A program made the translations under genes and the position numbers. From Convolutriloba macropyga (taxonomy: Eukaryota), in assembly GCF_964194025.1 (NCBI RefSeq), contig NC_134468.1:70308001-70372000 (forward strand): 64,000 nucleotides of DNA, in the 5' to 3' direction. The first letter of the stretch is position 1. The number at the start of each line of letters is the position of its first letter. The notes under the pieces are model-generated. The model was given only the letters and a program-made list of their open reading frames with translations. It made no database searches and was not told where the DNA came from. Below are positions 1 to 64,000 of this stretch, piece by piece.

Positions 1-789
1 ACATAAGAATAACATTATTTTTCAAGATTAACCAAGGATCCACCAATGAGAGAAACCACTTTCCTTCTGCAGTATTTCTGAGAATTTTTATTTAACTAAT
101 GACCTTCAACTGAACATAGCTCACCAGCAGACTGCACTCAATCTGAAAATGACTGATTCGCAGATTATGTTTAGCAAGAACAGACTGATCTGTAATAAGC
201 ATGCTTGAGACTCCTTAGTAGTCTGAAAAGAACATGTCGACAGCGAAAAAGGTTCACAGTGAAAATTTTGAACTTGAGCTCATAAAAGATAAAATGGCCG
301 CACGCAATTTACTGTATAATCTGTTACGATAAGAAGAGTGAGATTGCGTGTCGGGGGCTGCCGTCGGTTTGAAATACGTGGATTTCGAGACCAGAGATGG
401 TCACAGACGGACAAGAAATTTTGTCACTGGTAGGATAGGAGTGTCGGGTTTAGTTTTTTGAAACAGAGTAGTACGCTCCAGGTTCCTCAAAAAGTTGTGC
501 CTTTTTTGGGTGTTGTATTCGTAAGTTGCTATCAAAAAGGTGTGGCGAGGTCCAGAAATTTAACAATTGCAGATAAAGTGTTTAATGATTTACAGGTTGC
601 TGAATATTTGATTTATTATGGTTCTCTGGTAACGGCTGCCTTACGGCTTTTCGAAAACTGTTGGTGTCACGGGCTCATTGCATTCTCTTCGTATGCTTGG
701 GTGGATTATGAGCCGGTTCATTGGTTTGACAACCTGATGTCCCAAGAAAGAGTCCGTGAAGGCGTGAGGAAATCTTCTGATAATTGACA

Positions 790-977
790 TTGTCAACATA
801 TATTCAATTGCTGTTTTTGCGAGCAAGCGTCTGCTGAAAGCTACTTGATTTCTAGACACGGTAACTTGATTTCTAGACTCGGTAAAGCCTGAGCTTTGCG
901 ACTATTGTGAATGTACCATCATTTTTCTTTCGAATTTGAAGCGTCATTATGCCCGAGCTCACAAAACGTCCAAATGA
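790..977 (+). pseudogene. Decayed tandem C2H2 zinc-finger coding remnant
   Basis: 897-977 translates as CDYCECTIIFLSNLKRHYARAHKTSK* (C-x2-C-x12-H-x4-H). Just upstream, in another frame, is CCFCEQASAESYLISRH (C-x2-C-x12-H). A 21-bp tandem duplication (843-884) and stop codons break the frame. Confidence 0.45.
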
Positions 978-1475
978 AAGAGCTGTGAACAACGAGTAGG
1001 TTGAGGTAATTCACCTTTTCATGCTGAGTGAGGAGTTAAGAGTGGCAATTAACCATGTACAGATGGAGGGCATAAGGTTTGTTAATCGCTAATCTAATGT
1101 GTTCAATTAGCAGTGAGCTGCTAATTGCGATTTCTCAGGTGGTAGTTTACATCACCTTTTAAACCGCGCTTTCACTTTGGTTTGCATTCGGTTTTGGTAT
1201 TTTCGTTGGTTTCTTGTGGTTTTAATTGGGTGCTTGTCTGGAGGAGGGAGGCAGGGATGTTGGTTTGGATGGAATACTTGGTTTTGGAGTTTCTTGGGTC
1301 TTTGTTATGCTTTGTGGAAGAACGGAGGGCGCGTGGGGGTGACAGGAAGGGTGTTTTAGAGGGAGTTTGGGAGAGAGGGAGTGGGGGAGAGAGTGAAGGA
1401 GTAGGGTCTTTAGAGAAGAGCAACGAAGGAAAAGACAAAGAGAAAAGAAAAAGAAGAAAAAGAGGAAGGAAAGAA

Positions 1476-1678
1476 GAGAGGCACCCTCAGTGCACCACCG
1501 GCAGCCAGACCCCCCTATCAGGGAACCATCAACCGGCTTGTGCGCTGAGAGTACGGTGACTTGTCATTGGTTTTGATTTTTATAAATAGAAAGAGGACGA
1601 GAGGCACTCTCAGTGCACCACCGACAGCCAGACCTCCCTTTCAGAGGACGAGCAGCCGGCTTGTGCACTGAGGGTACA
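1476..1678. repeat. Two ~80 bp direct repeats, each an inverted-repeat (stem-loop) unit
   Basis: 1476-1554 and 1599-1677 share gagaggcacYctcagtgcac...gtgcRctgagRgtac. The outer arms ctcagtgcac/gtgcactgag are reverse complements. The inner hairpin is ccc-cctatca-ggg in copy 1 and ctc-cctttca-gag in copy 2. Confidence 0.8.
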
Positions 1679-1756
1679 AAGGCTTGTAATTTATACCTCT
1701 TTTTGAGGCGGTTATTTTCGCCTTGCGGGGGTGAGTGGTTGTTCCAAAGCGGGAAC

Positions 1757-1974
1757 AGAGGGTGGGACCAGTATCAAGGCCTCAGCATGATTGCCACGAT
1801 CATATTGCCTTCACTTACTGGTACCCTGGAGTTAGAGCGTGGGGCCAGCATCAAGGCCTCAGCATGATTCCCACGATCATGCTGCCCTCCCTTACTGGTA
1901 CCCTGGAGTTAGAGTTAGATCAGCTTCAAGACCTAGACTGATTCCCGTGATCAGTCTAGTCTCCAACACTGATC
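1757..1974. repeat. Left hairpin-rich direct repeat (~140 bp, 1831-1974) plus upstream partial copy (1757-1837)
   Basis: gttagag..cagcatgattcccacgatcatgctgccctcccttactggta..gatcagcttcaagacctagactgattcccgtgatcagtctagtctcc..actgatc recurs at 3641-3777. It contains hairpins cagcatgat/atcatgctg and ctagactgat/atcagtctag. Confidence 0.85.
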
Positions 1975-2070
1975 AGTCATCTGCAGTTTCAGTCCCTTCT
2001 TTCTACTGTCTGTGGAGGCGTGCTGAAGGAAGAAAGAAGAAGAAAAAAAATAAAAAAAATATATATAAAA

Positions 2071-2075
<5 letters not shown>

Positions 2076-2109
<34 letters not shown>
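2076..2109. repeat. (TA)n microsatellite
   Basis: Direct reading. Confidence 0.95.
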
Positions 2110-2113
<4 letters not shown>

Positions 2114-2253
2114 CAAAAAAGATCAAGTTAGATTTCAATTTTCCCTCTTGGGTGGTGTGGTTAGTGGTGTGGTTAGAACAAGTCTAGTGAGAGTTACTTT
2201 ATTTGTTTGGTTGCCTTTAAGAAAACGCGGTTTAAGTGGCTGCTCAAGGCTGC

Positions 2254-2826
2254 TCAGTTATTTTTGTTCTTCCTCTTTCGTTGGTTTTTGGTTCTGAGCG
2301 ATGGTCTGTTTTTGCCTGCTGCTTTCTGCTTTTGTTTGTTGAGCCACTCGTAAACGGGTCTCGACGTTATCATTTCTATCAATGTTTGGTTGATCTCAAT
2401 CCCTGGATGCACTAGTATTAGTCTCAGCGCTTCCCTGTGTTCTGCTTTGACTATTTGACTCAGCCGCAGGAGAGTCACTTCCTCTGGTAGATCCTTTTGC
2501 ATTAGCTGTTCTTTGACCCCTCTTCTTGTATCTGGCATGATGGCTGCGCTGATGTTGAGTCCTGTCATCTGTCGTCCCAGCTCTTGGCTTGTCATGTCTT
2601 TGTAGTTGTTTGTGGAGTGCTCACTGAGGCTGTTGCCGATGGCGTCGTAGTAGATGTTGAAGGTTGATGATGGGTGTTGGAGTTTGATGTTGTTGATGAT
2701 GTGAGGCACTCTTTTTCTGACGTCTCTGTGGTTGAAGGAGACTCCTCCTGCAGCAAAGCTCAGTGGTAGAAGGATGTGTTTCTTGGCGTCTCTGAGGCAG
2801 GAGGCTCCGATGATGTAGTTTGGCAT
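2254..2826 (-). CDS. Intact 190-aa protein, SGNH/GDSL-hydrolase-like fold candidate with basic C-terminal tail
   Basis: ATG-initiated, uninterrupted ORF. YIIGAS (block I-like), AGGVS (block II-like), DAIGNS (block III-like) and LVHP (block V-like) occur in SGNH order and spacing. C-terminus is RTKNQRKRKNKNN. Fold assignment is by eye. Confidence 0.6.
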   Translation of the reverse strand: MPNYIIGASCLRDAKKHILLPLSFAAGGVSFNHRDVRKRVPHIINNIKLQHPSSTFNIYYDAIGNSLSEHSTNNYKDMTSQELGRQMTGLNISAAIMPDTRRGVKEQLMQKDLPEEVTLLRLSQIVKAEHREALRLILVHPGIEINQTLIEMITSRPVYEWLNKQKQKAAGKNRPSLRTKNQRKRKNKNN

Positions 2827-2906
2827 TTTGCAGTTGTATAGATGGATGGTGGTGCTATTGTGTCCCTCTTGTTAAGACAGTCATTTCAAAAAGCCGTTTT
2901 AGTTTC

Positions 2907-2956
2907 AGCCAATCAGAGGTTGGCTCTCACTTTGGTTGTTTTTGATATCCTCCAAT
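2907..2956. promoter_or_regulatory. CCAAT box(es) in the short spacer between divergent ORFs (candidate bidirectional promoter)
   Basis: AGCCAATCAG at 2907-2916 (NF-Y-type consensus) lies inside the inverted repeat agccaa-N7-ttggct. A second CCAAT is at 2952. The spacer between the two ATGs is only ~160-210 bp. Confidence 0.4.
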
Positions 2957-2984
2957 CAAGTGTTGAGAAAGTCTTTGTTTTTTG

Positions 2985-3419
2985 ATGGTTCAGTTTCAGA
3001 TTTTGGAGTTAAGTATTGCCATTTGGATCATTTTCAAGATGACTTTTTCTTCTTCTTCAACTGTTGTTTCTTCTTCTGGTGTGGTGGATAAGGTCATCAT
3101 CATCCCGCTTTCTCCACAGGACGAGGTTTGTGATCCTCGTCCAGTGCCTCGTGGGAACAAGAAGTTGGTATTTGATGCGAGGTTGCCTGATGGGCTGGCA
3201 ATGGGCAATGCCTTCATTGAGCAGAAGCGGGCGAAGAGGCAGGCAAAGAACGAGAAAGCAGCTGCCAAGCAAGCTGAGAGTTTGCCAGCTGGAGATCGTG
3301 ATACTGATAATGTTGGCACGATCTCGTCTGAATATGTTTGCGATGACCTGCCTGATGTTGGCCCCTATGATTCTGATGACCCTCGAAGTGATCCAGATGT
3401 TTACCTTAGTCGGTTTTAG
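2985..3419 (+). CDS. Intact hypothetical protein (start at ATG 2985 or 3039), basic helix followed by acidic tail
   Basis: Open frame with KRAKRQAKNEKAAAK followed by a D-rich C-terminus. Divergent from the 190-aa ORF. No family recognised. Confidence 0.45.
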   Translation: MVQFQILELSIAIWIIFKMTFSSSSTVVSSSGVVDKVIIIPLSPQDEVCDPRPVPRGNKKLVFDARLPDGLAMGNAFIEQKRAKRQAKNEKAAAKQAESLPAGDRDTDNVGTISSEYVCDDLPDVGPYDSDDPRSDPDVYLSRF

Positions 3420-3470
3420 TTTTCCTCACTGTGTGGTTGCCGTTAAAAGTTAAAAGCTGCACCTCCGTTT

Positions 3471-3591
3471 TTTCTATATTTTTGTTGTAGTGTCACTTAT
3501 TCTATAATTTTGATGTAGCATCGTTTATTCTATATACTTTTTTCTGTTGTGTCATTTATTCTATATTTTGAGTTGTAGTGTCTTTTATTCT
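3471..3591. repeat. ~30 bp minisatellite, about 4 copies
   Basis: Repeated ttattctata(t)ttt..tgtagtgtca units. Confidence 0.75.
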
Positions 3592-3640
3592 AAAAAAAGA
3601 GAAACAAAAAAAAGGAGAACCATGTTCGGTGCAAGGTGCT

Positions 3641-3777
3641 GTTAGAGTGTGGGTCAATATCGGGGCTACAGCATTATTCCCGTGATCATGCTGCCCTCCC
3701 TTACTGGTAACCTGGGGTTAGATCAGCTTCAAGACTTAGACTGATTCCCGTGATCACTCTAGTCTCCCACACTGATC
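3641..3777. repeat. Right hairpin-rich direct repeat (partner of 1831-1974)
   Basis: Same orientation and highly similar to 1831-1974, including both GAT-TCCCRYG-ATC hairpins. Confidence 0.85.
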
Positions 3778-3894
3778 TTTTTGATGCGAGGTTCATCAGT
3801 TCTTTACATAGCATCCAGCCACTTACACATATATGTAGGCGCGCACACACACACACGCAAAGAAACAAAAAATTTAATCAAGCTTAACCGGGGC

Positions 3895-4410
3895 AGTGTG
3901 TTTTTGAATTTTGCCCTAATTTTTTTTGATTGGCTTCAGCTAACGCCTCGAGTCATACACCAAGACATCCACATCTAGCTTTGTTTTGAAATTTGTCCTA
4001 ATTTTGTTTGTTTTTATACTTTTTCATTTTGAGTGGCTTCAGCTAACGCCTCGAGTCATACCCCAAGACATCCGCATCCACCTTTGTTTAAAATTTTGCC
4101 CTAATTTGTTTGTTTTTATACTTTTTCATTTTTAATGGCTTCAGCTAACGCCTCGAGTCATACCCCAAGACATCCGCGTCAACCTTTGTTTGAGTTTTGC
4201 CCTAATTTTGTTTGTTTTTATTCTTTTTCACTTTGAGTGGCTTCAGTTAACTCCTCGCGTCATACTCCAAGACATCCGCATCCAACTTTGTTTTCAATTT
4301 TGTTCTTACTTTGTTTTTTTTATATTCTTTTTCACTGTGAGTGGCTTCAGCTAACGTCTCGAGTCATACTCCAAGACATCCGCATCTACCTTTGTTTTAC
4401 AGTTTTGTGT
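3895..4410. repeat. ~103 bp tandem repeat, 5 copies, at the 3' end of the minus-strand LINE
   Basis: Core tggcttcagctaacgcctcgagtcataYcccaagacatccgcatc at ~3930, 4034, 4136, 4238 and 4342, separated by similar T-rich linkers. Confidence 0.92.
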
Positions 4411-4569
4411 TAGTTTCTTGTTTTCCTTTTCTGCCTTTTCCTTTAATTATTTTCTTGTTTCCTTTATAAAATGTTTTGCAAAGGAGTTTGAAACATTTTG
4501 ATCTGGCTCCAAGTTATTAAGTGTTTTTCTGTTATCTTTTTAATTTCCTTATTTCGTTTTATAGTCCTT

Positions 4570-7120
4570 ACGAGGTATTCCGAGCTTCATTTTTGGATTG
4601 TTTAGCTTACTATTTCTAAATTTCCTATTTGATGTAGTTCATCTACGCTTGTCCACATTGGTAGGTTATATGCAAGTCTTATGGCTTTATTTTGTCCTCT
4701 TTGTATCTTGTTGAGATCGCTTTTTGTTACATTTACCCAAGCTGCATTTGCATACATGTATAGTGGTCTTACCATTGTTTTATAAAGATACATAATTATT
4801 TTAGATTTTATTATTTATGATTTTAGGTGTCTTAGCATATTGATTCTTTGTTGCATTTTTGCGACTATTTTGTTTGCATGATTTATCCACGTCATTTTAT
4901 AATTGAGATCAAGTCCAAGAAATTTTACTTCTTTGCTGATGTTGATGTCTTCTGACCCTAAGTTAGTCTTAGATTTGTGTTCAGTATTTGTCTAGTGAAG
5001 ATGGTGTATATGGTTTTTCCCGCGTTAAGGAGTATTTTCCATTTGTCGCACTATTTTTCTAAGTGTCTGATTCCGATTTGTAAATGTTTATTAGCTATTT
5101 CTTGTTTTTCATGTTTCTAGTATATGGCAATGTCATCTGCATATTGTGAAACTAATGTATCTTTACATTTTGGTTTGCTTACATACATATTGAACAAGAT
5201 TGGGCTTACGATGCTCCCTTGGGGGACTCCTGCTTCGGGTGTGAAGCTTTTGGAAATTGCTTGTTTGTATTTAACTTTGTTTTTTCTGTCACTTAGGAAG
5301 CTGCTAGTCCATTTTGTGATCCACCATGGTGTGTTAATCTGAATTAGCTCATATAAGATACCTTCGTGCCATACTGAGTCAAAAGCTTGCTCTACATCTA
5401 AGAAGGCAGCAGCTGTGGCACCTTTCCATTTAAAGCTTGTTGTTGCTTTTTCTGTTAGCGTTAGAAGGTTATCTGTTGTGCATCTGCCAGATCTGTAGGC
5501 ACTTTGTTGATCACCGAACAGGTTAATTGTTCACATTGATTTACCAAGTGTTCGTTTACATTTTCACACAGTTTTCCAATGCAAGATGTTAATGATAATG
5601 GTCTGTATCCTTTTAGCGTTTTGTGATCTTTTCCTACTTTAGGTATCATTGTAACGGTTTTAGTTTTCCATTGGGCTGGTACATGTCCTAACTGTATTGA
5701 TGTTTGAATTGTTTGTGCTAGGTTTTCTATTGTTTCTAATGGTAAGTGTTTTATCATTTAATAGCTTATTCCATCTTGGCCTCGTGCAGTATTTTTACGA
5801 TTTCCTAAATTATTTTTGAGAGTTGCAAGTTTTTCTTCTGTGTGTTTCCTTTCATCTTCATTTAGTTTAATTGTCTTAAAGTTTGTTTCTCTTATTTTTA
5901 GTGATACAGTTTTCTCGTGATCTTTTCCCTTATGTGTTTTTGATTCGTTTGTTTTCATTGTTGTTTTTAATTTTTCAGCGAATGCATCTGCAGCTTCCTG
6001 ATTATTCATTTGTAATTGTTCGTTGTTTTTCTGGATTTGGTTAAGTAATATTTTTGCAGCTTTCCAGAAGCTATTGCCTTTCTTTGCTTGGTTTAAATTG
6101 TCAATTAGTTTCATTTGTTGTCTTGTTGTGTTTTCTTTACTTATTCTATTTCTGTTGTCAGTATGCTGATCTTGTTGCATATTATTTGGTGTTGGGTTGT
6201 GTTTCTTTCGTCGTTTCTTCTCAGTTTGTTCCTTTTTCTCTCTAGTTTGTGCTTTTCTCTTGTCAGTTTTTAATTTGGTGGTTTGTAGCTATGTGTTTAT
6301 TCATGTATATGCTCTCTTTTTATGCAGTTTGATTTTTTGTGTAATCTGGTCTATGTTCTTTTCTAAGTCTATTTTGTTTCTTATGTTCCTGTTTAGGTCA
6401 TCTGAGTTTTGTAGGATATCATTTTTGTATTTTTCCCAGTAAACTTTTTTTATGTGACTCGATTGTTTTGTCTATGTTATAGGTGCTACCAGTTGGGTAG
6501 TGATCACTAGGAATTTTCTTTGGAAACATAAAAATTATCGAATAAGCTGGTGAGTTTAGGGTTGGCTAGGTGTACATCTAGTGTTCCACAATCTTTGTGT
6601 GTGCAATCATAATTACTTAGTATTATATAGTTTTCCTCATCAAGCCGTTGTTCGATTAATTTTCCCGTTCTGTTAATGGTTAGGTCATTGGCTCCAAACA
6701 TTGGGTTTTTTACATTAATATCACCAGTGATTAAGTGGACTTCGTTGTTTGCTATTTTTGTGATTAGGTCCGTTCTTATTTCTAAATGTGTTGATACATA
6801 GATTTTTGTTACGTAGAGTCGAAGTACTTTTATTGTAACACATTCTTGTGTTAGTTTGCTCTCTGATTTATATGTTTTTGTTTCTATAAGTTCGTAATTT
6901 AATCGGTGTTTGATATAGATTGCAGATCCTAAGCGGCTGTGTTTAGTGTTTCCTTATAGGGTATATCCTTTGGATGGTTTTTCCTACCTAAGTTAGTTTC
7001 GTTCAGGCAAGCTATGTCAGCTTGGGTTTTTCCAATATATTTAATATTTCTATTTTGTTTTTTTTTTAGTCCGCGACAGTTTAGTTGCGTGACTATTAGT
7101 GTTTTTTGTGATTTTTGTTT
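4570..7120 (-). pseudogene. LINE ORF2 (AP endonuclease + reverse transcriptase), frameshifted
   Basis: Fragments 6507-6701, 5758-6180, 5461-5757 and 4602-4793 plus intervening frames reconstruct APE-RT in order. YADD lies at ~5130-5145. Confidence 0.88.
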
Positions 7121-7382
7121 TTCAATAATTTTGTTTTTTGTTTTAAACGGTTTTGATTTTGAAGTTGTTTCAAGGTGTTGTTTCTCTTATTGCTGGGTGA
7201 TCTGGTTTTTAGTTCTGTTCTCACTGAGTTTATTTAGTTTGTGTCTCATTTTCACCTCGTCTACTGTTATTTTGTTGTCTTTTAACACTTCACATAACAC
7301 TTTTGTGACGTCCTCCATGATTGTTTTCCTAATATTTTCTCTCGTTTTTTCATTTATTTTATTGCATTTTGTGCAATAAAAA

Positions 7383-8402
7383 TCATTTGCTATTTTTTGC
7401 GCTGGTTTCTGGTTTGTTTATGAGGGCCTCTGCATATGACGCAGCGCGTGCAATTAGTGTTGCTTCTTTATACTTTTGGCAACCTTTATAGGCAGCGCTG
7501 TGCTTCTCATTGCAATTTGCGCAGCAAGGTTCATTTTGATTGCAATCTTTGACGTGGTGGTGTCCACCACATTTTGGGCATCTTTGCATGTTATCGCAGT
7601 TTGCTGCTATGTGACCAGGTGCTTGGCATTTGAAACATTGCACTACTTTTGGTTGTTGTTTTGATTGTTCACTTTTGAATTTTTGTAGACACAGTACTAC
7701 CCGATTTGTGATTGCTTTTTTTGCTTGGTTTTCGTCTTTAGTAAGGACTCCAACTAGTCTTGTTTCTTGGTTTGTAACGCTGCTTTTGACCCTAAATATT
7801 TTTTCAGATTTGATTCCTTGTTCATTTAGTTGTTCTTTAATTGTGTTTAGGCTTACATCTAGCGAAACTTTTGTGATCACAAAGCACGGGGTTACTTTTT
7901 CTCGGCTTATGTTGTTGTTAGCGTTAACTTTTACTTTGTACTTTTGACACTCTTGTATGATGTTCTGTGGTGTAAGCAATTTCGATGATTCTTTATTTGT
8001 GGGTTTTATGGAGAAGCCATTTCTCATTGGCATTTCTCTTACACTGCCCGGGTCTCGTTGGTTAGTAAGTTTGATCATGGCGTTGGCAAAAGTAGCTATT
8101 CGAGGTCTCTCTCCCTCAAAATTAATGTAAACAATTCGTTGGTTATTAGTGTTTACTTTTTGTTGCTCTACATTAGGGCGTTTACCAGCAGCTTCGGCTT
8201 TTTCGCCTGCATCAAGGGCCCGTTTTCGGGTTTTAGAAAAGGTGGTACCATTTTCATTTTGTGGATTTGTGTCCGTATCTATCTCTAGACCCAATTCTAT
8301 GCTCTCGTTGGAAAGGGTCGGTTCATATGGGTCGTTTGAGGGGGGATGGAAGTGGGTGCTTGTTTGCGGCTGTACGGAGTCGCGGTCTAAATGATTTTTC
8401 AT
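7383..8402 (-). CDS. LINE ORF1 nucleic-acid-binding (gag-like) protein with three CCHC-type knuckles
   Basis: QCFKCQAPGHIAANC, RCPKCGGHHHVKDC and CCANCNEKHSAAYKGC, preceded by a PRE_C2HC-like region. Probably truncated at 7383. Confidence 0.85.
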   Translation of the reverse strand: MKNHLDRDSVQPQTSTHFHPPSNDPYEPTLSNESIELGLEIDTDTNPQNENGTTFSKTRKRALDAGEKAEAAGKRPNVEQQKVNTNNQRIVYINFEGERPRIATFANAMIKLTNQRDPGSVREMPMRNGFSIKPTNKESSKLLTPQNIIQECQKYKVKVNANNNISREKVTPCFVITKVSLDVSLNTIKEQLNEQGIKSEKIFRVKSSVTNQETRLVGVLTKDENQAKKAITNRVVLCLQKFKSEQSKQQPKVVQCFKCQAPGHIAANCDNMQRCPKCGGHHHVKDCNQNEPCCANCNEKHSAAYKGCQKYKEATLIARAASYAEALINKPETSAKNSK

Positions 8403-9330
8403 GTTTTGGGCTTGGGGGCTTTTTTTGGAGGTTTAAGGGAGGGTTAAACTTTTGTTCGTATTAACCGGCGTCCCGGTAGTTAGAATATATCTAAACAATT
8501 CAATTTAGTTTTTATTGCTACTTATTGCTTATTGCTAGTTATTGCTTAGTTAAAAAGTTGCAAAAACACTTATCCTATATTTAAAAGCTTCGGGGTGCTA
8601 ATCCGGAGTGGTCTAGGGAATCACTAAGCCAGCCTATGCTAAGAAAAAAGCAAAAAAGGCACCAATTCACCTCACCGGCAACTTTTCGGAAGAGTTACTA
8701 GGCTACTGGTAAGGCTTCAAGGCACCCCTAATACTCTCCAAGCAAGGGCTACTGCTTCTGGTCTCACTCCTTCGTCTTGCTCTTTCGTCAGTTGCCTGCT
8801 TCTCCACTTCCTCTCACTTCTCAGGTCGTCTTGTCACGAGCTTCTCCAATGTCTCTCTTGCTTCTCCAGTTGCTTTTTTCGTCTTGTTGGGTCGCTGTTG
8901 GGTTGTAGAAATTAGCTTTGGAGGGCATAAGGTTTGTATCGCTTCTCATGCAGAGAGCGGAGTTTGCAAAATTATGAGGAAACTTATGGCACATAAGTTT
9001 GTTTACAAGCATACTGTAAATTGGAAACTGGTAACTGTTCAAAAAGCTGGTCATGCATAAAAACAGGTTGAAAAGGTTATGATTAAGGGCAGAAATAAAT
9101 CTGACCAATTGATCCGGGTATATTATTCCTGAGATGGTTTGTTCACGGAATTAAACTCACAGCAAAAAGTCAGGTTGGCTACCTTTTTAAAGAAACAACT
9201 TATCGAATCAATAAGTTTAGTTCAATTGAGGACAATTAGTAAGTTCTTTTCTCTAGTGTTAAGGTTAATCTGGTATGAGTCTTGATTCTTACTGTCTTTA
9301 ATTTTATTGTTATCTTCAACAACGTAGAAG

Positions 9331-9397
9331 ATGGCTTTGGCGGTTGATGGTTGGAGATCTAAATCTGAAAGTCAAAAGTGCCCACTTATTACATACG
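9331..9397 (+). CDS. Predicted exon 1 of a ~260-aa uncharacterised gene (MALAVDGWRSKSESQKCPLITY)
   Basis: aagATGG start and GT donor at 9398 (phase 1). Joins in frame to the acceptor at 9930. Confidence 0.5.
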
Positions 9398-9930
9398 GTT
9401 GGTTAGTTTAACTTTACTTGATGAATTTCTGTATCAAGTATTCTTAACTTACATTTAAAAGGTCGATTTTCAACTGTTCTTTTATTTTTTGGATCTGGAA
9501 TTTTTTCAGAGGTTTCAAATTTTGAAAGTTTGCTGCGGAAAAGTAATACACTAGATTTACCATGAACTTAAATGAAAAATAGCTGAGTAATTGCGAATTG
9601 CCTCACATAAAAGTAAAATAAAACAAATGTTTATGAAAACACGAATTATCAAGTTCAAAAATATTATTTTTTAAATTAAATTTTTTATGGCTGCTTTTGA
9701 GAGCGAGCAAACAATTGACCTGGGCGCTGCCAGTCAAAAATTCTGACAAAAAATGAAAAGCTAAAATTTCATAGTCTTCAGTTCAGGGTTCAGAGAAACA
9801 TAAATTTCTCTTTCCCAAGCTGCCTTTCCCCCAAGTTTCATTTTAAGGAGTAATAGTGCTAAAAACAGTGCTCTAAAACGGCTGAAATTTTAAATTTGAT
9901 TTCCGTGGTGGTAATCCTTTTCCTGTTCAG

Positions 9931-10646
9931 GTAAGTGTTTGAAAAGTTTTCTCATCAATGAAAGTGGTACTATGTATGTGTGCTACGGCAAACGGCAAAT
10001 GGCTCTGAAAAAGAAGACAATGGACAAACTGGTAATAGCTGCGGTGGACAAGAACAGTGGGAAATTTACACAAAGAGTCTACTCGTTCAACACAAAGCGT
10101 CTGTGGTCGACGTTTTTATCGTATAGAGATACACTGGTATTTCTGAATAAGGAAAATGACGATGTCCGAATGTCAGAGTTTTTAAATGAAGAACTGTCAA
10201 GAGAGTTTCACATTCGAAGGGCGTGCTTCTATTCCTTCCAAATTGTAAACTCAACCTACCTGTTGTACTGGCAGAACGTGTGTCACGATCCTCGTCTGGC
10301 CATACAGAATTTAAATACGTTAACCTTAACACCAAATTTAATTCGTTTAGCTGGACTGGAAGGTACATATAAACTAATATGGATACCCAAGAAAGGTACC
10401 ACAGCTGAAGGATATCTTTTGTTTTCGAGCAGCCTTCGAGACGACAAACCAAAAATTTATGAGATTAACTTGGAATCTGTTCAAGGCGGAGCAGTTGTGC
10501 GACCTCAGGATGTGAGGGTAATGACGAATCACAGATACAAACGGATATATTTTGAATCGCTGATTGGAGATCACTCAGTTCTTTGCAAATTGGTTTTGGA
10601 CAACAACGATACAAAGATTGCTCTATTTAAATTAGAATATTACTGA
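9931..10646 (+). CDS. Exon 2 of uncharacterised beta-strand-rich protein
   Basis: Long open frame after the polypyrimidine acceptor ccttttcctgttcag. Stop at 10646 and AATAAA at ~10702. No family recognised. Confidence 0.7.
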
Positions 10647-11559
10647 TATCCGCTTCGTATTTATTCAATTTTTATCAAAAAATTTCATTCATATAAATCT
10701 AAATAAATTTTCAGCGATCAATTTTTCAGCATTAAAGTCTCACTTTTTTAACACTTTCTCCTGTTTGGTCACTCGAAAAATTGAGATTGACTCACAATTT
10801 TTCTGTTGAATTAAGTGACACACGAGAAAATTGCAGATGACGTGTTGGCCATAGTGATGGCCCTAGTGATTTTCCATGGGATTCACTTCAGATTTCAGGT
10901 AAATTCTTGGATAATTTACAAGAAATTTCACATGCTCAACAGCGAAATTTCTTTTAAAACCCAATGAAAATTCATGTAAATTTACCTGAAAAATTTACCA
11001 AATTCTCATGTAAGACAAACAAACAATTGCTTTTTTTACTTTGCTTTTTCGAAGCCGCGTTTTTGGAGGAAAAACACTTCCTTAGTACATTTTTGAACAT
11101 CTAGGACATACACAATCCTAGGCTCCAGGTCATTCAGGACAAAAATATAATAATTTTTCATTTTCATAATTGGTTACAACTGGCTTCCTTTCACGCATCA
11201 AATCACTTTCTTCATCTGATTGAATAAATTTCAATATTTTCCGTAGGTGTTCTCGGGAAACAGACAACCAAAGGGAGTTAGGGTGAACTTTTTCATTTCA
11301 CCTTGCTATTCTCCGCTTATTCAAATTTTATGTGATGCGTCCTTTATATTTATACTTTGTGTCCCATTACCGCAGGTTAAGAGAGAAAATTACAATAAAT
11401 GCTTTACAACCTCTCGAGAACATGACAGCAAAAAACCGGATATTTTTACGGAGGCGGCTGGTGTGGCAGAGACTTGAGGCGGTTGTTAGTTTTGAGCGTT
11501 TGCCAACACTGTCGCAAGACATTGCAAGGCAAACACCAAATTTGCCAAAAATGCACGCG

Positions 11560-13480
11560 ATGAAACCAAAACTTCAGTTAAAGCCGTCACGAAGCTGGTA
11601 AACAAATTTACAGTGCAATACAAGCAGCGCAAAAAGCGTCGGAACCGAATAAGGGAGTGAAACTGTTCTCGAAGACGTTGGGATTACGAAAGACAAAATG
11701 GAGGACACCAACAAGGTCGTGGTTTTAATGATTGTCATCATTTTCAGATTGCAGAACTTAGTCACAGCCAGGGTTCAACGAGCAGAACGTGTAGACAAGA
11801 AACACACATATTAAGAAATTGCTGAAATTGTTACTCCAACTTGAAACAAGACTCCAAAACCAGAACGGCAACTCCACTTTGGAAAGAAACAACCTGAAAA
11901 ATTGTTATTTCAACAGATTATGCTCTGAAAACACAATTAATTAAATGATTCAAAGAGACAATATTTTTTCCCGGGAAGAGATGCACAAGAATTCAGTGGC
12001 AGTAGTATATAACTATCAAAGTGGTTCACATAAGAGGAACTGGGGAGAAGAGTAAGTTTAAAAGCATACACAATAATTGGGTTGACCGCAAATACCTCAG
12101 AGTTTTCAAAAAAGTGAAAACCGTATTTCTACTTGTGCAGTTACAGCCAGGGCTGCCAGAAGTTAGGTAGAATTATGCAATATCAGCAAACGGAATAATC
12201 GAGCTTGCCGGAAATTGAATTTCTAAAGTATAATAAATGCGTTCTCAGCTTACACAAAGATCAGTTGTATTGTATTAAGTTTAGCTAAATCTGGTTAAGT
12301 AAGTCCGATTTTTTTCAAAAACAAGAATGAGCAACTATATCCAGTGTAAACATGAGACCCAAATGATAATTAAACTGAATGGCGAAAAAGAAGAGGTTCT
12401 AGAAGTGGGAAGGTTAGTAGAAGCAATCAAAGATTTAGCAATCTGTCTTATTTGTAGTCACTAGAATTTTATCTTTGACAAATGATTGGATACTGGTAAA
12501 GGATTTCAAATTACCTGAAGCGCCAACAATTTTGTATAAGTAAACAAAAATGTAGAGCTACACCAAACACAATAAAAAACTATTTATGAAAGGAATCAAT
12601 ACATAAAAAATCAGTAGAAATTGTTTCAAATGGGAAATCATGCAGATGTGGAGGAACTTAGTCAACGCAATCAACAGAAACAGATAGTAGAAGAAGTGTT
12701 CATAAGACATTAACAAGTGTTCTCCCGCAACTCGAAACTCAAAAGACGTTGTGTTTTTGGACAAACTAAAGACCTAGATAAAACCCAAAAAGAGATACGA
12801 AGCCGTTCTGATTCATGTATTGAAGTATGAGATTTGATTTAAAACATGGACACAAATTCTTGATATTCTTGAGATTGCAAAATAGAAGAGAAGAAATCAT
12901 TTTGGAAATTTCAGTCAATTTTGGTTAAAACAAAGAACGGAAGCTACACTAAATTTATGGCCTGTTTGTTGTTGGTACCTTCGCTCGGGACTGTTATTTT
13001 CTCAATACGGATTGAACATCGGTATTTTTGAAAAGGACCTAAACGAGGAGTGGCAATATCAACATATGGTCCTTTGCACTGAGGAAATCTGTAAAACCAT
13101 CTGTAGAACACCGAAAAAATCAAAATTTTTGTCAACAGAAACTGGATGAAGAGCGAGAAATTGAATTTAAGGATAAATTTGACAGCAGCTTCACAGACAT
13201 TGTGGAAACTTTGAAATAATTTTAGAGAATTGCGATTTGAAAAACACCAAATTAAAGGAAACGAAATTGTTGCCGAGAAAAACAAACATCTACCCAAAGA
13301 CTATTTTTGAAAGATTTTTTATCTTTCCCATAATGATTATTGCGGACGCTTTGAAAATTTTGTCCAGGCACGGGATGAACAAACATAACCATAAATGGGC
13401 AAAATCTGGCCAGGAATGCAATCGGAGGAAGCTATAACAGGAAAGCAAATGCACTACCGGACATCTTGGAAAAAAAGAAA
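11560..13480 (+). mobile_element. Heavily decayed CR1/L2-type LINE (ORF1 remnant, APE, start of RT)
   Basis: ETVLEDVGITKDKMEDTNKVV resembles the ORF1 RRxxxxIxGIxE motif. LVKDFKLP resembles APE GDFNLP. KGP, TLWKL and KTIFERF resemble the RT N-terminal motifs. Many stops. Confidence 0.55.
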
Positions 13481-13539
13481 GCGTTTCATGCAAAACACCC
13501 GCGACTTTATGGGTAGTCTTTAAGACTGTTTACTTCCCC

Positions 13540-16140
13540 TGCTCTGCAAAGGTTCCAATCGATAAGTTGAGGTTCGTTGTTCATTTGTGCCTGCCAGATC
13601 CGCGGATGCATATGATTGAAGTCCGCAATAGAGCGAAGCTTATCTTGGTCTTTATGGATGATGATGTCAGAGATGTAGTCCTTTTTCTACTCGCTCAGTT
13701 TTGCTGGTGTGCAATTCTTGACTTTGGAAGCAGAGTAATCAGTTCCTCAATGGTTGAAGAAGCATAGGTGTTTCAAAGTGGCCTCGCGACATCTCTTTTT
13801 CGCTTTTCAATGTTCCCAGATTATCTCTTGGTATTTGTGGTCTTCTTCTTCTAATTTCGAACAAGATGTGTTTGCAAGATGTGTAAATATCTGGTCATTG
13901 AGAATCTTGTTTTCCCATAGGAAGTTTGGTTTGTCTTGTTTTGCATCAACTTAAATGGTTGAGCCTTGGTTTGCAGTAGATTACTATTGTAAGTCTGAAG
14001 ACATGATTCAACCGCTATATCATCAAGCACGTTTCCCTTGCAAAGTCTAGAGACATCTTTCAACCTCTACATCGTTGAGCAAGATAGCCAGGGAAGCTGC
14101 TGGCAATTTGTGTCTAAGGTGGGTGTATCAGCAATTTGGGCAATGTAAATCATGGGCAATTGTGAAAGCCTCTCCTTGTGCATAGGTCGAGGGAATTTTG
14201 CTTTGTCCTCATCCGTATCTCAGCGCAATTCCATTAAAAAAATCAGCTTTGGTTACGTCACGGTTGTACGCCATTAGAGGCAGAGCAATTCACCAGCATG
14301 ACCCTCCTTTTTGATTGGCTATTTCTGTTGCATATGCCTCAAGTTTTGTAGAGTTTTCTCTGACCTACGACTTCTTAGTTTTTGGTGTTTGATCTTTTTA
14401 TTGTCTCATTGTACTGAGTAAACAATTCGATTATTGGCTCGCATCCTGTTGATTTTTTCCTAGAGATTCAGTAACCGTGATGGATCTTTCGTATTCATAG
14501 AACCGATCACTGTCAAGACGCATGTTGAGACCACCTCCGTGAACCGACAGCTGGAAAATCTTTCTGTACTTGCTGCTGTAAAAGAGATGATTAACCCTGG
14601 ATGGTTTTAGCTCTTCTGATAAAATTCGCTGTACTGGTGACTAGTTGCATCGAGTTTGGCGTAATTTTTGTTATGTAGGCCAACTTTTTGATGGACCGCG
14701 TTTGTGAAGCTTTTGTGAAGGCATGACTTTAGATGCTAACTGAGTTTTATTAATTGGTTGTATTATTTTTCTTTTTGTCATAGAAATTCGGATAAAGATT
14801 TAGTGGAACCAATGACCATGACGGAGCCGTGGAATCTATTTTCTTCTGATAACACAACTTAGTCCTGTTTGCATTTTTTGTTGGCTCTTTCTATGAGCCT
14901 TGTTTTTGTAATGAGGTTACACATTATAAAATTGTACTCCCATTTCGGTCATTAGGCGCTGCGTCTGCCAAGAGAACTTTTCAGGGAGTTGACTGAGCTT
15001 GCTGCTGCAAGTCCAATATTGGAATACTTTTTTGGGTGGTGTTATGGTAATGAATTGGCGTGATGAGGAGCAGTATCGCTTCTCAATACCTTGCCACAGT
15101 TAATGGGTTGCCATGAGTGCTGCCGTTTTTAGATTAGGGGTTAAATGGTTTATATATAGGTTTGATGATTTTTGGTTGGAATTAATGAGAGAAGTATTTA
15201 ACAACGGCTATACTTTTTTTTACGTTTTTGAGTGGAAAGCATTAGTTAAGGATTTCAAATTCGTTTTTTGCGTTGATCTGGAGGATTTCTTCTGTATTCT
15301 GAGTATCATTAGCGGCTAATGAAGCAGTGAATGGCGTGTTAAATGCTACTCTCGTGGCCGAGGCACAACTGTAAAATTCCGCAAAGCTGGTTGAGACCTT
15401 GCTTCACTTACTAAATGATGCGTTCTGCTCAGATTCTTGGTAACATTCCTTCTAAACCTACGGATTGAACCTCGGGGCATTTGTTTAAGGGAATGGAGTG
15501 GAATGTATTGAAGGAGTCAAGGAATGATAATTTTTCTGTGGTAATTCTGTTAAATAGTTTTAGGACAATTTTGTACGTCGCTGGACAATGCTTTGAACGA
15601 GGTATGAAGCCGTCGCTATTTCTGAGCATCAGGGTCTGGTGATTCATGGCTTCCACTTGTTCCCTTGGCAAATCTGGGACTAGCTGCTCCATCAAAATTT
15701 TCAAAGAACAAGGAATGATGTGATAATGAGTTAGATTTTGATTAGCCCACATAGAATTATATTTTCATTCATGGAGAGAATGTTTTTTTATTCTCCATTA
15801 AGTCATCTGATGGCGATTGAGATCTTGCCTGAGGCACTTTGTTTATCGATATCCTTATATTCGTTGATTTCCCATTTCGCTTTGCCGTTTTTAGTCAATC
15901 TTGCAGACCATTTGCTTTGGTGAATAGTCCATTTATGTCCCCTGATATCCATTGGTCTTCTCATTGGATCCGTCTCTACCTACTTTGATTAGTGGAAGGA
16001 CCAACTGGTTCATAATGAGTGCGCAGGTTATGGCAGTTTCCCATTTTCAGCATATTCAGCTGATGAACAGATTGTGGCTAGTGTTTCGGTGAAATTGAAT
16101 GCCGTTTTCTATCTGTTGATCAAGAAAAGCGCCGTTGTAC
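13540..16140 (-). mobile_element. Decayed CRE-clade non-LTR retrotransposon (RT + zinc knuckle + restriction-like endonuclease)
   Basis: Minus-strand remnants in order: IPLNKCPEVQSVGLEGMLPRI (IPLDKxPGVRPIGIGEVLRRI), LQLCLGHESSI*HAIH, LQINAKNEF, GSTHGNPLTVARY (GTTQGDPLAMAMY), IFQLSVHGGGL, KGGSCW*IALPL, IALRYG, AFTIAHDLHCP..THLRH, and a C-terminal ISFALLRTSIICIRGS. Confidence 0.85.
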
Positions 16141-16141
16141 A

Positions 16142-18189
16142 ATGTACGACGTCATTTTTATCGTTTTCTAGGTTTTCATTCAAAACGGGGGTAATATTTT
16201 TCCGGAAATCATGGGGCTGGCATTTTTGATGCTCCTTTTTAGGCGATGTGATGCTGCTACTAGCCTGCGTCCTAAATTGAGTTCAATCTGTGCAGTTGTT
16301 GCAAGTGAATTCCGAATGATGTTTGTTTCGGGAAGACAATCCTCTGCTTTTCACGTGCCTTCAAGTTCCACATGAATAGGAGAAGATGCCACCATCATTA
16401 TGGTGGCTTAATTTAATTATTTTGAAAAAAATGGAAGATTGTGATTGCAATTTTTAATTTTTGAGTTGCGGAGATCAATACGTAAAAACGAGCGGGGATT
16501 AGTTAGAAAACCATTTTTAGCGGGGTATTAAAGAACATGAGTTTTATTTTGAGTTTATATTAAATTTCAAACATTTGATTTTTATTTAAAAAATCCAGAA
16601 AGTTATAATCTTTATGCAGAAGTTTTCGGAATTTCCAAATATTTGTTTTTATTACTGATTAACAATTTTTGTCCTCAATCTTATCTGTTGTTATACTTGA
16701 TGTCTTTGAGGTTGACAATGCTTTGTATTGACATGCACCAAAATAATTCTCAAATTTCGAAAGACAGTTTTTGCTATTGAACCAATAGATAAATGTCAAG
16801 TTTTGGTATAGATCAGTTCAACTGTATTTTGTTTTTTAACCCCAAAAATTGCGACGATTATGTCCCAATCGAAATTATCCACAGTACCACAACATTCATT
16901 AAAGTGTTTCCTACTGGAGAATCATCATTAAACAATCTGAATTTCTAGTGGTAACAAGTTGGCTGGTTTGGTCAAAATGCATTTTTTGAGTTGAGGAGGT
17001 CATTACGTAATAAACCGCCGGGGATTAGGTAAAAAAACCTTTCTATTTTAAATTTTAAATTAATTTTATAATTTATTTCAAAATTTTGATTTACATTTGA
17101 AAAATCCAGAAAATTATAATCTTTACGCAGGAGTTTTCGGAATTTCCTAAATTTATTTTTATACCTGATTAAAAAATTTTGTCCTCTACCTAAAAGTCAA
17201 TTCCTGCCCCCTGCATTCACCGGTTGTATTTACTTCCGATGTAAATTTATTGATATAGATCATTTCAATTGCATCTTTTTCAACCTCGGGCCCTGCATCA
17301 TGTTTTTGCCATTCCAATTTATGCACTCTACCACAACATTCCTTGATGTGCTTTCTACTGGAGAATCATTCTTTTAAAAATCTGAAATTCTAGCTGTATC
17401 AAATTGGCTGGTTAGATCATAGGTGGCATTGGAGATACATGGAATTGCATAAATCAGATGGAAATTTTTCATAACACTTACAAAAGCAAAATTTCAAGTT
17501 GGGCAATAAAGACCCTAATAATCTCGTCGACAACATCACAAAATTTTTTCTGTCTGTACAAAAAGTTTTTAGTGATGTATTTTTCTGTACTGAAAAAAAT
17601 CAACTATCGTTGTTTACTCATTTTTGTCAAGACGTTTGTTTGTGTTGTTATGCTGTTTTCGGGATATTTTTCCGTAACTATTTCTTGATATTTTTTCCAT
17701 CCAACGTCTCATTAAAAGTTCTAGATGACCACTCAGTTCGATACCGTTTTTCTGTCCAGGTTAGAAGTTACATCAAAAGTTTTCCCATCACTATTTGCAT
17801 TTAGAATACTTTGTATAGTTCATTTAATCACGAATTGAGTCACAAATGTTGTAACGACGCACAGCTAGGAAAAAACATGAGATGAAATTGAAAACCAAAT
17901 TTGCTTACGGATGGTCTTAAAAGTATCGTCATAGCAGAACATCGGAATCCCGTCAATGGAATGACTTACTTGAGTGAAATGACAATACCTGCTCTTCAGG
18001 TACCTTGGTGTACAGACTTTTAACATAGAGGGTTACTACTTGCTCATCTTCCCCCAAAGTGACAAGTTCTACGGAGGCTAGGGCATCCTCCAATATTAGC
18101 GACTTTTTCTGGAAAAAGGGAGTCAAATGATTATTAAGATTATCTCAACGCGTGTTGGGTATCAACAGAACAGTTTGATGTGGACTGTC

Positions 18190-18235
<46 letters not shown>

Positions 18236-21200
18236 GCAAGTTGCATTTGTTGGGAATCAAGTGTCCTAAGACTCTTATAAACCTTTTCAAATATCTTTTC
18301 TGGTTTTTTAACTGCTGCAAACTGCTATTAATATGTTTTTTACCGACTATTGGCATTTTCCCCGTAGATTGTCATTTTCTTCACTATGGGGCTCAAAATC
18401 AGTGCACTCAGGATGTCATTTTCAACACACAAAAAATATGCCCTTTATGAAACGGTACAATTTGTCGAAAATGCACAATTTTTTAAAACCCCTCTATCAA
18501 TCGGGGTCACCCGCGCATTTTTCGTATTACTGTTTGCTGAAGTTTCTTTTTCCCATAAAATTACAGTCAAGGCAGTTATCTCAGAGTTCATAAACTAATC
18601 TGTTGTCTAAACCCGCCAAAATTTGCACCTTTTTAAATTTGTCTGTGTCCAAATGATTTGCAATTAATGGCAAGATGTCAAAAACTAAATTTGGCAGTTC
18701 AACGCAGCCTAATTTAACATTATTATTCTGAGAATAATTCCAAGAAAGCATGTCCTATTGCCCAGCCTGTTTTGCCAACTTGTCTTTGAGTCTCTCAGCA
18801 ACCAATTTCGAACAGCATCTCATTTCCTTTTGTTCTATGTACGACTTCATTATTATCGTTTTCCAGGTTTTTGTTCAAAATGGGGGACATGTTTTCCCAG
18901 AAATCATAATATTGGCAGTTTTGATGCTTCTCTTTGGGCGATGTGTTGCTGCTACTAGCTTGCGTCCGTGCTTGAGTTTGATTTTTGCAGTTTTTGCATA
19001 TGAAACCCAAATGGTGCTTGTTTCGGGAAGACGTTCTTCTGCATTTCACGTGCCTTCGCTTTTGCAAATGAATAGCAGAAGGTGCCGCCATCCTTAAAAA
19101 GGCTTAATTTTTTAAAATAACGCTATTAACTCTGCATTTTTTGAGCTGCGGAGATCATTACGTAAAAAACCGCCGGGTATTAGTTGAAAGAATATTTTAA
19201 ATTCTAAGCGGGCATTGAACAGCAAACAAAAATTTTATTTTAACTTTACATTTTATTGAAAAATTTTGATTGACAATTGAAAAATCCAGAAAATTATAAT
19301 CTTTACGCAGGAGTTTTCAGAATTTCCGAAATTTATTTTTATACCTGATGAAAAAATTTTGTCCTCTACCTTAAAGTCAATTCCTGCCCCCTTTATTCAC
19401 CGGTTGTATTTACTTCCGGTGTTAATTTATTGATATAGGTCAGTTCAATTACATCTTTTTCAACCTCGGGCCTTGCGTCAAGTTTGCGCCATTCCAATTT
19501 ATGAACTCTACCACAACATTCCTTGATGTACTTTCTACCGGAAAATATTTCTTTTAAAAATCTGAAATTCTAGCTGTATCAAATTGGCTGGTTAGATCAT
19601 AGGTGGCATTGGAGATACATGGAATTGCATAAATCAGATGGAAATTTTTCATAACACTTACAAAAACAAAATTTCAAGTTGGGCAATAAAGTCCCTAATA
19701 ATCTCGTCGACAACATCATAAAATTTTTTCTATCTGTCCAAAAAGTTTTTAGTGATGTATTTTTCTGTACTGAAAAAAACTATCGTCGTTTACTCATTTT
19801 TGTCGAGACATTTTTTTGTTTTGAGATGCTGTTCTCTCGATAATTTTTCCGTAAGTATTTCTTTGGTTGTTTTGCTACCCAACGTCTCATTAAAAATTCA
19901 AGATGACCACTTTGTTGGATAACGGTTTTTTGTTCAGATCTCTTAATTTTCATCAACAGATAGTTCAAAATGTTTCCAATCAAGAGTTGCATTGAGAATA
20001 TTTTGTATAGTTCATTGAATCAAGAATGTTGTAACGACGCACTGCTAGGAAAAAATATGAGATAAAATTTAAGACGAAATTGGCTTACGGATAGTCTTAA
20101 AAGTATCGTCATAGCTGACTTCAGAACTTCGGAATCTCGTCAATGAAATGACTACCTTGAGTGAAATGACAATACCTGCTCCTCAGGTACCTTGGTGTAC
20201 AGACGTTTAACATAGAGGGTTACTACTTGCTGATCTTCCTCAAAATTGATAAGTTCTAAGGCGCATCTGGCATTCTCCAATACTAGCCACAACTTCTGGA
20301 GAAAAGGAGACAAACAATTATTCAGATCTTTAAGATTATCTTAACTCATGTCGGGTATCAACAGAACATTTTGAAGTGGACTGTCGTTTATATATATATA
20401 TAGGCAAGTTGAATAATTTGGGACTCAAGTGTCCTGAAACACTTATAAACCTTTTCAATTATCCTTCCTGGTTTTTTAGTTGCTGCAAACTGCTACTGAT
20501 CTGTTTTATTTCCGACTATTGTCATTTTCCCCAATAGATTGTCATTTTCCTCACAATGGGGCTCAAAATCATAGCACTTAGGACGTCATTCTCAACGCAC
20601 AATATATATGCCCTTTATGAAACGGTACAACTAGTCAAAAATGCATGATATTTCAGAAAACCCCTCTATCAATCGGCGTCACCCGCGCATTTTTCGCACA
20701 AAACTTCGCTGAAGTTTTTTCCCATAACATCACAGTCAGTGCAACTATATCAGAGCTCATAAAACAATCTGTTGTCTAAATCCAGCAAAAGTTGCATCCT
20801 TTCAAAATTGTCTGCAACCTTTATGAAACGGTATAACTAGTCAAATTGCATAAATCAGATGGAAATTTTTCATAACAATTACAAAAGCAAAATTTCAAGT
20901 TGGGCAATAAAGACCCTAATAATCTCGTCGACAACATCACAAAATTTTTTCTGTCTGTACAAAAAGTTTTTAGTGATGTATTTTTCTGTACTGAAAAAAA
21001 ACAACTATCGTTGTTTACTCATTTTTGTCAAGACGTTTGTTTGTGTTGTTATGCTGTTTTCGGGATATTTTTCCGTAACTATTTCTTGATATTTTTTCCA
21101 TCCAACGTCTCATTAAAAGTTCTAGATGACCACTCAGTTCGATACCGTTTTTCTGTCCAGGTTAGAAGTTACATCAAAAGTTTTCCCATCACTATTTGCA

Positions 21201-21590
21201 TTGAGAATACTTTGTATAGTTCATTTAATCACGAATTGAATCACAAATGTTGTAACGACGCACAGCTAGGAAAAAACATGAGATAAAATTGAAAACCAAA
21301 TTTGCTTACGGATGGTCTTAAAAGTATCGTCATAGCAGAACATCGGAATCCCGTAAATGGAATGACTACCTTGAGTGAAATGACAATACCCGCTCTTCAG
21401 GTACCTTGGTGTACAGACTATTAACATAGAGGGTTACTACTTGCTCATCTTCTCCCAAAGTGACAAGTTCTACGGAGGCTAGGGCATCCTCCAATATTAG
21501 CGACATTTTCTGGAAAAAGGGAGTCAAATGATTATAAAGATTATCTCAACGCGTGTTGGGTATCAACAGAACAGTTTGATGTGGACTGTC

Positions 21591-21644
<54 letters not shown>

Positions 21645-23770
21645 GCAAGTTGCATTTGTTGGGACTCAAGTGTCCTAAGACTCTTATAAACCTTTTCAAA
21701 TATCTTTTCTGGTCTTTTTAACTGCTGCAAACTGCTATTGATATGTTTTTTCTCGACTATTGTCATTTTCCCCGTAGATTGTCATTTTCTTCACTATGGG
21801 GCTCAAAATCATTGCACTCAGGATGTCATTTTCAACACACAAAAAATATTCCCTTTATGAAACGGTACAATTTGTCGAAAATGCACAATTTTTTAAAACC
21901 CATCTGTCAGTCGGCGTCACCCGCGCATTTTTTGTGTAACACTTCAATGAAGATTCTATTTCCCATAACATCACAGTCAATGCAGATTTCTGAGAGCTCA
22001 AAATTTAATCTGTTGTCTAAATCTGCAAAGAATAGCGCCATTTTAAATCTGTCTGTAACCAATTGCTTTGCAACTAATGACAAGACGTCAATAACTAATT
22101 TTGGCAGTTCAACGCAGCCTAATTTAACATTATCATTCTGAGAATAATTCCAAGAAAGCATGTCCTATTGCCCAGCTAGTTTTGCCAATTTGTCTTTGAG
22201 TCTCTCAGCAACCAATTTCGAACAGCATCTCATTTCCTTTTGTTCTATGTACGACTTCATTCTTATTGTTTTCCAGGTTTTCGTTCAAAACGGGGGACAT
22301 GTTTTCCCAGAAATCATAGGATTGGCAATTTTGATGCTTCTCTTTAGGCGATGTGTTGCTGCTACTGGCTTGCGTCCGTGCTTGAGTTTGATTTTTGCAG
22401 TTTTTGCATATGAATCCCAAATGGTGCTTGTTTCGGGAAGACGTTCTTCTGCATTTCACGTGCCTTCGCTTTTGCAAATGAATAGCAGAAGATGCCGCCA
22501 TCTTTAAAGAGGCTTAATTTTTTAAAATAACGCTACTAACCCTGCATTTTTAGAGCTGCGGAGATCATTACGTAAAAAACCGCCGGGTATTAGGTAAAAA
22601 AATATTTTAAATTCTAAGCGGGCATTGAACAGCAAACAAAAATTTTGTTTTAACTTTACATTTTATTGAAAAATTTTGATTGACAATTGAAAAATCAAGA
22701 AAATTATAATCTTTACGCAGGAGTTTTCGGAATTTCCGAAATTTATTTTTATACCTGATGAAAAAATTTTGTCCTCTACCTTAAAGTCAATTCCTGCCCC
22801 CTTTATTCACCGGTTGTATTTACTTCCGGTGTTAATTTATTGATATAGGTCAGTTCAATTACATCTTTTTCAACCTCGGGCCTTGCGTCAAGTTTGCGCC
22901 ATTCCAATTTATGAACTCTACCACAACATTCCTTGATGTACTTTCTACCGGAAAATATTTCTTTTAAAAATCTGAATTTCTAGCTGTATCAAATTGGCTG
23001 GTTAGATCATAGGTGGCTTTGGAGATACATGCAATTGCAAAAATCAGATGGAACCTTTTTAATAACACTTACCAAAACAAAATTTCAAGTTGGGCAATGA
23101 AGTCCCTAATAATCTCGTCGACAACATCATAAATTTATGTCCAAAAATCTTTTAGTGATGTATTTTTCTGTACTGAAAAAAAAACTATCGGTGTTTACTC
23201 ATTTTTTTTGTTTTGAGATGCTGTTCTCTCGATAATTTTTCCGTAATTATTTCTTTGGTTGTTTTTTCTACCCAACGTCTCATTAAAAATTCTAGATGAC
23301 CACTTAGTTGGATAACGGTTTTTTGTTCAGATCTCTTAATTTTCATCAACAGATAGTTCAAAATGTTTCCAATCAAGAGTTGCATTGAGAATATTTTGTA
23401 TAGTTCATTGAATCAAGAATGTTGTAACGACGCACAGCTAGGAAAAATATGAGATAAAATTTAAGACCAAATTTGCTTACGGATAGTCTTAAAAGTATCG
23501 TCATAGCTGACTTCAGAACATCGGAAACTCGTCAATGAAACGACTACCTTGAGTGAAATGACAATACCTGCTCTTCAGGTACCTTGGTGTACGGACGTTT
23601 AACATAGAGGGTTCCTACTTGCTCATCTTCCTCAAAAGTGATAAGTTCTACGGAGGCTAGGGCATCCTCCAATATAAGCGACATTTTCTGGAAAAAGAGA
23701 GTCAAATGATTATTAAGATTATCTCAACGCGTGCTGGGTATCAACAGAACAGTTTGATGTTGACTGTTGT

Positions 23771-23810
<40 letters not shown>

Positions 23811-26800
23811 GCAAATTGCATTTTTGGGACTCAAGTGTCCTAAGACTCTTATAAACCTTTTCAAATATCTTTCCTGGTTTTTTTAACTGCTGCAAACTGC
23901 TTTTGATATGTTTTTTTCCCGACTATTGGCATTTTCCCTGTAGATTGTCATTTTCTTCATTATGGGGCTCAAAATCATTGCACTCAGGATGTCATTTTCA
24001 ACATACAAAAAATATGCCCTTTATGAAACGGTACAATTTGTCAAAAATGCACGATTTTTTATAACCCCTCTATCAATCGGGGTCACCCGCGCATTTTTCG
24101 TATTACGGTTTGCTGAAGTTTTTTTCCCATAAAATCACACTCAATGCAGTTATCTCAGAGCTCATAAACTAATCTGTTGTCTAAAACCGCCAAAATTTGC
24201 ACCTTTTTAAATCTGTCTGTGTCCAAATGATTTGCAACTAATGACAAGATGTCAATAACTAAATTTGGCAGTTCAACGCAGCCTAATTTAACAATTTTGT
24301 TCTGAGAGTCATTCCAATAAAGCATGTCCTGTTGCCCGGTCATTTTTGCCAACTTGTCTTTGAGTCTCTCATCAACCAATTTCGAACAGCATCTCATTTC
24401 CTTTTGTTCTATGTACGACTTCATTCTTATCTTTTTCCAGGTTTTTGTTCAAAACGGGGGACATGTTTTCCTAGAAATCATGGGATTGGCAGTTTTGATG
24501 CTTCTCTTTAGGCGATGTGGTGCTGCTACTAGCTTTCGTCCGTGCTTGAGTTTGATTTTTGCAGTTTTTCCATATGAAACGTGAATGGTGCTGGCTTCGG
24601 GATGACCTTCTTCTGCATTTCGCGTGCATTCGAATAGCAGAAGATGCCGCCATCTTCAAAGGAGCTTAATTATTTAAAAAATAACGCTTGTGACTCTGCT
24701 TTTCTTGAGCTGCGGGGATCAATACCTAAAAGGCCGCCGGGGATTAGGTTAAAGAAAACCTTTAATTCTTAGCGGGGCTTTGAACAAAAAAAATAAATTT
24801 TATTTTGACTTTATATTTTATTTAAAAAATTTGATTTTCCTTTGAAAAATCCAGAAAATTATAATCTTTACGCAGGAGTTTTCGGAATTCCAAAATTTTT
24901 TTTTGAACCTGAAAATTACTTCCGATGTTAATTTATTGATATAGATCAATTCAATTGCATCTTTCTCAACCTCGGTGCTTGCGTTGAGTTTGTGCCATTC
25001 CAAATTATGTACTCTACCACAACATTCCTTGATGTACTTTCTACTAGAAAATCTGTTTTAAAAATCTGAAATTCTAGCTGTATCAAAAAGGTTGGTTAGA
25101 TCATAGATGGCTTTGGAGATTCATGGAATTGCATAAATCTGATGTAATTTTTTTAACACTTACGATTTCAAATTTTTACCAAAACTTGATTTCAAGTTGG
25201 GTAATAAAGTTCTTAATAATCTTGTCGAGAACATCACAAAACCTTTTCTGGCTGTCCGAAATGTTTTTAATGATCTGTTTTTCTTTACTGAAAAAATATA
25301 TCGTCGTTTACTCATTTTTGTCGAGACTTTTTTGTGTTGGGATGCTGTTCTCGGGATAATTGTTGGCTAAATATTTCGTTGGTTATTTTTTCTATCCAAC
25401 GTCTAATTAAACATTCAAGGTGAACACTCAGTTGGATAACGGTTCTCTGTTCAGATCTTTTAATTTTCATCCACAGCTAGTTCAAAATCTTTCCAATCAA
25501 GAGTTGCATTGAGTATATTTTGTATAGTTCATTGAATCACGATTGTTGTAACGACGCACAGCTGGGAAAAATTATGAGATAAAATTTAAGACCAAATTTG
25601 CTTACGGATAGTCTTAAAAGTATCGTCATAGCTGACTTCAGAACATCGGAATCTCGTCAATGAAACGACTACCTTTAGTGAAATGACAATACCTGCTCTT
25701 CAGGTACCTTGGTGTACAGACGTTTAACATAGAGGGTTCCTACTTGCTCATCTTCCTCAAAAGTGATAAGTTCTAAGGCGGCTACGACATCCTCCAATAT
25801 TAGCGACAACTTCTGGAAAAAGGGAGTCAAACGATTATTAAGATTTTTAAGGTTATCTTAACGCATGTTGCGTATCAAGTGAACAGTTTGATGTGGACTG
25901 TCTTTTTTATATATCGCCAAGGTTGCATTTGTTTGGACTCAAAAGTCCTGTGACTCCTCTAAACCTTTTCAAATATCCTTTCTGTTTTTCTTTTTTTTTA
26001 GCTGCTGCAAACTGCTATTGATATGTTTTCCCGACTATTGTCATTTTCCCCGTGGATTGCCATTTTCCTCAATATGGGGCTCAAAATCATGGCACTTAGG
26101 ATGTCATTTTCAATACACAAAATATATGTCCTTTATGAAACGGTACAACTAGTCAAAAAAGCATGTTTTTTTCAAATCCCTCTATCAATCGGCGTCACCC
26201 GCAAGTTTTTCATGTAGCATTTTGCTGAAGATTCTATTTCCCAAAACATCACTGTCAATGCTGATATCTAAGAGCTCATAAATCAATCTGTTGTCTGAAG
26301 CCGCCAAAACTTGCACCATTTTAAATCTGTCTGTAACCAAATGCTTTGCAACTAATGACAAGATGTCAATGACTAATTTTGTAAGTTCAACGCAGCCTAA
26401 TGTAACAATTTTATTCTGAGAGCCATTCCAAGAAAGCATGTCCTGTTGCATGAGTCTCTCACTTAACAATTTCGAACGACATCTCATTTCCTTTCGTTCT
26501 TTATACGACTTCGTTCTTATCGTTTTTCAGGTTTTTTTTTCAAAACGGGGCACATGTTTTCCCCAAAATCATGAGGTTGGCAGTTTTGATGATTTTCTTT
26601 AGGCGATGTGGTGCTGCTACTAGCTTGCGTCCGTGCTTGAGTTTGATTTCTATAGTTTTTGCATATGAAACCCGACTTGTGCTTGTTTCGGGAAGATCTT
26701 CTTCTGCGTTTCGCGTGCATTCGCTATTGCTCATGAATAGCAGTAGATGCCGCCATCTTTAAAGGGGCTTAATTATTTAAAAAATAACGCTTGTGACTCT

Positions 26801-28071
26801 GCTTTTTTTGAGCTGCGGGGATCAATACATAAAAAGCCGCCGAGGATTAACTAAAAGAAAAAATTCAATTCTTAGCGGGGCATTGAACAAAGAAAATCAA
26901 TTTTATGTTAATATTATATTTGATTTTAAAACTTTGATTTACGTTTGAAAAATCCAGAAAATTATAATCATTACGCAGGAGTTTTCAGAACTTCCAAAAT
27001 TTATTTTTATACCGGAATTAAAAAAAATTGTCCTCTACCTAAAAGTTAATTCCTGTCCACTGCATTCACCGATTGTAATTATTTCTGATGTTAATTTATT
27101 GATATAGATCAGTTCAATTGCATGTTTTTCAACCTCCGTTCTTGCGTTGAGTTTGTGCCATTCCAATTTATGCACTCTACCACAACATTCCTTGATGTAC
27201 TTTCTACTCGAAAATCTTTTTTTTAAAAAAATCTGATTTTCTAGTTGTATCAAATTGGTTGGTTAGATCATAGATGGCATTGGAGATACGTGGAATTGCA
27301 TCAATCCGATGTAACTGTTTATAACACTTACGATTTCAAATTTTTACCCAAAACTTGATTTCAAGATGGGTAATAAAGTTCTTAATAATCTTGTCGAGAA
27401 CATCACAAAACCTTTTCTGGCTGTCCGAAATGTTTTTAATGATCTGTTTTTCTTTACTGAAAAAATATATCGTCGTTTACTCATTTTTGTCGAGGCTTTT
27501 CTTGTGTTGGGTTGCTGTTCTCGGGATAATTGTTGGGTAACTATTCCGTTGGTTTTTTTTATCTAACCAAAGTCTCATTAAACATTCTAGATGACGACTC
27601 ATTTGGATACCGGTTTTCTGTTCAGATCTCTCAATTTTCATCAACAGTTAGTTCAAAATGTTTCCAATCAAGAGTTGCATTGAGAATATTTTGTATAGTT
27701 CTTTGAAGCGCGAATGTTGTAACGACGCACAGCTAGGAAAAATTATGAGATAAAATTTAAGACCAAATTTGCTTACGGATAGTCGTAAAAGTATCGTCAT
27801 AGCTGACTTCAGAACATCGGAACCTCGTCAATGAAATAACTACTTTGAGTGAAATTCCAAAATCTGCCCTGCAGGTACCTTGGTGTACAGACTTTTAATA
27901 GAGGGTTACTACTTGCTCATATTCCTCCAAAGTGGTAAACTCTACGGCGGCTACGGCATCCTCCAATATTAGCGACAACTTCTGGAAAAAGCGAGACAAA
28001 CAATTGTTTAGATTTTTAAGATTATCTTAATTCATGTCGGGTATCAACGAAACAGTTTGAAGAGGACTGTC

Positions 28072-28126
<55 letters not shown>

Positions 28127-28700
28127 CAAACTGCATTTGTTTGGACTTAAGTCTCCTGAGACTCTTATAAACTTTTTCAATAAACCTTCCTGTTTTTTTA
28201 ATTCCTAAAAACTGCTACTGATCTGTTTTTTTCCGACTATAGACATTTTTACGGAAGGTTGTATTTTTCCTCACTATGAGGCTCAAAATCATGGCCCTTA
28301 GGATGTCTTTTTCAACACACAAAATATATGCCTTTTATGAAACGTTACAATTAGTCAAAAAAGCATGATTTTTTTGAACCCCTCTATCAGCTGGCGTCAC
28401 CCGCGCATTTATCGTGTAACACTTTGCTGAAGATTCTATTTCCCATAACATCACAGTCATTTCAGTTATCTCAGAGCTCATAAACTATTCTGTTTTCTAA
28501 ATCCGGAAAAGTTTGCACCCTTTCATATTTGTCTGTAATCAAGTGCTTTGGAACTAATGATAAGACGTCAAAATCAAATTTTGGCAGTTCAACCAGCCAT
28601 TCCGCAAGTGCGTATTCTGTCGCCCAATCAGCTTTGCCAACTTGTCTTTTGGTCTCTCACCAAACAATTTTGAACAACGCCTCATTTACTTTTCATTGTT
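16142..28700 (-). repeat. Tandem array of ~2.15 kb units, each an internally deleted, decayed Penelope-like element
   Basis: The anchor tgcatttttgagctgcggagatcattacgt occurs at ~16448, 16978, 19133, 22543, 24697 and 26798. On the minus strand each unit reads as PLE N-terminus (LPNLVIDILSLVANHLDTDRFK), RT motif A (EQVVTLYVKSLYTKVP), thumb remnant, and GIY-YIG C-terminus (IKECCG..IELIYINKL..GECSGQELTFR). 17444-20600 and 20845-24000 are a closer ~3.4 kb duplication. Confidence 0.9.
18193..18233. repeat. (TA)n microsatellite inside array unit (homologous tracts at 20389-20402, 21594-21642, 23774-23808, 25908-25914, 28075-28123)
   Basis: Direct reading. Always follows ggactgtcgtt or a close variant. 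Confidence 0.95.
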
Positions 28701-31700
28701 GTACACAATGGATGGTAAAACTTCTCTTTGTTCACATCTTCTTGAAGTTTTACCTCAAAATTTTTACTGCTTCGTTCGGGACAATTGAATTTCTTCCCGA
28801 GGAACTTAAAATGAAAGCTATGAATCACTCGTTTTAAAAATCAATCAACTTTCGGGGGTATTCATATCTTCAAGAAATGCCGAATGATATTGTTGCTATT
28901 CTAGTTTTTCGTAAGAAATCGGTTTGACATATACAGCTTATTGGTTTTTTCGAAGAATTGGCATCCTTTAGACAGTGTTTTTAGCAGTTTTTACGTCTGA
29001 AAACGTACCTTAGTCATGATTCTGTTAGATTTTTGCTCATCATTGGAGCCTGCTCAAAACAGGAGACAGGAAAACCGGAAAAGCCAATTCTTCAGAGCTA
29101 CAATCTTGTTGTGTTCTATCTCTACCTGTCTTTTCTTTCTCTGGTCTTTCTCTCTCGTTTCCTTAACATCATTGTTCCGTTCATTTTCTTTAGTGGGGCT
29201 TTCAAGTAACGTTAGTGGTACAAATCTTTTACTAGGGACTTCATTTCGTGTGCCAGCTCCTGTTTGAGTTCACTGAAATTGTACAGCTGTGTTGTCTGCT
29301 TCCACTTTAATATCAAGTGCTTCGTAACCCTTAGAATCTTTAATCTAGTGCGTGACAGTGTGCTCAATCGGCCCTTTTGTTACCTGTTTTAAGTATTGGT
29401 TAAAAGAAAGGCAACAAAATGCTGTTAACTACCACAGGAATTCCACATTAATTTTTAAAAATTTTGAATTAAATTCTTGCTTTCTGTCCCATTTAAGAAA
29501 GGTTAAAAACGGAGCTGACAATGGCTAAAGCTTCCAATTGGAAGGAACTGCCAATTGAATCTGACTCTGATGAAAAATAAAGTTTTCGGACTTTGCGTTT
29601 ATCTTCACGTTGACCTAAAGTTGAAGCTAACCGGAATAGATTAAACTATATGAAATGAGCTAATATGGAAACGAGTTCGTTAACATTTTATTAGAAATTT
29701 GTAAATTTTGTTAACATATAACTTCCCCAACAATTTTTAATACCTGTTTCGTAGTTTTTGAAATTTTTGAGTACTTGGTTTTCTTTTTTGAACAGGAATT
29801 TTGCTTTCAATCCTATTTGTTGTTGTCATTGGGTTTTGCTGTTGTGGTCATTTGGAAATAAGACATGTACTATTATGACTTTCAAATCCCGAATGTCAAA
29901 TTCTGCATTTGAACAAATATTTCAATGTCAAGATAACCAAATTTCAATATTTCGATATCCAATGACGAGATAACACGGGTCACAGATCAGAGTTTTTCTT
30001 TTTCTGGTGAAAACAGCACGCGCTACTTGTTGACAGAACAGATTTTGCATTAGCAACTGTTCTTTGTTAAACTACTGTCGTAAAATTCATCAACTGCTAA
30101 TCATGGATTCACTCTGTTATCGGACTCCGAGTTTTATGTTGCCGTTTGGAAGTTGCAAAGTATTAAGCAGCGTAATTATAGAAAAAGTTCAGTAGAAAAT
30201 TTGCCAGTTTCTTTGAAAAGCAATAAGATGATAATCACGTGAAGTGTGCACTTGATCATGCATCCATTGTTCCAAACCATACTTTTCACTTTATATTATA
30301 TTGCCTTATAATCATGACTTTTGAAGAGCTCACCTAGCTGGTTTCCAATGAAAATTGGCAGCATTTCTGCTTAATTTTTTGCGACTCTCTGTTTGTATTT
30401 TACTAGAATTCAGAGCAGCGTTTGGAGCGGAAAAGATTGAAATTTTGCATTAAAACAGAAAAGCAGATAAATAACAGCCTCATAAAGTTGATGAAGCAGC
30501 TCAAAATTAGTCAAAAATTTTGTCAGTTACTCAGATCAACTGGTTCAGATTCAGCCAAAAATTCTTGGTTTAGCATAAGAACCCAAAAAATACACCTCTT
30601 TGAACTATTCCTTTGATATCTGGCAGGAGCTATGAAAATTTGAACAGTTTTTGGCGCCGTCCTTCTAAAACTTACTCTGCCTAAACAACGTTAAATCTGA
30701 AATCAAAACACAATATGCTAGAAAAAATAAAGTTTCACACTTTTTGGTTGCTAAAGAGCAAATTATATATCTTGAGTTAAAGAAATTTGTATACCAATGT
30801 GGCGGTTGGAGAAGTTTAAAAATTTTCCTCGAGATTTCTACTCAAGCACTCTGGAAATAGAGATCCAAAGTTCCGCAATTAAAGTTTACTAGGGATAGTG
30901 GTTACAAATTTTTTTTTAAATGAAAGTGCACCTGTTATGTGCAATTAGAGGGCTAGCTCAGGTTGCATCACAGGCTGTAATTTTAGCAAACAATTGGGTC
31001 ATATTGTTTGTGGCATCATTGCAAAAAGCAGAGTGAATCAATGAACATCTCTCTAATTGAGAACAAATCGGGAATACAAAAAGATGCAATCGGAGAGTGA
31101 TTTTCCGAGGAAACGGAATAGTATGTTAGTTATGCAAGAACTGCTTACACGCAAAGTGCCAAAAAAATATCAAGAAGACGGCATGCCAATATGGGAACGC
31201 TGTATGGCTTTGTAATATCTGGAGCCATAAACAAACAGCGGAGAAAATTGAGGAAAAAGCTTATTCAAAATATTTGTGGATGAATTATCTACGTAGTTAG
31301 TGGTGACCCAGTGAATGATAAGTTTGCGGTAAGTTACAAGTACTTAAACCTTGCACTTTCAATCTACAAAAATCTGCTTTCCACCCTAGAGATAGTTGAT
31401 TACAAATTGAACTCAGTTCTTCTCCATATCAACGTAAACTTTAGCAACGATAATAAAAATACCTGTCGCTGGTATCAGAATTCAACCGACAGGAAGATAA
31501 TACTTAATTTTCACAGATGTGTACCGCTTCAGGAATAGAAAAAACTTAATTAAAAAGACGGTTAGCAGGGTTTTAGCGCAAGAACTACTTTTTTGGGCTT
31601 CGGTAAAACGCTTGTATAGAAAAAAACATGCAGGACTAAAAATCCCTGTCCAGCTAAATTGTCTTCGGGAATGAAGAACCAGACTTCACATAAGATGAAA

Positions 31701-32130
31701 AGTGGCAGAGGCCATCAGTTGAAAACTAAAAAAGGGAGCATCAAAAAAAATCAGATTAGATTTCATAAAAAAAACAACAATACAGAGGCAACTGTACACA
31801 AAACTTCGTATGCAAATTGAAAAAATATGGAACTTAAAATTTGTATTCAAAACTCAAAAAATTAAATTTTGCTTCCTCAGCATGATATCATCTTGCGTCA
31901 AAAACCTGAAAGCTATTGATTTATTAGCAAAATTGATGATGGATGCGGATCCATCTATATTGGGCAGACAATCCGCCATATTACCACTGGGATAAAAGAA
32001 ACTAAAATTAGGAATCAGAGCTATGTTGCCGAATATTGTAGCTCATCGAATAGAAAAGAATGGAAAAATCTGAAAACCCATCGCACAGTCGAGAAACTCA
32101 TAATCATCGAGACTATATACATGAGCAATT
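27850..32130. mobile_element. Inverted Penelope-like block 1: minus-strand 5' half (~27850-29400) back-to-back with plus-strand RT-PHD-GIY-YIG remnant (~30140-32130)
   Basis: Plus strand: KTEKQINNSL..LRSTGSDSA, LYTNVAV, GLAQVASQAVILAN, PHD remnant, FVDE, WYQNSTD, GCGSIYIGQT. The minus strand matches the N-terminus of the copy at 42876-43600. Confidence 0.8.
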
Positions 32131-33199
32131 ATACTGATATAGAATTGAAATTCACATTTTTGTTAGAGTTGTCTCAAAAGTATCGTCGTAGCTGACGCTG
32201 TACAGGTACTTTGGTGTACAGACTTTTAAGATAGAAGGTTACTACTTTCCCATTTTCCTCCAAACCGATAAATTCTACTGCGGTTCCGGCACCCTCCAAT
32301 ATTAGCGACAACTTCTGGAAAAAGCGAGACAATTAATTATTAAGATTATTAAGATTATCTCAATTCATGTCGGGTATCAACGAAACAGTTTGAAGAGGAC
32401 TGTCGTGAAAAGAAACTCTTATAAACCTTTTCAATAAACCTTCCTGTTTTTTAATTCCTAAAAACTGCTACTGATCTGTTTTTTTCCCGACTATTGACAT
32501 TTTTACGGAAGGTTGTATTTTTCCTCACTATGAGGCTCAAAATCATGCCGCTTAGGACGTCTTTTTCAACACACAAAATATATGCCTCTTATGAAACGTT
32601 ACAACTAGTAAGATAATTGATTACAAATTGAAAGGAACTTTTTTTGCGCTTTGGTCAAACGCTTGTATAGAAAAAGTCACGCAGCACTAAAAATCAGTAT
32701 CCTGTTGAATTGCCTTCGAAAAGAAAGAACCAGACTTCATTTGACATAAAAAGTGGCAGTGGACATCAGTTGAAAAGTAAAAAAGAGCATCAGAGATATT
32801 AGGTTAGCTTTCATGGAAAAACAACAATACAGAGGCAACTGTACACAAAACTTTGTATGGAAACTGAAAAAATTATAGAACTTGAAAACTGTATTAGAAA
32901 TTTAGAAATTTAGAGAGTGCTTCCCCAAAGTGATATCATCTTGCGATAAAAACCTGAACGCTACTGTAGTTTATGGAAAAATGTGATGGATGCGGCTCCG
33001 TCTATGTTTGTCAGACAAGCAGCCATGTTACCACGGAGATATCAGAAATCAAAATTAGGAATCAGAGGTGAGTCAAATCCTTGCTGAATGTTGTAGCTGA
33101 GTCAAAATTTTGACTGAACTATAGAGCGAAAAAAAATTCAATATCCGATAACGAGAATAAACTTCCATGCTGTTAATTTCCACAGAAAAACGCAGCGAG

Positions 33200-35640
33200 C
33201 AATAACTAAAGCTTCCAGAAGAAGGAACTGCCAATTGAATCTGACTTTGATGAAAAAAAAACGAATGTTGTCGGACTTTCCGTTCATCGTCACGTTGACC
33301 TGAAATTGATGCAAAATCGAATGGACTAAACTGCAAAGTTTGTGAAGTTGTTCTTGATTAATTTATCTAACTCTACGAAATGAGCTAAAATGAAAACGAT
33401 TTCGTTATCATTTTTTTAGAAATTGTAGTTTTTGTTAACATATAACACATACAAAAAATTTTTATACCTGTTTTGTACGTTTCAAAATTTCCGAATACTA
33501 GGTTCTCTTATTTGAACTGGATTTTTGTTTTCAATCCTATCTGCTGCTGTTTTTAGGGTTTTGATGTTGTGGTTATTTGGAAAAAAGACATGTACCAATA
33601 TGATTTTCTAACCTCGAATGTCAAATTCCGCATTTGAAAAAAGATTCAAATGTCAATTTTTCTGGTGAATACAGCACGCGTTACTTGTTAACAGACAAGA
33701 TTTTTAGAGCAATTGTTCTTTGTTAAACTGCCGTCGTAAAATCTATCAACTACTAATCTTAGATTTTGAAAAAAAATTTTCGAAGGTCATTTTAAGTGAA
33801 ACCTGTTATCGGACTCTAAGTTCTATGTTGCCGTCTGTATGTTGCAGAGTATTAAGCAGTTTAATTATGGAGAAAGTTCAGAGACAATTTTGCCAGTTTC
33901 TCTGAAAAGCAGCAAGGTGTTAATCAAGTAAAATGTGCTCTTGGTCATGCTTTCTAATAGCGCATCATACTGGTTTCCAGTGAACACTGTCAGCTTGGTT
34001 GATTTATTTTGAGCAACTTTCATTTCGTAATTTAATAGAATTCAGAGCATCATTTGGAGCTCAAAAAGATGCAATATTGGATTAAAACTGTACAGCAGAT
34101 AAATAAGAGCCTCGAACAATTGATGAAGAAGGTCAAAATTAGTCAATGGTTTCATCAGACACCCAGATCAATTGGTTCAGATTCAGCCAGAAATTCTTGG
34201 TTTAGCATGAGAACCCAAACAAACACACCTCTTCGAACTGTTCTTTCGATATCTAGCAACAGTTATGAAACTCTGAACAAATTTTTGGCGCCATCTTTCC
34301 AAAACTTACTCGGCCTAAGCAACCTAAAAACTGGAATCAAAACACAATATGCTAGACAAAATTTAGTTTCACATTTTTTGGTTGATAAAGAGCAAATCAA
34401 ATATCTTGAATTAAAGAAAATGGTATACCAATGCGGCGGTTGGAGAAGTTAAACAAATTTCCACAAAAGGTTTCCACTCAAGCGCCCCAGAGTGTAGTGG
34501 TTAAAAATTTAGCAGGTTATGTGTAAGATAACCTGTTATGGGCAATAATATGGTCTAGCTAGGGTTGCATCACATGCTGTAGTTTTAGCAAACGCTTGGA
34601 TCAAATTGTTTGATGCATCATTGACAAAACCAGAGTGAGCCAGTGAAAATTTCTAAATGAGAACAAATGGTGATTTGAAAAAAATGCAGTCGGAGAGTAG
34701 TTTTCCGAGTAAAAGGAATATCATGTGAGTTATGCAAAAACTCTTTTCACAGAAAACACCAAAAAACAAGAAGGCATCATGTCAATATGAAAACTCTTTT
34801 GTTTGATTTGTAATAACTGCAGCCGTGAACAACCAGCGGAGAAAATCGAGTTGCGAAGTTTGTTCAAAACATTTGTGGATGATATTATTCAAGCAGTTAG
34901 TTGTGACCCGAACGAGTACTTGAAATATGCAAATTCTGTCTATAAGAACTTGCTTGTTTTTCACTCTAGAGAAAATTGATTAAAACATATATTCAGCTTT
35001 TCTCGGTATCAACGTAAACGTGAGCAACAATAGTAAAAACACCTGTCGCTGGTACCAGAAGTTAACCGACAGGAAGATAATACTTAATTTTTGAAAATGT
35101 GTACCGCTTCTGGAACAGACATTCAGACCAAATATCAGTATCCAGTTGAATTGTCTTCGAAAATAAACAAGAGATAAGATGAAAATTGGCAGTGAAGATC
35201 ACTTGAAAACTATAAAAGCGAGTATCAAAAAAATCAGATTAGATTTCATAAAAAAACAACAATACAGAGGCAACTGTACACAAAACTTCGTATGCAAATT
35301 GAAAAAATATGGAACTTAAAATTTGTATTCAAAACTCAAAAAAATTAAATTTTGCTTCCTCAGCATGATATCATCTTGCGTCAAAAACCTGAAAGCTATT
35401 GATTTATTAGCAAAATTGATGATGGATGCGGATCCATCTATATTGCGCAGACAATCCGCCATATTACCATTGGGATAAAAAAAACCAAAATTAGGAATCA
35501 GAGCTATGTTGCCGAATATTGTAGCTCATCGAATAGAAAAGAATGGAAAAATCTGAAAACCCATCGCGCAGTCGAGAAACTCATGATCATCGAGACTATA
35601 TACATAAGCAATTATACTGATATAGAATTGAAATTCACAT
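33200..35640 (+). mobile_element. Penelope-like block 2 (paralogue of 29520-32130)
   Basis: ORF 34054-34452 (TPLRTVLSISSNSYETLNKFLAP), GLARVASHAVVLAN, PHD remnant, FVDDII. 35228-36090 is nearly identical to 31745-32610. Confidence 0.8.
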
Positions 35641-35679
35641 TTTTGTAAGAATTGTCTCAAAAGTATCGTCATAGCTGAC

Positions 35680-38600
35680 GCTGTGCAGGTACTTTGGTGT
35701 ACAGACTTTTAAGATAGAAGGTTACTACTTTCCCATTTTCCTCCAAATCGATAAATTCTACTGCGGTTCCGGCACCCTCCAATATTAGCGACAACTTCTG
35801 GAAAAAGCGAGACAACTAATTATTAAGATTATTAAGATTATCTCAATTCATGTCGGGTATCAACGAAACAGTTTGAAGAGGACTGTCGTGAAAAGAGACT
35901 CTTATAAACCTTTTCAATAAACCTTCCTGTTTTTTTTAATTCCTAAAAAACTGCTACTGATTTGTTTTTTTTCCGACTATTGACATTTTTACGGAAGGTC
36001 GTATTTTTGCTCACTATGAGGCTTAAAATCATGCCGCTTAGGATGTCTTTTTCAACACACAAAATATATGCTTTTTATGAAACCTTACAACTAGTCAAAA
36101 AAGCATGATTTTTTTGAACCCCCTATCAATCGGCGTCACCCGCGCTTTTTTCGTGTAACACTTCGCAGAGGATTCTTTTCCCATAACATCACAGTCAGTG
36201 CAGTTATCTCAGAGCCCATAAGTTAATCTAATGACTAAGTCCTGCAAAAGTTGCACCCTTTTAAATTTGTCTGTAACCAAAAGCTTTGGAACTAATGACA
36301 GGATGTCAAAAACAAATTTTGGCAGTTCAACAAGTCTAATGCAACAATTCTATTCTGAGAGCCATTTTGCAAGCGCATATCCTGTCGCCCAGTTAGCTTT
36401 GCTAACTTGTCTTTGAGTGTCTCACCAAACAATTTCGAACAGTGCCTTATTTACTTTTTAATGTTGTACACATTAACTTTTCTTTGTTCACATCTCCTGA
36501 GGATGTCCTTATCTTCTTGAAGTTTTTCCTCAAAATATTCACTACTTTGTTCCGCATATTTGAATTGCTTCCCGAAGAACTTAAAGTGAAAGCTATGAAT
36601 CAATCTTTCTAAAAAATCAATCAACTTTTGTGGTATTCAGATTTTCAAGAAAATCCGAATGTTTTTGTTACTATTCTAGTTTTGCGTAAAAAAGCTGTTT
36701 GATATATACAGCTTATTGGTTTAGTCGAAGAATTGGCGTCCTTTAGATAGTGTTTTTAATAGTTTTTATGCCTGAAAATGTATCCTAAGTCATGGTTTTT
36801 TTAGATTTTTGCTCATCATTCGAGCCTGCTCAAAACTGGAGACAGAAACACCCGAAAAGCCAATTCATCGGAGCTACAATCTTGTTGTGTTCTATCGCCA
36901 CCTGTTTTTTCTTTCTCTTGCCTTCCTCTCTCGTTTCCTTAATTTCATTGTTGCGTTAATTTTTTTTAGTAGGGCTTTCAGATTACGTTAGTGGTAAAAA
37001 TCGTTTACTAGGGATTTCATCTCGTGTGCCAGCTCCTGTTTGAGTTCACTGAATTTTTTTAGCTGTATTGTCTGCCTCGACTTTGATATCGAGTGCTTCG
37101 TAACCCCTAGAATCAATAATCCATCGCATAGCAGCGCTTTTTGAAAATATTTGAGGTTCGAAACCGTTGACAGTATTCAATCGCTTCAAATTTGTTCTTA
37201 TTCGTAGTCAAATATTTGGTCAGCCCTTGCGCACTTTTTGGCCTGGAATCACTTAGTTTTTTCAGTGTGCTCAATTGGGCCCTTGAAAAAACATTTTGTG
37301 CATCTTTAACCTGTTTTATGTATGGGTTAAAAGAACGACGAAGAAATGCTGTTAACTACCACAAGAATTCCACATTAATTTTTAAAAATTTTTAATTAAA
37401 TTCTTGCTTTCTGTTCTATTTAAGATATGTTAAAAACGGAATTGGCAATGGCTAAAGCTTCGAAGAATAAGGAATTGTCATTTGAATCTGACTCTGATGA
37501 AAAAAACGAACATTTTCGGACTTTGCGTTCATCATCACGTTCAACTAAAATTGATGCTAAACGGAATGGGATAAACTGAAAAGTTTGCACAACTGACCTT
37601 AATTAATTTATTTAACTCTACGAAATGAGCTAAAACTAAAACGAATTAATTGACATTATATTAGAAATTTGTAATTTTTGTTAACATATAACACACCCAA
37701 CAAATTATAATACCTGTTTCGTTGTTTTCGAAATTTCCGAGTACTTGTTTTTTATTTGAACAGGAAATTTGCTTTCAAGTTTTTCTGTTGTTGTTTTTGG
37801 GGTTTGCTTTTGCAGTTATTTGGAAATAAGACATGTACCAATATGAATTTCAGATCTTGAATGTCAAATTCTGCAATTGAACAAGTATTTCCATGTCAAG
37901 ATGACAAATTTTAATGCCACAATTTTTTGCTGATATTTCAATATCCGATGAGGAGAATACACGGGTCACAGATCAGCATTTTTCTGGTAAAAACAGCACG
38001 CGTTACTTCTTGACAACATATTTTGCAGTAGCAAGTGTTCTTTGTTAAACTACCGTCGTAAAATCTGTTAACTGCTAATCATAGATTCACTCTGATATCG
38101 GACTCTGAAATTTATGTTGTTGTTTGAAAGTTGCAGAGTTTTGAGCAGTCCAATTATGGAAACAATTCAGTGACAACTTTGCCAGTTTCTTTGAAAAGCA
38201 GGAAAATGATAAGTGAAAGTGTGCTCTTGATCATGCATCTATTGTTCCATATCATGCATCTATACAATATTTTGCATTGTAAATTAGAATGCTTGATAGT
38301 CATGACTTTTTAAGGGCTCACCTCGCTGGTTTCCAATGAAAACTTGCAACCTTGTTGCTTGATTTTTTGAGGATTTTTCTTTGCTTTTTACTAGAATTCA
38401 GAGCACATTTGGAACGCAAAAGGATGCAATTTTAGATTAAAACTGAAAAGCAGATGAATAACAGCCTCGAACAGTTGATGAAGCAGGTCAAAATTAGTCA
38501 AAAATTTCAGCAGAAACTCTGATCAACTGGTTCGGATTCTGCCACATTTTCTTGGTTTAGCATAAAAACCCAAGAGAAAATACCTTTTGGAAATTTCCCT

Positions 38601-40810
38601 TTGATATCCAGTAGCAGCTGTAAAATTTGAACAGTTTTTGGCGCCAACTTTCAAAAACTTACTCGGCCTAAACAACGTTAAATCTGAAATCAAAACACAA
38701 TATGCTAGAAAAAATTTAGTTTCAAATTTTTTGGTTGATAAAGAGCAAATTATATATCTTGAATTAAAGAAAATTGTATACCAATGTGGCGGTTGGAGAA
38801 GTTAAACAATTTTCCTCAAGAGATCTCTACTCAAGCACCCTGGAAGTTGAGATCCAAAATTCCGCAATGAAAAGTTTACTAGGTATAGTGGTTACAAATT
38901 CTCTTTTATATGAAAAGGCACCTGTTATGTGCAATTAGAGGGCTAGCTCAGGGGCATCACAGGCTGTAATTTTAGCAAACAATTGTGTCAAATTGTTTGT
39001 GGCATTATTGCAAAAAGCAGAGTGAACCAATGAAAATCTCTCTAAATGAGAACAAATCGTGAAAGCAAAAAACTGCAATCGGAGAGTAATTTTCCGAGGA
39101 AAGGGAATAGTGTGTGAGTTATGCAAAAACTGCTTGCACGCAAAGTGCCAAGGGAAAAAACAAAAAAGGAACATGCCAATGTGAAAACGTTGTTTAGATT
39201 TTTATTAACTGCAGCCATAAACAACCAGCAGGGAAAAATGAGGAGGGAAGCTTGTTCAAAAAACTTGTAGATGACATTATTCACGCAGTTAGTGGTGACC
39301 AGGACAAGTACTTGAAATATGCAAATTCCGTCTGAAAAACTTGCTTTCGACTAAGATAATTGATTACAAATTGAAAGGAACTTTTTTTTGCGCTTTGGTC
39401 AAACGCTTGTATAGAAAAATTCACGCAGCACTAAAAATCAGTATCCTGTTGAATTGCCTTCGAAAAGAAAGAACCAGACTTCATTTGACATAAAAAGTGG
39501 CAGTGGACATCAGTTGAAAACTAAAAAAGAGCATCAGAGATATCAGATTTGCTTTCATAGAAAAACAACAATACAGAGGCAACTGTACACAAAACTTTGT
39601 ATGGAAACCGAAAAAATTATGGAACTTGAAAATTGTACTCAAAATTAAAAAATTTAGAGCGTGTTTCCTCAACGTGACATTTTCTTGCGATGAAAACCTG
39701 AACGCTAACGTAGTTTATAAAAAAATTGTGATGTGTGCGCCTCAATCTATTTTGGTCAGACAAGCCGCCATGTTAGCACGGGGATAACAGAAATCAAAAA
39801 TAGGAATCAAAGTTGGGTCAAATCTTTGCTGAATATTGTAGCTGAGTCAAAATTTTGACTAAAAAATAAAGCGAAAAAAAATCAATATACAATAACGAGA
39901 AAACACTGGTCACAGATCAGAATTTTTCTGGTGAAAACAGCACGCGTTACTTGTTGACAGATCAGATTTCGCAGTATCAACTGTTCTTTTTTAAACTACT
40001 GTTGTACATTGTGTTAACTGCTAATTATAGTTTCGCTCTGTTATAAGACTAAACGTGGGCAACGATAGTAGAAATACCTCTCGCTGCTATCAAAAACAAC
40101 TGACAGCAACAGAAAACTTAATTGTTACAGTTGTGCACCGCTTCAGCAAAAAAAACGTAAATAAAGGGGCGGTCAGCATGATTTTTAACGCAGGAAATAC
40201 TTGTTTTGGCTTCGGTCACGCTTCTGTATAGAAAAAGACGTGCAGGACCTAAAATCAGCGTCTAGTTGATATGTATTCAAAAATAAAGAACAAGACTTAA
40301 GATAAGATGAAAATTAATAGTGAAGATCAGTTGAAAATTGTTAAAGCGAGCATCAAAAAAATCAGATTAGATTTCATAAAAAACCAACAATACAGTGGCA
40401 ACTATAAGCAAAAACCTGTATTCAAATTGAAAAATTATGGAACTTGAAAATTGTATTCAAAACTTAAAAAATTAGATCTTGTTTCCTAAGCATGATACCA
40501 TTTTGCGACAAAAATCTGAAAGCTACTGATAATTAAGACAAAAAAGAACTAGATGCCGATTCATCAATATTGGGGAGACAAGCTGCCATATTTACCATTA
40601 GGATATCAGAAATCAAAATTGGAATCAGAGTTGGGTCAACACCTTGCCGAATGTTGTGGCTCATCGAATAGAAGCGATTGGAAAAATCTGAAAGCCCATG
40701 GCACAGTAGAAAAACTCATAATCATCGAGGCTAGATACATAAGCAAGCTGAAGCCAGGACTAAACATATACGACGAATATCAGGGGCGGTAACTCACGCT
40801 AAAGTATTAG
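35680..40810. mobile_element. Inverted Penelope-like block 3 (duplicate of ~28150-33100 at an offset of about 7-8 kb)
   Basis: 36790 matches 29014 and 37430-39340 matches 29510-31300. The GIY-YIG end IIEARYISKLKPGLNIYDEYQGR is at 40720-40792. Confidence 0.8.
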
Positions 40811-41269
40811 TTCAAATCAAAATTTTGACCAAATTATAGGGCGAAAAAGTTTATTGTGCACGCTTAAATGTTTTTTTTTGAAAACCCTACAATACGGATG
40901 CTGGGGGCTAGGGAAAAGATCGGAATTAGCCCGGAAAAACCAAAAACATGGCAAAAATCCAAAAAAAACGGAAGAAGAATTTTTTATAGGAATTGATATC
41001 AGATGTAAATTTGAAGTTGCAATTAGGCTATATTGAGCAAATTTTTGTAGATATTTCCTGGAATTGTATAAAATGTGGTCTCAGACAAATGTAAAAACTT
41101 TTTCTTTCTATTGAACAATTAATGATTTTTTTTAACTGACGTTGGACGCAACATTCGAAAACGTTTGGTTTAGAAATCAGAAATAGTTTAGAAATCATTG
41201 TCAAATTAAATCTTTCTCTAACTGTTAGATAAAACGAAACGGTATTTACATTTGTCTGAGACCACAGTT

Positions 41270-42060
41270 AAAACCATTACAGGAATTATCTACAAAGCAT
41301 ATCAAATAAATGAGAAAAATTGAAGCACCCAATAGAAGTGAAAAATTTGGGTGCAATGGTATCTGGAAACTTGAACTGGTCAGGCCATACTGAAAACGGG
41401 CTGATAAAAGCGAACAAAGTGTAAGGTAGTCTACGAAGAAATTTTGCGAAACTGCTAAAACCATACACTATTTTGGTTTCATATAATCGCTGGTGTTACG
41501 GGTCTTAATGTATGGTCTTAGTTGTGCGCAGATAAGAAGAACAAGTTTGGTAAATTGGAAAAATTTCAAAGGAAAGTTGTAACTTGGATCTTGGGTTCAC
41601 GCCATGAGCGATATATCAACCAGCTCATGAGCGATATATCAACCAATTCAGCACTGAATATCTTAGCCCTTCCTATGTATATCCAGTTGTTTGATATCTG
41701 AACAATTGCTAAAATTGAGAACCACAAAGGGAACACATCGTTTTCCCAGAAATAACCGAGCTTCTGAGAAGAAGCAGAGAACTGTTTAATATAAAAAAAA
41801 ACAAAAACTTTAAAAGGCAAGAGACGAATTTGATTTCAAGACATGCAAAAAAATAACCGATTGAACAAAAATATAGGTTTTCTCAACCCGAAGGGATTGA
41901 AAAGAAGTGTGTTAAAGGAAATGAGGACTTTTCTTATTGAAAGTTTTTGCAATCAAATTATCTGCACATGTCAGCTTCATTGCGACTGCGCAACATGGAG
42001 AGAGAAATGCAAAAGGTGTTAATGTGTGACTCTGGGGAAATAGTCCCCTCAGTGATAGCT
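41270..42060 (+). mobile_element. 5'-truncated CR1-type LINE 3' fragment
   Basis: SLVLRVLMYG, KLEKFQRKVVTWI, LNILALPMYIQL and terminal CQLHCDCAT parallel the 3' end of the CR1 at 49690-50388. Confidence 0.7.
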
Positions 42061-42165
42061 AAAAATCCTCAAAAGAAACAAAAAAAGGTAACAAAAATAA
42101 GTGGACAATATTTTGGATCTTTTCCGTTTGTGCCCCCATCCATCTTAGTTGGTGTATAATAATTA

Positions 42166-42212
42166 GGGTCTTTCCCACTATAGCCCCCAGCTTAGTGGTT
42201 AGCTTAGTGGTC
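42166..42212. repeat. Left arm of a small TIR element (MITE)
   Basis: gggtctttcccactatagcccccagcttagtggt matches the left end of the intact copy at 51019. Confidence 0.75.
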
Positions 42213-43636
42213 TTATAGTTTCTAGAGTAAAGTGTCTTATAGTTGAAATCAAGGACTAAGGAAGGGCTAACTGCAAAACACTGCGAGAAGTTTTCAGTAT
42301 GTCAATGGTTTAGCGAGTATCAATTTTTTAGATTTACCAAGATGGTGCATAATTTGGCTGCAAGCCCGCTTTGCCGCGCTGTAAAATGTCTCGCTTATTC
42401 AGGGAAAAAACAGTTTTTAGGGAAAATGACATCAGTTCCCGGATTCTCCTTCAACAGAAACTCCTAAAACTGGTTCAAAAACGCAGAAAATCTCCTTCAG
42501 AAGGGTCATCTGAGCAGCAAGAAACACTTGGTAGAGTTGATAACGTGCGTGCCGGAGTTGATAACGTTTCTGAGAACGAACAAAGACCGCTTCAATGCTT
42601 TTGCTTACTATCGATAGATAGGCACAGAAGATAAAGGAAGACGCAGCCAGTGAAGTATTGACAGCTGTATCAGGAAGCTGGATTGGGGATTAAGACCCTG
42701 GAGACAGAATTACCCCATCAATACAATTAAAGAAGCCTGCTCAAGAAAGGAAAATGCAAGAACTTGGGCAAAAGGCTGAGGAAAGCGAGAACCAAGGCAA
42801 GAAAGGTGCAACAGACACAGACTGAGGAGGAGCTCTTGAACAGTCGGGTTTCAATGCTCCTGTTCCTGAGCTTCTTTGTGTTATGTGGTTGTCGCTACCA
42901 AAGACGTGGCTCAGGTATATCTTGATTACTTGAAAAACCTAAATAAGATCACTAGCTGCAATTACCGAATAAATTTTTTAAAACAATGCATTAACAATTA
43001 TATAATTCCAAATTTTTCGAAGTTTCGTGCTTCTAAAGTTTTTTCTGAACAAGCGGTGCACAGTTTTCAATTAAACTCCTGAAACAAGAAAAAAACCGTG
43101 CTGAAAAAGGCCGTAAAGTGTTAAGGGAAAAACTTGAAACAGATTGGAGTGAATTTAAGGAGAAGGTGAGACCAGAACTGATGCCATCCGTTGATGCCAG
43201 AATTAAGTTTGAAATGAGGAATCACTCCACAATGGTTCAAAATAGATTTAATGGGAAACTTGATGAACTGTCAGAGAAACAGGACAGACCATTGCAGAAT
43301 GGCTTCCATAGTAATGTTGTGATAATGGATGGGAGTGAATTTCCAAAGTTTGTACTTGACATTCTATCTTTTGGAGCTAAACACCCTGTGAGAGACAAAT
43401 TTACCGAGGTGCAATTCCTCGCAGACGTAGACAAACTTGTACGTGAATTACGCGAGAATAAAACTGCGGGTGAGAAGCTTTGTGAAATTGAGGTGTCAAT
43501 GGAATGCTATGCAAAAGGTGTACGCGAAACCCGAATGGATAGCGGGGTCAAAAAAGTGCATGAATAACTAAAAGCCAAGGATTTGCTGGCGGTACTATTT
43601 GACAAAAGCTGTGGTTTCTGTGTGATGAAGAAGTCA

Positions 43637-43775
43637 NNNNNNNNNNNNNNNNNNNNNNNNNNNNNNNNNNNNNNNNNNNNNNNNNNNNNNNNNNNNNNNN
43701 NNNNNNNNNNNNNNNNNNNNNNNNNNNNNNNNNNNNNNNNNNNNNNNNNNNNNNNNNNNNNNNNNNNNNNNNNNN
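43637..43775. other. Assembly gap (N run)
   Basis: Run of n characters. Confidence 1.
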
Positions 43776-45567
43776 TAGTATCTCTTGACCTTAAAAGTCT
43801 GTACACCAATTGGGCCCGTTGGAGAGACTATAGACATTGCTCTAGTCAAGAGAACTCTCGTAAAGCAACCTAGCTCCAGAGATCCCACGGTCAGCAATGA
43901 GAAGTTTGTAAAGCTTGTGGTGACAAATGCTAATTTTAAACGTAAAGGTTTCTTGTATGTACAATCAGATGATCTGGCTATGGATGCATGACTGGCTGTA
44001 GGACTAGCAAACGTGCGGATAAAATTGTTTGAGGCATCACTCGAAAAATCAGAGCTCAGTGAAAGTAAAAATAGATCCAACCAAAGTTGGAAGTGCAAAG
44101 AATGCAACAGGAGAGTGCAAAGACTGCAAAGACTTTCCGAGGAAGATGAGTAGAATGTGAGTCATGCAAAAACTGGTTTCATACAAAACGCCAAAGGATA
44201 ACAAACGAGAAATACGCCAACATGCAGGACGTTGTTTGGATTAGTACATATTGCAGCAATCAACGGACAGAGGGGTGGTTTGAGGAGAAGAAATTGTTCA
44301 AAATGTATGTGGATGATGTTATCTGCCCGGTTCGTGGTGACCCGGATGAGTACTTAGAATTTTTAATTTCCTTAAACAAAAATCTGCAATTTACCTTAGA
44401 AAAAGTTAACAATGAAGGGGATTTGGCTTTGCCTGTCATTAACGAAAATGTGAGCAGCAAAGTAAAATCACCTGTCATTGTTATCAAAAAGAAACTGTAT
44501 TTTGGCAGCTGTATCTTTTCTAAAAAACAAAATAATACTGAATTTTCGTAGCTGTGAACCTCTTCAACATAAGAACATTGTCGTTCAAGGGACGGTTCAC
44601 AGGATTTGTAATGTAACGTCTAATTGGTTGGCCTTCGATCAGGCTCTTGAAAAGAACAAAACTTTCTGGATCAAAAATCAGTATCCAGAGGAATGGTCCT
44701 AAATAAGTGAACCAGACTTTAGAAAAGATAATAAAAGGCTCTAAAGTCCCATTGAAAACAACGCCAAAAGAGCATGGAAAAAAACAAAACTAGATCTCAT
44801 GATAGAACGAATATTTTTTTTACAATACATAGCCAACATTACTCAAAACTTTGCCAGCAAATTGAAATAACTATGAGATTTGCGAGTGGTTGTTATAACG
44901 CAGAAATCATCTTTCGGTAGAGTCTTGAAATCCCACGTGGTATATAAGTTAAATTGTAATGGATGCGGTTCCCTCTATGTTGGGAAAACAAGCTGGCATG
45001 TTACCACAAAGATATCAAAACAGCAAAAGAAGGATTCATTGTTTGGTCAACATCTTGTTAAATTTTGTGGCGCCGCGAATGACATTGAACGGAAAATTCT
45101 AGATAAGTGTCGGACAGTTGAGAGCTAATGACCGTCGAAGATATATACATCAGCAAGCTGAAGCTGGCACTAAATACACCCAAAAAATAGGGGGCGCAAA
45201 CTCACGTTAAAATATTAGTTCAAATCAAGATTTTGAATTGAGAAGGATACCTGGGGCAAAAAACTTTTTGTGCATGACAAAACGAACTTTGCAAAACCTC
45301 TACAAGAAGGATACTTAGGGTAAGGGCAAATTCGAAACTACAATAGAAAAACAAAAAGCATGGCCAAAATCGAATATACAGGAATAGGAATGTTTTTAAA
45401 GAAATTGATAACAGATGTAACTATGAGTTGTAGATATGTTAAATATTGTATATAGAAAAAATTTTCAATTGAATGTTTTAGAATGGTCTCTAGAATTGTT
45501 TTAATTGTGGTTTTAGGTAAAAGTAAGTTCATATTCATTTCATCTTTTAACAATTTGTGAAACAGTT

Positions 45568-45610
45568 TTAACCTGACGATAAACGCAAAGTTCGAAAACG
45601 TTAGTTTTAA
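45568..45610 (+). ncRNA. Minimal type I hammerhead ribozyme relic in PLE 3' end (homologues: 41131-41172 +; 29572-29612, 33257-33297, 37503-37541 -)
   Basis: aac-CTGACGA-t-aaac-gcaaa-gttc-GAAA-acgt-TA-gtt. The five-copy consensus is AAC CTGANGA T GRAC GCAAA GTYC GAAA ACGT TC GTT, with a palindromic loop 3. Confidence 0.7.
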
Positions 45611-45989
45611 ATATCGGAAGTAATTTTAATTTGTTAAATTGGTTTCTTTGAAAGTGAGTGACCGAAGTGAGATGGTTGTCCCAAAGACCCGCCTTAAGAA
45701 AACAAATTCAGACTTCTTTATCAGAACCGCGTTCCGTGTTAATATATTATCAAGAGCAATTAGAAAACAAATGCATGAAATATCCAAGAAAGACCTCACT
45801 TTTTTGTACTGGAATTAATTTGACAAATGTAGCGAAAGCAACTCGTGTACTTGGATAAAAAACTGCTGCGGCTCATGCAACCCCATTGGAAAACTCAAAA
45901 AAAAACACTGAGATTCATTAAAATTAACACTTGGTTGCAAACCAATGGTTATAATAATCCCTGAAGCCTGTACTACTACTAATACTAAA

Positions 45990-46063
45990 CTATAGACCCC
46001 AATCATGGTAACTATACCATAATGGGGGCTATAATTTCATGAGGGGCTATAATGGGAAAGACC
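45990..46063. repeat. Right arm of the same small TIR element (MITE)
   Basis: atcatggtaactataccataatgggggctataat...ggggctataatgggaaagacc. The last 21 nt are the reverse complement of 42167-42187 with one mismatch. Confidence 0.75.
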
Positions 46064-46299
46064 ACTTATTTGCACCCCCCCGACGCACATGTCATATTTT
46101 TACATGACGATTTACTATATAATGGCACTTGCTCTGTAACTGGTGGGAGCATAACGTACTTGGGGGGGGACAAACGGAAAAGATCTACCATTTGTTTACT
46201 GGCGACCGGGAAACTAAATAGCCCTGGAGCAGAATATCATGATAGTCCTCAAACACTGGAGAATTTGAGTGTCTGAGAAACCAGTGTTCTTGCGACTGC

Positions 46300-49200
46300 C
46301 GACTGTGGACAGCAGCCACTTAAAGGTAATTTACTTTTCACTATCTGCATTCTCAGTGGCCCCTTTAGGTTCCACCGGGAGAGCGGCTCAGGTTTTTGTT
46401 TGTAAAGGTTCCTTTAGGCGCCACAGCAAATAAAATTATTTAGTGTAAATTTTTCTGGCCTTAGTTGGTGAGCAACTATATGTTTACTCAAAGACTCCTT
46501 TAGGCGCCACCGAGTAAACAGCTTGTTTATTTTGCACAGGACCCTTTAGGTGCCATCGCAGGAAATTATATTTGTTTGATTTGGTCTGCTTAATTTCTTC
46601 TGAACATTCAATCTGCCCACTCCAACATTACAAAACATCCCTGCCACAACAAGAAAAAATTGCAAAAATCGCAAGAAAACCATAAATTCGTAAAAAGAGT
46701 ATCAGTGTGTTTCCTGCAGCGCCCAGATGCACTTGACTCCTGACTGCACAACACTTTTGCCTGTAGCAATAAACGGAATCCGAGAATTCGAAGTGAATGC
46801 CGTTGTGCAATGCATGCGTTGAGAACAAAGAACCTGATAGATTCATCAGAGGCAAAGCACTTGCATCAATGAACAAAAGGTTGAAAGAGAAGTTGAGCGC
46901 CAAGCTCGACAACCTTGACGTAGGAGAAAAGTTGAAATATAAGGAGCAGAGACTGACCAACCTTGTTGATGAAAAAATTGGAAATGCATTGAAGAAGACA
47001 TGCGAGAAGGTCGAGCAGGCCTATTCGGCTGTTGTAGTTGTAGGGAAATTTAGAGAAAACTTTGAGAAATCAGTGAAACCGAAAATGAGAGCTAAGTTGC
47101 ATTACAGCCCAAAGTTATGCTTTCGTATACAAGGGGCAAAAATACCCTGCAAAGTCAAAATTTGAAAACTTTGTCACCACTACTGAAAAATTGAAAAAAG
47201 TACTGAAGCTAATTGACGTGAAACCCGAAATTACAGTTATTATGCGATGATGAAATTGTGATAAAGACAGGGAAAAACCGAGGACGGTTTTGGTAATGCT
47301 ATCAAACGAGTTTGATACGAGATTGATGTTGTTTCGATGTAGAAACAACCATGATACTTTTAAGCAAAAAGCTGTTTTAGTGCTGCCAGCTTTGTGCGAT
47401 AATGAAATCTTTAAAAAAACCACACCCTGAAGAAGAGAAGAGAGTTGCTGAATGAAGGTGTTCCCAGAGAAAAATTGAGACTAACGAATCTTGAGCTATG
47501 CAACGTTGACCTGAAAGTGGACCTCTCTACCGAATCTTGTCAGCCTCAGGCTTGAATAGGATTCTTGAACATCCTCCAGCTGAATACACGACGTTTAGTA
47601 AATGTTGAAAGAAGAGCAAAAATAGCAAAGGCCGTTTTCTTAAACGAGTTCAATATCATCTGTTTGTGCGAAACATGGTTAAACGAGAAGATCCATAGTT
47701 CAGAATTAATGCTGAATGATTATTGTATTTTTCGTGCAGATCGGCCGAGCCAAGATTAAAGGATTTGCCATGGAAGTAGTCTTATTGCGGTAAAAAACAC
47801 GCTTGGAAGCAAGAAAATCACCACCAATCTACCTGGGTCGTGCGTCAGTTATACTGTGAAAATTCAGTGCTTTGAAGTTGTTATTTTTTCTTTTTATAAT
47901 CATCCAAAGCAAAACTCCTTTCGATGTGAAGCAGAAGATTTTAAATTGCTCTTGAAGAAAATCCCGAAAAACAAAACCCTATTTGTTTGTGGAGACGTGA
48001 GTTTCCCAGAAACAAATTGGCTCACGATGAGTAGCAGGGACTCATATGAACAGGAAACTTTAGACATTTTTGACGACCAATTGTTCTGCCAGGCCATCGG
48101 CTTCCCAACATGCAAGCACAACATTCTGGATGTGACTTTTTGCAAAAACTCTTTAGTCACTGCAAACCTCAGCCGAATGTTTTGTTTGTATATGATTTCT
48201 TGGATCACGAAGCAATTCACCTTTCGGTTAAATGTCCCGTTCAAGTTGCAAAACCAGTGCTTAAAGTTTTTCACAGCTTCGGAAGTGCTGATTTCAGTGA
48301 AATAAATTCTTATCTATCGGCAAATTCATTCCTACCCAAATGTTTTACAAACATTGAAAACACCAGTTAAGAATTCTATTCTTTTTTTCATCTGTCATTA
48401 AATTTTTATACCGCTATGAACAAAGCATCGACAATCCTTTCCACCTTGGATCACAGCGTTTACTTCAAATCTTATGAAAAGGTTAAAAACTCTAAGAGAA
48501 CTTTTGACTCGACGTCCCAGTAGTTACCGAAAACAACTTGTATTAAAACTTGAGAATGAACTGGCTGATTCTGCAGAGCAGGACAAAAAAAACTATCAAG
48601 AAAACTAACGCAAGGGCGCAACACTCATTCTACTTTCAAGCACCTTAAAAGCTTGAACAATTTCTCATATCTTCCTAAATTGATGGACAGGGGAAAAAGT
48701 CAAATGCTCTGCTATAGTCAGGAAAGCAAATTTGATAAATGAATTTTTCCCTTCAGTGTTTTCGTCAAAACAGAACTTCGGTATTGAAGATATTCGCACT
48801 AAAAATCCAACAATGACAAATTTTTGCGTCTCGAAGAAGTAAACCAGTGAATTTTTACCGTTCTTAGATGTCTCGAAGTCTCGTGGCACAGATGGTATAC
48901 CACTGTCTTTTTTCCATTAAACCGCTAGAAACATCATCAAATGTCTCAGGAAAATTCCAGAAAAAATTGAAGTTGCTCGTGTAACCCCAATTCACAAATA
49001 AGGAAATCGAAAAGTTGTAGACAATTACAAACAAGTCTCGCTGGCTGCTGAACATAGTCAAATGTTCTCAAAAAATGTTCTCGAAAAATGCATATACTCA
49101 AGTCTGTATAAGCATTTTGTGAAATTGACATGCAAGCAACAGCATGGTTTTGTTCAGAGAAAATCAGTTTTGTCTAATATGCTCAAGTTCCTGCAGCAGA

Positions 49201-50415
49201 TATATGAGGCTATTGACAAGAATTCCAAAACTAAAATTGTTGCTGTGTATACTGACTTTGCCAAGGCCTTTGACAAAAATCCTCATTTTGAGCTGTTGAG
49301 GACAGTTGCCGATATTGGCATCGGTGATTGTCTTCTGGAAATTCTGTTCGACTACCTGAAGGATTGAAAGCAGTTTGTGCGAGTGGACAATGTAAGCTCT
49401 GAAGTACTAGAAGTAACAAATGGAGTACCGCAAGGCTCTCTTTCGGGTCCACTGCTGTTATGTATTTTTATGAACGATCTGCCCGATGTGCTTTTCTTTG
49501 CACAGCCCTTCCGTTTTGCTGATGATCTGAGTTATTGTCCTTGGGAAATACTTTTTTGGAATTCCCAGGACAACCTGTATGCGGTAGAGAGATTGGTAAT
49601 GCGAAACAAAACGTGTTCGCAGATAACGTTCCAAGGCATCTCAAATCAAATGAAACTTCTTGGCGGGAAAATCGATAGCAAACAAGCTATCAAAGACCTT
49701 GGTGTCACAGTGCAAAAAAATCTTTCTTGGAGTCTTCAGGTTGACACAGGAATTTGTAAGGCGAACCAAGTCCCTTATATGTTGAGAAGAAATGTCCAAT
49801 GTTGAGAAGAAATGTCCATGTGAAAGTCTGAATGAGCGTAAAATTGGGTCTTTATAAATCACTCGTTCTTCCGGTTCTACTGTACGGCTTTAACTGTGTT
49901 TCGCCGTCACGCAGAGATCTCAATGAACTTTAAAGAGTTCAAAGAAAGGTATTAAAATGGATCACCGAGAGTGAGAAATGAACTATCTCGACCAATTGAG
50001 ACTGTTGAATATTCTTCCACTGCCAATGTTTCTTCAACTGTCTGACGTATTGCTACGTGTGAAGCTAATAAAAGATGATAACTACGATCTGGTTCTGCCA
50101 GAGAGTCTGGACGAGGAGAGTCGACAGCTCTAGATTTTCAAATTGCCGAAGAGACGAACTGCGAGAGCACGAAACGATATTGTGTTTAGAACGTGCCGAG
50201 TCATCAATCGATTAGCCAAGTACACAGACGTTCTCCAGTCTACAAGACTAAAAAGTCGCATTCTCGAGATCATATGGAGATTTGTCAATGGAACATTTTG
50301 TGAAAGAAACATCTATACGTGGCAAATCGGCTGCGACTGCTCAACGTGTAGAAACAACCTGACAAGGGACCAGGTCCCACAGCCGTGACTGAAAATCCCC
50401 GGCAAGAACAACAGG
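46300..50415 (+). mobile_element. Near full-length decayed CR1-type LINE (PHD-containing ORF1, APE-RT ORF2)
   Basis: 5'UTR monomers cctttaggcgccac x4. ORF1 has CKN(C)..CVSC..H..C..CNAC and a coiled coil. ORF2 has NILQLN, IICLCETWL, CGDVSFP, QHGF, VYTDFAKAFD, GVPQGSLSGPLL, FADD, KDLGV and terminal CDCSTC. Ends in a 3' stem gccg..cggc followed by an aac-like tail. Confidence 0.9.
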
Positions 50416-50607
50416 TCCTAGAAACATAATTTGTTCTTGTTGGGCTCCCCAGATTATTGGGCATATAATTTTTACGTCCCTTTGCACATGTGCTTCTTTT
50501 ACTTACGTAAGGTGCTATATAACAACTCAGTGGGATTCATAAAAATGCTGGGGATTGAAATAGATTAGATCGAGAATTTTAATGATGAAATGCTCTTTCA
50601 GAATGAC

Positions 50608-50959
50608 ATGAATGTTCCACGTCATAAAAAAATTGTTCCCGAGATTGAGGGATTCGAAATTCCTTCTTGGGCTGGAAAACCATCATCAGGGTTGCATTTA
50701 GATGTTCTGAAAGACAAAGATGGCGAGGTCAAAATGATACAAAAAATGATGGTGGACGAGAAAAAGGCTTACTTCTTTGGACGAAACCCTCTCTACTGCG
50801 ACTTCACCATTGACCACGCCTCTTGTTCGAGAGTTCACGCTGTGCTGCTTTTCCACAAAAATCTCAACAAATCTTTTTTAGTTGATCTCAATAGTGCTCA
50901 CGGGACATTCATTGGGAAAGTCCGTTTGGAGGCTTTGAAACCTACTCAGATACATTTAG
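50608..50959 (+). CDS. PPP1R8: PPP1R8/NIPP1 (nuclear inhibitor of PP1) coding exon 1, FHA domain; alternative in-frame ATG at 50590
   Basis: FEIPSWAGKP..GLHLDVLK..YFFGRN..CDFTIDHASCSRVHA..LVDLNSAHGTFIG is the NIPP1 FHA domain. Donor g|gtaatt at 50959/50960. Confidence 0.93.
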
Positions 50960-51018
50960 GTAATTAATGTGTGATGAAGTCTGTTAAAATAACCGTTACC
51001 AGCTGTAACAGATGTTGC

Positions 51019-51126
51019 GGGTCTTTCCCATTATAGCCCCCAGCTTAGTGGTCAGATAACCTATAGCCCCCCCCCCCATCATGGTAAATATACCATAATG
51101 GGGGGGGGGGGGCTATAATGGGACCC
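51019..51126. mobile_element. ~108 bp MITE with 8-bp target-site duplication in PPP1R8 intron 1
   Basis: Begins gggtc(ttt)cccattatagcccc and ends ggggctataatgggaccc. Flanked by gatgttgc on both sides (51011-51018, 51127-51134). Confidence 0.85.
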
Positions 51127-51241
51127 GATGTTGCTTATACATTTTTTTTTCAAGGAGGGGCTTATAAATACCAGCCTTGAAGGGTGGGATAAAATTTAGG
51201 CAATTTTTAAGTGCATCAACTTATCAGTCTCTGTTTCGCAG

Positions 51242-51515
51242 ATTCAACAATATCTTTCGGTGCTTCAACAAGACAGTATATTATTCGGGAACGACCGCAA
51301 GCCATGCCAGCTGAAGACCACCGTCCAGAAGACGTCGCTAACTTAACTGGTCTGGCACGTTTTGGACTGCCACAAGACGAATCGGCTCTAGATAACTTAA
51401 CAGAGTACAACACAGCACATAATAAAAGAGTAACAATTTTGAGTGGAGTTGACGAAAATAGCTCTAGCGAAGGACCAGCTGCGAAGAAAGCCAGGTTTAT
51501 TGGTGTGCGTTTCAG
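51242..51515 (+). CDS. PPP1R8: PPP1R8/NIPP1 coding exon 2
   Basis: Acceptor tttcgcag. DSTISFGASTRQYIIRERP..GLPQDESALDNLTEYNTAHNKR. Donor ag|gtacgt. Confidence 0.93.
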
Positions 51516-52589
51516 GTACGTTAGGGTGTTCTTTGCTACATTAATTTTAGTACTGTTGTTCTCGTACCGTTTTGTCACATCATTCTTGATATATCTCATG
51601 CGATTTGTTGCTAAATTAGTTTACACCCAAATGGGTTTCAACTTAGAGTTGGATCACATTGTTCAGCAATTTTGAGAATTGTTTAATTTTTGCAAGTATA
51701 TTTGCGCCCTAGAAAGTTTGCTATCCATAAGTGTGCTCGCAAGATAGGTGGGACATCGTGTGCCCACCCAAGATTCATAATCAAGTATTTTTCTGAAAAT
51801 GATCATTTTATACATCCATTTGATATTTCGTTCTGTATATTTCTTTCCTAACTTAATATTTATTTCTGTATTTTTCGTCAAATAGCATGAGTTCATTTGT
51901 CTAACTGAAACGAATTTCTCGGAACCTATACGAATTTTAAGAATTTCCTCAATTGTTCCGAAAATACACACAGTCAAAATAAATTCAGAATAGATAATGG
52001 GAGTAAACAACTTTATACTAGCCTCATTTTTTGGTTAGCCAATTTTGGTGTATTGGTATCATCTGCGGAGACATATAAATGTGGTACCATTAAACAGCAC
52101 TTAAAAACAGCAGATTATTCAAGAGATATGCTCAGTTCAGCTCTTTAAGGTTAAAACGAAGAAAAAATTATATCGAAAACTTCAAATTGATCTTACTACT
52201 TTTGGGGGAAAAGATTTTAAAGTCATCTGAGAACACAGTCCGTCATAAATGGTTAGTTAGGCGATCTTAATGTTAAGGCAAGATCTGCCAAAAAGCAGAG
52301 ATGATTTTTTAATCTAGACCAGCTCTGAGAGCACTTACCCACCTTTGTTTGATTAGTCATTCTAAGTTGGTCGAACATCCGTCAATTTTCCCAATCCAAT
52401 TTGTTTCGCTGAATTTTTTTCAGAAATTTTACATCAAATAATGAAGACAATTGAAGTATAATTTGGAGAAGTGTTTAGTATAATCTGTTGTTAAATTTTC
52501 TGAAGCGTCATCGGATCAGTTGTAGTATGAGGTGCCTTTGCATGCGTTTGGCGAACAGTGCAAATGGAAGAGGAAAGCACTGTAGATCT

Positions 52590-53740
52590 CCGATTTTCAG
52601 TGGCTTTTGTACGAAGTCTGAAGCAATTATATTAGTGTTGTTGGTCTTTTTATGCGATTCTTCGTACTACCACTTTTTTCCGTCAGACCACTTGAAAGAT
52701 TTTCCCCACTGAGTTCTCTTAGAACCTTACTGCTCACTAGCCTCTGTGTATGCAATTTAACAAAGCTATTTAGCAGACATAAATTAATGATGCAAAGGGC
52801 GGTTCTTAGAGTTCAACCTAAATCCCACCTCCTTCACACATCCACCCACCACTTCAACCACCCGGCCGTTCGACCTTTCCCCCCGAATTAAGCGAAAGCT
52901 GGTCTCTACGAACTGCAGCTAGCTACTGACGAAGGCAACCACTCGCCATTTGTTTGAGAGCAATTAGCATGATGTTAATCAGTTATATTTTAAATTTCTA
53001 ATCAAAGTTGAACCTCACTATAATTCTGATTTCAGTTTTTGAAAATCATTTACATTGGACTGGGAAGTTAGAGTACATAAATGGGACTCTAGGGAGGATA
53101 AAAATTGCAGCTAAATAATAACCGTAAGTTAAAGATTTTCAAATGAAAGATTTGATTAGATAATAATTGTTATTAATTGCTCTCGAACGAAGCTTCGAAG
53201 CAATTATTGTAAACGTGTTGGTCTTTTTTATGCCAAGTTTTTGCTTGACCGTTTTGACTTTTCGGGTGACTTCTCCGCCCTTGACTTTTTTGTTTTGCGT
53301 GATTTAAAATTCTCTCTCATTCACAATTCCCAAGTATCAGCAGCTGAAATCAAGTGGAGGCAGTTCACTACTCAGTCAGATGAAAATTGTGCCGAAATTG
53401 GAGTATTTCTTACTTTAAGTTTTATTAGTGATTATAATAACCTCTCATGACGTAGTTTGAAGCCGCCTTAATGATTTTAGTTACTCCTCCCCCTCTCGCA
53501 ATTTAAGCAGACTGCAATAGATTCCACCTCTCACTGCTCGTTAGAGAGCAATTCTTTCTACGTTAGTTGCTTATGTTTTTTAATTGCTCTTGAACGAAAT
53601 TTGAGGCTATAATTGTAAACGCATGGGTCTTTTTTATGCGAAATTTTTGCTTGACTGTATTTTTCTAGAATATATTTTTTGGTTTCATTTCTCGAGTGAC
53701 TTTCTCGCGCTTGACGTCTTGATTTTATCGTGACCTAAAT
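52590..53740. repeat. Dispersed repeat family remnants in PPP1R8 intron 2, related to 56560-57430
   Basis: Shared blocks: gcaattat..ggtcttttt(t)atg..gcttgac (52621, 53198, 53607, 56605) and agggcggttctta..gtttgagagcaatt (52795-52965, 57185-57405). Confidence 0.55.
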
Positions 53741-54593
53741 TGCTTTTATTCGGAATTTAAGCTTGTTGCGTAAATATAACCGATTGTAAGATAAGCTATT
53801 ACAAGGACCTAATAGCCGAGGGTTTAGAGCTTCAGATTCTTACTCCGGAGGCTTGGGGTATGAAACCATTGGGGTGTTCGCTTGTTCTGGCAAGTCATAT
53901 CTTTATTTCAAACTGGAAACCTGCTTCTTTGCGTTAAAGGCACATAACTTTAGAATAACTTTTCTTAGGTTTTCCCAAGTCATCAAGTATCTCTTGTATC
54001 CATTTACAAGTCAAAAGCTATCAGCATTTAACCATTTTTCAAACCTGTCAAGTTCTAAAGATCATTTGTTTGTGTAACTTGTCGTGATGCTGTTTGCTTG
54101 TTTTTCTCACTGTTCAGAAATGAAATTTTGCTAACATATCAATTTTGTCTCTAATAGTTTTTTTGGCTGTAAATCAGTTTTTGGCCGAGAAGTTAAAGGC
54201 GTATATTTGTTGCAAATTATTGGTTTTGCTTGAAAGTTTTTCGATCAGGTTGTGATAATTTATCATCAAATTTGCTATCAAAATTTGATGATTTTACTAT
54301 TTTGGGTGGTGGCGGTCAAGCAAGCCGATAGGCAAGCAACCCGAATTTTGAAAATGAGGTCAATTAAGCCGAAAAATTTGGAGATACCCGTATTTTAAGT
54401 TGCCCCTGGCGGGCCGGTGGGCGCGCGCCGCGGCTTCGCCGCGATAACTGGCCCGTGATTTCCGGATTACATCCCACAGCGGATGAGAGGCATGGTCATG
54501 GAGGGGGGTTATGTTCTATGGTCGATATTATGGAGAATTTGGCTAGTTAAAGTATTGACTGTACAATGTATTACGATGACTTCAATTGTTTAG

Positions 54594-55032
54594 GGAAGAA
54601 GAGGATGTAATAAACCCTGAAGACATTGACCCAACAGTAGGAAAGTTCCGAAACCTAATCCAGACTGCAATAATTCCCAAAACCAGCTCCAAAGCACCTC
54701 AATCTGCTCTTTCACCAACTGCCTTAGAACCCAGCAGCCAGAACAACCACAACACTCAGCATCACATTCTACGACCTATAAAAGACGATTCGTTCAACTT
54801 ATATGCAGGACTTCTAGACAACCCTATCAGCTCAATCAGAATTAACTCAGCTCCAGATGTAGATCTGTCAGTAAAGCCGGACGCCGATGACCAAACATCA
54901 AATGTAGCGGGTGTCGGGCTAAACCAAGAGTCTCTTAATGAACTGGCCGGGAATGAACTTATGCCTAAGAAGAAGTATTTCCCAAAAGAAGCATGGCCGG
55001 GGCGGAAACCTACGGGTGGCATGGCCATTTAG
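54594..55032 (+). CDS. PPP1R8: PPP1R8/NIPP1 coding exon 3
   Basis: Acceptor ttgtttag, phase matches exon 2. EEEDVINPEDIDPTVGKFRNLIQT and C-terminal KKKYFPKEAWPGRKP are NIPP1 hallmarks. Confidence 0.93.
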
Positions 55033-55252
55033 AGCTGATGTTTTTGTTGCTTAAAGAGCATTTATGGTACTTCAGTTGTTCCAAAAATGGCCCTCACCAA
55101 ATGTTTGTCTAAAACTTATAGCTAATTTTTTTGTAGTTTTATATCTATATCATTTGTTATAGTTGTTTACTTGTGTTTTTTTTCCTCGGTAAATGGAATG
55201 AACGTTAATCATTATTGCAATAGCAGAGGAAATACGTTTAAGTATTCTAGAT

Positions 55253-56236
55253 ATGGATGATCAGGTTGATCGAACGCTCTATGTGGGAAACTTAGTTGAA
55301 CATGTGACTGAGGAGATTTTGTTCGAACTGTTCCTTCAAGCTGGGCCACTTGTCAACGTTGTGGTCAAAAGACCCAAAAACTCAAACAACAAATTTGCGT
55401 TCATCATTTACAAACATTCGCAATCAGTGCCATATGCAATTGAATTATTTAGAGATACCAGACTATATGGACGTACTTTGTCCATACGAGCCAGAATGGA
55501 ATCGAAACACGCGTCACCAGATAACGATACTTCAGATTTGACCCCCATTGACCTCCAACACAAAGTGCTTGAGTTCATTACGCAGAACCCAGAGGTCAAC
55601 TCAGATCTACAGTTTCCCGATCCAGAGCCAGATCGAAGTTCAAGATCTGCGTATAATAACCACCATCACGATGATGAAGACTCCTATGATCCGATGAGTA
55701 ATTTCTCCCTTCATTCAACTCCGAGTTACAATCATCATCAGGAAGCATCACAGTCAAGTTCTGGATTTCTGGACAACGATGAGTACGACCCTTATCAACC
55801 TTCGATCAGAGATCAAACTCCTCCTACGCTCAGCAGAACTGTGTCGAACAGCGCTAGACAGAGTAGTTTAAGCACCCTTGGTTCCTATTCCGTATCTTCA
55901 AGTATGCAACGACGTTTAGGTGGTCGCACTTCAGAACCAATGAGCGAGTACCCTCCTGTTCAGAAAGGCAGGCTATCAGAACAGTTCAACAGTTATGGCA
56001 AACGAAGATTCGGTGAAGAGGAAATGCTTCCTTATAACAATCGTCGCTATGACGATCAATCAGGATCAGGTTACAAGCAGCGAAAAGAGATGACCAGGAG
56101 TTACACACTACAGAACCCCTATGACAGGGAAGCGGGTTATGGCGAGCAGCAGGATATAATGCCACGATTTCAAAGATCAGTCAGCAACCAAGAGCGCCAC
56201 GGCCGACAGAACGCATATGGTCGTAGGCAGTACTAA
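55253..56236 (+). CDS. RBM7: RBM7/RBM11-family RRM protein (NEXT-complex subunit-like), single coding exon
   Basis: DRTLYVGNL..VTEEILFELFLQAGP..FAFI.YKH..SVPYAI.L..TRLYGR matches the RBM7/11 RRM. Followed by a low-complexity S/R/Y tail. Confidence 0.88.
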   Translation: MDDQVDRTLYVGNLVEHVTEEILFELFLQAGPLVNVVVKRPKNSNNKFAFIIYKHSQSVPYAIELFRDTRLYGRTLSIRARMESKHASPDNDTSDLTPIDLQHKVLEFITQNPEVNSDLQFPDPEPDRSSRSAYNNHHHDDEDSYDPMSNFSLHSTPSYNHHQEASQSSSGFLDNDEYDPYQPSIRDQTPPTLSRTVSNSARQSSLSTLGSYSVSSSMQRRLGGRTSEPMSEYPPVQKGRLSEQFNSYGKRRFGEEEMLPYNNRRYDDQSGSGYKQRKEMTRSYTLQNPYDREAGYGEQQDIMPRFQRSVSNQERHGRQNAYGRRQY

Positions 56237-58785
56237 TTTTTGTTTCTGAAACATTCATGTTTTGTTTTTCTGAGCGTTATTTAATTGTCCCGTAAATTCA
56301 ACGATCTTAGATGTGCTATCTTTTTTAAGCTTAAGATGATTTCTTAAGGAAAATTGTTCAGGGAAAATCTTAGGTTCAATCGTAGTAATGCAGATTCGTA
56401 ATCGCTTGGTATTGCAGGTTTTGAGCCATCAGTGAGTACCAAGAGTGAATAGATTGGTACTATCGGACTTTCTTCACGCCTATTATCTGCCAATTACATC
56501 TTTTGGAGTAACTTAAACGAAGTTTGTATTAATTATTTAGGCAACATTTGGAATGATTGGATTACCGTTTTTGGAGTGTTTAATTGCCCTCAAACGAAGT
56601 TTGTAGCAATTATATTAGTCGTGTGGTCTTTTTTATTTGATTTTTCGCTTGACCGGTTTTTCGTCTGACCTATTTGACTTTTGTTTTTCAAAAACGGGAT
56701 AAACAGCTAGCGCTCGCAGGACATTGTTCGCAGAACCCAGAATACGATGTCATCGGTCACTAAAACTTCGAGGCAGAGAGCTTAGTTTGAAAGTTTGAAT
56801 TAGAGATTAGAGTTTGAAAATTAGACGTTACTTCTTGAATCAAAACGCAAAAATAATCGGCTGTGAAATAAAGAATTGTTTATTTCAACTCCTGTATTTT
56901 TAACAAAAAATATTTCACTAATCTGTAAATTGTACTCTAACTTCAGTTTCAAATGAAATTCAACACTTTCGTACCCTTTGGTTCTCTAAATTTTGATAGA
57001 ACAAAATCTTGGTCCACTCGGGCCTCATGCCCATCACTCCGGCGCAAGCGCCATTGTGTCAGGGCACTAAGTCCCTCGAGCGACTAAGGTTTTGTTCTAA
57101 CACATACTTAGAACCTTAGGCCTTACTATTCTCTTAAGAACGCAATTCACCAAAACTGTTTTAAGGGACAATTTCATGGTGTGAAGGGCGGTTCTTAATC
57201 TTAAAATTTTGACCCACATCAGTCACCCAGTCATCACCCCCATCCACCCCCCCCCCCCAATACTCCCATTTTCACCCTCCACATGTCGATTTGAACCCCC
57301 TGTTGTCTAGCCTACCCCACAACGTTCCCCCGCCCTTACTAAAGCTAGCATCCCTAAGCACAAGCGGTCTACTACCGAAGCCAGCCGGTCGTTTGAGAGC
57401 AATTCGCCCGACGTTAGTCTGTTATGTTTTATGTGTTATTTTTTTTACTGTGACTGAAAGTACAAATTATTCATGTGGAGTTTTGGCCCAACGGAGAAAA
57501 AGAAAATGAAATTGCAATTGCAAACATTTATTTGTTGAGCGAGTTAAGTTTTATCATCGGCGGTATGTTTTTGTTTGCTTTGATTTTTGTGATGTCTGTA
57601 ATTTATGGATACTCCGATAGATGAAAGCACAGGCATGCTTCTTTCCATATTTTCCGAAGAATTTGAACCTTTTTGCTGATGTGACTTTTTGCTGTTTGTT
57701 TTAAGCTTTTTATTAGTTGCAGCAAAGCTATTGTTTTAACTATCATTGGCTTTCTCTTGGTTTTTTTACAACTCAAAGAATTTTAATTGTATTGGTGCGC
57801 TTTATTTTAGTATCTGTCCGCATATTTTTGAAGTCAAGTAGGAGTACGGATTTTGGTCACATCGAAACAAGAAGCGGAGCGAAAAAGCGAGTGGTTTTGC
57901 GGCATGAAATTTTTTTGCTCTAAATTTAAAGTAGAGTGAGAAAACGGTGTTTGAACGAAAATTCGCTTTCTCGCTAGTGGTTTTTTGTTCACATGCGGCA
58001 ATTTCACTTTAATTTTTACTTTTTTTTTATTTTTTGGATCGGATTTTTTTGTAAATGGTTTTCCGAGTCTTTATCCGGTTTTTTTCTGAGTGCTTTTCCG
58101 AATCCATTATTAGCCTTTTTCAGACCATGTTTTCGTTGATAAGTTTGAATTGCAGTTCAGGACTTGTCGTCAAGATTTTTGATACGACCATATGGCGTCA
58201 CGATCCCTTCAGATCTTATTTTTGTTCATTCTTTCATGCAATTTCGACTGAACTGCGTGCATGTTGTCAATTTTCACTCTTAGTTGTGCGAGTTTTTTTT
58301 GTTCATTTGCATAATTAAGCTTTTTGTCACACGTGATTTACCCCACTATAATAAATGAATTTCATCGTTATCAAAATGACTTCTTTACTTCAATTCAAAG
58401 AGATAAGGTCCACTGAGTGTTGACTTTAATCCTAACGTTGAGCCAGCGTTTGATGAATGAAACTGCAAAATTAAGCTGCAAAATATTGTTATTCCATGTG
58501 AAAGTTAAAATGAGGTACTGTGATTATATATTATACTAAAATAATTCGACAATTTTCTTTACTTTTGGATTTCGAACGTTTAGGTGTTGCTTAAAACTAT
58601 ATCTATAAACAGAACAAAACTATATCTATTAACAGAAGAAAACTCAAAGATGCCTTCAACACCCGCCGATGTCACAAAGGCCTTGTTTGACGAAAGCGTT
58701 GGAAATCAACGTTTGCCTTTGTGTAACAATCAAGAACTTTAATTATCGCAGCTTTTGGATGAAATATTGACTTTCAGGTTTATGA

Positions 58786-59100
58786 ATGGCGTTCACAATA
58801 TACGCCCTAATGAAGGCTGGTCTCCTTCTATTAAACGCAGCTGCTATTTTGCACAAGGAGCGTTTCTTGGACAAACTAGGCTGGACTGAACAAGCTACGA
58901 TAGCTGCTCAATCTATGATGAGTGATCCCTACTTCCCAGGAGGACCCAATTCCATGTATGGACAAACTTCCCAACCATCATCTACGGAGTCGATGAAAAC
59001 ACAGTTTCTGAAGTTTGTAATTGCCGTTCAAACTATAATGAGAGTGCCTTTAATTTTTATCAATTTATTCGCGATTGCACTTGAATTGCTGTTGGGTTAA
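58786..59100 (+). CDS. IER3IP1: IER3IP1/Yos1-family ER-Golgi membrane protein
   Basis: MAFTIY..LLLLNAAAILH.ERFL.K.GW ... AVQTIMRVPLI.IN...I..ELLLG, with two hydrophobic segments. Confidence 0.92.
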   Translation: MAFTIYALMKAGLLLLNAAAILHKERFLDKLGWTEQATIAAQSMMSDPYFPGGPNSMYGQTSQPSSTESMKTQFLKFVIAVQTIMRVPLIFINLFAIALELLLG

Positions 59101-59675
59101 GGGTAGTAAAATAACAATGACGAGAACATGAAAACTCATTTTGTTAGGTATTTGATTTAGTAATTTTATTTTTGGTGCTCTGTAATACTATGAAAATTTT
59201 CCTTATGCTTTATTATTGTTCTGCTTATGTTTGTTGATGTATTACAATTAAATTTAAATTGTCCTCAACTTTTTCCAATTATAGAGCAAATTTAAACTGA
59301 AGGCAGTCTGCTGATCTAGCCGTAAAAGCTTAAAACCCAATATTCAACAAAAGCAATGCATGAAAGCTAGTATGCATGTTAATTTATGCATTGACCTTAC
59401 AATAGCAGCCGGTATCTATAAAGATGTCATTTCAACTTGAAATACAAATGTTTACTCAACTCAAAATAAAACTGTTTACAAGAAAGCAAATAAACTAAGA
59501 TCAGAAACTGGTATCGATAAAAGGATATATACCGATTCTCTAACTAGCCGTTGGTTTTGTGAAAAATATTGACTATAACTTCAAGCGGTTATAGAAATAG
59601 ATATCTTTAAAGAAAACAGACTTTCCTAAAGGCGATTCAAAAAACAAAACTCTGTCTGGATAAAACTGCGGAGTA

Positions 59676-59847
59676 ATGGCAAACTACAGAGCAATTTGGT
59701 GTCAAGATGCGACGATAGCGTACAGTATGAAGTCAGGTGAATACCCGGTTTTAAACATGCTCAACTTGACTGTTGAAAGAGGAACTATCTACGGACTGCT
59801 GGGACCATCAGGTTGCGGAAAGACGACTCTGCTCAAATGTATCTTGG
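59676..59847 (+). CDS. First coding exon of an ABC transporter with N-terminal NBD, ABCH-like (often annotated ABCG20/23-like); remainder not found in window
   Basis: VLNMLNLTVERGTIYGLLGPSGCGKTTLLKCILG (Walker A). Donor g|gtaagc at 59847/59848. Confidence 0.85.
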
Positions 59848-62800
59848 GTAAGCTGATTCAAGAGTACCCGGATTGCTCATGATTCAAAATTTTTGTTGGC
59901 AAACTAGGCCATATTTGATTCATGTAATTATACTAAGTCATGATTTGTATGAATTAGTAGTCGTACAAGGATAAAACAAAAGCATACTTACTCCCAAAAA
60001 GCATACATCGTTATGACCCAAGTTTTTGATTCAGAAAAAAATCAATCAATGCTGCAATACTTCGACAATGTTTTAGAGTAACTATACTAGGTCAATTTTA
60101 TTTAGAATTATAAGTATTCAAACAAGGATCAATTTGAAATTCTACATAAGTTCATATTGCTATGTAAATACTGATAGAAAAAAGCTTCGAGAGCAGCAGT
60201 TTAAGCCATAATTATTAAGCAAAAGTAAGGGCAAAATATTTTCAAAAATTGTTGAGTCTCGGTAAAAGTCTGTAATTGGTTTGCCTGGATATCAAAAATC
60301 GTTCATTGTTTGTTGCAGTTAATCTCAGTTAAGTAAAAGTGAATATATAGTTGATGAGTATAGTATAGTTTTCCAGAGTATAGTTGCCGCATGTTCTCAT
60401 TGAGTGATTTGAAAAATTCGGATACTGAATAGATGTCAGCACATTAAAAATGCTCCCATTATCTGGTCAAATTGCGCGAGCTAAGTTCTTTGAGGCAGAT
60501 GCCTCGATTATAACTCGACAGTGATTGCGAGAATCTATTATACTAAGGAATATATGATTTCAGTGATTTCTTAGTCAGAGAAGGATCATAAAAAACAGTC
60601 TAATCAAGCAAAGTTAATTTATGAAATAATCACACATAAAAACGTTCATTTGTAGACCGTGAATGTGAATTTTGATTTTGTTCTTTTTTGTGCGCTTCTC
60701 CTAGGACCGATTTTTTGTCTTTGCAGTTTTGCCTGAACGCTGAGTTTTCTTGACTGCTTGGTTAGGTAAATATATAAACCAGCATAGTTCAAAGGCAATA
60801 AGTTGCTGAGCAGCTCCCGTAAAGCTTCACCAGTCACGAAGCATTCATTCACCTAGGCGGATTCAAATGAGTTCTAAGAAGGACGGTTCTTGTTAATTGT
60901 TTATGGAGGTTCACACAATGTTTCAATGTCTGATGTTCCGAAATGTGCTAAAGAGGTGAAACGCTTAGGCATTAATATGCATTAGATAGCTTCAGTTGGC
61001 GTTTGTAATTTTTTTGTGTTGTGTTAAGTTAATGTGGTCAGTAAAACTTCTTTTGAGTTTTCAGCCAGTAAAACTTCTTTTGAGTTTTCAGGTTTTAGTA
61101 TTACAATCTTAGTTTCGAAGACTTAACACTTAGAACATTTAGCTTATTTCAATTAGATTTGTTGTGTTTGCATCTTTTTGCTTACTTTACGTCCGACAAG
61201 ATTGCTCATTTTTTGTAAGATGTTAGATTTAATACTACGTCTGGTGAAATCGTTGTGAGTACCTAAAAAACTTGGAAGTGTCATTTAAAAATTTTGAGCC
61301 ATATTGTGCTGTCGTTTGTTTTTTCTTGGTGTTTTGACCAACGGGTTTTCAGATATCATATGTTTCAATTCAGTACGAACTTCCATTAATAAGATTTTGC
61401 AAGATTTTGTTCTAAATTTATTTTTTGAGTTATTTGCTATACTAGAAGCTTAAACACAAAAAGATCCGAGGACTTCAAAATATGTTTCAAACACATGAGT
61501 ATTTTTGTTCCGACCCCTCTTGAGGGGGGGGGGGAGGAACTATATGCTCAAATGGGCTTTTTTTTTGTTCAGACAATTTTGGCCGATCGATATATTCATC
61601 GTAGAGAGTTGAGACTGGTATAATTAGAAAGCCTGTCCAGCGTAGAATATGGAATTAAAAAGATTTTTTTGAGTTCCGCTTTTTACAGGGAACTATCGAG
61701 TTTTAGACTTTTGAGAAAATAGAATGCATTCCGTTGATTTTATTCACATTTTCCGAAATCTATTTCTAAAATTTTGCTAATTTTGCTGAAATTTGTTAAT
61801 TTTTTTATTAACAGAAAGGGCTGTTGATTTTATTTTTAAAGACAAAAAAATATTGTCGGCTTTTTTTATATAATTTTTTGTATCAAAAATTCTGGCTAAA
61901 TATTTCAATATTCAGACTTTTTCATCAAAACCAGCACGAAATAAGTTTCTTTAGTCCATTTTGATTAAATTCGCCGGAAGTAAACACCCAAGCACCACTA
62001 ACACAATCTTTGTAGACTCAAAAGGGGGCTATTTCTACTTTAACTTCCGTTGCGTGTCCTCCGTAATTAAAGCTTTGCCGATTTTTGCTAACTTTACTCG
62101 TTGATTATCAAAAACGCAGCATTTATTTTTGGTTTTCAACTAACAAAACATCTATCTATGATATTCAAAAAATTAAGTTCTTAATAATCAAACAGCATTA
62201 GCAGCGCTAGTTTTGGACCAATCGTGGACTCTTACAATCAAATAATAATTCCGATTGTAATCAGTCCGTCTTTTTTTATAAAAAAAAATTCTATCTTTTT
62301 TATTTTATGTATTATTTAAATAACAGAATATTTCAAATCGAAGCTCACTAGTGATAGGTCCAATTCGTTTCCTAACTAGCTCCAAGCTACTGTATCTAAT
62401 TTAAAACTTGAACTCTTATGGTCGTTTTGACTACTAAAATGTTTGATTTTTAAATAAATAATCGCTTATTGAGATTTGCCTCCAATTTTCTTTTAATTCG
62501 GCCAACTTGTAGCTTTCTCTCAATGCTTCTTCTGTCTATTGAATTCAAATTCAACCTTTTTTGTGGTTTTACAGCTTAAGTTATGATTTTCTGGATTGGA
62601 TACTACTAGATTTCACTTTTTTTTCAGGTGTTTGCCCATTTTTCACGATTTCTAGTTTTGTCACATTATCACGTTATTGACAGATCATATATCACATTGT
62701 TGGCGTTAAAAAAACACAATCGATAAATTGAATGTCCTTAAGGATATAGACTCTGGTTTTAACGGCTTCGACAAAACTTTCTCGAAGAATTTAATTGAGT

Positions 62801-64000
62801 TTTTTAAATTAGTCTTTAACCGTCGTTTTTAATTGTCATTTTAATCGTATGAAATTTCCTGTACAATGACCCGTTCATTGGCTCTTGATGGAAAAATAGA
62901 TGAGCCGATATTCTGATATTAGTAGATAGCTGATGGCTTTCATGATTTTGAAAACAATTTTTTTCCAAAATAATAAAAACACTTTAATTTCGCAATTTTG
63001 TTCTTTTTATTATCTGTTTGTTACCTAGACTCGTTAAACACAGGCCAAATATATAGATATTGTTGTCAAGGGAAGGTCTCTAGGAGATTGATTTAACGAA
63101 ATCTGATTTTTTCATGTTCGAAGAATTCTTTATGACTTTACTGGCTTGGACACGGGTTTTTCACAAAAAAAGTAAACTAATTCTTGATTTTTGCCATACT
63201 TTAGGTTCTTTTTGGAGATGTAAGATATATTCTGGATAATTGCGGTTCTCAAGGGCTTACATTGGAAGAATTAACGAACCTATTTTATTAATTCATTTTG
63301 CAAATAATGATTTTAATGTCTTGGGAAATAATTTTATTTCGAGAAAAAGATAAGTATTACTTAGTTTTGATTTTTTTCTTTTTTGTTTATTTGTTACCTG
63401 ATTTCATTAATGAAAGGTCACATAATACATTATCGGTGTTCGAAGAGGGGGCAATCAAACATATTTTGAGGGCCAAAGTTTGGCATTACGGCTTCGAAAG
63501 CGTTTTCTGGCAAAATTTAACTGATTTTTTGTTTGTTGTCTATTTGTTGTTCTTTTTGTAACCGCATGAAAATTGAATACCGACAGTTCTTTATTCCTAT
63601 CTTTAGAAGCACTGTTAATCGTAAACCTATGGGATTTGTTACTTGATTTCTATTGGTTTTCATTGCTTTGATTGTGTAATGAAAACTGATTGTGTACTTT
63701 GATTGAGTACTTTGATTGAGTAATAAATATTGGTTTTCATTACAATTAATTGTTTTTAAAAAAATTAAACCAATTTTTCAGATTTACTGTTTTTGTTTTT
63801 TATTTTCTAATTGATATCAAGCCTTATTATCAACTGGTCCCATATCTTTTCTGGTGAATTACGAGTTATTTTGTTTAGTTTCAGTTTTATGTGTCGTTTT
63901 TTTGACCTCGCTATTAAGTTTTATTTTTTGGGGGTAATTAGTGTTTGTTATTGTTGTTAGATTTTGCTGTTCGTCTTGGTCGCTTTTTTAATATTGGCAT

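What the first reader, a model, noticed from the sequence alone, without database searches (positions are those of the whole stretch)
1757..3777. Hairpin-bounded cassette: two divergent intact ORFs (one SGNH-like) between ~140 bp direct repeats
Seen: direct repeats 1831-1974 and 3641-3777 enclose ~1.67 kb. Inside are an intact 190-aa minus ORF and an intact ~126-144-aa plus ORF, head-to-head around CCAAT boxes, while nearly all neighbouring mobile ORFs are decayed. No RT, integrase, transposase or Rep is encoded. Inference: a compact non-autonomous mobile module (LTR-like, tyrosine-recombinase-dependent, or virus/satellite-derived) that carries cargo genes and could excise by recombination between the repeats. 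It does not fit a standard TE class.
Basis: partly seen in the sequence, partly recalled or inferred. Interest (0 to 1): 0.72.

Follow-up and report, generated by a model that had tools for sequence, protein, structure and literature searches.

The report
LINE retrotransposon with extra esterase-like gene
The supposed cassette is the inside of the long tail of an ordinary-type LINE retrotransposon, and it holds a third gene, kept by selection and predicted to fold like a lipid esterase, whose relatives ride in three other kinds of jumping gene in the same animal genome and likely help them spread.

Summary
The repeats and both ORFs are real, but they are not a free-standing module. They lie in the 3.4-kb 3' region of a 7.8-kb LINE (window 1083-8918, minus strand; zinc-knuckle ORF1, decayed endonuclease-RT ORF2, 19-bp target-site duplication). 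All 8 genomic loci with cassette DNA sit in this LINE. The 190-aa ORF is on the LINE's sense strand (an ORF3). It evolved under purifying selection inside the family (23 synonymous versus 18 non-synonymous shared changes, ratio 0.22, p=2e-6) and its model matches SGNH hydrolases (best Z 9.8; Ser, Gly, Asn, His kept, no DxxH Asp). Its 24-30%-identical relatives are a very abundant, Pfam-less, stand-alone gene family placed upstream of ORF1 in CR1/L2-like LINEs, upstream of gag in BEL/Pao LTR elements and upstream of a Penelope-like RT in this genome. Most copies of this LINE have lost the cassette, by several different deletions or collapse to one repeat. The antisense 126-aa ORF is unproven (ratio 0.5, p=0.10). 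Sharing of SGNH genes among retroelements is known from rotifers; a 3' stand-alone one in a zinc-knuckle LINE was not found in my searches. Function and expression are untested.

The parts
1064..1082 (.). Target-site duplication, copy at the LINE 3' end (19 bp)
   Evidence: exact match to 8919-8937
1083..8918 (-). Whole LINE (non-LTR retrotransposon), 7.8 kb
   Evidence: shared ends among copies and TSD
1083..1170 (-). 3' terminal hairpins and short simple-repeat tail, which varies between copies
   Evidence: 22 ends aligned; fold z=-3.4
1473..1691 (.). Two 96-nt repeats, 123 bp apart, in the 3' region
1757..1910 (.). Two 77-bp tandem units; number varies between copies (a long array in L133)
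1831..1974 (.). Left ~140-bp repeat (77-mer plus nested hairpin)
2060..2110 (.). (TA)n microsatellite, variable between copies
2254..2826 (-). ORF3, 190 aa, sense to the LINE: predicted SGNH fold plus basic C-terminal tail; under purifying selection
2827..3038 (.). Spacer between the divergent ORFs with two CCAAT pentamers; promoter role inferred only (first CCAAT kept in 3 of 5 copies, second in 2 of 5)
3039..3419 (+). Antisense ORF, 126 aa from ATG; coding status unproven
3475..3598 (.). Four degenerate ~29-bp T-rich repeats; several deletion junctions end near here
3641..3777 (.). Right ~137-bp repeat
3882..4434 (.). 102-bp tandem array of the LINE 3' region; copy number varies
4480..7150 (-). 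ORF2 (AP endonuclease + RT, about 907 codons in the family), broken here by 8 stops and 10 frameshifts; ends approximate
7383..8402 (-). ORF1, 339 aa, open, three CCHC-type knuckles
8403..8918 (-). 5' untranslated region
8919..8937 (.). Target-site duplication, copy at the LINE 5' end

Best explanation
The cassette is the interior of the 3' region of a 7.8-kb LINE, and its 190-aa ORF is a third, sense-strand gene of that LINE, kept by purifying selection, predicted to have an SGNH-esterase fold, and likely taken from a pool of related stand-alone genes used by other retroelements of this genome. Shown: the LINE moves as one unit by target-primed reverse transcription (TSDs, 5' truncations, two of them inside ORF3); ORF3 was selected while inside this family; most copies have lost the cassette. 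Inferred: the gene entered this one lineage after it split from its sister LINE families, flanked by a duplicated hairpin repeat; it is probably expressed from an internal promoter in the spacer, since it is third on the RNA; the protein most likely acts as a lipid-binding serine esterase with a basic tail that helps retrotransposon particles meet membranes, as proposed for the ZfL2-1 esterase; because it is a separate protein it would work in trans, so cassette-less derivatives (template switching or recombination between the repeats, and internal deletions) keep moving and outnumber the full form.
For: LINE: 19-bp TSD at 1064-1082/8919-8937; exact flanking matches of 13 bp or more in 14 of 21 copies tested; shared 3' end with variable tails in 22 ends; zf-CCHC, APE and RT Pfam hits. 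Cassette only in the LINE: 8 of 8 loci; L139 is 5'-truncated inside ORF3 with a 13-bp TSD at the break and L141 carries ORF3 with a 22-bp TSD. Selection: pairwise dN/dS window versus 8 copies 0.22-0.40 in 7, 0.72 in 1, against 1.0-1.7 and 0.63-1.8 in the shifted frames; shared changes 23 syn/18 non-syn, ratio 0.22, p=2e-6, shifted frames 1.7 and 0.71. Fold: model pLDDT 81; the 38 best VIA-align rows are all SGNH/GDSL-type chains by title and my knowledge of them, best OatA Z 9.8, rmsd 3.7, 142 aligned; Foldseek top PatB prob 1.0, TM 0.53, E 7e-3; S9 89/94, G28 86/94, N65 90/94, H140 91/94. Shared pool: relatives upstream of ORF1 in APE-RT LINEs, between LTR and gag-pol in BEL/Pao elements, upstream of an RT+GIY-YIG ORF; 2,254-2,848 first-look candidates in the genome; 1,010 clusters at 50% identity. 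Lineage-specific gain: 0 of 19 sister-family loci have a profile hit. Loss: 8 cassette loci against 170 candidates for the 3' end; 0 of 15 full-length copies whose 3' region was fetched carry ORF3; about nine junction types; cassette-bearing copies occur among the oldest and the youngest branches.
Against: No expression data. ORF3 lacks the block-V Asp and has Tyr-Tyr where the family has Trp-His at 59-60 (88 and 89 of 94), so it may be weak or dead as an enzyme. Foldseek E-values are not significant and rmsd is 3.6-4.3 A; no Pfam SGNH hit in 94 members. ORF3 is a very long branch (3.2 changes per column) and its donor is unresolved in a quick tree, so 'taken from the pool' rests on distribution, not on nesting. 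The family trees have weak support at the deep nodes, and single-repeat copies could be a pre-capture state rather than losses. ORF3 is open in only 2 of 8 loci. Frequent loss shows the gene is not needed in cis, which fits a trans role but also fits little benefit. Copy counts are lower bounds from partly scored searches.
Confidence: 0.72

Rival explanations
1. One reading: an independent non-autonomous module bounded by LTR-like repeats that inserted into the LINE and excises or moves on its own.
For: Two real ~140-bp repeats bound the ORFs; 6 single hybrid repeats look like products of recombination between them; old left and right repeats were nearly alike.
Against: 0 of 8 cassette loci and 0 of 29 repeat-bearing rows lie outside the LINE; TSDs bound the LINE; two copies are 5'-truncated inside ORF3, as LINE copies are.
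Confidence: 0.04
2. ORF3 is a catalytically dead SGNH protein that binds RNA or membranes, like the Oskar OSK domain, and serves as a scaffold or silencing antagonist rather than as an esterase.
For: No DxxH Asp, family Trp-His motif replaced; pI 10.2 with 12 Lys/Arg in the last 30 residues; Oskar OSK is among the structural matches, Z 6.9; catalytically dead SGNH derivatives occur in Athena-L elements (PMC5408684 passages).
Against: Ser, Gly, Asn and His are kept in 86-91 of 94 diverse members and in ORF3; active esterases rank above Oskar.
Confidence: 0.2
3. The cassette is a passive passenger: a fragment of another element captured into the LINE 3' region, whose selection signal predates capture or comes from repeated conversion.
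For: Most copies lack it; repeated loss; relatives are normal parts of other elements.
Against: The synonymous excess is measured between copies that all sit in the same LINE context; no DNA match to any other element; ORF3 is far from every relative.
Confidence: 0.06
4. The window copy itself (ORF1, ORF3 and the antisense ORF open, ORF2 ruined) is kept by the host or descends from a non-autonomous sub-lineage moved in trans.
For: ORF2 has 18 breaks in 2.7 kb while the other three ORFs have none; chance of ORF1 staying open is 0.001 (all breaks) to 0.05 (stops only); ORF1 is open in 1 of 12 other copies; ORF3 has 9 non-synonymous changes on the window branch against about 18 expected, p=0.017.
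Against: ORF1 non-synonymous divergence (0.032) is close to that of ORF2 (0.040); the two cassette ORFs were picked for being open; some ORF2 frameshifts may be assembly errors in A-runs; no second copy sharing these ORF2 breaks was looked for. This is compatible with the best explanation rather than exclusive.
Confidence: 0.2

Closest known systems
GDSL/SGNH ORF3 of bdelloid Vesta LTR retrotransposons and Athena/Terminon elements (PMC5408684; search listing and 12 passages read)
   Same: A separate SGNH gene as third ORF, family-specific gain and loss, shared between unrelated retroelement classes in one host.
   Different: There the carriers are LTR and Penelope-like elements and the paper reports no significant departure from neutrality within the genome; here the 3' carrier is an APE-type LINE, purifying selection is clear, and the family also sits 5' in CR1/L2-like, BEL/Pao and Penelope-like elements.
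ORF1 esterase of CR1, L2, RTEX and Penelope-like elements; ZfL2-1 esterase (PMC3905857, 12 passages; PMC4120745, 12 passages)
   Same: SGNH fold, basic protein, encoded by non-LTR elements; model for function (weak esterase, phospholipid binding).
   Different: Those esterases are a domain of ORF1 with a coiled coil, upstream of ORF2, with a full Ser-Asp-His triad, and in the Jockey superfamily survey were found only in vertebrate L2 and CR1 groups. Here the gene is stand-alone, additional to a normal ORF1, downstream of ORF2, lacks the Asp, and no family member gave a sequence hit to a solved esterase.
Jockey/I-group LINEs with type I ORF1 (PMC4120745 passages)
   Same: Three CCHC knuckles in ORF1, APE+RT ORF2 of about 900 aa, TSDs, 5' truncation.
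   Different: 3.4-kb 3' region with arrays, duplicated hairpin repeat, ORF3 and an antisense ORF; microsatellite-like tail. Clade not placed against reference RTs.
TART-type LINEs with long 3' regions and non-terminal repeats; Ngaro elements with an SGNH ORF (both recalled; Ngaro paper PMC9210276 seen only as a search listing)
   Same: Long repeat-bearing 3' region (TART); hydrolase ORF plus split direct repeats (Ngaro).
   Different: Copies are dispersed with TSDs, not telomeric arrays; no tyrosine recombinase; the RT is LINE-type.

Membership tests
APE-type non-LTR retrotransposon (LINE) | ORF2 with AP endonuclease and RT | tested here: met
   Pfam hits in window pieces and sister copies; broken in this copy
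APE-type non-LTR retrotransposon (LINE) | Variable-length TSD around the whole element | tested here: met
   19 bp here; 13-24 bp in 14 of 21 copies
APE-type non-LTR retrotransposon (LINE) | Fixed 3' end with simple-repeat tail, 5' truncations | tested here: met
Jockey/I-group LINE | Type I ORF1 with three CCHC knuckles | tested here: met
Jockey/I-group LINE | RT clade placement against reference elements | not tested
   no reference RT set on hand; the tree only separates it from the CR1/L2-like families of this genome
SGNH/GDSL hydrolase | Flavodoxin-like SGNH fold | tested here: met
   predicted model; VIA-align Z 9.8 to OatA and a list dominated by SGNH chains; Foldseek top hits SGNH but E 7e-3
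SGNH/GDSL hydrolase | Conserved Ser, Gly, Asn, His in four blocks | tested here: met
   S9, G28, N65, H140 in 86-91 of 94; block assignment is by motif order and secondary structure, not by residue-level superposition
SGNH/GDSL hydrolase | Asp of the DxxH motif (full triad) | tested here: not met
   position 137 is variable, no Asp among the common residues; an acid could come from elsewhere, e.g. D61 (85 of 94), untested
SGNH/GDSL hydrolase | Esterase activity | not testable with these tools
   needs assay
ORF1-type LINE esterase (type IV ORF1) | Esterase is a domain of ORF1 upstream of ORF2 | tested here: not met
   stand-alone and downstream of ORF2; a separate CCHC ORF1 is present
Non-autonomous LTR-like or recombinase-dependent module | Copies end at the repeats, in unrelated flanks | tested here: not met
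   0 of 8 cassette loci, 0 of 29 rows
Non-autonomous LTR-like or recombinase-dependent module | Extrachromosomal circles | not tested
   no raw reads examined
Ribozyme-bearing retrozyme or pLTR | Hammerhead or HDV-like ribozyme in the repeat | tested here: inconclusive
   no ribozyme family at E<=1 in Rfam scan of 1000-9000

The most novel reading that the evidence does not exclude
A single, undescribed family of ~200-aa stand-alone SGNH proteins works as an interchangeable helper for at least four unrelated retroelement groups in one animal lineage (CR1/L2-like, BEL/Pao, Penelope-like and this zinc-knuckle LINE); in this LINE it is a plug-in two-gene unit with its own bidirectional promoter that acts in trans as a public good, so gene-less cheater copies arise again and again and outnumber the carriers.
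Probability: 0.25. Interest if true: 0.75.

Novelty: new variant of a known kind. Interest (0 to 1): 0.5.

Why it matters
Why retrotransposons carry esterases is an open question (PMC3905857, PMC5408684). Here the esterase-like gene is a small separate protein, is shown to be under selection, and exists with and without the gene in the same LINE family and across four retroelement groups of one genome, including young intact carriers. That makes the question testable: express one small protein, mutate Ser and His, and compare carriers with non-carriers. It also flags a family of about 1,000 sequence clusters that Pfam does not cover.

Tried and rejected
Independent repeat-bounded module, LTR pair, Ngaro/DIRS split repeats, Helitron/Helentron ends (considered from memory): rejected by flank homology and TSDs. 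Spliced-out intron as the cause of cassette loss: junctions differ between copies, so not pursued. C3636 as a haplotig of the window: rejected, 86-92% identity and a different tail. Pfam on both ORFs and on 10 and 94 family members: no SGNH family. PDB by sequence: only histone H2B low-score matches to the basic region with the small profile, nothing with the large one. First fold (10 sequences, pLDDT 69) gave no clear Foldseek match. Longer fused forms: none among 7,993 candidates scored, weak evidence. Protein atlas gave no result. Rfam: one chance-level hit only. Family tree could not place the donor of ORF3; quick method, one row left out. AATAAA downstream of ORF3 is present in 3 of 7 copies only, not used. 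In one search my labels for L120, L152, L119 and L124 were provisional; searches show L120 and L152 are left-type single repeats and L119 and L124 keep both repeats. L079, L086 and L147 dropped out of both trees for low coverage. Earlier scan findings: nothing returned. Literature: 7 full-text searches ran; none listed a paper whose title or abstract start describes a 3' stand-alone SGNH gene in a LINE or an SGNH gene in BEL/Pao; PMC7998251 passage was unrelated. Repbase/Dfam reports, subscription papers and supplements were not seen and may already hold such elements.

Full report
Observation. The repeats at 1831-1974 and 3641-3777 are real (84% identity), each built of a 77-bp unit and a nested hairpin that folds better than shuffles (z=-4.3). 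The 190-aa minus ORF (2254-2826) and the plus ORF (ATG 3039 to 3419, 126 aa) are open. Two CCAAT pentamers lie between them.

The unit is a LINE, not a cassette. A search of the own genome (1.18 Gb) returned 30 loci. In all 29 non-self rows, some of which are the same place, homology runs past the repeats: leftwards to a common end near 1083-1096 followed by variable simple-repeat tails (22 ends), rightwards through a 102-bp array into a decayed ORF2 (RT and AP-endonuclease Pfam hits) and an open 339-aa ORF1 with three CCHC knuckles. A 19-bp exact duplication at 1064-1082 and 8919-8937 bounds the whole 7.8-kb element; 14 of 21 copies tested have exact flanking matches of 13-24 bp. The 190-aa ORF is thus on the sense strand, downstream of ORF2: an ORF3. 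The 126-aa ORF is antisense.

The cassette never appears alone. The cassette interior gave 10 matches at 8 loci, all candidates scored, against 170 first-look candidates for the 3' end. All 8 loci are in LINE context. Two are 5'-truncated inside ORF3, one with a 13-bp TSD right at the break; a third carries ORF3 with a 22-bp TSD and has lost only the antisense ORF. So cassette-bearing RNA was retrotransposed by the normal LINE route.

Most copies have lost it. Of 20 stretches fetched from 5'-end hits, 15 reached the 3' region and none had ORF3. About nine junction types are visible; three share a right-hand segment and may be nested, so independent events are fewer. Six copies have one hybrid repeat, left-type body and right-type flank, as expected from recombination or template switching between the repeats, although old right repeats also look left-type, so a pre-capture state is not excluded. 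Carriers occur among the deepest and the youngest branches of two trees (deep support is weak), and the two most diverged loci (70-77% to the window) are carriers. Repeated loss from a persisting carrier line is the simplest reading.

ORF3 is a selected gene. Pairwise dN/dS from the window to 8 copies is 0.22-0.40 in 7 and 0.72 in 1, while shifted frames give 1.0-1.7 and 0.63-1.8. Changes shared between subfamilies are 23 synonymous and 18 non-synonymous (ratio 0.22, p=2e-6; shifted frames 1.7 and 0.71). ORF3 is open in 2 of 8 loci. The antisense ORF gives 8 versus 13 (ratio 0.5, p=0.10, equal to one shifted frame), is open end to end in 1 of 5 loci here, and has only 4 database relatives, 66-88% identical, one of them full length. 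Its status is undecided.

What ORF3 is. No Pfam family matches it or 93 relatives. A 46-sequence model (pLDDT 81) matches SGNH hydrolases: VIA-align best OatA Z 9.8, rmsd 3.7, 142 residues, with SGNH/GDSL-type chains filling the top of the list; Foldseek best PatB, probability 1.0, TM 0.53, E 7e-3. Ser9, Gly28, Asn65 and His140 are kept in 86-91 of 94 sequences; the DxxH Asp is absent, and ORF3 has lost the family's Trp-His pair. The protein is basic (pI 10.2).

Its relatives. At 24-30% identity the genome holds many open ~200-aa relatives; three searches with database members gave 2,254-2,848 candidates and 150 of 150 scored matches each. They are separate ORFs upstream of a PHD-type ORF1 and APE-RT ORF2 (CR1/L2-like by architecture), between the 5' LTR and gag-pol of BEL/Pao elements (LTRs 98-99% alike; Peptidase_A17 in three loci), and upstream of an RT+GIY-YIG ORF (one locus). 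The profile finds 1,010 clusters at 50% identity in unnamed data (no names). None of 19 loci from sister LINE families (41-50% RT identity) has a hit, so the 3' gene is special to this lineage. ORF3 is a very long branch and its donor is unresolved.

Mechanism. Shown: LINE retrotransposition of the whole unit, selection on ORF3, recurrent cassette-less forms. Inferred: capture from the genome's pool of SGNH genes; expression from an internal promoter, since a third ORF is unlikely to be read from full-length RNA (established knowledge of LINE translation, recalled) and the CCAAT motifs are only partly kept (3 of 5 and 2 of 5 copies); a lipid-binding esterase role modelled on ZfL2-1, which hydrolyses esters weakly and binds phospholipids (PMC3905857 passages); action in trans, which would let deleted copies free-ride. 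I put 0.95 on the LINE reading, 0.9 on ORF3 being a selected SGNH-fold gene, about 0.5 on catalytic activity and about 0.35 on the trans free-rider step.

An unexplained point. In the window copy ORF2 has 8 stops and 10 frameshifts, while ORF1, ORF3 and the antisense ORF have none. ORF1 was not part of the pick, and is open in only 1 of 12 other copies; chance is 0.001-0.05. ORF1's non-synonymous divergence is, however, near the ORF2 value. A non-autonomous phase or host retention is possible, not shown.

Comparison with what is known. Bdelloid LTR and Athena elements share GDSL ORF3s (PMC5408684 passages), so sharing between classes is known. LINE esterases are described as ORF1 domains of CR1, L2, RTEX and Penelope-like elements, in the Jockey-superfamily survey only in vertebrate groups. 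Seven searches listed no paper on a stand-alone 3' SGNH gene in a zinc-knuckle LINE or on SGNH in BEL/Pao; repeat databases and subscription papers were not searched. Verdict: a new variant of a known kind, interest 0.5.

Noticed in passing
L167:4335-8535, L169:4486-6612: Two copies of sister LINE families with intact ORF2 end directly before histone H2B genes inside a histone gene cluster; other copies of these families lie elsewhere or in tandem, so targeting is not shown.
   Followed up: no
window 16000-40500: Long array of ~2.17-kb diverged tandem repeats with (TA)n tracts.
   Followed up: no
window 29215-29379, 36991-37355, 42243-42614: Decayed fragments of the same SGNH-like gene family, profile E 3.5e-8 to 0.5.
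   Followed up: no
L210:1123-5229: Penelope-like element: SGNH-like ORF, then an 885-aa ORF with RT, a PHD finger in the middle and GIY-YIG, between 378-bp repeats 99.5% alike.
   Followed up: partly
L146:2815-4373 (also L008): 1.5-kb internally deleted derivative joining the 5' end of this LINE to its 3' region, SINE-like; no clear TSD found.
   Followed up: partly
L013:1845-1911: 67-bp piece of ORF2 sequence fills the deletion junction, a sign of template switching during reverse transcription.
   Followed up: partly
L079:4111-8517, L137:1693-5114, L077:4915-7217: Internal tandem duplications of 1.0-1.35-kb blocks in three cassette-bearing copies.
   Followed up: no
window 50569-56236: Host genes: an FHA-domain NIPP1-like gene in exons and an intronless RRM gene resembling RBM7/RBM11 (names recalled, translations).
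   Followed up: no
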